DNA of 63,865 bases, the filler included, from Klebsormidium nitens (Eukaryota > Plantae > Klebsormidiophyceae), in the NCBI GenBank assembly GCA_000708835.1. It is 8 parts of 8 records of this genome, joined end to end, with 100 filler letters (N's around TTAATTAATTAA, not from the genome) between each part and the next. Parts side by side here need not be neighbours in the genome. Positions count along the whole stretch, not along the records: positions 1 to 18,407 come from DF237950.1; 7 more parts are not named here. One strand, given 5' to 3'. This document shows positions 1 to 63,865 of this stretch, one piece after another. Each line of letters opens with the position of its first letter. The first letter of the stretch is position 1. The position numbers and the translations under genes were made by a program. The notes beneath the pieces are model-generated. The model searched no databases and was not told the DNA's origin. It saw nothing but the letters and a program-made list of their open reading frames with translations.

Positions 1-270
1 CCACAGCATGCACATCTGCGGCAGGCCGGGGATGTTGGGCATCGGTGACAGGTCGGCAAACACGCCTGCCGCCCAGCAATGCTCCGTGCCGCGCAAGTGC
101 CGGGGTCACACCGTGCCGCGCACAACCTGCCGCTCGGCGGACACTGAGCGCAGACCAAAGGCTTCGGCGCCCCAGCGGCGGCGCTCCGGCACGTTCGTGA
201 TAGCAGGCAAAAGGTGCGGCACCATAGACCGTTAGGCCTAGGCGAGACCCCCTTTTTCCGATGTACGGCT

Positions 271-1323
271 CCTCCTAGAAATGTCGAGTCTTTGATCGAT
301 CAGGTTACAGTACTTGTGAATGGAATTGCCGTTGCTCTTGGAGCTCAGATGACCAACTACCTGTCTACGGCCTTGATCGATTTCTATGGGGCTGACAAGT
401 AGCCACAAAGAACTTTGTGCCAATTGGGTGCCGATGTTGCACAGCCTGCGAATGCCACAACTACTGCGATTGTGACTCCGATAGCCATCTCACACTTCCT
501 TGGTTTCCTCTCTAGCGCACAGCCCCGTTATCTGGATACGAGCATCCTTGGGAGCGTGCGCCTACAGATAAAGCTGGCTGGAACAAACGTTTTAGTTGGT
601 CCTGTCACAAGAACACCAACATACGGGTGGAAGCTTGACACCATTCAAGCTTTGTGCCAGGTGGTGAGCGTTGACGATGGCTCTTACTCGCAGATTGTCC
701 AGCAGAGGTTGAGCAACGGCGGTGTGAAGATTCCCTTTAAGTACTACCTGACCTTCCAGGGAAATGTTGGAATTGCTGGACAGAATCTGAGAATGAATGT
801 GAGCTCTCAATCTGTTGATGGAGTCTGGGCAACTTTCCAGCAAGCGTTGACTGGAGCTACTTCTTATACCGCAAATGGCTACGATTCCCAGCTCAGGACC
901 AGCACCTACTTCACGAGGTGTGCCACCAACATGTCTGACTCGGTCTTCTCCGTAAATGGAGTCGGGTTCCCGAGCATTCCCCTCACTCCCAACCAAATTT
1001 GGAATGAAAACATGCACAACATGGGACTTTCTTGCGACATGGTTGGACAGCTAGACAAGTCGTTTGTGTATGCACCAGGTGGTACCATCACGCCTGGTGT
1101 GAATGCTATCCAAAGCAACGCCTTCTTCCACTACTTCAAGTTTAATGTGGACAATGACGAAGGCACTTCCAGGCTCAGCTCTGGGTTGGATACCAGAGGG
1201 TCGGCCTCGACACTCACGTGGACGACGACTGGAAACTCAGGTTCACTTCTGCCGGTCTGCTTTGTTGAGTGCACTGGTATCATGGAGGTGGGTCCCAACC
1301 GCCAAGTGTCCGTGGTCTGGTAA
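271..1323 (+). pseudogene. MCP: PLV major capsid protein (double jelly-roll), N-terminus missing, in-frame TAG at 400-402
   Basis: ORFs 214-402 and 415-1323 share a frame and read PRNVESLIDQVTVLVNG...GADK*PQRTLCQLGAD. Beta-rich body with a PLV-type C-terminus SGLDTRGSASTLTWTT...FVECTGIMEVGPNRQVSVVW. Confidence 0.85.
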
Positions 1324-1360
1324 GCAGTTTGATTTTTATTGTCTTTCTAATGTATAAAGA

Positions 1361-1771
1361 ATGGCAGTCGCGTTCAAGACCCCCCTGGCTAACATGTTCC
1401 CTGAGAAGCTGAAGCCTAGTGAGCAGCCTTATACCGCTCCAAAAGACAATCGTTTGCTACCTAAAGTTGTTCGTATGCCAGTCGAAGTAGACTACGATGA
1501 GCTTGCACAGCCCGAAGACAAACTGGCATGGAATCTACCAAGCAAAGCTGACTTATATGGCAACTCGCTTACAATGATTGACCAAAAGAAGAACATAGCT
1601 CCTGCAAACAAGATTGGCTACAAAGAGCTACTAGACCTCAGCCTTTCCGACCTAACGCAGACAAACGTGAGTGGATTTACCTGCTTGACGGGTACGACTG
1701 CAGCCCAGCGTGGCAAGAAGTTGATCGCGAACGTGCCTCCAGTCGAGAAGCGTTGGAATACCCAAATCTGA
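1361..1771 (+). CDS. PLV hypothetical protein, 136 aa
   Basis: ATG ORF tightly packed after the MCP with an AT-rich leader; no recognisable motif. Confidence 0.7.
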   Translation: MAVAFKTPLANMFPEKLKPSEQPYTAPKDNRLLPKVVRMPVEVDYDELAQPEDKLAWNLPSKADLYGNSLTMIDQKKNIAPANKIGYKELLDLSLSDLTQTNVSGFTCLTGTTAAQRGKKLIANVPPVEKRWNTQI

Positions 1772-1863
1772 TTCTATATATTCATCCGTCAGAAGCGCGC
1801 ATCCGCGAAATCTGTCAGAAAGAACAGATATTACAGTCAAATTATTTTCTTAAGTCTCTATAA

Positions 1864-2511
1864 ATGTCTGACGATTCTATAGGGCCCATCGAATCGGAGG
1901 TTGCGGAAACTGTCGAAGAAGCTCCCGCCGTAGCCGCAACAGGGAAAGTTAAGAAGCCATGCAGCCCAGAAAAGCTAAAGCAGATGGCTTTAATGCGCGA
2001 GAAAGCAGCCCAAAAGAAAGCCCTTATGAAGGAACTTACCGAGAAGGAAAAAGCCCTCAAGCAGAAAACATTCGAAGAGCGAGTTAAGAAGGTAGAGGCT
2101 CTTGAGAAGTCCTTCAAGCCTGCACCTGAGCCTGAGCCTAAACCAAAGGCACTCCAAGCTGCACCTCTAGAGGAATCTGAGGCAGAAGTCGAGGTAGTCA
2201 AGGTGTGAAAAACAAAAAAACCCGCTAAGAAGGTGAAGAAGGTTGTGTATGTGTCTGATTCCTCTGACTCTGAGTCGTCCTCTGACAGCGATGATGATTC
2301 TCAAGATTACTATCGGCGTAAAGAAAAGAAACGATTGAAAAAGAAAGTCGATAAAAAGGTCGACAAGAAGGTTGCAAAAAAGCTCGCTGAACTCGCAGCT
2401 GCTCGACCAACACAACGAGACCTGATGCAGGTTGCTGCTCGTGACGAGATTAACTCGAAGGTTTCGAAGGCGATGAAGGAGATGGCGATGCGCTCGGTGT
2501 TTCCTGAGTAA
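1864..2511 (+). pseudogene. PLV Lys/Glu-rich coiled-coil protein split by an in-frame TGA (2206-2208)
   Basis: ORFs 1864-2208 and 2233-2511 are in the same frame and read through as EVEVVKV*KTKKPAKKVKKVVYVSDSSDSE. Confidence 0.7.
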
Positions 2512-3397
2512 CTTTGGGTTGAATAGTTTCAAGCAGAATCTGATTATCCCAACATTGCCTGAACATTCTGTTTCTATCTTTTGAATCGTAATCCACAAAC
2601 AGAAAGTCGTGAGGCTTCTGGCAGGCTTGCGTCCAGGCTTCCAAGACCTCTTCGGGGGTTGCTTTAGACGCCAGCTCTTCGGCGATCGACTCCTTCAGCT
2701 TATCTGACTTGGTGTCAAACAGAATCCAACAAGACACGTTGCCTCGAACTCCTCTAGGGATACCGTTGGTCAGCACTTGACTTGCCATGATTACTGTGCA
2801 AGAGTGATGGCGATGCAGCAAGATAAAATTCACAAAAGCCCCACGCATGGTTGGGCTGAACATCTTCTTGTCTGCGACACAATCATCTACGACCACACAA
2901 AACGAAGGAAAGCCCCATTTATAGATTGTCTTTGGTGCTTCGAAGTCCAGACCATAAAGCAACGCTATGTCATCATTGCTTAGCGAATCTATGTTCTTGC
3001 ATTTGAGGAAACGTTTCCATGCTTCTAATTCCTTTAAGTACTTTTTATATTCGTCGACTTCGTGCACCATGTAAGCCATGATATCTTTGAAACCCTCTTC
3101 TGTATACCCTGGAATCACTTCTATTGTGAAGTTTCGAGGCTCCTCAGTCAAGCAAGCAGTCTTGGGATCCCGCGTAAAAGTTGGAGAGATGACAAAAACC
3201 TTGTCGTAAGACTTTGCTGCGTCATACATAAGAAGCCATTCGCAAATCCTCGTGGTCTTACCTTGACCCATGGATCCGACAAGTGCAACTAGCGGGTGAA
3301 GGGCAGTCATGTACTCGGGCACTTTGCGGTCTCCATACGGCAGCCTCTTGTTGTTTTTGATGTCCACCTTTGAGATAGGAAGTCGTTCCGTCTTCAT
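2450..3397 (-). CDS. A32-like (FtsK/HerA) DNA packaging ATPase
   Basis: Walker A VALVGSMGQGKTT, KVFVISPT, Walker B CVVVDD, LHRHHSCTVIMASQ and IPRGVRGN; ORF intact at 315 aa. Confidence 0.92.
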   Translation of the reverse strand: MKTERLPISKVDIKNNKRLPYGDRKVPEYMTALHPLVALVGSMGQGKTTRICEWLLMYDAAKSYDKVFVISPTFTRDPKTACLTEEPRNFTIEVIPGYTEEGFKDIMAYMVHEVDEYKKYLKELEAWKRFLKCKNIDSLSNDDIALLYGLDFEAPKTIYKWGFPSFCVVVDDCVADKKMFSPTMRGAFVNFILLHRHHSCTVIMASQVLTNGIPRGVRGNVSCWILFDTKSDKLKESIAEELASKATPEEVLEAWTQACQKPHDFLFVDYDSKDRNRMFRQCWDNQILLETIQPKVTQETPSASPSPSSPSKPSS

Positions 3398-3422
3398 TTT
3401 TTATTATATATGCTGATATAAA

Positions 3423-3738
3423 ATGGTTGCAGATAAGGTCAAAGAAGAGTGGATTAGTGCTATGTGTCGGGATCACCCGAGGCTTCCAAAGTTTGTGGTA
3501 GAGGAGCTGGCGGAAACTTATGCGTTAGATGATGGGGAATCGTTGCGAGAGAATAAGAAAAAAGGGTGAAAAGTTTGCAAGAAAGCAGTCCAAGAAGGGC
3601 AAGTCAAAGTCTACCAAAGAGGAGCTAGACCCAAACAGGTTTAAAATTATGGGGGCGATTGAGGTGGAGACAGCTCCCGAGCAAGAGATTAGTGACGACT
3701 TTGAAAAGGTGACAATCGAGGAGATCACTGAAGATTAA
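3423..3738 (+). pseudogene. Small PLV protein (~104 aa) with a +1 frameshift
   Basis: The ATG at 3423 opens MVADKVKEEWISAMCRDHPRLPKFVVEELAETY. Removing one A from the A6 run at 3558-3563 joins it to ORF 3529-3738 (KKKGEKFARKQ...). Confidence 0.6.
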
Positions 3739-3758
3739 AATGTCTAATTAACTTAAAA

Positions 3759-4286
3759 ATGAATGTGAACTTTGCTGCAGGTCGCTCTGCCCCTCATCAG
3801 CCTTCACCATACCCTTTCCAGAATGTAAGCCAGAGCAAAGCTTATGAGAGAATGTACAAGATCATTCTGCACTCCGAGGATGCAGATTATGAAAATCACA
3901 CGACTTACACATTCCGAAACGTCAGTATTCCCTTTGATGAAATTAAGGGAAACTGCCGCGTCTTCGTAAATAGCTTTCACACAATTAGTCAGAGTGAACC
4001 AACATATCCTTTCTATATTAACCTTGAAGAGCTTTCTCAACCGCTTTCTTATGACAGCAGGTCTGGGACTCAAACAAAAACACTTCTGACAATGCAGGGA
4101 GCCCAGATAGAGGCCGTTAGCCCTTTGTTTGGTGCTTCAATCCAAGATCTTAGCCTATTCAGGCAACGGACTCTCACCATCACTCTCAAGAGTGCAGACA
4201 ATCACGACGATATTGACCTTATGGGAGGAGATGGTGATGTATGCTACCCCTGGACAATGACCCTGGGGATCATCCAGACCGAATGA
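3759..4286 (+). CDS. PLV beta-rich protein, possible minor-capsid-like single jelly-roll
   Basis: 175 aa with alternating hydrophobic strands. Ending LTITLKSADNHDDIDLMGG...WTMTLGI resembles penton C-termini. Lies directly upstream of the mCP. Confidence 0.55.
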   Translation: MNVNFAAGRSAPHQPSPYPFQNVSQSKAYERMYKIILHSEDADYENHTTYTFRNVSIPFDEIKGNCRVFVNSFHTISQSEPTYPFYINLEELSQPLSYDSRSGTQTKTLLTMQGAQIEAVSPLFGASIQDLSLFRQRTLTITLKSADNHDDIDLMGGDGDVCYPWTMTLGIIQTE

Positions 4287-4305
4287 AAATCTCCCTTTAG
4301 ACTAA

Positions 4306-5184
4306 ATGAGTGACTTAAATGTGCTTATCAACAGTCAATATTTATTTTTAAGATCAGCACAACCCAACTCTTATCATTCTATATTTGAGTTTGATACTGA
4401 CGTAATGACGGCAATGCCAGAGCACCAGATGAGCTTAACAGTCGTAGATTTCACCATGCAAGTCCAATATTACGTGGTCAACAGCCTAAACAACCAGCTC
4501 ACCTTGATTGATGTGCTTGCTCACACCTTACCAAGCACCACCATCACAGTCCCTCCAGGAAATTACAGCTACAGAGATCTCTGCCTCACTGTGAGCCGTC
4601 TGTATCCTGGGCTGACATGCACTTATGACAACCATGCCAACAAGGCTGTCTTCAAGTTCACGACGCCTCACACTCTTGCCTTCATAAACAACAGCTACCA
4701 AACCTTTGGATTTGACAGCACAGATGTCCCTTCTGGAACAGTCATCACCAGCACCAACCAGCTAGACCTGAAAGGAGGGGTCAATCAGCTAGTGCTGCAT
4801 GCTGCTGGAGTCTCCACCACCGCTTGCTGGAACGTGGACAATTTCAGTTCAGACCAAGACCCGAAGTGCAAACCCTCTGATGTTCTAGCAGTCATTCCTT
4901 TTGACACAGCCCCATTCACTGTCCTACACTGGCAAAATCCTGGCAACCAGTTTGAGATGTTTCTAAATGAGCGCAACATAAGCAGGCTGCAAATCACGAT
5001 CCAAAACATATACGGCAATGACCTGACCTATTTAAACCCTTATACCATCACCTTTCTGGTGAGGATTTACAAAAAGAATGTTCAAGATGGGCAAAATCGA
5101 ACTGTCGGCATCTTGAGTGAGATCCTGGACTACACAAAACTTTCTTTAATCAAATCAATCGCAGGATTAAATTCTCTGGAATAG
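4306..5184 (+). CDS. mCP: PLV minor capsid protein (penton)
   Basis: YYVVNSLNNQL, TITVPPGNYS, TYDNHANKAVF and ISRLQITIQNIYGNDL...YTITFLVRI match the PLV/virophage penton pattern. Confidence 0.8.
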   Translation: MSDLNVLINSQYLFLRSAQPNSYHSIFEFDTDVMTAMPEHQMSLTVVDFTMQVQYYVVNSLNNQLTLIDVLAHTLPSTTITVPPGNYSYRDLCLTVSRLYPGLTCTYDNHANKAVFKFTTPHTLAFINNSYQTFGFDSTDVPSGTVITSTNQLDLKGGVNQLVLHAAGVSTTACWNVDNFSSDQDPKCKPSDVLAVIPFDTAPFTVLHWQNPGNQFEMFLNERNISRLQITIQNIYGNDLTYLNPYTITFLVRIYKKNVQDGQNRTVGILSEILDYTKLSLIKSIAGLNSLE

Positions 5185-5193
5185 TTATAAAAC

Positions 5194-5472
5194 ATGGGAC
5201 TTTTTTCTCGTATCGGCTCGTCTGTCCTCAAAGGTATTCACTCAGCAGGCAAGATTATCCGTCGCATCGGTGATGTGTCATCCAACGTGGCTAAAACCCT
5301 GCACGGGTCTGCACCACTCATTCACGGGCTATCGGCGGCTATCGGCTCGAACTTCGGGTCGGCGGGTGAACACGCGTCCGCTAAGTTCAACAGACACTTC
5401 GACAGCGGGGTCGCTATGGGGCAGCTCGTGGGGAATCGAGCGTCCGTTGCAGGTAGTTTACTGAGTCCGTAG
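5194..5472 (+). CDS. Small Gly/Ser-rich protein with an N-terminal amphipathic helix (candidate membrane-penetration protein)
   Basis: MGLFSRIGSSVLKGIHSAGKIIRRIGDV; last gene of the capsid block, 9 nt after the mCP stop. Confidence 0.65.
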   Translation: MGLFSRIGSSVLKGIHSAGKIIRRIGDVSSNVAKTLHGSAPLIHGLSAAIGSNFGSAGEHASAKFNRHFDSGVAMGQLVGNRASVAGSLLSP

Positions 5473-5523
5473 TCCTGAACCAATCATCATTTTTCTGATT
5501 TTCAACGTACAAGTTAAAATATT

Positions 5524-5868
5524 TGGGGAGGGCAACTTAGTGGGGAGGGCATTTTTCGTGGGGAGGGCATTTTTCAACTCATTTGACATTTCGATTGCCG
5601 AATCTGTCCTCCCCGCACACCGAAAAATATTGTTTTCTTTTTTAGATCATTTTATTACTGTTATCAGTCCATATTTATCTTATATATCTTTGTTGTTATT
5701 TGGAAATGAGTAGTGGGGAGAGTAAATTGATGGGTGGGGAGGGCGGGGAGGGCAATAAACTAAAAAATATTTTTGAAGGGGGTAAGTAAAAAAATAACTT
5801 TAGGAAAATGGTCTCCCCGCCCTCCCTACCCAAAATCGTCCTCCCCACCCGCCTATTGTCCCTCCCCC
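5524..5868. repeat. GGGGAGGGC direct and inverted repeat array between convergent gene blocks
   Basis: TGGGGAGGGCA at 5524, 5541 and 5559. Perfect 14-bp inverted pair GGGAGGGCGGGGAG (5737-5750) / CTCCCCGCCCTCCC (5813-5826) around a 62-nt AT-rich spacer. Further CTCCCC copies up to ~5868. Confidence 0.85.
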
Positions 5869-5921
5869 AGCTGAATATGTTAGATTCCAAGACTGAATTC
5901 AGTCTCGTAGAAAAAAATGAT

Positions 5922-8537
5922 CTAAGCAAGAGCGTCCTCCTCATCATCGTCGTCCCCCAGGTCTTTTGGCACAATGCCGCGATATACGACGTTTTTATGG
6001 AAAGGTCCGCGTGTCGTGATTTTCTCCGCAGTATGTTCGTTGGAATTCATAGCCTCCTTGAACTGCTGCTGATTCTTGCCAACATAGAAGTGACTCGACT
6101 TGTACGCCTGGTACAGGTCGCCAGCCTTGATGATATCATCAGGGTTGTTAGTGATGTCATAAAACTCTGACAGGAATCCACCGATTACGTTGTTAGAGTC
6201 GATGTACTCATTGGTACACTCAATGATTGACTGCGGGGTCGGCATTTTGCCGTGTAGTTGGACGTGCACGTGGGTCTCGATAAGCAGCCGCACAAATTCC
6301 TGCCAATATGACTCGCCGTTGGTAATATTGCCCTTTAGTTCTGTGTCGCCCTTGCGCTCGCAGGGTCTTGTGGGGTTCTCGACGAATTGAATGAGATGCG
6401 TAATAATCTCCACCCGCCTTTTGATGCCTTCGTCGTAATTATCTAGGGAGGCCTTGTTATTCATCTGGAGAACCAGCACAAATTGCGGAATATATTCGAT
6501 GAAGGACTTGTATAAGTCCCTGGCTTGAATCCTGTCCCTCCCTGACTTTTTCTTGAGCTCGGCGGTGTTAAATTTGTCATTGGTGCCTGGCTTGGTCATA
6601 CACCAGATTCGTTTGCCCTTACCCCGAGCGACTTCGCTGTTGGCGGCACTGCTGTTCCTCTTGCTGCCCGTAAAGATGCTGACGTCAGGCTGATAGTAGT
6701 AGTCGCCCAGAGTTTTGTCGTATAGTGTCTGCATGATGCCCTTGCCGTTCCCACCCTTACCAACCCAAAACTGGATTTTCTCATCCTTCTTGTCGCCGTG
6801 CAAGATGTAAGCACCAAACTGTAGCATGTATTGTACCATTTCGTCAGTGTCATAAATGCTTTTCAATAATTCGAGGAGCAACTTCCGCATTCTCGGGTTA
6901 ACCTTGGGGCTGTAGTTATAGCCAGTAGAGAAGGTCAAGAAGTCATTTGGTCTACCCGCTCTGAATTCCATAGCGTTAAGGTCGTAAACCCCATTCTCAA
7001 ACCCGATAAGATGCGGCGACTCGTCCAGTTTGTGTAGGAACTCCTTGTCGGACAGGTAGAAAAAATCAGCACACTCCTTCATGATTGCGTTCTTGAATGT
7101 CTGGTTCTTCAGTCGCTTGGCGATCTTTCTGTACTGGTCGCCAGTGTCGTCCTTGTCCTCATCGTCCGAGTCGTCCGAATCAGCACGTGCCTTCTTGACG
7201 CAAGCCTTGGACATAGCAGTGAATGCCTTGTACACGTCCGTAGACAGCTTGAGACGCAGCCTGTCAACCCCGCCCACGCAGACCTCCCACCGATGCCCAG
7301 TGAACTTGTACCACGTGGACTTGTCCTTCTCGTCCTTGCTGCTGACGTAATCAAACTTGAACATTGAGTACACGACCTGTGCCACGTCATAATGACTACC
7401 TGAAAGTGCCGTGATCACAGCAGTCTGCATACTGGTCTCAATGTACTTCTTGTACAGTTCGGGGTTGTCGATCTTAGCCCAGTAGTGCAGGCTGCGAATA
7501 GTGTTGCCAGGCTTAAAGTCGTACCACATCTTATCGCACTCACCAGCCTGGTACTTGGACGACAACTGACTGAATTTATCCCAGACCGGTAGAAGACCCT
7601 CATCAACACTGTGCAGGCTAGAGCCAACCGCCAACCAGTCGCTTCTGACGTCAGCCCTAGACGGAGCCAGCATAGCCACAAGCTGCTCAACCTCCCCCAG
7701 AAGAACCATATTGCACGTGGGGTGAACAACCTTCGTTGGCTGAGCGTCAGGTTTGGCGCTCATAGCAGCGGCAAATGCGGCAACCTCCTCCGCCTTCTCC
7801 GGGAGCACCTTGGACTCATCATCATTGCCGTTCTTGTTGCGAATAGATAGCTGGTCAGTCAAATCGGACGGCTCATCTTCACAGGGATCGGAGTCACCAT
7901 CCTTACCCCACAGAGTGTAAGCGCACGTGTAGGCAGGTCCTGTACCGTCCTTGGTACTCCCGTACATCAGGAGGGGGTTCTTGTCAATAACCGCCAAGTC
8001 GTAGATGTCATTCCACGTGTTCAGGAATTTGACGTCGGCGAAAATCTCGGACAGCGTGCTAGACTCCAACAGATTCTTACGGATGATGTGCTGGACGGTT
8101 GAAACCGTTACTATGTCGGGGAAGTGCAGGTGAAAACCGTCCTTGAAAGGGTGCTTCTTGTCAGCTCGGGGGGCGGGTTTTTCCAGCGCGTAACACGTCA
8201 GTGCATCCTCGTCAAAGTTGACGTAATGTGAGGCTTCTTGGGTGACGGCGGTGTAGATTGCTTTGATATGGTCGGTAGTGTAAACACGCTTCGCCGACTC
8301 CTGCTTGAAATCGAAGTCGATGAAGATGGGTGACGTGGCACGGTGTTTCTCAGTCAGAGTCAGGTGAATCTTCTTTGTGAGTGCAGCGTTGTACAGATCC
8401 ATGAAGGACTCTGATTGTTCTTCATTTACATAGTACGTACCTTTAAAATCACCAGCACACCCGGTGTGTGTATATTCAGAACCCTTCTGCACTTTGCGGG
8501 AGTTGAGGAAGTTTAGAAGATTCTGCTTTGCTGCCAT
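5922..8537 (-). CDS. D5-like primase-helicase (AEP primase + PriCT + D5_N + SF3 helicase), 871 aa
   Basis: AEP motifs IFIDFDFK, DGFHLHFP and YDLAVIDKNPLLMYGSTK; PriCT-like DWLAVGSSLH...WDKFSQLSSKY; IGFENGVYDL; Walker A WVGKGGNGKG. The Walker B region reads MTKP where SEP/TEP is expected. Confidence 0.92.
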   Translation of the reverse strand: MAAKQNLLNFLNSRKVQKGSEYTHTGCAGDFKGTYYVNEEQSESFMDLYNAALTKKIHLTLTEKHRATSPIFIDFDFKQESAKRVYTTDHIKAIYTAVTQEASHYVNFDEDALTCYALEKPAPRADKKHPFKDGFHLHFPDIVTVSTVQHIIRKNLLESSTLSEIFADVKFLNTWNDIYDLAVIDKNPLLMYGSTKDGTGPAYTCAYTLWGKDGDSDPCEDEPSDLTDQLSIRNKNGNDDESKVLPEKAEEVAAFAAAMSAKPDAQPTKVVHPTCNMVLLGEVEQLVAMLAPSRADVRSDWLAVGSSLHSVDEGLLPVWDKFSQLSSKYQAGECDKMWYDFKPGNTIRSLHYWAKIDNPELYKKYIETSMQTAVITALSGSHYDVAQVVYSMFKFDYVSSKDEKDKSTWYKFTGHRWEVCVGGVDRLRLKLSTDVYKAFTAMSKACVKKARADSDDSDDEDKDDTGDQYRKIAKRLKNQTFKNAIMKECADFFYLSDKEFLHKLDESPHLIGFENGVYDLNAMEFRAGRPNDFLTFSTGYNYSPKVNPRMRKLLLELLKSIYDTDEMVQYMLQFGAYILHGDKKDEKIQFWVGKGGNGKGIMQTLYDKTLGDYYYQPDVSIFTGSKRNSSAANSEVARGKGKRIWCMTKPGTNDKFNTAELKKKSGRDRIQARDLYKSFIEYIPQFVLVLQMNNKASLDNYDEGIKRRVEIITHLIQFVENPTRPCERKGDTELKGNITNGESYWQEFVRLLIETHVHVQLHGKMPTPQSIIECTNEYIDSNNVIGGFLSEFYDITNNPDDIIKAGDLYQAYKSSHFYVGKNQQQFKEAMNSNEHTAEKITTRGPFHKNVVYRGIVPKDLGDDDDEEDALA

Positions 8538-8559
8538 TTTAATATACCTGGCGACATTT

Positions 8560-8573
8560 CTTTAAGTAGTTTT
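8560..8573 (-). promoter_or_regulatory. Conserved PLV upstream motif AAAACTACTTAAAG
   Basis: 22 nt upstream of the primase-helicase ATG; identical copies at 9406-9419 and 9852-9865. Confidence 0.75.
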
Positions 8574-8613
8574 CACTTTACCTTAAAATGAAACAAAAAA
8601 ATGACTTCAATAA

Positions 8614-9381
8614 TTACATCGAAAACTTGAGTTCCAGATAGTTAAGAGCTAACTGCACGTTAGGTGTGGTCGGAGAAATGGTCTGGACAGCCCAAGCAGC
8701 ATACCCCCGGTCGATTTCGTAAACACACCTTCCCTTATACTTGGTTCCAATGGGCCAAATGCAGTTAGATGCCTCGGTCTGGACGTATCTCGGACGCACG
8801 TCAATCTCGTCCGGATTGGTTGATTTGATGTACCGTGAGATGTCAAAATTCCTGACACGTGGCGCAATCGTGGCAGCGGATATCGCCCGCATCCGATAGC
8901 CATATTGAAAACGACAGTCCTTGCAGTATCCCACGTGGCTCTTACGTTGTTTCTCGCCGCACTCATTACAGCGGCGACCTTCCCGCTTTTCACGGCAGAT
9001 CGTACAATAATTGTCCTTGCGATTCTTATGGGGCATGCGGCAGTTTGCACAGGTCTTCCCCTGATTATCGGGAGGTAAGAACCTTAAGATGCAGCAATTC
9101 CCGACCACGAAAAGCTTGGGCGGGTTGCACCGTCGATCGTTGGGCATGTACTCCACGTAACAGTTCTCCTTGATCCAATGGGTGCATTCACACTCTTCCA
9201 CAAAGTCAGGCTGAAGCGACACGTCACCAAACCGTTGCATGAAGTAGTTAAAGCGAGACTGCTTATTTCCTCTCGCGTAGTAGAAGTAGCGAAATGACTT
9301 GGCACCAGTCTGCCCGAAAAGCTTGTCCTTCAGAATTCGTGCATATTCTTGCCCGGGGTGCGAATCAATGCCTGGTTGCAT
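8614..9381 (-). CDS. Cys-rich zinc-finger-like protein with a C-terminal GxKYKG...Y..W motif
   Basis: CxxC pairs (CANC, CTIC, CNEC, CKDC). WPIGTKYKGRCVYEIDRGYAAWAV resembles DUF3820/exonuclease-X C-terminal domains. Confidence 0.7.
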   Translation of the reverse strand: MQPGIDSHPGQEYARILKDKLFGQTGAKSFRYFYYARGNKQSRFNYFMQRFGDVSLQPDFVEECECTHWIKENCYVEYMPNDRRCNPPKLFVVGNCCILRFLPPDNQGKTCANCRMPHKNRKDNYCTICREKREGRRCNECGEKQRKSHVGYCKDCRFQYGYRMRAISAATIAPRVRNFDISRYIKSTNPDEIDVRPRYVQTEASNCIWPIGTKYKGRCVYEIDRGYAAWAVQTISPTTPNVQLALNYLELKFSM

Positions 9382-9405
9382 TTGTAATTTAATGAAAAGG
9401 CTTCT

Positions 9406-9419
9406 CTTTAAGTAGTTTT
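9406..9419 (-). promoter_or_regulatory. Conserved PLV upstream motif AAAACTACTTAAAG
   Basis: 24 nt upstream of the ATG at 9381. Confidence 0.75.
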
Positions 9420-9482
9420 CATTTTGTCAGAAAAAGGAAATTTAGAACAAAACCCTAAACAAAACCCTAAATCCTCAAAATC

Positions 9483-9824
9483 TCAAATTTTGTGCTCGGC
9501 CGCCGCTTTAGCCGCCCGACGTTCCTGTCGCAGTCTCGCCGACCTTTCCTTAGCTCTCAGCCGTTTCTTCTCTCGGTACTCTGGGTCGTTTTGATACCGT
9601 TCGTTGCTTCGTTGATTGATCGAGTCACGCTCCTCTTTGCTCAGCTTGTGAAAGCGCTTGCGAGCAGCTGTACGAACTTTGTCTGCATATTCCGCATCCT
9701 CCTTGTATCGAGTTGAAAGTTTTACCAAGGGCTCAGGTGCATTCTCAACACCTGCTTTGATGTGTTCTGCAATCTGTGTTAAGGCGAACGCCTTGATGGT
9801 GGCAGTCAGTGCGTCGATATCCAT
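9483..9824 (-). CDS. Basic helical hypothetical protein (RYQNDPE motif)
   Basis: 113-aa ATG ORF preceded by the conserved upstream motif. Confidence 0.75.
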   Translation of the reverse strand: MDIDALTATIKAFALTQIAEHIKAGVENAPEPLVKLSTRYKEDAEYADKVRTAARKRFHKLSKEERDSINQRSNERYQNDPEYREKKRLRAKERSARLRQERRAAKAAAEHKI

Positions 9825-9851
9825 TCTTACTAATACAACAAGGTAATATTC

Positions 9852-9865
9852 CTTTAAGTAGTTTT
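9852..9865 (-). promoter_or_regulatory. Conserved PLV upstream motif AAAACTACTTAAAG
   Basis: 27 nt upstream of the ATG at 9824. Confidence 0.75.
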
Positions 9866-9890
9866 AGTTTTTGCTGCAAAATTAAATTCC

Positions 9891-10134
9891 TTAATTTGCA
9901 TTTGAAGCACTTGCCGCGGCTTTGTTGCGATGATAGCGTTCCTTTTGATAAACTCTTACCTTTTCAGCATGCTCAGGATCATTCTGATACCTTTCCCTAG
10001 CTTTTATACGCTGCTTATCAAGCAGTACCTTCTTTTTCGCAGGTGGAAGACTGTGATACCATAGCCTTTGACAGAATGAATGCAACTTTTTTCAATTCTG
10101 TGGGATTCGTTGGGACGCTAATCTCCATTTTCAT
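9891..10134 (-). pseudogene. Paralog of the 9483-9824 protein, +1 frameshift
   Basis: Removing one base from the T6 run at 10087-10092 joins MKMEISVPTNPTELKK to LHSFCQRLWYHSLPP...KARERYQNDPEH. Confidence 0.6.
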
Positions 10135-10204
10135 TCTATTGAGAAAATAATGCGGAATATACAACCCGAATTTATATATCCTCCTTGTAGTAAAGAACGA
10201 AACC

Positions 10205-11468
10205 ATGCCACGAACTAGAGGGAGCAAGAATGCAGGCAAGACAATAGACATAGATACCGAGCCAGCTGCACAGTCTGTTGCGGCGGCGGCAACCAGAAGC
10301 ACGAGAAGCAAACCTGCAGCCCCTAAACCAGCCCCTGCACCTGCTCCACCCCCACCTGCTGCAAAGCCAAAGCCAGCCAGACGTGCTGCTAAAGGTAAGG
10401 GGAAGGAGAAACATAAAACTATTACGGTCGAGGATGCGACTGAACAGGTAGAAAGAAACGCTTAATCTTGCACCCGATACAAAGCAAGACTACGTGCGCA
10501 AGGTGGAATTCATTGCGCGCTGCTTGCGGGAGAAAGATCTGCAAAAGCTAATCAACCAGCCAGACAAAGTTATCGCATACATTCGAGACAGGTACATGAA
10601 CCTAAATTCCCGCACTGGTTATGCTGTAGCATGTGTGAGTATCATCAAACATAGTACGTTGAAGGTAACGGATGATGTGCAGCAGAAATACTACGATTTT
10701 ATGATGAAATGCGCGCGCGAAGTTCAAGAAATGAACAAAGACAACGTGCACAAGGTCGATGAAGTCATGTTGAACGGTAAACGAGTTGTGTGGAAAGACA
10801 TCTTGAATCTCGAAGCAAAGATGCGCAAAGAACAATATGCATCGAAAGACCATCTAATGGTGGCGATTTTTTCCTTGCAGAGCCCACGCAGACTCAAAGA
10901 TTTTTGTAAGATGGAGGCATTTAAGAGCAAAGCAGAGTTTGATAAAACGGCTGCCCTGAATAAGATCTGGCTGGATACTCGAATGAAGTGTGCGCATATG
11001 AGTATATCTGAATTCAAAACCTTCAAAGATAAAGGAACGTACACAGCCAAAATAACTGGGGTCTTATATGAGATTATCAAAACTAGTCTAGCAGAGCACA
11101 AACGGAAGTTCTTATTTGAAACCACCAATCAAGATCCTTACACTAGCGGTACGTTCTCTAAGCTGCTAACAGATACTTTTAAACGAAATCTAAGCTGTTC
11201 TATCGGGCTGAATAGTCTTAGGCACCTAAAAATAACCAGTTTCTTGGCTCAGAATCCGTCGTTGAGAGAGCGGAAACAGCTCGCTTGGGAGATGGGGTCG
11301 AGTGTTGCTATGCAAGCTGTGTACAACCAACCAGACACCCAGGCCACTCGAGCTGCAAGAGAGGCAGAGAAGAACGCCAAGTTAGCTGAGATCAAACGAT
11401 TGCGAGAACAGATCGACGCAAACATCAAGAAAATTAGTCAGTTGAGCCAGGAGCTGGCTGATTTGTAG
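10205..11468 (+). CDS. Tyrosine recombinase/integrase, probably with an N-terminal basic Pro-rich extension (one +1 frameshift near 10450)
   Basis: Catalytic-type motifs SPRRLKDF, EFKTFKDKG, NSLRHLKIT and EMGSSVAMQAVY. The recombinase frame stays open upstream of the GTG at 10494 (KETLNLAPDTKQDY) but has no ATG of its own. Confidence 0.85.
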
Positions 11469-12210
11469 ATGGTTCTTTGTGCTTCCGTTTCATATGACGA
11501 GTTATACTTGATCTGTTCATCTCACAGTCACTCACAAAGCACTTTGTTTGCTCTTTATTTTTAGCATTCACTATGTCTTTGTTCTTTTCTCGGTATGCTT
11601 GGCTGGCTACTTTCAACTTCTCTTTATTGTCGATATACTTCTGACGTAAGATTGCCTTGTTCTTCTGCCTATAATCCTTGCAAAGTTGTTCAATCTTCTC
11701 CCTATTTTTTGTTCGATACTCCGCCATGTAATTTTTGATATGATCTTCATGTGCTTTTGCATACTCCCTTTTCTGTTCACGTGTTTCATCCTTATGCTTC
11801 TCATAATAGACTTTCTTCATAGCCTTTATCGCATGAGAGTTTTTCTGATTGTAATCCTTCATTCTTTTACTGATGTGTTCCTTGTTGGTTTTATAGTATT
11901 CCTTTTGTGTCCTGGTTGGAATGTTTCTATTCAGTTTTGACTCCAGCTTCTCAATCCAGAATCTCTCACGCGATCGAAGTTTGTCTTTTGAATTACAAGG
12001 AAATGGCTCAAGCAAAGTAATCTGAATATCCTCCCAACCAGTCTGCAGAGACAGAACAGCAGCGTACAAGGGCACAGTGGGCTTTTCGAACGAAGTTCTT
12101 ACATGCCCAGACCTCCGTTCAGCAAGAGTCTTCTGGACAGTGCTCCCCACATAATATCCAAAATCTGGGACACTTATCTTGTAGATCTTTCCGAGGCTAT
12201 AATCAGGCAT
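11434..12210 (-). CDS. GIY-YIG endonuclease (NCLDV/PLV type) with a basic repetitive tail
   Basis: YSLGKIYKISVPDFGYYVGST...ERRSGH and LLEPFPCNSKDKLRSRERFWIE; C-terminal CxxxxC...HxxxxH. Confidence 0.9.
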   Translation of the reverse strand: MPDYSLGKIYKISVPDFGYYVGSTVQKTLAERRSGHVRTSFEKPTVPLYAAVLSLQTGWEDIQITLLEPFPCNSKDKLRSRERFWIEKLESKLNRNIPTRTQKEYYKTNKEHISKRMKDYNQKNSHAIKAMKKVYYEKHKDETREQKREYAKAHEDHIKNYMAEYRTKNREKIEQLCKDYRQKNKAILRQKYIDNKEKLKVASQAYREKNKDIVNAKNKEQTKCFVSDCEMNRSSITRHMKRKHKEPSTNQPAPGSTD

Positions 12211-12240
12211 CTTGTGTTTTACTGTGTTTACATAAGTTTC

Positions 12241-12250
12241 CTTTAAGTAC
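12241..12250 (-). promoter_or_regulatory. Variant PLV upstream motif GTACTTAAAG
   Basis: 30 nt upstream of the GIY-YIG ATG; shares the TACTTAAAG core. Confidence 0.6.
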
Positions 12251-12316
12251 TAACAATTCGAACAAGCAAACAAGGTTCCTGGAATGCAACAGAGGAACTC
12301 AGAAGGCTCACCTGTC

Positions 12317-13144
12317 TTACAATCTCTGAGAGGTTGGTAGCTCAAATGTTTGCACAGGGGTAGGGCTTCTGAAGGAATAGTTGTCGCCATTCCGCTTCAG
12401 GAGGATGATTTTCTTCTTCTTCGCAGATGCCTCAAGCTTAGCCAGGTCCTCGTGTGGAATCCAGGAAGCCATTTGTGCCACATAGACATTGTCCACCAGC
12501 AGGAAAGCCAGAGCAGGATCACCGAGGGCAGCTTCAATCAGCAAACCACAGACTTCGCGAAAAGCATCGCGGAGCTCTTCTTCATCCAGCTTGGTACAGC
12601 AGAACCCAATCACCACACAATTCCGCCCCAGAAGCACAGCATCCACCTCGCTCCCCGCAACTACTCGGAGTTCGGGTTTGTTTTGTAAAGAAACTCCTCT
12701 TTGACTGAACAGCTTGAGAAGTGCTTCTGCAAACTTGTCCTCTTCTCCTTTTATGACATTTGTCCGCTCGCGCTTTACCACTTTCATCGCACTCTCGAGT
12801 TTCTGAGAATCAGACAGGTACGTCCGGCCACTGACAATGTCATCAAAATCATCGCTGTAGAGAGCTTCCTCTGATTCTGTGTCACGGAGAAAACCAATGC
12901 CCTTGTTCCGAAGGTAGTCTGACAAGGAAGCCTGGTTGCGAAACTTGACCTTTTTCTCAGTGCCTGTTTCCGGATCTGCTATCCGAACCACCTTTGATGA
13001 AGGTTTTGACGCAGTCATAGTAAGACCTCCTCTTCGTGTTAGTGCACAGTGTAGCTGAGGGAATCCTGCTAACCTTTTGTAAGAAGTGACTCCCAGAGCT
13101 AAACCCTGCAAATGACAAGCAGGTTGCACCCTTGCCTCCATCAT
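12317..13144 (-). CDS. Intronless hypothetical protein with a degenerate PD-(D/E)xK-like C-terminal half
   Basis: 275-aa ORF. GSEVDAVLLGRNCVVIGFCCTKL follows the REase strand pattern but lacks ExK. Confidence 0.5.
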   Translation of the reverse strand: MMEARVQPACHLQGLALGVTSYKRLAGFPQLHCALTRRGGLTMTASKPSSKVVRIADPETGTEKKVKFRNQASLSDYLRNKGIGFLRDTESEEALYSDDFDDIVSGRTYLSDSQKLESAMKVVKRERTNVIKGEEDKFAEALLKLFSQRGVSLQNKPELRVVAGSEVDAVLLGRNCVVIGFCCTKLDEEELRDAFREVCGLLIEAALGDPALAFLLVDNVYVAQMASWIPHEDLAKLEASAKKKKIILLKRNGDNYSFRSPTPVQTFELPTSQRL

Positions 13145-13255
13145 GCGCTGCAGTCAGTTTCCTCGTCTACCTTGAGGTCAATTGCACGTTCTCAAAAGAG
13201 ACGGTCCAGAAGATCTCTGGTCTTCTTTTTCGTCTATCCTTCTCAACCTAGGTGC

Positions 13256-13657
13256 TGTAATCAGTAGCTCTATTGCTAGCAATATTAGCTCCAATTCTAA
13301 CACGGTAAGGCGGAGAAGCACGAGGTAGATAAATCTCTAAGAGAAGAAAGGTTTAGCTCAATTGTGTAAAACACGGAATGAGCTCTACAAGTGGATAAGT
13401 CCACTATTTGTAGTGAGCTCTCAGCCTAAGGGCTGCGGCTCAGCTTACAGACTGCATTGTATGCAGTCTTACAATGTTATGCGTATTGGTGAGCTTAGTA
13501 ATCTAAGCTCACCTAGCGTCAGCCAATAGGAAGCAAGCATTCCTTTAAACAGGATATGTTACCGTTACTAGGGTTTAGCGTTGCAATCTATATATGTGCT
13601 CAGCGTTAGATCTCAAAATCTACGGCTATAATTCTATCAAAAGATCCACGTGTTACA
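13256..13657 (-). repeat. 3' LTR (402 bp, TGTAA...TTACA)
   Basis: TG/CA ends. Positions 13256-13309 are identical to 18353-18406 (54 nt). TATATAG box near 13590. Confidence 0.9.
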
Positions 13658-13660
13658 GCA

Positions 13661-13671
13661 GTCCCCCCCTT
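13661..13671 (-). other. Polypurine tract AAGGGGGGGAC
   Basis: Lies between the pol stop and the 3' LTR start. Confidence 0.85.
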
Positions 13672-16600
13672 AAGTACTGGCAATGTCCTCATTGCCGGGT
13701 TCTAAATTAACCAAGTGTGCGTCTACCCACTGTGCCTCGTGAAAGGGCTGGTCACGGTAGGTAACTAGGTACTGAGTACGCTGTCGGGTACCGCGTCCGA
13801 CGGTGCGCTGATCTACGACGGCTTCCATGGGGTGTTGTGGCCGTTCGGCGGTGAGTACCGGAGGGGGTGGTGGAGGGTCCCGGTCTGTGAACCGGTCGGG
13901 GTCGTTAGGATTACAGGGCTTGAGCTGGGATACGTGGAAGACCGGATGGATTGTCATGTGGGCGGGGAGGTCTAACCGGTAGGCTACGTCGGATATGACC
14001 TGCTGAATGGTGAACGGGCCGGTATATTTGGGGGCTAGTTTTCGGACCTGAGAGCGGGTGGGGAGCGACAAGTGGGCGGTGGAGAGGTATACTTGGTCGC
14101 CGGGTTGGAAGATAAGGGGGCGGCGGCGGGTGTCGGCGTATTGTTTTTGGCGGTTTTGGGCGAGTGCGAGGAGGGTTTTGGCATCTTGGATGCCCGTGGC
14201 TATGTTGTGGAGGAATTGATCGGTGGCGGGGGTATCGGAGGACGGGGGTTTGAGGAGGGTGCCAGGTGTGAGAGGGTGGCGACCAGTGTTTAGGTAGAAT
14301 GGGGAGTGACCGGTGGAAAGTTGGACCGAGTTGTTATAGGCGAACTCGACGGCGGTGAGGTGTAAGTCCCAGTCGGTGTGGCGGGCGTTGACATAGGGCC
14401 GCCGAGAGCTTCTTCGACCACCCGGTTGACGCGCTCGGTCTGACCGTCCGTCTCGGGGTGGAACGCGGTGGAGAAGGAGAGCTTGGTACCGAGGAGCCTG
14501 AAAAGGGTGCGCCAAAAGTTAGATGTGAACCGTGGATCGCGATCAGAGATAATGACTCGAGACAGCCCCTTATGTCGGAAGACATTGTCGAAATATACTC
14601 TGGCGATAGCAGGCGCAGTGGTATCGTCAGAGATAGGTGCAATTTTAATTTCCTTCGATAATCTGTCGACAAAGACTGCAATGCTGGAATTTCCACGTGA
14701 TGTTTTGGGCAAGCCCACGATTAGGTCCATAGTGATTTGTTCCCACCGCCCCGGGGGATAGGAATGGGCTGCAAAAGACCCCCGGGGCGGCGGTTAGTAG
14801 GTTTGTTTCGCTGGCATGCATCGCATGAGCGAATGTAACGCCGGACATCCGCTTGGAGGTCCGGCCAGTAGAAGGTGCGGGCTGTGAGTTCCTCCGTCTT
14901 GTCCATTCCTAGATGGGCAGAGACGTTACAATCGTGGCTAGTACGTAGTACCCGAGTACGCAGTTCGGGTACCGGTGGTATCATTGTACAACCGGTCAGA
15001 GTTGTACAGCAAGCCTGCGTCCAGGGAGAAGTCGCCGAAAGCAGTGTCAGCTAACAGCATGCGGGAGATAACCATCTGCGCATAAGGGTCAGTAGAGGTG
15101 GCAGTGCGCACAGCGGTTAGGAAGGTATGGTCAGGGATCAAACTTGACACGGAGGCGAGTACCGGTTGGTCTACCGGTGGTTCGACCTTATGGTCCGGGC
15201 GTCGCGAAAGCGCGTCCGGTACTGTGTTCAAGCGCCCTTCCCTGTACGTGAGGTTTAGGATAAACTGAGCCAATTGCTCCTCCCACCGGTGATGGCGGGA
15301 GCGCATAAACTCAAGCTTGAGCGGGTATAGTAGTGGCCGGTGATCGGTACGGACGGTCACCGGCCGGCCTAGTAGGTAGTGACGCCACTTGTGGGTTGCA
15401 TGCACCAGCGCCAGTTGCTCCCGGTCGCGTGCGGAGTAGTTCCGCTCGGCGCGATTGAGTCGCTTGGACTCAAACGCGATCGGGTGCAAATCGGTACCGG
15501 TACCTTGCAAAAGTACGCCGCCCACCCGTGGCAAAGTCAGAGGCGTCAAGATCGAGAGTGCATGGCAGTGTAGTGTCAAAAGGGCGTAAGATAGGTGCAT
15601 GGGTTAGTGCGAATTTGAGTGAGTGGAATGCGTGGTTATGCCTATCGGTCCACTCGAATTTTGCACCCTTCACCAGCAGATCAGTCAGAGGGGCTGCAAT
15701 ACGCGAGAAATCCCGAATAAAGCGACGATAAAACCCCGCAAGTCCAAGGAAAGAGCGTATGTCGCCAGGATCCTGGGGTTGAGGCCATGCGGTTACCGCT
15801 GCAACCTTGCATGCCTCCATTGACACCCCCTCAGAATTGATGACGTGGCCGAGGAAGGTAACCTCGGTACGCCACAATTCACACTTGGACTCCTTGGCAA
15901 ACAATGTGTGCTCGCGCAGACGTGTGAAGCCTTCCCGGAGGAGCCGCTCGTGCTCTTCTGCAGAATCGGAGTAAATTAGTATGTCGTCAAGGAAAATGAC
16001 GACGCCCCGATCAAGCAAATCCCGGAAAACCTTGTGCATTAAATCCATAAAGCAGGCAGGTGCGTTAGTCAAGCCGAAGGGTAGAACAAGCCACTCGAAA
16101 TGCCCATATCGAGTCCGAAATGCCGTCTTCGATACGTCAGCAGAATCAATCGGAATTTGCCAATAGCCCGAGCGAAGGTCGATTTTCGAGAAGAATTTAG
16201 CACCGTGTAGCTGGTCGATTAGGTCATCGGCCCGGGGGAGAGGATATGCATTTTTAACAGTTTGTTTATTAAGCCCCCGGTAGTCTATACAGAAGCGCAA
16301 GCCCGCGTCCTTCTTGGGGGCGAAGAGGACGGGGGCCCCCCACGGAGAGTTGCTCGGGCGGATGAACCCCTTGGCAAGGAGGTCATCCAGAGTCTTGCGC
16401 AACTCCTCAAGCTCCGCGGGGGACAGCCGGTAGATAGGTCGGTTTACAGGGGTGGCGCCCGGGGTAGTGTCTCGATTTTGAAGGGCATGCCACGGTCGGG
16501 GGGTAGGTTGCCCGGTAGGTCCTGAGGAAAAATGTCAGGAAATTCAGCTTTGAGTTTTTCACAGCGTTCGTACTCAGGCGCGCGGTTTTGAGCCGCATCC

Positions 16601-17210
16601 GGTGTAACGTTCGGAACAACCTGGTACACGGGGTGATTTTCTTTAAGAGTTTATTAATCTGGACGGAGTTAAGCAGTCGGTCAGATCCAAATTCCTTGCG
16701 CAAGGCGCGCTTAGAAGGTTTCCCGGCCTCAAGCGTTACAACCCGTCCAGCGTGAGCAAAGGTGACAGTGCGGCGCAACCAATCGACGTTCTTGTTACCC
16801 GACTCTAGCCACGGCAAACCCAAAATGACATCGTAAGTGATGTCCGTAACGACGAAATGTAGGTCCTCGGAGTACTCAGTACCGACCGAAAGGGGCACGG
16901 CATGAGTAGTCCATTTGACCGGTTGCTGTGAACCGTCGGCTAGAGTTACAGGCTCCAAGGAAACATCGCTGCGCAAACCAAGATTCAAGCGACGAGCAAA
17001 CCCGGTAGACATAACAAGGTCAGAGCAACCCGAATCAATCAAGACTCTGCATGCAACACCCTTAACCACACCACGCAAAAACATTAACCGGCTTGACTTC
17101 GGGCCACTTGGGCCCGGAGCGGCCTTGCGGTTCCTGGGGAGGGGACCGCGGTCCCCTTCAGAGTTGCCACCAGTGGACGTCCCGGGACCGTCTACTGGGG
17201 CGTGAAGTTT
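13670..17210 (-). pseudogene. pol: pol: protease, RT, RNase H, integrase, chromodomain; about 6 frameshifts
   Basis: LIDSG protease; RT motifs [15 protein letters not shown] and FLDDILIY; RNase H LDASD, AFESKRL and TDHRPL; IN HxxxxH/CDAC, MDLIVGLP, FVDRLSK and HPETDGQTERVN; KYTGPF; chromo-like EAVVDQR...YLVTY...AQW. The pieces lie in ORFs 16407-17084, 16444-16629, 15470-16402, 14938-15600, 14721-14984, 14290-14730 and 13670-14515. Confidence 0.93.
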
Positions 17211-17213
17211 TCC
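17170..17213 (-). promoter_or_regulatory. Programmed -1 ribosomal frameshift signal (G_GAA_AAC plus downstream stem-loop)
   Basis: Heptamer at 17207-17213, 8-nt spacer, then stem CCAGT-A-GACG/CGTC-C-ACTGG at 17170-17198. The -1 frame is open into the protease. Confidence 0.75.
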
Positions 17214-18229
17214 GGAAGCCTAGGCTCAGGGCCGAAGTCGATCAGGTCCGGGTGCTCGGTGGGTGTTGCCGAGCGCTCGGCTTGATTGACCCGGGGGTTC
17301 TGCGCAGGGGAGGAGGTACCAAGAGGGCAGTTAGTCGCAATGTGACCAGTCTGGCGACACCTGAAACAACCACCAATCTTCCGTAACCGATCCCTCTCGG
17401 CATCGGTTAGCGGGAGCAGCCTACGTCTCAATGCATCGATCTCCATAGGAACAGGGTCAGCGACAGGGTTAGAAGCAGGACGAGAGAGGATAGGGACCGG
17501 GGTGTAGGTGGTTGATCGCCCTTTTGGCTGGCGATCCAACCCAAACCCGGGGGAGAAGAGGGAGTCCATGCGGTCCGCCAGCTTGACCGCGTCCTCAAAG
17601 GTGGCCGGTTCGCGCATGGTAACTTCCATGCGCGTGCGCGGCTTGAGCCCTCGGACGAAGCGGTCGAGCAGCTCGTCGTCTTGGATGTTTGGTACCTGCA
17701 TGGCTAGCTCTTGAAGTTTTTGAGCGTATGAGCGCACACTCCCATCTTGCTTGAGATTAGCCATTTTATCTCGTGCATGGCGAGTGGCATTCACAGCCCG
17801 GAAGCGAGAGAGAAGCTCGTCGTGGAAGTACGACCAGTCGTACAGAATGTCATGCTCGGGGGTACCCTCAAGGCGAGTACACATGTACCGCCACCATGTC
17901 TTAGCACCCCCCTCAAGCAAACCCGCAGCATGCAAGACCTTCCTATCGTCAGGAACATGCATGCCCAAGAAGTACTGCTCGCAATCGAATAAGAAGTTCT
18001 CCACTGCCCCCGCAGTGGACGAACCATTATAGGATTTGGGTTGGGGAAGCTTAAGCTTCCCCGTTACCTCTGAGCTTGCAGCCTGTGCGGGTGCTGCCTG
18101 AGCTGCCGGGGGGGTCGCTTGCAGTGTCGCCAGGCGCTGCACCTCGCCTTGCAGCCCTGTCACCAGTCCCACCAGCTGAGTGATGGCTGCTTGCATGGTC
18201 GCCGGATCAGGATCAAACTGATCCCCCAT
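17192..18229 (-). CDS. gag: Retrotransposon Gag with a CCHC zinc knuckle
   Basis: KLPQPKSYNG, LEGGAKTWW, LKQDGSVRSY, RFVRGLK, PVPMEID and CFRCRQTGHIATNC. Confidence 0.95.
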   Translation of the reverse strand: MGDQFDPDPATMQAAITQLVGLVTGLQGEVQRLATLQATPPAAQAAPAQAASSEVTGKLKLPQPKSYNGSSTAGAVENFLFDCEQYFLGMHVPDDRKVLHAAGLLEGGAKTWWRYMCTRLEGTPEHDILYDWSYFHDELLSRFRAVNATRHARDKMANLKQDGSVRSYAQKLQELAMQVPNIQDDELLDRFVRGLKPRTRMEVTMREPATFEDAVKLADRMDSLFSPGFGLDRQPKGRSTTYTPVPILSRPASNPVADPVPMEIDALRRRLLPLTDAERDRLRKIGGCFRCRQTGHIATNCPLGTSSPAQNPRVNQAERSATPTEHPDLIDFGPEPRLPENFTPQ

Positions 18230-18352
18230 GTCTTGAAGTGCCCTTCAGCTCACTGTGAACGGAGGTAGAGAGAAAGAGGAGCTAGAGATCAAGGTGTGGC
18301 CTTGATTGACGGGGAGAGAAAGGGAGAAGGATCTTGTTCCTTGCAATACCAA

Positions 18353-18407
18353 TGTAATCAGTAGCTCTATTGCTAGCAATATTAGCTCCAATTCTAACAC
18401 GGTAAGA
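18353..18407 (-). repeat. 5' LTR, visible 3' end only
   Basis: 54 nt identical to the other LTR, then an N gap. Confidence 0.9.
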
Positions 18408-18451
18408 NNNNNNNNNNNNNNNNNNNNNNNNNNNNNNNNNNNNNNNNNNNN

Positions 18452-18463
18452 TTAATTAATTAA
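18452..18463. other. Artificial assembly linker TTAATTAATTAA between N runs (also at 26962, 31125, 33878, 52066, 58321, 61381)
   Basis: Identical 12-mer with stops in all six frames, always embedded in N runs. Confidence 0.97.
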
Positions 18464-18513
18464 NNNNNNNNNNNNNNNNNNNNNNNNNNNNNNNNNNNNN
18501 NNNNNNNGCGATG

Positions 18514-18847
18514 TTCGGATAGGGTCCACGCCATGCACGCAATCCTACCAGCTCGTTGGACTGCGCTGAGCGATCATACGATGCCTGCTCAATTGGTCCT
18601 TCGGACGGTCGTGAATCCGAGAACAAATCGTTTTCCAGATTACAATATGTCTAAGTATTAGAAAGGATTTTTGTTCCCGATTCGGATAGGGTCCACGCCA
18701 TGCACGCAATCCTACCAGCCTCGTTGGACTGCGCTGAGCGATCATACGATGCCTGCTCAATTGGTCCTTCGGACGGTCGTGAATCCGGGAACAAATCGTT
18801 TCCCAGATTACAATATGTCTAAGTATTAGAATCGCTTTTTGTTCCCG
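18514..18847. repeat. Tandem repeat, two near-identical units of ~167 bp
   Basis: TTCGGATAGGGTCCACGCCATGCACGC recurs at 18514 and 18681; the array abuts a gap. Confidence 0.9.
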
Positions 18848-18993
18848 CCCCCCTCGCTAACTCGCCAGTGGGGCTCACATGGCTTGACTCTGTCTGTTAT
18901 TGTTGTACCTCACTGCCACACTCTAGAATTAACCATGCATTCTCAGATCCGAGAAGGCACTTACACATGCACGTCTGATCACCATCTCTGCTA

Positions 18994-20118
18994 TGGTCGC
19001 AGCATCACCCGCCGCGCGAGGACTATCTCGCCCAGCCTTGGTTCCAGAAGAAGGCGGCTGCCGTTCAGCACCAGCAGGCGAATGCCCACGCGCTGATCGG
19101 ATCGTGCGACCTAAGCGACTTGGGAGGCTTCAAGAGGTTCTCGAGCTTTGCGAACTCTGGGGCGTTCGTGAACTCCCTGGAGCGGCTTCGGGCAGCTGGA
19201 GAGACCCCGAATCACTATGAGTGCATCGACGCAAATACGCCTTCCAAGTTCTACGTCGAAATCGACTACACGGTCGGGGAGCGAGACGACGAGGACTTTG
19301 GGGAACGGTTCCAGCATTGCAAGATCGTGCTCCGCGGCTTTCTCGAGCTGGTGCTCCTCGTCCCGGCCGAATCCATCGCCTTCCAGGTGGCGACCGCTCA
19401 CGGAGGAGATGCAAAAGCGGGGCTTTCAAGTACAGCGTGCATGTTTGCCTGCAAGGGTTCTACCTGGAGGATTCATCCGCGCGGCGGGAGTTGAAGAAAG
19501 CTCTTGCCCACTTCCTCGAGAAGCCTCCCGAGGCGCTGCGGCGGAGCTGCGAGTTCCTTTTCTACGAGGGGAACAAGGGGGCCGTCATCGTGGAGGGATG
19601 CCTTGTTGATACGGCCGTCTACAGCTGCTTTCAGAATTGGCGAACCCTTCACTCCGAGAAGAAGGGGTCGGGCCGCCCCCTCGCTCCTCCAGTGGGAAGC
19701 TCTCGCGACATCAACGACCATCTAGTCGGCTTCTATGGGGCGGCAGACGTAGCGGCGGCTATAAGAATCGACAGCAGCCTTTTGGCCGGTTACAACCAAC
19801 GGGAGGAGCCGGCTGCGTCCATCTCTCGGCGCCCCGTCGATGCACCGACTCGGGGGCTGCGCGGGAAGTTTGTAGAAAGAGGCCGCACGCAACGGCCTCT
19901 GACGGGCGTCGAGAAGGAACGCTTGCTGTGGCGATACCGGAAGGACCATCCAGAGGTCTGCATTCTTCGGGTCGAGGCCATGGGCGAGGACTTATTCACG
20001 GTGCACTTTGGAGTCCCCACCTCGTACTGCTGGATAGCGGGGCAGGCCCCACTCGTCTCCAGGGAACGCATGTGGCTACCTAGTCTATAGCAGATACGTG
20101 CGCATACGCCGGGACTGA
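18994..20118 (+). pseudogene. PrimPol/UL52-like archaeo-eukaryotic primase, frameshifted
   Basis: WFQKKAAA...GGFKRFSSF, HYECIDANTPSKFYVEID, KYSVH and VDTAVYSCFQNWRTLHSEKKG. A shifted frame gives a partial Zn finger YCWIAGRPHSSPGN. No in-frame ATG. Confidence 0.75.
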
Positions 20119-21812
20119 CGCGGATCACCAACTGGTTCCTCCAGTTTGGGGGGGCCTGACCGAGAATGACAACTTGAGCTACATTTCGTCGGCTGAAAAT
20201 ACGTTGAAAAGTGACACGTTGTGGCACTTGTATTGCCCGGCGCCAAAATGGGGAGAATCTGGCGGCTCTGCTAGAAAGGCTGCTGAACACTTCTGCCTTA
20301 GCCGTCCTCGGATACTCTGCGTACGAGGATCTCCCGGACCAAACCGCAAAAGTGGTCGTCGAGGACCTCCAGACAAGCGGCTACGAAGTTACCTAGTGCG
20401 GCAGTTCTGTAGACTCAGTGGAAGATTACGGGCTTGTGGCGGGAGAAGGTGAGTACTTGTTGTTACGCTCTAATAGGTAGCCGAGTAGTTGCACATGTCG
20501 GCCGGCCGTTCAGCTTAATTGGCGGCGGAGCGGAGGGAAGCTAAACATCATGTGTTGTAGAACACATTGGCGAGCAAGGCAGCCCAGGATCAAGACCGGC
20601 AGCCTTCTGAGCTCTCAGCTTTTGGCGGCGCTTTGCTTTTTCTTTTGTTTCAGCTGCTTTTGCTGCTAGCTGCTCCCAAGCAACCTGATAGTTCTAGTGT
20701 CGACTATTTCGTCCTGATCGGCGACTAAACTGGAAGGATTTCATCAAACGACTCGAATCTGCGGACACGTACTTTCGTCCGCCTGATCACCTACTGATGT
20801 TTCGACCAAAAATGCTGGTTTGCTTGAAGGCGGCTGTATACTTGCCAAAGCTTAACCAACTAAGTGACGTAAGTGACTCCGCCTCCTATGCAGCAACGGC
20901 GGCAAGCAAAGGCCTCGCTCCGTCGCAAAGGTCTCCCGGCAGTACGATTCTGCAGTCGGAGGACGCTGAGCTGGTGGTGGGCACTTCCGCGTCGCCGAAG
21001 TCCAGGGATCGAACGGTGGGTATGCTCGGGTGGGGTCTCAGATTTTGACTTGGCTTCTGTCACATGTGCAGTCGAAGACCTGAAAGCAAAGCAGCCCACC
21101 AAGATGTCGGACCTGCCGCTTAATGTGTCGACATGATTGGCCTGGTGAACGCAGGACCGTTGTTTGCGGGTCACTCCGAGAGAAGCACTACCAATTCCTG
21201 TCGTTTGACTTTGTCCTCAGGTCTGGCGAGCCGCAGATTGCTGCCTTGGTGCGTGGCATGGCGCAGCCAATTTTTCATGTTCATTAGATAATTCACGACA
21301 TGCAAAACTTTCATAAAAGCAGAATCTGAGGAGCGAGGGCCGGACTGGCTTCGAACTTACACGCTCCATTATTCGGGTGATTGGAATGTCCTGAAATACC
21401 GTATGCACGACAAAAGGTAGAGGCACGAAAGATACTAAAAGAAAAGGGGGATTGATACATGTGAGAAATTAAAAATCTGGTCAACGATAATGCTGCCGCT
21501 ATTGTACTGTAGCAGACCTTGGGGTAGAAAGAAGTTCCGACGAATCCGAACTCGAATTCTTTTTGTATCGTTGCAACAGTATAGAAAAGGTCGTCGCAAA
21601 TATGATGTTGCCCACGCATTTTCAACATTGGCGAAGATTTAATTTAAAGGCCGGCCATGTGCATGGACATATGAACATGCCAGATATATGCCCTCAGGTT
21701 ATGCAAGATATGTGGATCATACCGACTTGATTTGACATATTCTCAGTCCATGATTTCAACAAGACAGCCGATTGGCTATGAGCAGCACTTTTTGGATGGC
21801 GACAACTAATAT

Positions 21813-22202
21813 TTACCATCCAATGTACAGCCCAAATTTGTGCCTCTGCATTTCCGTGTTGTCTCCTACTGCAATCCCAAAGTTGTGATTGTAGTAGGTC
21901 TGCAGAGTGACGATCTGTGCAGGAGTGAGCTCGATGAGCTCCTGTACTGATCCTGGGGACACCCCGCCCGCAGTTAGAAGCGCCGGGACGGTCCCTACGG
22001 CCTGCGGACCGCCCGGCGACATCACCGCGATCGGTCGAAGCGGGTGGGAGAAGTCGCGGGCAAAGTAGTTACCCCGCATAGCTGCCTGATTGTCCAGCTT
22101 GGCGTTGACCGTTGCGCTCAAGCTCTGCAGCTGGTTACTGACGTTCTGCAGCTGGTTCCCCAGATTCTGCAGCTGGTTGAGGACCGCGTCGTCCCGATCC
22201 AC
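21813..22202 (-). CDS. Coiled-coil plus Mug135-like C-terminal domain protein (5' end unresolved)
   Basis: QLQNLGNQLQNVSNQLQ heptads, then AMRGNYFA...LRPI...LTPAQIVTLQTYY...KFGLYIG. No in-frame ATG. Confidence 0.55.
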   Translation of the reverse strand: MDRDDAVLNQLQNLGNQLQNVSNQLQSLSATVNAKLDNQAAMRGNYFARDFSHPLRPIAVMSPGGPQAVGTVPALLTAGGVSPGSVQELIELTPAQIVTLQTYYNHNFGIAVGDNTEMQRHKFGLYIGW

Positions 22203-24134
22203 GGCTGCACCATCACAAAGGCAAGCAAAGTTTTAAAAGGCAACAAACCTACATATGCACCTTCATGTGCACAGGGCTGAGAGTGGTTTAGAGATTCCAG
22301 AAGAGAGAAATATTGATACGATCTTGATACAACGATATAACGGTTGATTGGCCCCTCAAACGAGCAGAGTCTTGAGCCAGGACTGGTCCATGAACACACC
22401 TGCTTGAGTGATTCGATGCTCGTTCTTCACAGCAGCCGCGAGTTCCTGGTCCGTCACGGACGGAGTGCCAGGCGCTCGACAATCTGTTGGAGCAGAATTG
22501 TGTATGCAAGAGCATGCATACTCGGTGCAAAGCAGGAGCGTAACCACAATTTTTTCATGAAATACCTGAAGTTTGTACCAATCTGTACACACCAACCCCT
22601 TCAGCAGTCAACTTATCAAATCCAACCTTTAGTCAAGCAGAAGTTTGCAATGACGAACTTTGTAACAAGTGTTTCATAAGGGTTTACCTTTATAAGTTTT
22701 TAGGCGGTACGCAAACATTGAATTCCGAGCAACAGCCTGGTCCGTAGGTACATTGCCAGCAGCTAACACCTGAGCCGGGCCTTGGACGTTGGCCGGCACA
22801 TCGGCCAGAGTCACTCTCGGGTTTAAACTCGCCATAACCTGCAAAGGTCATATTCCTAGGATGGGACATCTATTCTGCTTGAGTGAAACAAAAGCTTGCC
22901 TAAATCGGTCATTGCACAGAGAATCAGATCACTGACGATGAATTCTGGGAATTTAAACAGAGAGAGCTAGAGCTGGTGATCTGCTCGATGCAAACACAAA
23001 ATGAATGCCGCAACTGATTGAAAAGTAAACAGAATCTTAGAAGCAGAGCCTTGAATCATGGGAAAGCACTTCTTGACACTAGGTCAGAATCAAACCAGTC
23101 AACTTCCATATCTTTGACAGCTATCCTTTCCCTTAGGTCTTTGCAGTACTGTGCTAGAATATGAAGCTCACCGTTACTATCCCCTAAAACTTGCCCCAGG
23201 AAAAGCAAGGACAATACTGTCTCATGCCTCATTTAGAACTTGATCTCCATATAGAAACCCTTNNNNNNNNNNNNNNNNNNNNNNNNNNNNNNNNNNNNNN
23301 NNNNNNNNNNNNNNNNNNNNNNNNNNNNNNNNNNNNNNNNNNNNNNNNNNNNNNNNNNNNNNNNNNNNNNNNNNNNNNNNNNNNNNNNNNNNNNNNNNNN
23401 NNNNNNNNNNNNNNNNNNNNNNNNNNNNNNNNNNNNNNNNNNNNNNNNNNNNNNNNNNNNNNNNNNNNNNNNNNNNNNNNNNNNNNNNNNNNNNNNNNNN
23501 NNNNNNNNNNNNNNNNNNNNNNNNNNNNNNNNNNNNNNNNNNNNNNNNNNNNNNNNNNNNNNNNNNNNNNNNNNNNNNCCACTTGTACAGTCTGCAAGAA
23601 ACACAGTGAGTTCAGAAAGCAATGCGACTCAACCCAAGTCTGCTTAGCACATACTTGACAGCAAATTTGATCTCATTTATCCCAGCGTACTGACTGCAGC
23701 ATACACCAAGGGATGTTGCTGCTTTCAACTTCTGAAAATAGAAATCTCAATTTGTCTGCACCAACTTCTGCTGACAGAAAGAGCCAATCAACCTGATGCG
23801 ACCTTGCGGCTTTACTTCAGATATCAAACTGGAAGCGTATACAAGTCGCATAGAAACCCTTCATATAGCACCTTCATGACACCAGGTCGAAAAACAAACC
23901 AGGCAGCTCAGCTCCCAAACCTTCTTTGAACAACTTCTCCTTCGTCGCTCGTTATGCACGCGCAGATTTTAGATTTCAAGACTCCTCCTGTAGGTGGAAG
24001 GCAATCTCGGCAAAATCACCTCTAGTCAATCAACCACTCTGAAGACGTGCGAGTAAGATGCCTTAAGGCCTTCACAGCGACAGAATCTTTCGAAGCTATA
24101 CAAAGCAATCAAACTGAAAGACTGTTTCTCTTAT

Positions 24135-24955
24135 GCTGACCAGTACGTCAACTAATCTCACCAATGACAGCAGACCTTCCAGAGCAAACTGGCTACATCA
24201 AACATCAAAGGTGTCCCAGAGGCATATGAACACCTTTCAAAACTGCGCAATTGATTCCAATCCATTGATTGATTTTAAAGTGGACTCTCAATCGACAGGA
24301 TTTGTTAAAACTAAATATGGCAATCCTGACGGACTGTTTCGCTTTCGGGGTAACTTGTCAACTGAGCTGTTTGTCACTGGATCTCAATTTTGGGAGCAAA
24401 GCTTTCAAAACCAACTGGCTACATAGATATCAAGACTCACCTTTGATCGCAGAAAGGCTCCCAGAGGCGTATGCACACTTCTAGATTCGCACCAGTCCAA
24501 TCTGCTGAGGAGGACTCTGATAGCGACAGACCTTCAGAATCTGTACAAGGTAATCAACGTAAATGGTGGTTTGTTTACCAAGTTACTTCCCAGCTGACCA
24601 GTATGTCCCTGAACCTCATCTTTGACAGCAGACCTTTCAAAGCAAACTGGCTACATCAAACATCAAACAGTCACCTTTATTCAATATGGTGTTAAGAGAG
24701 GCGTTTCTCTGTTTTTAAAGAAAAATATTGAAAGGAACGTCTGCAAACGACATTTGTGAGAGGCGTCTGTATATTTTGAAGTACAAGCTGTGAAGGAGCA
24801 TTTGCAAATGACAGAACTTGTTGAGTCTATACAAGGCAATTGAACTAAAATCGTACTCCTCTTCTGCACCTACTTGTCAGGTGACCAGTATGGCATTAAA
24901 TATCGTCTTTGACAGCAGACCTTTCAATGCAGACTGGCTGCAGCAAACATCTAGC
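24135..24955. repeat. Degenerate dispersed ~75-bp repeat (3 clear copies plus 1 partial)
   Basis: TGACCAGTA...GACAGCAGACCTT...AACTGGCTACATCAAACATCAAA at ~24135, 24593 and 24881; partial copy near 24405. Confidence 0.65.
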
Positions 24956-25498
24956 CTCAAGGGCTGTTGCTGATATGGAACTCTATCTAGATGCAAATCA
25001 ATAAGCTTGGAAAGCATCTGCACTAGGATTTGCAAATTAGGGGGCTTACCAGCACACCGGCCAAGGAAATAGTATCGCTGTAATGAAGAACACGGATTTA
25101 GGTACCTGCTGCATTGTAGACTGCTTAAATGCGCGTCATGTGCCAGTCAAAGCAACCAAAGCAGCTGCTGCTCAAAATCAAAGCGGTGACATATACACTG
25201 CCAACAATCCAATGAAACATCATTCTTATTTTCAAGGAAAGCAGCTCACCTGCAGGAGCATTCGCAGTCAGCTACCGGTACCTGATTCACAAAATGAGAG
25301 GCAAAATGAGCGGCAAACTACACACTAGGTATAACAATTGTCAGATGGGAGCACGCATGACTCGCTCCCAAGCATAGCTTCTTGTCCGATCATCATGTAC
25401 GGTACGACCGTGATCGAGTACCGACGGTGACCGTACAGAAGTGGGTTACACCCGATACCTACATCCAGTGCACGACCAGCGCGGCAATTAACCAAACC

Positions 25499-25662
25499 AA
25501 CTTCGGCCTTATTTTCAACCGCCCGATGTGCGCCACGTGTCCCCCCCCGCCCGAGGGTCGTGCGGTCCGCATTAATCGCAGCAAACCAAATGAACTTCGG
25601 CCTTATTTTCAGCCGCCCGATTGGCGCCACGTGTCCCCCCCGGCCCGATGGTCGTGCGGTCC
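25499..25662. repeat. Direct duplication of a ~70-bp unit (period 94)
   Basis: AACTTCGGCCTTATTTTCA...GCGCCACGTGTCCCCCCC...GGTCGTGCGGTCC at 25499 and 25593. Confidence 0.8.
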
Positions 25663-27026
25663 TCAGAGATCGACCCGGTTGCGCCGTCGAAGTGCAAATG
25701 CGGTTGCATTAGTGCCGCCGGCTGCCGTTTTTTGGCTACCGGCGGGCAGTGTGCCGGTCCGGCCCTCCACGTGCTTCCACGTGGCACAGAAGCTCGAGCC
25801 TGCCCCTCAAGTCCCACTGGTCCGACCCAAAATGGAACTATCGAGAAACGGTGCTGTGCAAGTCATGGACAGAGCACATTGCCCGTGAATTTTCGAAGGT
25901 TTGGCAGGCTGGAGCAAAATGCATTGGCCACTGAGGACCGTTTTCTTGATGTCGCCCCCTCTCTTGCACTTACATGCTCGAAAATTCATAGATATTGTAA
26001 TGCTTTCGATACTTACGCTCCAACCGGCTGCATATGTAGACCGTTCACTCATCGAATATCGCATGTTACACAGCGGATTGAAGCCTAAATTAATTCATCG
26101 GGATAAATCGGCCGATAAAGGGCCTATACAATGTTCGCACAAACCCGTAAGGTGGTAAGGCGGCAAGCCTCTCAGCTTGCTGTACCACTTGGTCGAGAAA
26201 TGCCAGGCTATTTCGGTCGCAAACCCGTAAGTAGGTAAGGCGGCCAGGCGGCAAGGCTTTCTGAATCCCCCAGAGATTAAAATTCCTAGTGTTCGGAAAT
26301 TTTGCCTGGCCACACATCTGACTTGGATCTGGCTCAGCCATCCTGCTCATCTTTGCACCCGAGCACCAACGAAGTCACATCACAAAAATTAACTCGATAT
26401 AGGTCTTATTAAGATCTGAATAGAAGTGTACAAATCCTGTACGGATACTGGTTGGGAATAAAACCTGTGTTGAGAACCATACGGAACCATACGGACCTAT
26501 ACGTGTAAGAAACCTATACGAATCCTATACCGATACTACCATAGGTCCTATAGAATTCATCATATGGGAGCATTATAGGCTTTATACAGGGCCCCGCATG
26601 GGTTTTTTCCCGTTATAGACTAGTATATGGGCACGATATAGGATTCGTTTGGCATTTGTATATATGTTATAAGGTCTTAACACGACGGAGTCATATGGAT
26701 ACCGGTTCGACACAGTTCCTATATGCAATTTGCACAGTCCACGTATAAAAGTTGTACCGGATTGACACGGGTTATATACAACATCTGCATGGGCTTTCGA
26801 CCGTTATGGAAACATGTATATGCTCTATGCAGATTCCAAGTTGGATTTGTATATAAATCGCATAGAAAATGTACAGATCTTGTATAGCTTACATTCCATT
26901 TTGTCATCCGATTTGTCNNNNNNNNNNNNNNNNNNNNNNNNNNNNNNNNNNNNNNNNNNNNTTAATTAATTAANNNNNNNNNNNNNNNNNNNNNNNNNNN
27001 NNNNNNNNNNNNNNNNNTCACCCACA

Positions 27027-27360
27027 CCCTCTATGTATACCGCCCCGCGCTTCGAACAAACTGTTCAAAGAACCGCTCTTATATTTTTTCCCTTTTCAAA
27101 CGTAGTTTCACGGCACGCGACAGCCACGTCACTCAAGCACTCGTCTCGTGCGGACTGCTGTAAGAAGCCTCTATGCCTCTTTCAACATGTACGTCGCTCG
27201 TTCAATCCTTCATATAATGGCCCCTCGTTTGAACAAAAATTAAAACGATCCGCACTTATTTTGTTTCCCATTCAGGATCGAAGTTTCACGGCATGCAACA
27301 ACCACGTCCCTCAGGCCCCTTTCTCGTGCGGACCCCTTTTACCGTTCCAAACCTCTATGC
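27027..27360. repeat. Degenerate tandem duplication (period ~178)
   Basis: GTTTCACGGCA...CCACGTC...CTCGTGCGGAC at 27105 and 27283; CCTCTATG recurs. Confidence 0.6.
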
Positions 27361-28101
27361 ATCCTCGTCCAACACATGGTCATCAGAAATCATGATGCCC
27401 GAAACTGCACTCGCTCGAAACGGTATTTTATTTCATCGCTCGCTTCATGCAGAACAAACTTTGACGGCACGCCCCAACCTTGTCATTCAAGCTGCCATGT
27501 CCCACCCCCCGGCTTTTGCGAAAGACTTCTCTTCACCTATCAACGTATGAAACACTCGTTCTCTTTTACTTTTCGTTTGTTGCTTCATTCAGATGAGCAA
27601 CATAGCGACGTCGACATGTATCATGCGTGTTGAAACTACTAATATTGCCAACACCGAAAGACACGCCATCAATTGCTTTCGTGTTTAACTTAGTAACAAA
27701 CTGTCCATTCCAAGCATGTTCATTGACGCCCAGCAAGATAAACGTATCGCATAACATTCCTTTACTACCATCTATACGTTGTTGTTACTACGACCAGCCT
27801 AGAACATATACGGCAAGATCATTGTGTACGGCAAGATCATTGTGTATTCATCCGAAACAAAAAAATTGTCTCCCGATCAATGTACACTAACTATACATGG
27901 AAAATGCGGCATTGAACGCAGTGTTAAAGTCGCGTGACATATTCATATTTAAATGGTGCTCTGTTCAACGTGACCCTTCTCGCGGCTATCCCTTAGCTTC
28001 AACCTACAGATACCTGCTAAACTGCGCTCGGTTCTGCCGGGCGTGAACTCATAGCCACGATGGCCTTAGTCGCTACATCGGCAACGCAGTCTTTCGGTGC
28101 A

Positions 28102-28953
28102 CTAACCCGCCAGCGCCGAATGTGTCGCCGGCTTTGACGTGATCCGCATCCACTCCGCCTTGTTGAATGCAACGGCCAACAACAGAGGGTCGTGCCTGCC
28201 GAATCCCAAGACCTTGATCATAATAGCGTAGATGTGCTTGCACCACGCAAACGGCTTCCGATTGTCTGCCATCATTCTCTTGTACCCCGCGCAATCGCAT
28301 TCGCACACCCTCTTTAAGACCACTTCGTAGAGCTTGTCTGTATCCGCCCCCGCCAACCCCGTTGCCTTGATCATGAATTTCCGCGTTGGGTCTCCCGCAG
28401 CGTCCACTCCCATGGCCTCCGCCACAACGGTTCCCTTGTACACGCAACCCCTCACCAGGTTGTCCTTCATTTGCTTCGTAGCCTTCGTCCTGTTCCCCAC
28501 CGGCCTTCCCTTCACCAACCCGTCCCCCCTATTAAGCATTTGACGCTTCTCCTCCTTCTCTGCCTGTTGCTTCGATCGCACTCCCGCCCAAGAGCCTCGC
28601 CGATCCTCTTCATTCCCCTCTGCAGGCCCAATTCCGGCGTTCCGAAAAGTCTTCGGCCCGAGCTTCAAGCTCTTACATGGCAACGCCGCACCTGGATCCT
28701 TCAGCTTTGGAAGACTCTCGTCGTACAAAACCCGTGCCTCCTTTAGCTTCGCCCGATCCCCCCCGGTCAACTCCGTTCCCTCGAACAACGGAAACACATG
28801 CGTGTCGGGGTTCGGCAAAACCTCCTCTGCTGCTATAGAATAATTCAACCCCCAGCACGTCCGGCTCGCGCATTTTTTCAATCGCCCGCAGTACGCGACC
28901 CTTCTTTGCGGCGCACCATCCGCCTCGAGCGTCTGTGCGACGCGAAGACCCAC
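28102..28953 (-). CDS. SWIM zinc-finger protein, probably the last part of a larger transposon-associated gene
   Basis: CECDCAGY...WCKHIYAIMIKVLG (CxC-xn-CxH). The start is a GTG, so the 5' end is uncertain. Confidence 0.7.
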   Translation of the reverse strand: MGLRVAQTLEADGAPQRRVAYCGRLKKCASRTCWGLNYSIAAEEVLPNPDTHVFPLFEGTELTGGDRAKLKEARVLYDESLPKLKDPGAALPCKSLKLGPKTFRNAGIGPAEGNEEDRRGSWAGVRSKQQAEKEEKRQMLNRGDGLVKGRPVGNRTKATKQMKDNLVRGCVYKGTVVAEAMGVDAAGDPTRKFMIKATGLAGADTDKLYEVVLKRVCECDCAGYKRMMADNRKPFAWCKHIYAIMIKVLGFGRHDPLLLAVAFNKAEWMRITSKPATHSALAG

Positions 28954-29130
28954 CCAACAATAGCCAATAGAAAAGCTAAGTCATAAACTAAATGGTTTCC
29001 ACATGCCTTTCATTGGAATACACAATCACGATCAAAGGAACGAAACAGACAGATCACCAGAATCAATGACACGCTGCAACAAGAATCAATTCGCAAGTGC
29101 AGAATTCAAAATATAGTCGGTTCCATTCAC

Positions 29131-30441
29131 TTACTTCATGAGCACCACGTTCCCCAACCTCCCGGCTCCCCTCTTCGCGACCAAGGGCGTGCAGCACGAT
29201 GTGTATTCGTAGCCCGAATGCTTCGAGCCACAGCAAATGGCCGCATCGTAAGTTTTTAACCGCGCTAAACCCCATTGCGTGGAGAACGCCTTGGCGCCCT
29301 GAAAATACACGTCCGGAACTCGCTGTTGTCTGAGCTTGGCGCGCGCGGTTTCTCTCCCCTCACGAGCCCTCTCATCATCGCTTTCCACCACCTCCTCCTC
29401 CTCCTCCTCCTCCTCTTCCTCCTCCCCGTGCGCTTCCTCCTCGCTTCTTTCTACCTCCTCCCTTCGTCGTTTGTTTCTCAACTCCTCTTCCTCCCTCTCC
29501 AACTCCTCATGCAACCTTGTAATCTCATCCAGGTCCTCCTCTTCCTCGTCTATAAACTCGCTCTCCCGCCTGCTGCAACTCCTCTTCCTCCCCTTGTTCC
29601 TTTCTCGCAGCCTCTCGAACTCCTCTGCTTGTCTCGCTAAATCTTCCTCCGTCAAGTCTCCCATCGACTCCAATACATCCTTGTGAAACCCACTACCACC
29701 GACGGCTTCCTCTCCCTCTGGACTTGACAACCGCCCCTTTTTCCTCCACCTTTCACTCCTAATGGTATCCGCCCTGTGAGTCCCCTCCTCCTCATCGCTG
29801 TCCCTTCCTTCCATCTCTGTCCGCCTCCCTGCCCCCTCTGCTTCTCGTCTCCTCTTGTTCCGCGTCTCGATCCTGTCCGTCCCGACAGGGTCCGTCTCGT
29901 ACCCCCCCTCATGCACCCTCCTTGCAAATTCTCTCTCTCCTTCTTGCGCGCTACCCCCACCTCGCAGGGTTTCCCGCATCTCTTCCACACTTCTTCTCCA
30001 CTCCTCATTTCGGCGGCGGTTGTCCGACAAGGTCGGTCCTCTCGCCGGCTTTGCCAACGCTTCCTTCCTCGCCCTTGCGTCGGACATTTGGAGCAGCATG
30101 TTCGCGCCGTTGACAAGAACCGCCGCCGCGATATCCAACTGCATCTTCTTCCCCCCAAGCCCCCTTAGGAACGACGCGTGAGCCGACTCCGCGATGTCCG
30201 CCCTCGACTCGAACCCCGTCTCCTCCTCTGGATCATCCAAACATTCCTCGTCCCGATACGCTATCAAGCGAAAGCCCCTGCACAAACGAAGTGCGTAAGA
30301 GCACAGCTGATTGTAATTTGCTACCGAGCCTCGGCAGCTCGACGCGTTTTCAAGGCTGCGCAGCATGTAACCCCCCGTGGTATGGGGAATTGATACGTGC
30401 TCAAGTGGGCTTCGTGTCTTTCTACCGAGGCTCGGTAGCAA
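29131..30441 (-). CDS. Low-complexity Glu/Arg-rich hypothetical protein
   Basis: 436-codon open frame with strong purine bias; may splice to the SWIM ORF. Confidence 0.5.
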   Translation of the reverse strand: MLPSLGRKTRSPLEHVSIPHTTGGYMLRSLENASSCRGSVANYNQLCSYALRLCRGFRLIAYRDEECLDDPEEETGFESRADIAESAHASFLRGLGGKKMQLDIAAAVLVNGANMLLQMSDARARKEALAKPARGPTLSDNRRRNEEWRRSVEEMRETLRGGGSAQEGEREFARRVHEGGYETDPVGTDRIETRNKRRREAEGAGRRTEMEGRDSDEEEGTHRADTIRSERWRKKGRLSSPEGEEAVGGSGFHKDVLESMGDLTEEDLARQAEEFERLRERNKGRKRSCSRRESEFIDEEEEDLDEITRLHEELEREEEELRNKRRREEVERSEEEAHGEEEEEEEEEEEVVESDDERAREGRETARAKLRQQRVPDVYFQGAKAFSTQWGLARLKTYDAAICCGSKHSGYEYTSCCTPLVAKRGAGRLGNVVLMK

Positions 30442-30487
30442 GCACGTTTTCGAGGATTAAGCCATGCTACCGAGCCTCGGTAGCATG
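30320..30487. repeat. Three copies of the palindrome GCTACCGAG(C/G)CTCGGTAGC
   Basis: 12-bp arms at 30463-30487, 8-bp arms at 30422-30438, and a one-mismatch copy at 30320-30338. Each is followed by a CGTTTT motif. Confidence 0.85.
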
Positions 30488-30536
30488 CACGTTTTTGGGC
30501 TCTACAGTGCGCGTCACAAAATCAACATTTGCTTCA

Positions 30537-30610
30537 TTTAGGGTTTTTGGCATTTAGGGTTTTAGGATTTCAAGCCCTTTGGGTTTAAGTGATTTAGGGT
30601 TTTAGGGTTT
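30537..30610 (+). repeat. Degenerate telomere-like TTTAGGG/TTTTAGGG tract
   Basis: TTTAGGG at 30537, 30553, 30593 and 30601, plus variants. Confidence 0.7.
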
Positions 30611-31180
30611 CAATGCCTTTGTCATCGCACAAAATAAGAAACGAACCACCGCAATTGGCAAGCATAATCATCATTTTCCGGCATATCTTCAAAGCTACGC
30701 AATGGGTAAGCTAGCGATGAGATCAGTGTCTTATATTGGACATAATATCGTATCGAAGTCCGAGTCGCACATTCACCTCCTCCTAACTCATGTACACTCA
30801 AATCAGCAAAAAGACCCACCGTTGCAGCCAATACTGTAGCCACCCCTCCATCAGCAGCGCGTTCTCCCACGTGCTGCACTTGTTGTTGTAAAACGTCATC
30901 AGCTCCTCCGCCTCTAGCTCCACGTCTCGTTGCGACGCAGCCCTGTCACGATGTATAGCATCGACAGTGCAGAGCATCGTTGCATAGCGTATTGCAGGAT
31001 TGCATAGCTTACGAGCTGACATTCGATAGCTTATAGCAGACGTTGCATAGCTTATGAGCTGTGGTTTGAGAGACGCGGTTNNNNNNNNNNNNNNNNNNNN
31101 NNNNNNNNNNNNNNNNNNNNNNNNTTAATTAATTAANNNNNNNNNNNNNNNNNNNNNNNNNNNNNNNNNNNNNNNNNNNN

Positions 31181-31484
31181 TAAGCTGAGCGGTGACGTAC
31201 AGAGCTGCTCGGGTCGGCTCGATGGTCTTTCGGACGAGGAAGCCCAGGGTCACCGCCGGATTCAAGTGCGCTCCGCTCACGTCTCCGAACGTGTATGCGA
31301 GGGTGCTGATGGTGACGCCGAACACGGTGGCCACTCCGATCGGGGCTAGCAGGTTCGCGCCACCTAGGGCCTGCGCGGCCGGATAGTTGACGGCGGTGGT
31401 GATGACGGTGAAGAGGAAGAGGCCGCTGCCCACGAACTCCGCGATGGTGGCTCTGTAGAGCGGGCTGTCGTAGAGGCTCGGCAT
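31181..31484 (-). CDS. MIP/aquaporin, N-terminal half (truncated by gap)
   Basis: MPSLYDSPLYRATIAEFVGSGLFLF...FGDVSGAHLNPAVTLG (first NPA box). Confidence 0.9.
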
Positions 31485-31846
31485 GTTTGGTGAAGACGGC
31501 TTAGAAAAAACGTGAGATATTCGCGCGGAAACGCAAAACATGTCTGAGAGGCCATGCAAAAAAAATCATAACATGCAGCATAAATGCGGGGGCATTGAGA
31601 TACAGTGCTCCATTGCTCGTAACGCGCTAGAATCCGAATGCTTGGATCGAGTTCTTGCCCCTCACAAATGCACAACGTGATGGGCACACGTGAACATTTG
31701 GAAGAATCTGAGCACATGATGAGTTGGTGGGCCTTCAAGCACACAGCCTTGCTGCTCGAGCTCGAGCGTCACTTTTTCTAGCATCCTTCGCGAGTTACGG
31801 AACCGAGTCAATCAATCTGTGTTCTGGCTAAATCGATGCTATGTGA

Positions 31847-33423
31847 TCATGTACTGGATCGCTTGCGCTTCTGGCCTTCCCTAAAGCCTTCTACAATGCT
31901 TTCCCACTCGTAGTCGTCGTAAAACATATGCTCCACGGTAACTTCGCGATCTGGCACATGTGTGAGATGGTAACGTAGGCGCTCGATGTATGCGCCCATG
32001 CGTTCTCCCCACATTGCCTGGTCTCGGATCACCGGCACTCCGAGCTTGTTGTACTTGAAGCAGCTCGGGTATTTTCTGCCTTGTGCGGACTTGAAGCCGT
32101 CTGGATTGAAACGGAGCTGGACCTGGGGTCGATTGCCGGCATCCTGGAAGAGCTCCATCGTTCTCTTATTCTCGCAAGTGTAGTTATGGTGTTGATCCTC
32201 GTCATTCTCACAGTGCACCGTGTGAGTATACAGGTCCACAAATATGTCTAGCTTTCTCCCCGAGCACCCCCCCTGGAGCCTCCTGTCAAAGGTGATTCCC
32301 GCGTCCCCTGGAAAGACGCCTGCGGCCTTAATGTAATCGACGAAGTGCTGCTCCTTGACCTTGTAGTAGCGAGAGACCTTCTCCCCTGGGAATAAGTGCA
32401 CATAACACCGCAGACAGTGTCGCTTGTAACGCTCAGGTACGACCATAGAACCGCACCCGTTGACGCACATCGGGCTGACGACGTTCACCATATCGTCCGA
32501 CTTGCAGTGGGCACAGCAAGTGGCTCGACCGCCTTGGAGGCCGAATGAAGGCTGCGATTTCCCACAGGCGCACCTCACGCTTTTTACGTTCACCATACCG
32601 TCCGACTTGCAGTGTGCACAGTGAGTGGCCCGACCGCCTTGGAAGCCGAAATAAGGCCGGGCCCTCCTACAGGCGCACTTTCGGTCTGCTAGGTTCACCA
32701 TACCTCCCGCCTTGCAATTGCTGCAGTGAGTAGCCCGGCCGCCTTGTATACCAAATCTAGGTATCGATTTACCACAACAGCACCTCCGACTGACGACGTT
32801 TACCATACCCTCCGACTTGCACTGGTTGCAGCAAGTGGGCTTGTCGCCCTTGAGACCGAAAGAAGGCCGAGCCCTCCCACANNNNNNNNNNNNNNNNNNN
32901 NNNNNNNNNNNNNNNNNNNNNNNNNNNNNNNNNNNNNNNNNNNNNNNNNNNNNNNNNNNNNNNNNNNNNNNNNNNNNNNNNNNNNNNNNNNNNNNNNNNN
33001 NNNNNNNNNNNNNNNNNNNNNNNNNNNNNNNNNNNNNNNNNNNNNNNNNNNNNNNNNNNNNNNNNNNNNNNNNNNNNNNNNNNNNNNNNNNNNNNNNNNN
33101 NNNNNNNNNNNNNNNNNNNNNNNNNNNNNNNNNNNNNNNNNNNNNNNNNNNNNNNNNNNNNNNNNNNNNNNNNNNNNNNNNNNNNNNNNNNNNNNNNNNN
33201 NNNNNNNNNNNNNNNNNNNNNNNNNNNNNNNNNNNNNNNNNNNNNNNNNNNNNNNNNNNNNNNNNNNNNNNNNNNNNNNNNNNNNNNNNNNNNNNNNNNN
33301 NNNNNNNNNNNNNNNNNNNNNNNNNNNNNNNNNCTCACAGGCGCATTTCTGGTGTTTTACGTTTACCATCTGGGCGAGCATATGGACACGCGGGTGCGCC
33401 AAGATGGTGGCGGTCAGGTCCAT
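31847..33423 (-). CDS. NCLDV-type protein: EsV-1-7-like Cys repeats plus a C-terminal Vsr/DUF559-like endonuclease; spans a gap
   Basis: Repeats of GMVNVxSxRCxCGxxxPxFGxxGGRATxCxxCK. C-terminus KEQHFVDYI...KLDIFVDL...CENDEDQH...LRFNPDGF. The same repeat frame is seen on both sides of the N run. Confidence 0.8.
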
Positions 33424-33648
33424 CTTACGGGGAGTCGGCGGAAGAAAACGGACGCCGCCAGACGCACTTGCGTGCTGGTACGACGGGGCCGTTCCTTAAG
33501 TAAACGTGACCTCGGAGTTCCTGCCCTCTCTTGTACCTGGGGCGCTTCCTTATGCCCGTCGCAAGGGGGCGAGGGCGCGCGTCTAGGAGCGTCCCTTTAA
33601 AGTGGATCCTAAACCTAGCTCCGATCGGAGAGAAGCCCCGTCGAAGAG

Positions 33649-33832
33649 ATGTCGAGTCTGCCCTTCACGGGCCGTTTGGGCAATTCCTCTTCGTCCTCGT
33701 ACGTCACAGATTCGACCGGCACTTCAGTCGCTGTCGGGCAGGGTACGGGGGTGGATGCGGGTGGCACTCAGAACATATTTTTGGGCTTCAATGCCGCGAA
33801 GAGTAACACTGGGAGCTCAAACCTGATCGCTG
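33649..33832 (+). CDS. Start of a Gly/Asn/Ser-rich fibre/adhesin-like protein (truncated by gap)
   Basis: SVAVGQGTG...QNIFLGFNAAKSNTGSSNLIAG resembles NxxxGxxA beta-repeat viral fibre proteins. Confidence 0.5.
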
Positions 33833-33933
33833 GNNNNNNNNNNNNNNNNNNNNNNNNNNNNNNNNNNNNNNNNNNNNTTAATTAATTAANNNNNNNNNNN
33901 NNNNNNNNNNNNNNNNNNNNNNNNNNNNNNNNN

Positions 33934-33982
33934 AAAATCCTGTCGAGAACGAGGTTAGGCTTAACCAGTCGTAATCGTTACA
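33934..33982. repeat. End (...GTTACA) of a second LTR-like repeat family
   Basis: AAATCCTGTCGAGAACGAGGTTAGGCTTAAC...GTTACA recurs at 52141-52188; both copies sit at contig starts. Confidence 0.6.
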
Positions 33983-33984
33983 AA

Positions 33985-34290
33985 GACGGAGCGATCGCAG
34001 CATCAGGGGTAGTTGAGATTGGGCTGCTGGCAAGCGAATTAGACGTTGATAACAATCCTGATATTGACTTCGGACAATCAACTGATGATGATGTTGACGA
34101 GTGGTATTATGACGAAGACAAGGAAGATGAAAGTGTAGGAGAAATTGAACAAGAGGCGCTTCGATTCACTGAGGAAGATGAGATAGAAGAATCAGATTTT
34201 GACCATGGCGCGAGACAGGAGATTGCAGGAGAACCTGATCTAGAAGAGAGCGATGAAGATCAGGAGAACCTAGAGTTATCTTTTCTGTAA
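33985..34290 (+). pseudogene. Acidic C-terminal fragment of an ORF cut off by the LTR-like end
   Basis: Open frame DGAIAASG...DDDVDEWYYDEDKEDE...ELSFL* starts right after GTTACA. Confidence 0.4.
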
Positions 34291-35386
34291 ATGTAATGTG
34301 CAATGCAATAAAAGAAAAGGCACATTGATCGAGCAGGGCTCCTGACTAGAAACAGTAGATTTGACCTTTTCTCACTCTAACAACTCAGTGTTCTTTGAGT
34401 CAACATCATTGTCTGTCAGAACAAACGCGACCTGTGTTTAGTGCTGCACCCATGCTGTGCACTCATCTGATTAATCAAAGTGGCAACTGAATTGCTTCAT
34501 CTGTTTGGTTCATTATATATGGTTCCCACTTACAAGCAGTAGCACAGCCGCAAGACTGCATTTTCTATCCGTTGCGGATTAACAACATGCTGAATCATCC
34601 TTTTTAGTCTTTTTGATGATCATGCTCAGGCTCAAGGTAGAGCATCTCACCTGGCCTATGGATTCAAGCCTGGCCTTTGCCAGCCTTGTTGCATTGCTGC
34701 CTCCTGTGGCACTATTGTTTGACCATAATAAAGCTGCATTGCCAACTCCAAACCCAAGTGACTCCTCCACAGCAGCACAGCGCTAACGAAGCTCGTGCAC
34801 CTCGTCCTCGGTTGAGAATGCCCACTGGCCTTCATTGCAGTTTTGTCTTCAGGTACTTTGAAGCCTCAGAACCTACACCTCAGAGACTCACCACGTAATC
34901 AGACTTGGGTTGCAGCTCCCTACTTGAATTTAATGGCGGATGCTGCCTTTTGTGCGGCTGCAGGAGCTTAGCTGAAGCCATGAAACTTGTGGCAACCTCT
35001 GCAGCTCTGCTCCTCTGCATGATCGTCCTTTCCAGCATTAGGAGCGGTGTAAATGCGTCTTAAACTCCAGCTTAAAGTTGACGATGCAGCCGTCCGATTC
35101 CAACTGTTTCGTGAAAATATTATCGACGGCAGCGATATCATTTTAGTGTGTTGGTAGATCCTGCGGACCACCTGCTAGGGCTCCCGTCGGAGAGTGATGG
35201 ACCATAGCCAGGCAGGCGGCTCTTGAGCAATTCTAGAGAAAAGGGTTGTCAAAAGAGGCGCTGGCCGGAAGAGGCGCAAGCAGAGAGGCGTCCTCAAAGG
35301 AGTTTCTGTCCACAAAAACCAGAGAGCGTTTTGAGGGTTATCTTTGAACGGGCTTTCTTTTCTTCCTTATACAAGAAGCCAGTCAG

Positions 35387-35981
35387 ATGGACAGCTTTAC
35401 TCGTGATGCGCTAAGAGCACAGATCAAGGACGAAAGAGAGCACGGGGGTGAGGTTGACTTGTTGCATCTTGAAGATAGACTTGCTCGGCTTGAGCTTTTT
35501 GAAACTCTAGATGGGGTGATCGGGGCGTTCTTCAACACCAACACATGGCCCGGGGAAAATAATCACCCTAGATGATGTGCTCAAAGTCAGCTCCAAAAGG
35601 TACTTCAGATATGAGCACCTATCCATCCCTTACAGAGCCACTGTTGCCAGAATAGAGGATTATGATGCAACCTGGCAGTGTCTCAAGTTGGCAAACAACG
35701 GGCTTCAGTACACAGCAAAGTCGGGGCAGCGGATCAGCAGACACAAGTACAACAGTTGGATTGCGCTGGGGGTTCCAGAGTTCTTGCAGCACTTTCCGAC
35801 TCTGCAGAAGAAAGTCAAGGACGCATATGACGAGGCTCGAGTATTCTACACATACGAAGAGCGGCGTGTGGATATCAAGCTGTACCCTTTGGATGAGACC
35901 CTTCCCCATCTGATGGTTACATTTGAAGAAGGCTACCCTGACTGGAGTGACTCTGCACCGAGAGAGAAGGCTTGGAAATGA
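35387..35981 (+). pseudogene. Intronless hypothetical protein (~197 aa) with a +1 frameshift
   Basis: ORFs 35387-35575 and 35577-35981 join as NNHLDDVLKVSSKRYF if one C of CCC near 35567 is removed. Confidence 0.45.
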
Positions 35982-38719
35982 GTAAAATGGCACAATAATA
36001 GGACTAGGATGCTTGAGCGGGTTTGCTTAGCCAGGGCAGGCTTCTTGTAACATCATCTGACAACACCTTGTGATGTTTCCCAGTCGGTGAAAAGCATTTT
36101 TTCATTATCAACCGGGCAACCAGGACTGAATGTGCTTTGGGAACACGTTTACCGCACTTTGTTAGTTTTTGTTTGGGACTCTCTTTCAAAACCCGGGAAG
36201 CACAGTCTTTGTGAACATACATGTAGAGGATGGTCTCGTGGATGTTACAGAGGGTGCTGACACATTAAGCATGGCTGGTGGTTGACATACCCCTCAGAGA
36301 GACCATCTTACTTGCCTATATCGATTGTTGTGCTTTCTGTGGTGCTAGTAGATTAGCACTTACTTAGAGCAAGGTCCATTATAAGAACTAGGTCCGTCTT
36401 GACATCCATTTCAGCAAGGTAAGGTACTCTCAGTGCTTCAGAGATGCGGTTTGGCACATTGCAGGGCAGCACATCGCTAATCAGCACATCCAGGGAACCT
36501 GCGCCTGTGAAATATGGTCCAAGCAGGAGCAGTAATTTCGATGCAGCTTCTACTGCTTGTTTCACTAGCAATTGCTGAATGTCATGATTCTGTCATCTGT
36601 TGACTGATCAGCTGAGTATGTCGATGAGGCTACCTCTGCAGTTGACGTCTATCTTTCAATCCATCAACAGCCAGCCTGGTTTTTATTCCTTTCATCATTG
36701 GTCAAGCAGAGCTTACAGCATTCTTTTCATCAAAGTAAGATTGATGGAGGGTCTCTAGATGTCCCAACTGGACAAAGAAGTCTTTTGCAAGTAGCATAGT
36801 CACGAGCAAACACCTTGAGCATTTTCGAAGTTGGCCTTGCAAGACACGGTCCAGTCTATAATTCTTCTGTTCTGCTGCTTTGAACATTGAAGGTTGGAAC
36901 ATAATCCTGTTCTACAAGGTTTATCAATAATCTGATTCCATGCTCATTGCAGGTCTACCACACTCCAGCAAGGCCTCTTTTTTGACTTCGCAGACGGGGG
37001 AACTAGCGCTTCTAGCTAGAGAGCTTGCAGAATAGTAATTGCAATTGCAGGTTCTTATGCTGACTCATAAGAGAAGGTGCATATCAGGTCCTGGCAGAAT
37101 TTTGCTGCTGTCAAATGATTGTGGGAAACAGAAGGCCAGTCATTCATCATCATTTTCTAATTGGACCTATACAAATCCATACGGAAACTCGTTGACACAA
37201 ATCAAAGTACAGGCTTTCCATATTGGATCCATATATATAGAAAATGCATGTCTATATGGGCTTTACATAGAGTAGGCTACCGAACGAACGATGAGGATGG
37301 TGCCGTGATTCCTCTGTCTCCCGGAACCCGCAGGCTCTGCCAGGAAAGGTCTGCAAGTTTGAAGGCGCGGTGACGCTCAAAACTTGCAATAGGTGGACAA
37401 AGGACGAGGAGGTCCGAATCGTGGACATACTAAGGAACATAGGGCGTTGAATGACGCGTAAAATTGTCGTGCTGTTCCTTGGCCCAAAATGAAGGCCGTT
37501 ATCCGGAATGGTCTCTAAGACCAATTTCGATTCTTTGCTTCTAGTCTCATGTCGGCTCCTACGTACTTCTGTTTGATCTTAGTCACCAGATTGCGACACA
37601 TGCATAAAGCTGGCCGGACAAATGAGCACCAGGGTACAAGGAGCTGGGTGCAAGAAGGAAGCTACAGCGTCACTCATTCCTTAGTACAATTACCTTACCG
37701 ACTGCATGATCCTAGCATCGTTGACGTCATGCTCTTCAAAGCATATAAGAACTTGCCGTCTGACACATCGGATGACCCTCTCATGTGGTGCCTCGGAGTC
37801 GTCGGATTTTTAAACAGAACAGAATACGTACTTCATTAGAGATCTGGCGACCATTGAACGCCTTGCATCTATACTAATAAAATATGCTGCTTGGGGATCG
37901 AGCGGAAAGGTTTCCACCGACTTCATTGGTTCGCATTTCAACTAGCTGCCAAGCATTTCATGAAGGCTACGCATGGTCGATCTTAATCAGATTTGCTATA
38001 GTTCCGCAGCTGTTGGGATTTGTGCACCAAGTCCGACCCCGGCACCGGTCATGAGGCCACGTGGAAAGAGGAATCAATCTGGTTGGGTGCATGTGGGGAT
38101 ATATCGCGCCGTTATGGCTGTTCTCTTGTTTGGAACGTATACAAGTGCTGCATGAAATAGCTTAGATATCGGACCAATGTCAAGTACGATGTACGTATAA
38201 GTATAGGTGTAGGTCAGAGCGGTGCAAAGGGCATTGCAAGGTTAATCGACCACCGGGCGTTCCAATTGATACACCACAATGTACGAACAAGCGTGGTTTT
38301 GAGTCGTGCACATGCACTTTTAGCTTCCACACGTTATGCACATGCGGCGATTGCAGGCGCTTTGCAGTTTAAATATCAACGTGAATTTGACAGTCGGCTT
38401 CAATCTACAGCAGATATATACTCATTAAACCGACTGGGATCCGCCGCCGAACTCCGCATATGTCCAAGTACGTAATTCCGACCGTTAACTCCGTTGATTG
38501 ATCGTCTGAGCATGCCACTTAGAATCCACAACTGCTCGCAATATGGTCCGAGATGTTGGGCCCATGCATGCCAGTACACTTTAGCCTTTAGCTAGTGTTT
38601 CTGGAAGAACACTGCAAGCTACCCAGAAAAGGCTCTTGAAACCGTCATAGTCGCACCTCATAGTCGCACTTTATGAAACTACTGCGAATCAAAGCGGAGA
38701 TCAATAGCAGCATAAACTC

Positions 38720-41700
38720 TCACACCTCGATCATGGCCGCGTTCCGCTTGAGCTTGCGGAGCTGCGCCGCGGTGCGCATCCGCTGCTCGATCACGAGCCG
38801 CGCAGCGATGGCTTCGGCAGTGTATCCGGAGGCCCGCGCAAACTCGCGCTCCTGCTGCGCGAGGTCCTCGAGGAGGTCGTCGATCTCGCGCACGAAGTCG
38901 ATGCGCAGGATGCCCTCGTCGTCCTCGGGGTATTCCCACGTGCCGTCCGCCTGCAGACCAGGGCGGTGTGAATGAGGGGAGGGTGTCTGAAAAGCAGGAA
39001 TCAGGAGGTGAAGCTATGACTGCGCACAAAGAGCTGTTTTTGAGGACTGCGACGGGTAAGCGTACAAGGATTGGAGATTCGAAAATATCAGACGCCCTTT
39101 CCACGTGGTTGCCAGAGCAGTCTTCGGCTGCCAACGGAGTGTTGGAACGAAGGCTAAAAGAAAGCGTGAAGGCGTGCAAGCTAATTCAGCGCGCAATGAC
39201 CCTTGAAGCAGCCGGACAATGTTCCTTCCAACACACTTAGGACGCAATGTCACCACCGCAAAACAAAACCTTCATCTGATTCTCACTTTGCTGAACCAAA
39301 GGCCTATACGTTTCATATTGTGGGCGCGTGTACCGCTTGAATCGTCGATGCCTCTCGCAAGGCAAGAAACGGAAACGCCACTGTCCAAGCCCCTGAAAGA
39401 TCCCCAAACCTCCCATAAAGGGATGTTTCGCACGTCCCAGAACAGACAAGACTTCTCCGACTTGCGACTCACGCGGGGCTTGGGCACCCCCGGAGGGTTG
39501 AAGATGTCGATTGATCTGGGCGCCCTTGCAGTCTAATTTTGCTCTGCTCCTCTCGAGTTAACAAATAAGGACACGGGTTTTTTGCTTCGAAGGATTCTCG
39601 AAGCTTCCCATAATTCCGGGTCTCCAAACAGACGAGCCGTTTCCGACTCGCGACTCACGCGCGGCTTGGGCACCCCCGGCGGGTTGAAGATGTCGATGGC
39701 GCTCTCTGGCACGAACTCCGCGCGCATGCGGTCGCGGCAGAGGCGCAGCCACGTGGCCTCGTCCAGCGCGCCGTCGTCCAGCTGCAGCAACTCGTCCAGC
39801 AGGCGCAGCGCGGGGGACGCGTTCTGGCGCTCCATCTCGGCCTGCGTGACGTCAGCAATGGTGATGTGAGAGTGACTTCAGCAAGACGAGTGTGCTGCAA
39901 GGGGTATGGTGATAGAAGGGGCGGAGAACTGCCAGCTACTTCACCCAGCAGGCGCAGCGCGGGGGACCCGTTCTGCCGCTCCATCTCGGCCTGTGTGACG
40001 TCAGCGATGGAAGAGTGACGTCAGCAACCACGAAGAGAGACTTGAGCCAGGGGAGTGTGTCGAAAGTAATGCAATGAAAGAGGGGTTGGATGAAGCGGAG
40101 AACTGCCGGCTACTTCGTTTAGCAGGCGCAGCGCGGAGGTTGCGTTCTGCCGCTCCATCTCGGCCTGCGTGACGTCAGCGATGTCATCAGCGACGCGAAA
40201 TTGACGTCAGCAAGACGAGTGTGTTGCAACGGGTATGATCATGAAAGGGCCGGAGAACTGCCAGCTACTTCGTCCAGCAGCCGCTGCGCGGAGGTTGCGT
40301 TCTGATGCTCCATCTTGGTTGGAGAAAATGAGAGTGACGTCGGCTAAGCAAGGGTGACGTCAACGAGAGCAGAGAAGGTGGTCAGTCACGAGTTGGACTG
40401 TCAACACATTGGAACGAACAGACACAATGATGCTAAACCGTTTGGCAGGCGCAGCGCAGTCTAGTGCTCCATCTCGGCCTGGAGCGATGGACAGTGACGT
40501 CAGTGAGGGCAGAGCGAGACGTCAATCAGGAGCAGAACCGGAAAGCGACGAGAAGACAGGGTTTTTGTAGGCTAGAATTGGACGGATAGCAGGCGAGGGT
40601 ATGACTCAAGCGAGGGGTGACTTAGGGTAAGACTCGGGTTATACGGCAAGCGAAAAGAAAGTGAGAGGCGAAGCAGCGCAGACTTCAAGAACGTCAAAGA
40701 AAATGGGATCAGAAACTTAGAAACACCTACGAGCTTACAGGGCAGTGATCCTGGCAGGAAGAAAAGAACGTAGGCCGAAAAATAACAACAGAAGGAAATA
40801 CTGTTCGCGGATCCAACGAAAAACGGAAGGAGCACGGAGATGACGTCAGCATGTATGTCAAAGGGCCGGCCTCACCTCGATATACTTATACAGGATGTCG
40901 AGGGTTTCAATCGCCTTGTCCGCCTTCTGCAAAGACAACCAACGAGTGACGTCAGAAACGCGACAAAATGATGACGAGGGCCGGACGTGGAAGTACCGAG
41001 GCTGCGGTCGACGAAAGGCCGCCTCGGACTACGTGCATGTACCGATCACGCTCAACGCTTCGGCTCTTGGACAATCTTTCAGAACGTAAGACAAGAAGGT
41101 TGTGATGAAGCATTGGCGGCATCACAACCTGAAGTTTGCAAGCGATTCGCGAACGGTTAGAATGGTTAGAATGGTTGGAATAGTCAGAATGGCAGGTCGT
41201 AAGTCGCTCAATACCGCAGGTGAAAGTGCTGTGTTCGAACAAAAGACTTCGGAAACTATCTGGAATCTGCTTCGATCAGTGGCTTTAGCGCTCTTAGCGT
41301 TTCCTCCTGTCAAGATATACCATCCGCAATTCAGACCACTCCGGAAGCAGCGTCATCCAAATCCAGTACCTAACCAAACCCTCCAGAAACTCAATCCCAC
41401 TCACGTTCTTTCGCGCGATGCCCATCTTCCGGTCGATCGCCCGCAGGATCTGCGTGTCCAGCCTTTTCTCGCGCCCTAGTTGCGTGATCATTTCCTCCAC
41501 TCGTTCCCCCGCAACCAGCATTCGGTCCACCAGCATGTTCGCCTGAGCTGCCTCGTCCGTCTGCAGGGAAGCAACTCTACCGGGTTTCGTGGAGTGGGCC
41601 AGATAACTGTCGAACGAGTATTCTGTAGCAGTTCCTCCCTCTCTGGTAGGTCATTGCCTGCGCGGCCTCGCCCATCTGCGAGTAGATGGAAGTCTACCGG

Positions 41701-44700
41701 GTTTTACGGAGAGCACCAAGTTCCGGCAAAAGCGAGAACTCTGTAGCAGTGGCTCTTGCTCGAACAGATCATCGCCCGAGCAACCGTGTCCGTCTGCACA
41801 CACAGAAAGTCTTCCGAGATTCTTGCAGTGGCCAGTTTCGCACGGTAACGGGTTTTCTTTTAGCGGGGTCTCCCGCAATTTTGTACAGGCAGCTCTCGCC
41901 TCTCTTCCCCAACTCCACAGTCCGCTTCACCAGCACACTCTTCCCAAGTACAGAAAGACGCTTCACCGGACCCGCCTTTGCGAACGATCGGCCAGACAAT
42001 CTCTTGGCGAGGATTCAAGCCGCCGCTCTGACCTCGACAATGGGCGCCTTACCTTCTCGGTCTCAGCCAAAACCCCTGAGCTACAGAACTCCTACTTCTG
42101 TGAAAGCGCAGTAATATCTGCTCTCCAAACCGACACCCACCTACACCCCACGCTGTCGAAAATTTTCGACAATGGAGCAATTGCGCTTTGGGGGCTCGTT
42201 TCGTCCGCAACATACGAGAAGCTATTGAAACCTTTCCTGATGATGCAAAAGGTATTGGAATCGTACGACGCACTCAGCTCGAATGGAGAAACGACGTCAG
42301 ACATGCTCTGTGCTCGACACTCTGTTAGCAGCAAACCTAGTGGTCTCAAATTACTCACAGTGGCTATACTCGGAGCCAAACCAAACCTGTAAACGTACCT
42401 CGATATTGAGCGACTGCGCCAAGCGCTCCGCTTCGCGCCGCTCCTCCGCTGCAATCTCGCCGGGGGGTAAGCCCACGTGGCGGATCACCTGACGGACCAC
42501 CCCCGTCTCGGGGTCGACCTCCTCCGTAAACTCCAGCTCGGGATAACCCTTGATAACCTGCCAGGGTAAAAGCGGGGGTTGACGGCAAAGCATGAGCTTG
42601 AAGAGAAGAAGGGCGGACTCACTTTCGATGCGAGTGTGCAACGCAAACCCGCTGCAATGGTGGCAGATCGTCTACTTGTCTGCTAAGCAGACCCGAGTTG
42701 CGAATGCAACATTCACAGTCTCCTTTTCCGGTTCGCTTCCTTCTCAGATGCCAGCTCGCTAAGCGCGTGAAAACAAATCACAAACTCTGGAGCTGAAATT
42801 TAGCAACAGCTGAAAAAGGCCGCCCCAATGAAATCTAAAAGCTGGCCCACTCACCGACTCTACCGTCTCTTCTTTCGGCTCCTCTCTCCGTCTCAGCCGC
42901 TGCGGCCGTAGCTGTTCCAGCAGCGTCTGCTTCTCCGGCGCCTCCACCGTCTCCCCAAACCCGCCATCTCTAGTTACCGGTTCCTTTGCAACCATTGCCC
43001 CGTCGCTTGACCCTGGAAGCTGGTCCAACTGTTGGGAACTGCTCTCAGGTCCGTTTCCGGCCTCACGTTCCGCGCCCCTTCCTTTTTCGTTTTGCCCTCC
43101 GGAAGTGTTGCCGGTTTCTGAGGGCACTCCTGGGATTTGTCGTTTTTCCGAGGCCACTGCAGACCCAGCAATCCCGGAAGTGAGTTCAACGGCCTCTCGC
43201 TTTTCAACGTGACTTCTCTGAGCATCGCTCTCCTTTGAGGAAGGCGCTTTTCGTTCAACCTTTGCGTTGCCGACAGTCCGAGCAGTACTTGGAATTGGTT
43301 CGTCGTCCAGATCTGCCCAGAAGCCCCCAATGCTCAAACTTTCTTCCGCACGCCTCCTTTCCTCCAATCTCTTCCTCTCTTCTTCTTTTCTCCTCTCCTC
43401 TTCTTCCCTTTCTCTTTCCTCTTCATGCTTCGCACTTCTTCCAACCACTTCACGGTCAGAACCTTCAACGTGTGCGCCACTGACGTCATCACTCATCTCC
43501 AACAATGCATCATCCGCCAACAGAGCCTCGAGCTCCAACTCTTCGTCTTCAAACTCTCCCTTAACCACACTATCGATCAGGCTGAACTCTTTCGCCACTC
43601 TCTCGGCCCGTTGCTCCAGCATGATTTCTTCCTCCTCTAGTTCCTCTTCCAGCGAGTCGAGCGCCATATCCTTCCTCCGCTCCGCCACCATTTCGGGGGT
43701 CTCCCACAGACTGCCCGTATCCGGAATCGCTCTCTTCTTCCTCCCCCCCGTTTTCCTCTCTTCCGCTCTTCGTTGCAACGTCGCAATAAACTCTTCCGAG
43801 TCCCGCTTCTCCTTTTCGACATCCACCGGTTTCCGACTTTTCCTTCCCGAACCGCTAGAGAGACTTTCGATCCCCCTGACTGCCCTGCCGGCGCCCTGAC
43901 CCTTTTGGCTTCCCTCGATCGACAGGCTGCCGTCGCGGTTCAGCTTCCCGGCCAATGGCTCGTTGCCACGTGTCAGGTCGATGATGTCGCGCGTGCCTTG
44001 CTTGGCCTTTTTGGCGGCGCGCTCCGCCTTGGCCTTTTTCATCTCTTCGTCGAGGTCCATGTACATGTCGTCACCCCAGCCGTCCTGCCAATCAGGATCC
44101 TGCGCAAAAAGGGAATGGGTAAGTTTCATGCCTTTTTCTTCTGGCGACGAGTGTTTCGAAGCAGGGGTCTCAAACCCCGAATGACCTGATGACCAAATGA
44201 ACTGGAAGAGCAACTCTGAACCTCCTTCAGAGACCGGCGCCTGGATTCCTGACGATGAAACCCACGTTCAACGAACTTTTCAGAGGGAGCCTTTTGCAAG
44301 TCGTAAATAGTGGTATAGGATCGACGCAACAACTCTGGTCAAACAACGAGACACGTTCTTCATTGCTTGAACAACTTTCCTTAACTACTCCCAGCATCGG
44401 GAATACGTGACTAGACTCCCGAAGTAATGAACACATGATGAGCCCGTTAGAAACAAGCTTTGTAACGAACGCCCTTTCGTCAGAAAGCATTTCCGAAGCG
44501 AATTACGTATACTTCTGAAGCAAACTTCTTGAAGCTCTACAAGTTGGAAAATGCAGGTTCAAGGAAGAATCACTTCCTGCTCAAGTTATACAAGTTGCCG
44601 TCCCTGAACTTATTACATACATTGACCTCGAAGTAGTATATGCGCTGGACGTGTGCCTCTGATGTAGATAATCCCACGAGGTAGGTCACTCCAACAGGAT

Positions 44701-46658
44701 AAAACACAAGCATCTCTGCAAACCACTCAGCACCTCACCTGGATAAACTGCTCCTCAATCTCCTCATCCTCATCACTTTCCTCGTCCTCATCTCCCACCA
44801 TCGAATCCAGCCGCCTCTCCTCTTCCAGTCTCGCTCTCGCTTCCGGCATCAGCCCCGCATCACTCTTCCCCCTCAAAAGCTCCTCCGTTCGCCGAAGCGC
44901 CTCCTCCGTTTCGAAGTCCTCGTCATCATCGAAGTCCTCTCGTGAATGCCCCCGTTGCTTCTTCCCCCCCTTTCCCACGGCCCCGCTTTTACCCCCCCGT
45001 TTCGGAAGCACATCCTCAGAGCCCCCCAGATCAGAATCTCGAACGTCGTCTGGCATCCAGTTCTGCTTGCTCGCCATCATCTGATCAAACTGCGCCAATA
45101 GGCTATCGTCGTCGACGTCGGTTGCTTTCCCAATCTCAACATCCTCCGCTACGCTACTGTTGGGGGATCCCCCTCTCGCAATATCATCCAATCCACCTGG
45201 TACTTTACCCTCTCGAGCTGGCCCCCTGTTTGCGTTTCCGGGGGACCCGACGCCCGATTGCCCATTCATACCCCCTCCAAACCCGTTTCTTAACCGCCCT
45301 TCAATCGCCCGCGCCTTTGCTGCTAACTCCTCTTGAGACATTGCAAGCTCACCCAAACCCCTCTCCCCGGTTTCCTCCCCCTCCTCATTCGTAAACGCCG
45401 CGCCATAACTAGGGCTGGGCTCTTGACTGAACTCTGACGGCATCACAGGGGGGGTAAGGATCTCCGACTTCTGAGGACCCCCCTGGGGACCTGGAGGCGC
45501 CTCTTTCATGTACTCTTTGACGAGGTCATAGTCCGGCAGTCCCAGGTCCCACTGGTCAAAACTGGGCGCATTCTTTTCCGGGGGTGCTCTCCCTGCTTCA
45601 CTGCTCACTTGCTTTTCCCCTCCTCCCATTGCACCACTTGGTGCGTCTCTTTCCTGGGGAGAAAGCTCGGACTCTATCTTCGTGTTCGCAGCATTTCCCC
45701 CCCCAGCTATACCATTCGCGAACGCCCCCTGAGAAGGCCGGGCCTGCAATTCCTGCCACGTATTTGACACCTTCCTAGTTCCCCGCACCCCGCTTCCACC
45801 CAGTTTCTGTGGCAATCTCAATGCCCCTTCCCCCCTTCCACTCACTGACGCAACTCCTCCTCGGCGGCCCTGATCGTCACCCCTCTCCGGTTTGTCGCTA
45901 ACCCTCCCCGAAAACCCCGTTCCCCTCTCTCCCCCGTCTGGAGACCGCTTCTTCACTCCCGTTCCTTGCCCCGGCTTCTGCCCAGCCCCTTCCCTGGGCG
46001 CCACCTGGCGCTCCCTGATTGGCTCGCTCCAGTCCGCAAGGTCATCTCCTGCTGACAGTCGCTCATCTAGCTGCTTGCCCTCTGCCGGGGACTGCATACC
46101 CAGTTTCGCAAGGAACGATGCCGGGTCGACAGACTTCCATTCCCCTTGAAACTCCCGAGCCATGCTTTGTCCCCCCCTCGCGCCGAGCATGTTATACGTG
46201 CTCTCTTTCGCCAGCGGCGAGTCGTCCCAATTCTCCAAGAGCGCAGCGTCGTTCTTCTCCTGCTTCGCCTTTTGGGCCTGTGCGTGTCGGGCGGCACCCC
46301 CCATAAGATCCTCAAAGTCGAGCGGCGGAAGAGCGTAGTCGCCATCATCAGAAGGCTCTTCTGATCGTAGAGAAGATGCACGGGCGCAGACAAGTCTTTG
46401 GTGTTTCCTTTGGCTGGTTGTGGACTTGACCAGGAATCCTTCCGTACCACCCAACATTCTCTTCAAGGTTGCAGTGTTGCACCGCTGTCTTGTGTCAAAC
46501 TCCTTGGCACCATTACCAAGGGCAAGCCTCGACACTGCGGCACACTTGCGGCCATCACTTAGGCCATCAAGGTTCCAAAACTTCCTTCTTCCCCAGCAGT
46601 GACCGGCTCGTTCATAAGAGGTGGGCTGGGCAGCCCTGAAATTGTGCACGCAGGACAT
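38720..46658 (-). CDS. Six-exon gene, ~1297-aa protein: transit-peptide-like start, long acidic/Gly-rich region, helical C-terminal domain
   Basis: Exons 46658-44739, 44099-42855, 42557-42399, 41560-41405, 39841-39659 and 38950-38720. All introns are GT-AG and phase 0, giving a continuous frame. Confidence 0.78.
39947..40502 (-). repeat. Degenerate tandem copies of the exon-5 splice acceptor and exon start
   Basis: GCTGACGTCAC(G/A)CAG|GCCGAGATGGAGCGG...GCGCTGCGCCTGCT copies at ~39947-40004 and 40121-40178, with weaker copies at ~40277-40318 and 40445-40480. Confidence 0.8.
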
Positions 46659-47436
46659 GCTTACGGAAAGCGCCTAATTTTTGTGCAGGTGGTGATACAT
46701 CTATAGATTACGGCCGGGCAGAGAGGCTTCCAATTTGATTGCTGGTATCTCCAGTGTCTGCCTATATGTGTCACTTTATCAGAATATGAGTTCTACAATC
46801 ACACTTCGTCTGTACGTCTACAGTATCCTTCCTGGTAGAAGTAGGTATATGCTATTTGATTTTGGCACCTTCGACGCCGAAATGTTAAATATGAAACTTC
46901 CTATGCTTTCGGAGGACCTAGTGTTACCTGCTAAAAAATACCATTATCGACCATTATCGCTCCAAAATATTTTCCAGCGGAATTCGGCAATAATTATTTA
47001 ATTTTTTGCCGAAAGAATACGGTACCAGAATATTACCTGGCCAGTTTTGAATTGCTAGAAAAATACCGAAATGTTGAATATGCTCCTGGTTTGGTGTTGA
47101 GGAATTTATAAGAATGCTAATTCTGGCCATTTTGCCCTCCTCCTCTCCTCTTCGAAGAGGAGATCTCCAAGTCTCTGTCTGCCTTCTTATCTGCCTATTC
47201 TCACTTCCTCGCCTCTCCGTTCTCCTTGGTTCTCCCTGCCTTCACTGGGCTTCAGGCTTTTAAGTTTTGGACTCTGGAGTAGCAGTCGCGTGAAGTGTGA
47301 TGCATGCAGAGGGACTTCAACTTGGCAGTGAGAAAAGCAAATCTATGGGAATGCGCAGGAACTTGATCTGAAGGCGCGGGTCTGCTTTGCCAGGGTGTTG
47401 AGGTAGAGTGGCATCTTTTCAGCAGAAAGCGTAGTT

Positions 47437-49167
47437 ATGGCGGAGGTGCAGTCGGGGGGAAAAAGAAAAAGACCCCGTGGGCAAGCTGGCGAGGAGACCG
47501 AACGTGTGGGTGGGGGACCACATGACACTGATGAGTCAAAGGCAAGCGGAACATTTGCAAATTGTGCTTATTGTTATCAATTCGTTCTGAGTTTGCACCA
47601 AGCATTCCTTTTGTCATGCATAAGTTTGGCTAGTGCCTGACGTACAGGTTGGTGCCTCTTTGGTGGTAAAGATAGCCGATGCTGGTGCTGGACACCTAGA
47701 TGCAGTACTTGGCATATTGCGGTCTGTGGGAGTATAGATCTGCAGGTTGCTTCCCTGGAGGAAGGCCTCCAGGAATAGAATCAGTTGCTATGTCACGTTC
47801 CCTACTCAAGGTCTGCTTGGCACAACGTGAGGTCCTTGCGACCAATTCTAGTTTTTGATCCGGGCGGAGAGGGTTGTCAATGCTCAAATGCTTCTGTTGA
47901 AGGATAGGAAGTGCCTTCATCACTTCCACTTTATCATGCAGGCGCTGAATTGAGTCTCTTTGAATTTGCAGAATGTCATGGACAAAGTCCTGGAGCAGAT
48001 TGGTTTGCTTTCAAACAGTGTCAACACGCTGTCGGGAACTGTCAACTCGCTTGACAAGAAGATGCGGCGCATCTTGAAAAGTCAGAAGGCTCATGCCCAA
48101 GGTATGGTTTGTGCAATGTGTAACGGATAGGCATCTTACGTTGCTCAGGGGTGCTGCAGAGCTGTTTGGGTTTTGTTTTACAAGTCCACAGGAAACGTGT
48201 CATTGTTCTTATCGGTCTAGAAGACCAGTGTCAGTCATGTTCATGGATAATATTCAGAAAAGCAGCGGAAAGAACGAACAAACACATTCTTGTTATTGGA
48301 TGATTATCAGAGAAGCAGCGGAAAGAACGAGCAAACATAGTCTTCTGAATACAGAAGGTTGAGGCCCCTTCAAATCATTGGAGTTTTGTTCTTGCAGCCC
48401 TGAAGGCGCTGGAACTGAGCGCTCAGTTCAGCGCAGAGTACGGTGATCCGTTTGAGTACTCGGAAGGGGCAGCCACCGAGAAGCGGGACCCCGACTTTCG
48501 GAAACGAGTCATTGAGTTCTATGGATCTGAGGTGGCAATCAAGATCATCAAAAAGCGGAGCAGTGGAAAAACGAAGACGGTCTTCCGCAAGAGGATTGTC
48601 TGCGCTGCAACCGGCGAGCCGATGCCAGCCTCAAATGTGATCGCAAGTCACCTCTTTAAGCACTTGTGGGCGAACAGAAAGCACCAGCTCGACCTTGACA
48701 GCATAGATAACCCCCGGAACGGCCTTATGTTGTGCAAAGGGGTAGAAAGCGCGTACGATAACTCTCAACCGTCCATAATCCAGAAGGATGGCGGATTGAG
48801 GATTCACATCCTGGATCCTTCCCTAAAGTCAATCAAGGTCCTTGACCACACAAGAAGCCTTTTGGCTGACCGCTTCCAGGAGCATGATGATGAGGGGATC
48901 AAGGCGCGCAACTCCGACGTCTTCCGGAATGAGCCGGACTTCCAAAGCATGACGTTTGGCGACTTGGAGGGGCGGGCGCTGGTTCTGCCGGTCCACAAGC
49001 AGCCCTTTGATCGGTGCCTGTGCTTCCAGGCACACCAAGCGCGTAAGCGAGCCGTGGGTCTCGGGTGGCTGTCAAAGGCCACGGATTTCGACTTTGACGA
49101 CTTCTGGTCGGAGGGGGCATCGTACTTGGAGAAAGTTCGCGCTTGGCAAGCCACAAGCCGACCGTGA
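47437..49167 (+). CDS. Three-exon HNH endonuclease (HNH_2/Crinkler-associated type), ~334 aa
   Basis: Exons 47437-47541 (GC donor), 47972-48101 and 48398-49167. KRKRPR NLS-like motif, coiled coil, FRKRVIEFYG, CAATG, ASHLFK and PRNGLMLCKGVESAYDN. Confidence 0.75.
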
Positions 49168-49750
49168 TCTCATTGAACCATCTTAGTTCTGCTAACACAA
49201 AGACGTGAGGATCTAGTCACTTGAAGCCTTAGTCTAAGGCCATGCAGCGAATTATGCTGCAACTCTATGACAATCTCTTCTTGTGATTTCAACATCGCAA
49301 TTGCCCGTTTGTGTCAGTTGCAATCAACCGGAAACTCTCTCAAGGATAGCCTTTCTAGAGTGCACGCTGGCTTGGCCATTGGTTGAACACTTGGTACAGG
49401 GATCGGCCCCTATCGAACACTTTAGCAATTGTGCATGCAATATAATTCCTCATGTGAGTAGATTGAATATCTACATGGAGGCCTCGCATGCAAATATGTA
49501 TGTCGCTGGTAACATCATTGTAGCCAAGGATTTCAACCGTTATCAGTGGGGCAGTCGCGTGATGTTAGAGAATGTGGATATCTGCACATGACAAGTTGAA
49601 TGATCAGATTGATTGTACATAGTGTGCTGTTGCATATCATGCATTCAGAAGTATAGGGGCATAGAGGCGATGGTAACTTACGGTTTATTAACGCCCTGAG
49701 CCACATAGAGCCATCGGGCAAAGGCGATCATTAGTTCAATCTTTCGCTAG

Positions 49751-50136
49751 TATGCTCCGTTTCTATCCACGCTTGCCAGCTTTAGGGTAGGGGCTCATAA
49801 GTTGGCTATTGAAACGGGAGCTTGGCAAAGGAAGCCGCGGACCGAAAGGTTTTGTACGATATGTGCAACAGGCGCGGTAGAGGACGAAAGTCATTTCGTA
49901 TTTGAATGCCCAGCATACAATAATGTTAGGAGTTCTTTCCCTTCCATCTTTGAGGATAGAGGAGAACAGAAGTTAAGTTCGTTCCTCAATTTGCAAGATA
50001 AGTATATGGTAGGGAAGTTTCTGCACTTAAGCTTTGCAATAAGATCAAGCTTAGTGCAGGCTTGAGTAGATTGATCGTCGACTAAGCCGACCACGGCTTC
50101 GAACCGACGTTAAAAGATTAATTGTAATTGTAATTG
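49751..50136 (+). mobile_element. 5'-truncated LINE 3' end (CCHC domain plus short tandem tail)
   Basis: LASFRVGAHKLAIETGAW...ERFCTICATGAVEDESHFVFECPAY, followed by a (TAATTG)3-type tail at ~50117-50136. Confidence 0.8.
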
Positions 50137-50434
50137 GTAGTATGGCATAACTTTGATACTCAGTCCAAGTGGCCGCTGGCATTGAAAGCTCAGCGCGCAG
50201 CTGCAAATCATGAATCATAGCGTTGTTGAAGTAGCTTGCAACCCCGCCTCTAACTCCGCCCGGTTGCTTGATGGAGAAGTCATCGGGGAGTTTGAGTCGA
50301 GATTCGTTTTGAGGATAAGGCGAATGAAAGGTCGACACCTGTCCGGGGTGGAAACTTGGTGCCAAGCTACTATCAGTGGTGACACTACGTATATATAAGT
50401 AGGAAGTAGGGCGCTTGGTTTTGTTCAGCGCGTC

Positions 50435-51259
50435 ATGGCTACCTATGCCGAAGTGGCCTCCAAGGAGACGATGACACTAGAATCACTGCACGCAGCCATG
50501 ATAGAGATGAGGCAGACGCTGGAAACCAAGATACATGATCAAAAACAGAGGATTGATGCGCAGGCAGAGGAGATTGCGGGACTGAAAAGCGAATTGGCTC
50601 AAGCAAGAACTGATTTGTCAAAGCTGGACCGCCAGACTGGCGAGTTTGGAAAGACTGTGGAGAACTTTGGAAAGGTTGTTCAGGATAAGGTGTTTCCCAA
50701 TCAGTCAGCTGAACCCCTGCAAAATGCGAAGGTGGTAGAGGAGGTCAGGAGGACAGTCTCCGCGGTGGTGGAAGAGACAGTTTGGGAAACTGTTGAGCGC
50801 AAGTCACGTGGGTGCACGCTTCGCATCACAGGTCTTGAAGGAAATCAAGAGGGGCCTGCTGTGCTTGAACAAGTAATCCAGCTCGTGTCGGAGAAGATGA
50901 AAATGCCAAATGCTAAAGATCTGATCCAAACGGCTTCAAGGATTGGAAAGCATAGAGAAGATGGACGGCCTCAGGTGGTGCTGGCGCGCTGCGTGTCTGA
51001 GCAAGCGCGGCGGCAGATCCTCATGCGGAAGCCAAACCTTAAGGGCTGCAGGATTGGGGTTGACGAAGACAGAACGCCTGTCCAGCAAGCTCAGCATTAC
51101 AGCATGGTCAAGCTCATGCGCGAGGCCAGGGCTCAAAAGAAGCATGCACGCATTGTGGGGGGCAGGCTCTTTGTCGACGGCGCGGTTGTGAGAGTCCATG
51201 ACTTGGGACTGAAGCGCGGAGCCGCAGATGGAGCTGCTCCAGTTCCTAACCAAAGCTAG
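50435..51259 (+). CDS. LINE ORF1 (L1-type coiled coil + RRM + CTD)
   Basis: Heptad region, RKSRGCTLRITGL, ASRIGK...RPQVVLAR, IGVDEDRT and IVGGRLFVDG. Confidence 0.85.
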   Translation: MATYAEVASKETMTLESLHAAMIEMRQTLETKIHDQKQRIDAQAEEIAGLKSELAQARTDLSKLDRQTGEFGKTVENFGKVVQDKVFPNQSAEPLQNAKVVEEVRRTVSAVVEETVWETVERKSRGCTLRITGLEGNQEGPAVLEQVIQLVSEKMKMPNAKDLIQTASRIGKHREDGRPQVVLARCVSEQARRQILMRKPNLKGCRIGVDEDRTPVQQAQHYSMVKLMREARAQKKHARIVGGRLFVDGAVVRVHDLGLKRGAADGAAPVPNQS

Positions 51260-51704
51260 GGGTGCGGGAGCCGTGATGGGGAAGGGGGGTGGAGGGATAG
51301 TGGAGAGAAGCAAGGTTTGAAACTTTCCCTTTGGAATTGTCAGGGATGGGGTGAGGAGAAGGCGGATGTCCTTTCAAAGCTAACTTGTGGATTAGAGGTG
51401 GAGGTCATTCTTTTGACTGAAACCTGGGCTAGACCAAACGAAAAGCTTGTCAACCTTCCAGGGTTCCAATCGTTCGAGCAGCCTCGTAGTTTTGAGCATC
51501 CAGCTGCCTGGCGGGGCGCGGGAGGTTTGGCAATTTTGGTTTCAGAAGCATTGGTGTGACGGTTGGACAGGGTTTACACGCTGCCTGTCTACTTCACATG
51601 TGCGGAAACCATGCGAAGCTTTTCAGCACGCCTTGGGATCACCTCAGCAAGAGCGCCTCTCAGAAAAATTGCGTCTTCTTGCCTTCTTCCCAAAGACTGA
51701 TTAG
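51260..51704 (+). pseudogene. LINE ORF2 APE endonuclease N-terminus, disrupted and truncated
   Basis: LSLWNCQG, VILLTETW, LPGF and GGLAILVS; TGA at 51557-51559; no RT domain follows. Confidence 0.8.
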
Positions 51705-52140
51705 TTAGGACTCACGAAGAGGCTCCATATTCAGTCAAGGGGTCTCGAGACTCGCGCCTCGCAAGGCACTTGCTTCTTTACGCTTGATGAAATCACAAGA
51801 GCCATGTCGAGAAGACGTCTCAGCGTCTCTGCCCTCGATATGGGTTGATCACGTCTCATCCACGATCAGAAAGCCATGTCAAGAGATAAGACAATTGAAT
51901 CCACATATATTGAGCACGTTGCGCTGTCGCGATGAGGATCACCACAAGTCGAGACAGATCAGCACGTCACGATACATGATGTGACTAGATATGCATCAAT
52001 AGCATACAGCTCTACATACAANNNNNNNNNNNNNNNNNNNNNNNNNNNNNNNNNNNNNNNNNNNNTTAATTAATTAANNNNNNNNNNNNNNNNNNNNNNN
52101 NNNNNNNNNNNNNNNNNNNNNCGCTAACTCGCGGTCAACG

Positions 52141-52188
52141 AAATCCTGTCGAGAACGAGGTTAGGCTTAACTAGTCATAAACGTTACA
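52141..52188. repeat. Second copy of the LTR-like end (...GTTACA)
   Basis: Near-identical to 33934-33982. Confidence 0.6.
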
Positions 52189-52355
52189 CCTTTTCTACGT
52201 ACGGCTACTGTACCACTGCATTGGTGCTTCTCTTGAGCTGCGCGTCATGCGATCGAACGCTCATTTTGGGCCCGGCATGCCGACGGCAGAGCTAGCCAGA
52301 TCGGCAATCCAGGCCAACAAGTTAAACCATGCGGAGCCTTTCCGCTAAACTGCAA

Positions 52356-55300
52356 CTAGACGCGGCGCCGAAGCCGCTTTCCAGGCACATTGCCGCCCCC
52401 ACCGCCCCCATCATTCGAAGAATAGCACGCCCCATTAATACAGTAAGGGTTCGTGAAAGGGCAGCTATGGCCACAGTCCCCGCAGTTATTGCTGTTGCTA
52501 TCAGTATTGGCGCACACACCCGCGCAGCACTCCTCGCCCGGACCGCATGGCGCATGGTTGCACGAGCCGCAGTAAATGGTGCTGGTCGCCAAGTTGGCGC
52601 ACGTGCCCGAGCAGCACGACTCGTTCGGACCGCACTTATGGCCGCACGCGCCGCAGTTGTCGGTGTCGCTCCCTTTGTCGGCGCACACGCCCCCGCAGCA
52701 CGTCTCGCCCGAAGCGCACGCTTTGTTGCATATGCCGCAGTTGCGGGTGTCGCTCTTCAGGTTGGTGCACGTCTCCCCGCAGCACGAATTGCCCGCGGCG
52801 CAGCAGCTGCCGCCGCAGCACGACTCGCTGGAACCGCATGCGCGGCCGCACCCGCCGCAGTTGCTGGTGCTGGTTGTCAAATTGGCGCACTGGGCACCGC
52901 AGCACAGCTCGCCCGAAGCGCACTTGTTCGAGCACGAGCCGCAGGCGTCGGTGTTGCTCGTCAGGTCTTTGCTCTCGCCCCCGCAGCACGACCCGCCAAA
53001 GCAGGTTTGGCCGCACGAGCCGCAGTTAAGGTAGTCACTCATGACGTCAGCGCAGGCGTTGTTGCAGCACAACTGGCCGCCCGTGCAGGGGCCGCCCCCG
53101 CACTGACACTGGCACTGCGGCGGCGTGGCCACGAGGAGCCGCCGGCCGGTGAGGGACAGCCTTGGAGGCGTGGAGGTGACGTCGATTGACGTGCGCGTCG
53201 TGACGTCAGCTTCCGCCTGAAACGCACGGTGCGGGCGTGTCAGCGTTCGGTTCGAGGTCACGTTGAGTGAATAGTGCGACTATGCTGACACACCACCAGA
53301 TGGACGGATCTCGTCTCCCTACCGCTTGCCAAGTCCATCACTCGAACCGTGATATTTAGCCAAACTCAGAAGGGAGCGTCTCACGAATCTCAAGCAGATT
53401 CGAAACAGAATCGCTTCTTGATCCACTGGTGAGCCACATTAATTATGTCTCATATTTTCGTTTCCAAAGTCAAACAATAGACGGTCTTTTTTAGACAACC
53501 GGAAAGCAAAAGACAGGAGTTGCCCGTTGAGCACCCTTCAGGCAACCAGAACGTAGTACCCGAATTCCCTGTGATGGAAAAGCGCTGCCACAAAATCTGA
53601 ATCTGGTGAGCAACAATTTGTTCCGGCAGAATGATACGTTTGGTGCGTACAACCGAATACTAGATGGCCCGGAGAATTTGATGCTGCAAGGAGCGTCTCT
53701 TTGACACCAGAAGACATCGAACATTGCAGCATATGTACCGTTTTGAAGCGACTGAAGAAGCAGTCGGTAGCCGTCAGATTGGACGTCGCGTAATCGTCAT
53801 CCATTCCTTCGACGTACTCGCGGTGCAGCAAGCCTTCGAGAGTGCCCATCCGCAGACGCTCCTCAATGGCCCCGGGCGCATACATCTGGCCGACGAACTG
53901 CGGGATTTGAAGGATTTAGGGTTTTAGGGCGCGGCACAATGACGAGAACACCTACTGAACAACCTCCAGTCCTGTTTGTCCCTTTTTGTGCTAGGCTTCT
54001 GTTGGAGGATTGAGCAGAAAGCTGATTAAGTGCTTTCAGCGAAGTCTAGGGTGTACTTGGATGAACTAAGTACTGCATGCTTGAAGCGGCCTTTTGACAC
54101 GGTTTGCGCAACGATAGCACAGACTCTGATGCAGACTTCTCCGTTCTGACACGGATAAAAAATCTACGAACCTGTCTTTAAAAGTTGCAGTGTCAGGAGG
54201 GATCATTTTGCGCTAGCCAATTTCTCGAGCCAGGGTGTTTATGTGCATTTCTAAGACTAGCATAAGGAATGAAAGGAGATGTCCGCTTTAAAGGTTGAAC
54301 AGTACTACAGGTCTCTGGGCAAAAGATTCCAGATATCTACACATACGTGGAAGATTCATTGCTCCAATCTCTTTGCTCACCGAGCAGTTTGAGTGTCTCA
54401 TTCTTTGAGCGTCAAACAAAGAATTAATTCCTGTTGCGAGTCTAAACTTGACCCTTGATTGAGGGTCTTGACAGAAGTTAGGTTTCAAGGATGATGCAGG
54501 CATGCGCAATTGAGGTTGCATACCAATTTTAAGCTGTTGACCATAAACAAGCAAGCCGCCTTGAAGAAGCATGCACTGGTGAAAAGAGAAACCTTAGCTT
54601 TAGTTGCGAATTGAACAAATCAGAAAAAAACTAAAATCCGTCATGCACAAAACAGTCACTGAGTACTTCCGAGCCCCCGGCCTAGGCCTTTTGGCACCTT
54701 CTGCAAGCCCCTAAGAAGACATCCGTCTCCGAGCAGGTTGAATCCAAGAGCAGGCACGGCTGTTGGCTGCTCACCCCATGGACTTCTGGCGTGATCGAAA
54801 TGGATTGGATGTCAAAGCTGAGGCCGTAGATTGGAGGATCGGAGATGATTTCCTTGTCAACCTCCACCCAGATATCCATCTTTAGCTGATTCGGAATGGA
54901 GATCGTCACGAAGGTTCGGTTCTCGGATTTGTAAGTAATGGTCAGCGTCTCATCGGGACTGGTCCACGTTGACGCGCCGTCCGGAACCTGAACGGAAAGA
55001 TCGATCAATTACCATCTAGAAGGGATAAAGGGCGTTAACGTAAACTGATCACAAACTGTGTTTCGAGCATGGCCCTTTTTGAGGACTTTTGAATGCTTCA
55101 GAATACAAAATGCTTCTCATACGTCACTTACATATCAAAAGCATGATTTAGTGTTCAAATCGCAACAGGCGGTCAGCTAATCTGCATCTCGACTCGCTCG
55201 GCTGGAAAATATTCTTGAGGTTCAAGATGGCCCTTGCAAGTATAAAGTTGCTTTCAACGGATACCTAGTTTTGGACCAAATGCAGCTTCGAGCGCAGAGC

Positions 55301-57897
55301 TAGAGTTCATGACCGACCAGACTCAGCTGACTTATCCGAGTCGGTCTGCTTGCTTCAGAACCATCAGATCGAACTCCGGAAAAATGTATGTATAAAGAAT
55401 TAGGTTACAGTTGCTTGAAGAACGGCTAGAATGTCAGGCTATATATGGTCCCCCTGGCTCCATTCGATGCTCTCGTACTTCACAACTAATCTCAAGATTT
55501 CAGCTGGCCGGGATGGCTGAGATGGTCTGTCCCCGCGCTGCTCTAACTACTGAAAATGTAGAGCTCGAAACCTCAAATCGCCTTCAAAAAATCCAACCTC
55601 CAAAAGGTATAAATCAGAGAGATCGACAGAGCAATTTGAAGGTGACTTGGGAAGAACTCTGACTTTACAGGATCACAACCCCATAGGGAGAAGTACTGTG
55701 GTCACAGCAAATTACAGGGTGAATAACTCCTTCTTAGGACTAGAGGTTTGAGCAACTCTGAGGAACGCTGAATCTTCTCTTGTGAAAAACCCTTCACTGC
55801 AGTTGCACAGTTGTGCTTCTCTGGACACATTTTGCCTCGTCGTTTGTTCTGTAAGTTAATGACAACGATACGAAAAGCCTTACCAAGATCCCGGTGTCCT
55901 TCTCGAGGAAGTGGATAGCAAGTGGTTCTTCCGAGTCAGAAGCAGCCCGCGCCCTGGTTTGGTTGTGTACGATCTCCAGCGCTTGTTGATCATTATTCTC
56001 TGGCGTGGAATAAACGATCCCAATCGCATCCATCCATGTCCCCTCGAAAAAGGAGTCCACTGCGCTAGCTGCTCGATGAAGGATGTTGATATCTGGAGGC
56101 AGGTTGAACATGTGTGCGTTCAACTGCAGGCAATCATAAGGACAGGTCAGAGAGAGGGAAGCAGGGAAAGAAAGTAGGTTTGTCAAAGCCATGCGCCAAC
56201 ACTAAGATTGTGGAGTGCTGCAGTGAAAAGTCCGTTAGAGCTTTATGTGGAAAGGAGAGCTTGGCTGGCAAAAATGATTGGATACATACATTACGTCAAG
56301 GAGTCGGAGCCACTGTGACCATGCAGCCGCAGGTCAGAAATGGACAGAGCGTGCTTTTATAGTCCTATAGCCTGAGGACTCAATCCAAGGCACAGCAATG
56401 GCGCATGCCTACTCCGTACCAGATTTTCTAGAGTCGTTGGCGTTATGATGAATGAAACTAGAAAAGGAGATGTTCTATCTGGATCAGAGCTGTTGTCTGT
56501 CACAAATAGCAAGAGCCTCAATTTCAGTAGACCGGTCATGCTTGTTCAGTGAAGATCAAGGCTTTCAGATCTGCTAGCTAAAGCAGGTGAGCGGCGGCCT
56601 CTTTGGGACAGTGAGAATACAGCAGGCAGCTGTGAGTGTCAAGAAAACATTATAGTCTTCCGTTTGCTTTGTTCACACTCTCTAGATTGAGATACACGAG
56701 AGAGCAATGGTCAAGGCCTAGGAGACAACCTTTGGCACATAGGAGGCTTTGAAGCAGTCTAGGCTAAGCTGAGTCCTCTCTGCCATAGACTTCCAGGGTC
56801 CCAAGCCAGAAGGCAGTTTGGTGACTGCAGTATCGCCTTATTTTTGTTAGATCGCCGACAGTGGTGGGACTTACGCAGATTGAGTGGTCTGAGATCATGC
56901 AGTAGCTCTGGTTGCCCATACCATGGAAATCCCAGGTCATCTGCTGGCCAGTCTGGGGGACAGTAAGAAAGAAATGGGGGTCTCCAGTCCCTCCTGACGA
57001 AGCTGCAGGACGAAAGGAGACCAGGTCTTGTCAGCTAATGCTCTAATGCACTTGCTTATATGACGTCCAAGCTATACATGTCAAGTTCATCAGGTGCACT
57101 GGGTTGCAATCGAGGGGTGGCCGGATTTGGCAATTGAAATGTACACGGAAGACTAGCTCCAAAGTTGTAAGCAATACTGCATGATTATCACTTCTAACAG
57201 GAGAGCACTTGCCCCTTCGGCGAAAAGACAGCACAGCTTCTAGTTGGTCACATTAAGGATGTTGAAGTGCCCATGTTTTTGTTCAAGGTTGTGGCCATCT
57301 TTTGAGACCAAAGCCAACCGTGTGGTTGTTTCTTGCCTCAGATACATAGTGAGAGTTAGCTGAAACGAAACAAGCTTGCTAACCTTCTCGCTGAGCAGTC
57401 CTCCAATGAAGAGAAGACAGTCAAAGAGACGTTGACCAAAATCTGGTCAAGATCAGCAGCGACTTCCTGCAATGCTTGCCTACGCCTTCATACTATGCGC
57501 GAAGGATGGCAAAGCCTTTGCTGCGATAATATTTGTTTTTGTTCTGACCATTGATAAGGAAAACTCCTAGCTTGGTTACCACCTTTCCGACCTTCTCACC
57601 TCCACAAGAAGCACCGCCAGTGCAGCTGAAACCTCGGCTGGTCGGGCAACATCCATCACCGCACATGACCCCACACACACCGTTGCAGCAAGTAGCCCCA
57701 TTGGTGCAGTCTGTATCGTCCCCACAACTAGTTGCAATGACCGGAGCCAGGGCCAAGCAGCTCACGGCAGCGCAGAGAGCAAAGAGAGCAAAGCTCGGCT
57801 TGGCGCTGAGCCCTTTGCAAACCTGCCCAAAAACGCCAGAGGCCAGACTGGGATAGGTCATGACCGACCGAGCTTGTGCGTTCCTAAGTGGCGGCAT
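52356..57897 (-). CDS. Six-exon secreted protein, ~632 aa: signal peptide + Cys-rich + root-cap/VWD-like domain + seven Stig1 repeats
   Basis: Exons 57897-57600, 57002-56875, 56123-55884, 54987-54775, 53897-53739 and 53216-52356; phases are compatible and introns are GT-AG. Motifs GDPHF...DFHG...YCMISD..LNAH, TWMDAIGI, PEVHG|FVGQMY, DYATSNLTATDCFFSRF, RRLL and 7x DxxNCGxCGxxC...CC. The exon 5-6 link is inferred. Confidence 0.75.
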
Positions 57898-58427
57898 GTT
57901 GAGAAGGGGAATTGACTCTGCTGCACTGCTGAGGATGCTGTGAATCCTGCGGCCGCCCTAAAACCAAAGGCAATCCAAAACTGAGAGCCTGAGAACCTGA
58001 CACTCGAGAGCTGGTGAAAATTTTGCGAAAGAAGGCACGAGCAAAAAGAGGCTGCCCTGCCATGAATCATTGAATGGGAAACTTTCTGGCTTCAGATGCG
58101 CCAAAGCCATAGCATTACTAGGCCTTAGCGCCTTCACCAGATCTTCACTTCCTCAGTTCGGCACTACCTAAAATTGAAGATTCACAGACTACAGTGAGTG
58201 CTTCTCCGTGCTAATTCTAGCTAAAGCACTACGTAGGTCGGTACCTTAGTGTAGTAGTTATACCGGCCAGAAAACCACCTCCCGCCTTCTACGGAANNNN
58301 NNNNNNNNNNNNNNNNNNNNNNNNNNNNNNNNNNNNNNNNTTAATTAATTAANNNNNNNNNNNNNNNNNNNNNNNNNNNNNNNNNNNNNNNNNNNNTGCT
58401 AACTACAGTTCAATAAAGCATGGAGCA

Positions 58428-60944
58428 TTAATCACCTTTCAAAGCCGCATCTCCCTGCCGAGAGCTTGCAGCCTTTCTTGACAAGAGCGCTGCTCTGACA
58501 ACATTTCCTCTTGTTAAAAGCCCCACCAGTTTTCCTGCCTGGTCTACGACAGGGAGCCTGCGGAACTTGCTTTCAAGCAACAACCTGTGCAAGGCAACAG
58601 GGCCACAGGTTAGAGGATTGTCAGCGTAGAATCTCTAGCTGCAGCAAGTAAAGAGCAGTCAACTATAAGGCGTTGAACTTTTGAGTCGCTGTACCAATTC
58701 ATAAACAACGACAGACAAGAAAGGCAACTTTGAACTTCATAGATGCAGAGCTAGCGGCATGTATGAACCTCGATATGTCAAAATTGCAGGCAGAGGCACT
58801 ATGAAGGAGATTCCTGCCCTTCAAAGGAGACATGCTACATATTTGCCTTTCCCCCCCCCACCCCATAATGTGCAGATGCACTTCCCGCTGCTGCGCTCAC
58901 CTGGCCGCGTCTTCGAGGTTGGTCATGGGCCGCACCGCAAGGGGGTTGGGCGTCATCACGTCCCCCACCGTCTTGCCGTGCGTCTTGTTCAGCAGCTTTT
59001 GAATCTCCTTAAACGCCTGCGCACGCGACGGCCGTGAGAACGGGCTGTCGTGCAGAACCACCAAGCAGCCCGGCCGAGGCAGCACGGCCCATGCATGAGC
59101 GCGAGCCAAGGGCAGGCCACTCATAGCAATCCTGAGGCCTGCGTCCTACTTGCTCAGTTCCATGTCCTGATTGTGCGTGAAAGCTCCCACAGACTAGCCA
59201 GCTCGGCTGTTTGATTACATCGAGTGGCAGCCTGTGGCTGGATGCTGACCTTCCAGGTACTCTTGGTGGAGGGGAAGAGGCCGGTCTCCTGCTGGGGGGG
59301 ACCTGAGATGGAGTCCAGCGCCAGCAGGTCGTAGTCCGACACCACGCCAATCAGCTTGCCCGCGTCATCCACCACGGGCATGCCTGCACAAGGGGCGGGG
59401 GGGGAGCACATGAGCCACTTGGCTCTGAAAGGGCAGATACCCAAACGCAGTGGGGGCGCTTTTCAAAGAGGTACACAGACCTTGGCCACCACTTTATCAA
59501 GGTCACCACTGCAACTGAGAAGCGACCAGCGCCAGGGATAGACTGAAAACAGGGATAGAGTGATACCTGTGATACGGTTGTCCACCAGAAACTCCAGCGC
59601 TGCGAGCAACCAGAGGCGGGCAATTGGTCAGCGGGAGGTGGGGCAAGATGCTAAAACCAATAGCTGACAACTTGGCTGGTAGAGGAACACTGGTGCAACT
59701 AGTAGAGAAACAGTGGTGGGATCGCACCAGGAGACATGGCAACATCAACACAAGGACAACATGCAGCACAGCAAAGAGCGAGCCGTGTAGCGTTCAAGGC
59801 ACAAAAGTAAACTGTGGCCCTGGCCTAACCAAGACAGAGTGTCTACATTGCAATGCTGCTCACCTTCATCAACAGTGGTGTCCACCGTAGCACAAATGAG
59901 CGCACCCCGCGTCATGGCATCCCCCACACTGTGGAACGCACGGGGCTGCACAGTCCACCAACACATCAACATCTGATGTCCAATTCTCAATGTTCGTTTT
60001 TCACCTAGCTTCACAATTTTCTGAAACCCTAATACCTATAACCAGCTCTGCCGGAAGCAGTCAGCGACCACCATGATGATCAGGTTCTGAGGAAATGCCC
60101 TCATCCAGGCCCCTTCTGGCAGGCCTCATCAGCCCCCAACTTCTGGAACCAGCGAAGCACCAAATGTCCAATAGAAAACCAGATGACAGAAGAAAGGACG
60201 AGGTTGTGGCACCAACAATTGGGTTCGAGCCACAGGTCTGGAGGTGCAAACTTATGTCTACAGTGGCTGCCAAAGACTTGTATCGTCTTCCACTATACGG
60301 AGGTGTAAAGGTATCTGCACCATTACCAACAAATCCATGTTTGGTCCCTTCCCTCTGACTGTCTGAGATTCTTCAAGAAGCAATCTCTCGGCAAGAGATT
60401 TCCCATGACAATTGGTGACAGTGCAACATATTTCCAAACCCTACAAATTCCCAGTGAACTAGCTCGTTGACATACAACTCAGACACATAAGACTACTATA
60501 CAGCACACGAAGAGAGCAAAACAAGAAACTAACACTGGTAGTGCAAGAGGATCTAACTCTTACCTGCTCTTCAGGCTCCACCTCTGGTTCTGTTGGAGAA
60601 GGCGCCGGGGCAGGGGCAGCAGCAGTAGCCATGCTTATTCCCACATGCCTTCTCCGTTTTCCAAACAAACTGCAAGGAACGCCGCATCCTTCATGATGCA
60701 CCTCTCGAAGCATTGCTGACTGGCCACTTGAGGAGCCCCATCCATGTCTAGCAATGTTTTCTAGGGGCACTGATGCCCTCTGGTAGATGCTTGGATCCTG
60801 CGGGCCTGAGCGACGCTGGGATCGGGCGCTACATACCGCGTCACTCAAGGACAACCGAGAGAGCCCACCCTGGAGCACCGCTTGTAAAGCCATCCTATGC
60901 GACCCAGCTAACGAAGAACCTGAAGATATAGACAACGGCGCCAA
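58428..60944 (-). CDS. CBSX1: Chloroplast CBS-domain protein (CBSX1/CBSX2 family), six exons, ~300 aa
   Basis: Exons 60944-60564, 59945-59864, 59599-59567, 59383-59250, 59016-58901 and 58584-58428. Motifs VGDAMT, RITGMPVVDDAGKLIGVVSDYDLLALDSISG, GKTVGDVMTPNP and FRRLPVVD...LTRGNVVRAAL. CBSX1 and CBSX2 cannot be distinguished. Confidence 0.92.
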
Positions 60945-61701
60945 GATGCGTGAGACCAGAAACTGCTTCCACCTCGGTCCTCAGAAACTCCTTTGAAGGA
61001 TGCCAACAGCAGTGGAGTGGAGTGCGATGCGACCAAAGAGAGACGGTTTCTCGCAAGCCACCGTAGGTAGTCTCTCTTCGAGTCTTCCGGGTCCCGGCAA
61101 TGCAAGCTAGCGACGTCATGAAACACGGACGTTGATAGTCCCGCTGATACATCACCCGAGCAGCATGCAAGTCTCAGTGTCAACCGATCCTGTCAACTGT
61201 GGTTGAAAAGCAATCTGACATTCCAACATAAACTGTCACCATAGATTTTTGAACTGCTCGGTGAGTCATATAAGACCTCGTGATAAGACACCGAGATTTG
61301 GAAAGTTTTAGTATGTTTTTGGGGTTTTAGAGTTTCTGGGGTTTAAGGGTTTTAAANNNNNNNNNNNNNNNNNNNNNNNNNNNNNNNNNNNNNNNNNNNN
61401 TTAATTAATTAANNNNNNNNNNNNNNNNNNNNNNNNNNNNNNNNNNNNNNNNNNNNCCCGTATTTCTCTCACCCCGAGTCGATTCTGTTCAGCGCCGCTT
61501 CAGAAAGACTCGGGTCCACTTCGTCGAAAGAAGCTCGAAATCTTTCAGAAATGCTTGGGGCTTGCCCTCGCACCTTTGAAAAAACTGAGTAAGGAGTGAG
61601 TTTCGTGATCTTCAACCTGCTTTGCAACGTATTGGAAGTCCTTGTGTGGCTAGTGTGCATCCGAAGTCACGTTTGCTTTCTAGCCCGGGGTACTAGCTAA
61701 G

Positions 61702-63737
61702 TTGCAGGAATCAAACATGAAGAGCGAGTCACTCTGCAAGCTGCAAGATTTGTACTTTTTAATCAAGAGGAGGCATACTTTCTTTATTGCGAGTTGCAGG
61801 GGCCAGTCGATGATGGATCCATATGGGGACAGGCAAATGGTTTATCCTCTGCTGTATGCCTACGTCACCGACCACCCCGAAGGATGCAAGGTATGCGGGG
61901 CGGAGGCGCTGATTCTTGCTGGCATTGAGTCTACCATGCCTTCGCTTCCTTGACGAACTTGTTCTGAAACTGGAGGTGCGCGTCATTTTTATAAGTTTCC
62001 ACATGGTCACGTTGGCGTCGATTGTGATTCTGCAGGTGTCTTGTACTTTGGATGGTCACCAGACCGCCCACCCATGCAGCTCTTGCATGTGTCCTAAAGA
62101 GTTCCTTAGCCAGGTTTCTGGTCCAACTACCGCAAGTCGAGGTTGGGGTTACAGGAAAGAAACCGGTATGCGAAAAGCTTATGAGCTGATGAAAACGGCC
62201 GGGGAATATGGACGAGGGTTTTTGGGCAAGCGAGATGAGATCAGTCGGAAGTTTTCCCTTCATCCAGTCGAGGTGCATCTTCCATCTTTGTTCACTGCTC
62301 GTCCATGCTCCTGCTTCTAGCAACCGTTTAAGAACAAACCGGTTGCTTGCCTCTGCAAGCGTCTCATCTTCCAGGCTGTGTGCCAGTAGCTGCCCAAGTG
62401 TTCACGGAAGTAGTGACTTTGAAGTTCGTGGGCTTTTGCATCAAATGCTGCTTTCTGTCTTGCTTGAGTACGCATCGTCAATGTTTGGCTGGATTTGATC
62501 AGCGTTCACAAATAACGAGCCCTCCCTCCCTTGTCTCGTGCAGTGTGCTCTTTGGGGTTTTAACGGCGGCGAGACTGAGCTTGGAAATCCTTATCGATGC
62601 ATCTTGGTTGAGATGATGCATCAGGCTGATGCCGGTGTCTTCAATACCATTTGCGGAGCTCTGATTGAGTGGATGCTTGATAACGGCGGTGAAGCTAAGC
62701 TCCACGACGTTCAATGATGCTCGCCTGGCAGATATGCAAGAGAGATGCAGGTTTGCTGATTATAGGATACCTGGTAACGACAAAGGCGGCTATTTTACTT
62801 CCAACGCAAACTTCACTGCCACAGAGCATCGGAGCGTGATGCAGGTGCGGACCGCGGGCTCCGTTTAAAGTTTGAGCAACGTGTCCATTTGACCCTAACA
62901 AGGCGCAGTCTGCATCCATTGTTGGTGGGACATTCAGACTACGAATTGGTTCCAAAGTTGTATTCTCACCTTGAAAACCTTTTGGTACTATGATCCTTGC
63001 AGGTTGTCGTTTTTGCTCTGAACGGACTCGTTGACGAAGACCAGCTTGATGCTGTCGTCTCCTTCCTTGAGTGGTACGTTGCTGCCTGCCGTCGGAAGGA
63101 GCATACCAGTCAAACACTGGCTGATATGAACCGGAAGATGGACGTGTAAGTGCTTCCGTTTTCTTCCTGTGCTGGCTGCACACAAGGTCAAGTTCTCCAG
63201 GTTGCAGTATCTTATGTTGACTCCAATTCGGAAAACTGGCTGGCTTGAGAGCATCTTGTTTCTTTGCTGAACTGGCTGCATTAAATCTCGTACAGCATGA
63301 TCGAGAAGGTGATTGGGTGCATACCCCAGACTTCGTCCTTTCAACACGTCAAAGTTCATGCGCTGAATCACTACAGTGATTGTATACGCCGTTCGGGGAC
63401 TCCACTTGAGTACTCCGCAAATATGTACGAGCAGATGCATATCCAGCTCGTTAAGATAGGGTACCGCGCGAGCAACAAGAGGAACGCTACGAGCCAGATT
63501 GTCGAGCATAATAGGCGGTTCGAAACGATGAGGCGGTTTGGTACTCAGTCGGATCCTGATCAAGAACCGGACAAGAAAGTGATGGCAATTACTTTGGTGA
63601 GTCTTTTGAAATTAGTCTTTCCTTGGTCATGCGGATTCTCAGTTTTGAGAAGTGGAAGTTGCCAATTGAGTGTGCCAGCCTGCTTTGATAGCTCAACGGG
63701 TTTGACATCATACTCTCCAAACATGTGGGCAGCTTGA
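61702..63737 (+). mobile_element. Intron-containing Plavaka-type transposase (fragmented)
   Basis: MDPYGDRQMVYPLLYAYVTDHPEGCK|VSC...CSSC, FTATEHRSVMQ, AVVSFLEWY...HTSQTLADM and KVHALNHYSDCIRRSGTPLEYSANMYEQMHIQLVKIGYRASNKRN. Confidence 0.75.
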
Positions 63738-63865
63738 AGGTTGCCGGACTGATTGCAGTTCTTTCTTTGTTGAAAAACCCGATATTGTCCATGTTCGCTC
63801 ATGCTTCTTCTTGGCTGTCGTTTTTGCTGTCGACCGGGTAAGTTACGAACGTTCGGAAGCAGGTT

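Follow-up and report, generated by a model that had tools for sequence, protein, structure and literature searches.

A decayed PgVV/Gezel-group polinton-like virus, probably integrated in Klebsormidium nitens DNA, with a predicted replication origin beside its D5 gene

Gene content of the locus

The window is the whole 63,865-nt stretch of Klebsormidium nitens DNA analysed here, in which the element under study spans 265–12250. Analysis of the host flanks was confined to 1–18407, sequence past 18407 being left out because 100-N spacers separate the parts. This first part carries the K. nitens proteins KFL_010010010 and KFL_010010020 at 100% identity, which bears out the streptophyte-alga host suggested by an earlier, sequence-only reading. 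That reading had also counted about 14 intronless genes in morphogenesis and replication blocks, and indeed 14 intronless, tightly packed genes were found, with a coding density of 0.92 (Table 1). One block holds the major capsid protein (MCP), packaging ATPase, putative penton and small genes, the other the D5 primase-helicase, together with a likely tyrosine recombinase. GC content is 46.5% in the element versus 51.1% in 18508–63865, and no Rfam match was obtained in 1–18407.

Table 1. Features of the element and its flanks, with positions in the window
Feature	Position	Strand	Details
Multi-copy GC-rich (67%) repeat, likely TA-targeting DNA transposon end	1..263	.	Contig terminates inside repeat
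MCP pseudogene, PgVV/Gezel group	265..1323	+	About 65 first codons missing; stop 400-402; open 403-1323
136-aa gene after MCP, family unassigned	1361..1771	+	Open frame; K. nitens P0026 has same C-terminus
Lys/Pro/Glu-rich coiled-coil gene	1864..2511	+	Interrupted by stop 2206-2208
A32-like packaging ATPase, 315 aa	2450..3397	-	Open; Walker A GSMGQGKT (aa 41), Walker B VVVDD (aa 168)
Small gene with a probable frameshift near 3540-3570	3423..3738	+	Break predicted from two overlapping frames
175-aa gene	3759..4286	+	Open frame
Probable penton (minor capsid) protein, 292 aa	4306..5184	+	Open; hhalign link via profile A7
92-aa basic Gly/Ser-rich gene	5194..5472	+	Open frame
Candidate replication origin	5525..5867	.	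Ten GGGGAG repeats, two convergent sets around AT-rich spacers
D5-type AEP primase / SF3 helicase, 871 aa	5922..8537	-	Open; Pfam AEP_C962R 3e-56, PriCT_2, D5_N
Candidate promoter box TACTTAAAG	8560, 9406, 9852, 12241 (8560..12249)	-	Upstream of four replication-side genes
255-aa Cys-rich (zinc-ribbon-like) gene	8614..9381	-	Pfam DZR_2 E 9e-4, under its cut-off
113-aa Arg/Lys-rich gene	9483..9824	-	Resembles small gene just upstream of L022 D5, pairwise E 7e-6
Likely frameshifted paralogue of 113-aa gene	9891..10134	-	tblastn 61% over 23 aa
Likely tyrosine recombinase	10205..11468	+	Frameshift near 10460; both pieces match 409-aa relative P0176
GIY-YIG endonuclease, 258 aa	11434..12210	-	Open; BLAST E 6e-10 to L002:11067-11735, itself Pfam GIY-YIG 1e-8
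275-aa gene, host or viral	12317..13144	-	No TACTTAAAG box; CpG o/e 0.59
Ty3/Gypsy LTR retrotransposon	13256..18407	-	LTR 13256-13657; other LTR cut by contig end

An A32/FtsK-like packaging ATPase, a trait of polinton-like viruses (PLVs), is present by its Walker motifs and by similarity to the ATPases of the PLV contig L002 (BLAST E 8e-16) and of the free PLV-like contig L022 (E 2e-7), the latter a Pfam Pox_A32 match (5e-12). A PHROG P-loop match (6e-6) was also obtained, with no direct Pox_A32 match in the Pfam scan. A replicase other than pPolB, likewise a PLV trait and often paired with a tyrosine recombinase, is present by Pfam as an AEP-SF3 helicase, in which the scan found no D5_C winged-helix. 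The penton gene probably encodes a minor capsid protein with a single jelly-roll, through a two-step profile link of moderate strength: it aligns with profile A7 (hhalign E 3e-5 over 197 columns), and A7 matches PBCV-1 P1v1 (1e-11) and the penton of EhV-201 (4e-7). Viral clusters are its neighbours in the atlas (0.98), at a recognition value of 2262, under the tool's threshold.

The integrase of the sequence-only reading stands in part, as a likely tyrosine recombinase is present but its gene is split by a frameshift. Atlas similarity (0.95 to Phage_integrase, 0.94 to ResT/TelK clusters) and motifs point to this assignment, catalytic-type Arg, Lys, Arg-His and Tyr residues being visible by eye and the first His of H-x-x-R missing; Pfam, NCBIfam and PDB gave no match. 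Among the smaller genes, no match was found for the 136-aa gene in Pfam or PHROG, for the 92-aa gene in family searches including both, for the 175-aa gene in any family or with the penton profile, or for the 275-aa gene in families or PDB. In the likely paralogue of the 113-aa gene, the tblastn match at 9936–10004 is out of frame with the ATG at 10134.

Decay, flanks and integration

The element had been described as near-complete, which it is not, because it lacks both ends and carries five broken genes. These are the MCP, the recombinase and three small genes (two of the latter likely frameshifted). Comparison with full-length relatives, including P0002 at 83% identity, places the start of MCP homology only at ~265, some 65 codons in. 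Five lesion sites (MCP stop, 2206 stop, 3540–3570 overlap, D5 Walker B and recombinase frameshift) lie inside 0-difference run contigs, all of one sample that may be the source of the window itself. The stop at 2206–2208 falls within such a contig (2064–2600) and is read through in the K. nitens paralogue P0019; the Walker B change places Lys at D5 aa 649 (6591–6593), where nine of ten aligned relatives have Glu.

Open reading frames are intact in 9 of the 14 genes, including the ATPase, penton and 871-aa D5, as might be seen in a near-complete, potentially inducible provirus. One low-depth X4 contig, in which 161 different letters ahead of position 272 are joined to the MCP, also lends itself to that reading, since the 5′ cut could then be an assembly join. 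The MCP stop, 2206 stop, recombinase frameshift and Walker B change nevertheless all occur in window-identical contigs and no viral ends were found, making an inducible provirus extremely improbable. The window copy cannot make capsids and is probably unable to replicate alone. Diverged copies of the element are present in the same runs, and less damaged sister copies may supply capsid and replication functions. In run X5, C>T/G>A changes are in strong excess.

On the left, summed contig depth, a rough guide only, is 94–243 across the GC-rich repeat versus 16–23 in unique parts. Another copy of the repeat reaches the same TA at 264–265 and then continues into different sequence, and this TA sits at Gly-Thr codons where MCP homology starts; the repeat is likely a transposon end inserted into the MCP gene. 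On the right, the boundary is bridged by a unique 0-difference run contig (11244–13285), which stops 30 nt into the LTR and links the 275-aa gene to the virus. The retrotransposon carries a 54-nt identical repeat (13256 / 18353) and Pfam RVT_1, Retrotrans_gag and Ty3_capsid domains.

Terminal inverted repeats, which bound the 15–30 kb PLV genome, were absent from a self-comparison of 1–18407, the left end being off the contig. No target-site duplication of the virus and no recognised single-copy host gene were found in the same interval. The true viral ends would lie outside the contig, because it breaks inside both flanking insertions. As host repeats flank both sides, the element is likely integrated in K. 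nitens DNA. We consider it very unlikely that a free virus of the culture was instead wrongly assembled onto host repeats. The contig is short, has repeats at both ends and has a left junction bridged by none of the listed contigs, but a virus that still replicates would hardly carry many disabling lesions, a single unique contig covers the right side as far as the LTR, the junction at the TA is what a genuine transposon insertion would leave, and the assembly holds seven diverged MCP loci.

Candidate origin and promoter box on the D5 side

Directly downstream of the D5 gene lies an iteron array with 10 copies of GGGGAG in 441 bp (shuffle mean 0.43, maximum 4 in 2000 shuffles), while the element's remaining 11.5 kb hold 2 copies. 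Its core is an inverted repeat (5731–5750 / 5813–5832) with a 62-nt spacer, and the same layout follows the D5 gene of L022, with a 63-nt spacer. We predict that the array is likely a replication origin; it may be a terminator between two convergent gene blocks. We also considered terminal repeats fused in a circular intermediate, a reading not favoured because the arms are only ~20 nt and built of short repeats. An exact tandem iteron scan returned only one locus, which was unrelated, and no earlier description of a D5-adjacent iteron array was found in the literature searched.

A close parallel in layout is with SaPI origins (PMC9371898), where 6–12 short iterons lie just downstream of the (primase-)helicase gene, oppositely oriented about an AT-rich centre, compared with 10 GGGGAG copies here. 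SaPIs, however, are bacterial phage satellites whose origin binding was biochemically shown, whereas the Klebsormidium array is alike in layout only. For the start of replication in PLVs without a protein-primed polymerase, the proposal found, made for entomopoxvirus-associated PLVs with the same module (D5-like primase-helicase, tyrosine recombinase and nearby GIY-YIG), places the origin in terminal inverted repeats (PMC11296320), whereas the Klebsormidium candidate lies inside the element, where the capsid block meets the replication block. The ~350-bp internal array, echoed in the distant L022, offers defined DNA for testing.

The TACTTAAAG box occurs six times in the window, always on the minus strand within the element, and four of the six copies are upstream of gene starts, ending 22, 24, 27 and 30 nt before those of the D5, 255-aa, 113-aa and GIY-YIG genes, respectively. 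A 14-mer version gave 4 matches against 0.44 expected. The box is modestly enriched upstream of giant-virus genes and is predicted to be a giant-virus-type promoter, which we regard as likely. L022 and L002 have no TACTTAAAG box ahead of their genes, and nothing relevant to it was found in the literature searched. On the capsid side, ‘TCTA’ ahead of genes was too frequent for testing (72 in the element).

In a tree of D5 proteins, the Klebsormidium sequence falls with L022 in a 15-row group with Walker A GNGKG, apart from 31 other viral D5s (SH-like support 100). Two further scans found no new PLV-type D5 loci besides L022, and a D5 scan of prokaryote genomes gave nine loci. We suggest tentatively, and with somewhat more doubt than confidence, that a GNGKG-D5 PLV lineage including a Klebsormidium-type clade replicates from an internal SaPI-style iteron origin adjoining the D5 gene instead of from terminal repeats, and times its replication genes by a TACTTAAAG promoter taken over from a streptophyte-algal giant virus.

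Capsid fold, affiliation and proposed history

The truncated MCP of the window modelled poorly (18-row alignment, pLDDT 49.6) and its model was discarded, hence the fold was taken from the relative P0003, which is 80% identical (pLDDT 91.7). Against double-jelly-roll capsids the P0003 model scores Z 26.4, with 358 positions aligned to that of PBCV-1 at rmsd 3.5, and on this modelled structure the MCP family has the double-jelly-roll capsid fold, as first proposed. The best BFVD match is unnamed (TM 0.79, 20% identity) and ranks well ahead of giant-virus MCPs, which reach TM ≤0.64.

In a FastTree phylogeny the window MCP and nine close relatives occupy a separate branch (SH-like support 99), and by sequence they form a tight subclade. 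The PgVV/Gezel name rests on published clustering, because this tree included no named Gezel-14T reference. In Table S5 of Bellas et al. 2023 (PMC10120064), BANV01002520.1 is listed with an MCP at 424–1323 (299 aa, cluster MMPC_86, PgVV group), one of 7 such PgVV-group loci in the K. nitens genome; in Table S4, Roitman et al. 2022 are given as the source of the K. nitens MCPs, and Mesostigma assemblies appear with 6–216 MCP hits. The suggestion of a new lineage in a poorly explored host does not hold, as the same MCP was already published. Since capsid genes of the PgVV group are already catalogued for both K. nitens and Mesostigma, the sighting itself adds little, and the only new leads are the likely D5-side origin and the likely giant-virus-type promoter. 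An MCP alignment search gave one locus in metagenomes and one in viral contigs; no close MCP, ATPase or penton relatives were found in viral contigs, prokaryote genomes or phage records. MCP and D5 relatives are listed on contigs of matching sizes (24447, 87036, 28115 and 82331).

Identity as a PLV, also claimed in the sequence-only reading, is confirmed by the MCP, penton, ATPase and D5 gene set and by the published PgVV group listing. The Pfam scan, which covered 18 ORFs of 265–13144 (the missing left part of the virus lying outside it), gave no match to the Polinton/Maverick set of pPolB, RVE integrase and Ulp1 protease; judged by its genes, the element is not a Polinton/Maverick, having D5 and the likely tyrosine recombinase instead. 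Derivation from an endogenous giant virus (Nucleocytoviricota) could account for the C962R-type D5, whose relatives in viral contigs are mostly on giant-virus genomes (28–35% identity), and for the enrichment of the box ahead of giant-virus genes; giant-virus genes are known in Klebsormidium, and giant-virus capsids are the top solved-structure matches of the MCP. We nevertheless find a giant-virus fragment exceedingly unlikely: the MCP is at most 14% identical to giant-virus capsids, though no PLV capsid competed among the solved matches, D5 groups apart with the small L022, the 18 ORFs showed no further giant-virus core gene besides D5, and PgVV is the published MCP cluster.

We conclude that the locus is very probably a decayed copy of a PgVV/Gezel PLV, likely in K. 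nitens DNA, whose ancestor would have combined the D5 and a predicted origin, a likely recombinase, a double-jelly-roll capsid and likely giant-virus help. The active ancestor would have copied its genome with the D5 primase-helicase from the predicted origin beside the D5 gene, likely integrated via the putative tyrosine recombinase, and enclosed that genome in a double-jelly-roll capsid. After integration, the TA within the MCP gene was probably hit by a transposon, and to the right a Ty3/Gypsy element inserted.

The PgVV/Gezel group (Gezel-14T; MMPC_86/PC_0089, PMC10120064; Roitman et al., bioRxiv 10.1101/2022.07.28.501842), in which the window MCP is catalogued, has listed gene families including MCP, penton, A32 ATPase, tyrosine recombinase and GIY-YIG, all matched here. 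Its other traits are the core genes PGVV05 and Tlr6F and replication dependent on a co-infecting giant virus. However, PgVV has TVpol where the Klebsormidium element has a C962R-type AEP-D5 primase-helicase, its genes all face one way whereas here they face both, and its upstream box is AAAATTGA rather than TACTTAAAG. Unlike in that group, no lipase or tail-fibre gene was seen in the part of the Klebsormidium element present, and the copy is broken. The PLVs of Tetraselmis striata S2x (bioRxiv 10.1101/2025.10.09.676808) are likewise endogenous in a green-lineage host, with D5 near a tyrosine recombinase. They are TsV relatives, some giant-virus-reactivated, with terminal inverted repeats of a kind not found in 1–18407, whereas the Klebsormidium element is known from sequence alone. 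By analogy with Gezel-14T and these D5 and recombinase PLVs, a giant virus would likely have helped packaging in the ancestor, and a shared TACTTAAAG box could help find the helper giant virus of an alga closely related to land plants. K. nitens also carries phycodnavirus-like genes.

Identity, gene content and catalogue position

The element at 265–12250 is a real but broken copy of a polinton-like virus (PLV, as defined in PMC11071308; 10.1101/2025.04.19.649669 and PMC11244446 are background only) of the PgVV group, and it has already been catalogued. The window consists of eight pieces with seven spacers of 100 N; the element sits in the first, 1–18407, hence nothing past 18407 was taken as flank. 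The major capsid protein (MCP) and D5 primase-helicase are 100% identical to Klebsormidium nitens KFL_010010010 and KFL_010010020, and the host is therefore this streptophyte alga, as the sequence-only reading had guessed. Its estimate of about 14 intronless genes also agrees with our count of 14 (nine open, five broken), which cover 92% of the element. GC content is 46.5%, versus 51.1% in the later window pieces. Only D5, one of 18 ORFs, exceeded curated Pfam cut-offs.

A search of cluster representatives gave 462 relatives of the MCP at E ≤0.001. The window's own shortened MCP gave a poor structure model, so fold evidence was taken from a full-length relative (80% identity), modelled from a 124-row alignment with a pLDDT of 91.7. 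This relative matched double-jelly-roll capsids (Foldseek E 5e-16; Z 26.4, rmsd 3.5, 358 aligned) at ≤14% sequence identity, bearing out the capsid fold previously proposed. Among predicted viral structures its best match, an unnamed entry, reached TM 0.79, and giant-virus capsids ≤0.64.

Table S5 of Bellas et al. 2023 (PMC10120064) lists BANV01002520.1 (18,407 bp; gene 424–1323, 299 aa) under the PgVV-group cluster MMPC_86, its MCP being one of seven K. nitens loci. Table S4 of that study, which credits the K. nitens MCP loci to Roitman et al. 2022, counts 6, 19 and 216 MCP matches in three Mesostigma assemblies, and the main text includes Streptophyta among PgVV-group hosts. Klebsormidium is not named in the main text of the Roitman preprint (10.1101/2022.07.28.501842), whose supplements and journal version may describe the elements further; our literature searches on PLVs in Klebsormidium or streptophytes yielded no gene-level account of the K. 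nitens elements. A FastTree of 78 MCPs, which excluded rows <290 aa and representatives after P0099 and contained no named reference, placed the window MCP and nine close relatives on one side of a branch (support 99). By this sequence comparison they are a subclade, not a new group, and with the MCP already catalogued the suggested new PLV lineage falls away. The interest of the element rests mostly on its origin and promoter leads.

Features of the window, with the basis of each call
Feature	Position (strand)	Basis or remark
Multi-copy repeat, GC-rich	1–263	
Public gene model KFL_010010010 (P0001)	34–2511	Joins repeat-derived sequence and the MCP remainder to part of the broken gene at 1864
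MCP remnant	from ~265	Homology starts ~65 codons into the gene; stop at 400–402
Broken gene	at 1864	Stop codon; a paralogue reads through the same position
ATPase, 315 aa	2450–3397	Walker motifs; similar to a Pox_A32-positive ATPase
Likely penton, 292 aa	4306–5184	Two-step link to solved penton structures
Candidate origin	5525–5867	Ten GGGGAG repeats
D5 primase-helicase	5922–8537 (−)	Pfam
Candidate promoter box TACTTAAAG	8560–12249 (−)	Before D5, 255-aa, 113-aa and GIY-YIG genes
Likely tyrosine recombinase	10205–11468	Frameshift near 10460; both halves align to one 409-aa relative
GIY-YIG endonuclease-like, 258 aa	11434–12210	Similarity to a protein with Pfam GIY-YIG
275-aa gene, between virus and retrotransposon	12317–13144	No database match; by eye, a possible PD-(D/E)xK-like core
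Ty3/Gypsy element	right of virus and 275-aa gene	Contig ends within it
Broken frames	18979–20090	Resemble, by eye, primase-polymerase (AEP) with C-terminal zinc motif; no Pfam match
EsV-1-7 cysteine-rich repeat gene	31847–33334	Pfam 1e-26; then nuclease-like region
HNH_2 endonuclease gene	48349–49167	Pfam 3e-8
STIG1-like cysteine-rich repeat protein, host gene family	52356–53279	Pfam 1.5e-32

Lesions and junctions

The element had been read as near-complete, a description that its lesions contradict: the 5′ part of the MCP gene is absent and the remainder carries a stop, the recombinase is frameshifted, further genes are broken, and no terminal inverted repeats were found in 1–18407. Another copy of the 1–263 repeat stops at the same TA, which fits the landing of a TA-targeting transposon in the MCP gene; the repeat is probably the end of such a DNA transposon, unclassified and of host origin. 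Two more small genes are likely frameshifted, and the Walker B position of D5 holds Lys, where nine of ten aligned relatives have Glu and the tenth Gln. Assembly slips are an unlikely cause, since five lesion sites fall within run contigs showing 0 differences from the window, these being from one sample and possibly the window's own source. The gene models KFL_010010010, P0019 and P0026 are likely annotation artefacts.

Integration of the element in host DNA is likely, not proven. At the right boundary one unique contig from 11244 crosses and ends 30 nt inside the LTR, one short of the bridging rule for that junction; at the left, none of the 28 matches listed (327 others are in the table) is a bridging contig. 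One 4.9× contig has 161 different letters ahead of position 272. We read these letters as a join via a short stretch common to a sister copy, a misjoin in the window being a possible alternative. Diverged copies of the element occur in the same runs.

Catalytic-type residues of the recombinase were recognised by eye, and its atlas scores were 0.95 (Phage_integrase) and 0.94 (ResT/TelK), with no match in Pfam, NCBIfam or PDB; its identification as a likely tyrosine recombinase is weaker than the other gene calls. The free PLV-like contig L022 ends in a perfect, spacerless palindrome of 788 bp (13293–14868), perhaps a hairpin-telomere junction, perhaps an artefact of amplification; it is worth recording because the window's recombinase also scores near ResT/TelK.

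Candidate origin and promoter

Immediately 3′ of D5, the GGGGAG repeats form convergent sets with AT-rich spacers between them (shuffle mean 0.43, maximum 4 in 2000; two in the remainder of the element). This array, a candidate replication origin, shares its repeat layout and position with SaPI origins (PMC9371898). Terminal repeats have been proposed as origins (PMC11296320), and our literature search turned up no account of an iteron origin in PLVs. Among D5s on viral contigs the best match (36% identity) is that of L022, which is 22 kb long and also carries penton-like and A32 genes. Starting 60 nt past the D5 stop of L022 is a G-rich inverted repeat of 19 bp whose spacer measures 63 nt; its counterpart in the window is 20 bp with a spacer of 62 nt. 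The two score 25.0 and 23.5, and the other D5 loci (77/78) ≤13.0, on a score that was devised after the L022 layout was known and favours GC-rich arms, against comparators that are mostly AT-rich giant viruses, with L022 the sole outside example. Both D5s belong to a GNGKG group of 15 rows, which is separated (support 100) from 31 other viral D5s chosen from the 79 loci.

All six copies of TACTTAAAG in the window lie on the minus strand inside the element; four of these end 22–30 nt upstream of replication-side starts, suggesting a candidate promoter. The 79 D5 loci, which are mostly giant viruses and partly redundant, supply 1031 distinct upstream 60-mers; 10 of these contain ACTTAAAG (shuffle mean 1.3, maximum 5 in 100) and two its reverse complement; in the unreduced set, 7 of 11 matches sit 21–28 nt ahead of the start. 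The box is absent before the genes of L022 and L002, which counts against generality. Because Gezel-14T uses the early promoter of its helper (10.1101/2022.07.28.501842) and Klebsormidium has phycodnavirus-like genes (PMC5294986), a promoter matched to a helper virus is plausible.

Proposed life cycle and other observations

Beyond the observed gene set, fold, host and lesions, we infer an ancestral cycle from entry through integration. The ancestor would have entered together with, or before, a giant virus and used the TACTTAAAG box to drive its replication genes; D5 may have loaded onto the neighbouring GGGGAG repeats, and the ATPase would have packaged DNA into MCP/penton capsids. Integration would have been by the recombinase, as proposed for D5-plus-recombinase Tetraselmis PLVs (10.1101/2025.10.09.676808), and the window copy presumably then decayed and acquired transposons. 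Viral genes of K. nitens are methylation-enriched (PMC12344493).

The 18.8-kb viral contig L002 (1–14544) encodes a distant same-family MCP (22% identity), an ATPase and a GIY-YIG protein, together with one lipase-like and one fibre-like repeat gene product. Elsewhere in the window, EsV-1-7 cysteine-rich repeats are typical of giant-virus-derived genes, and STIG1-like cysteine-rich repeat proteins are a gene family known in land plants.
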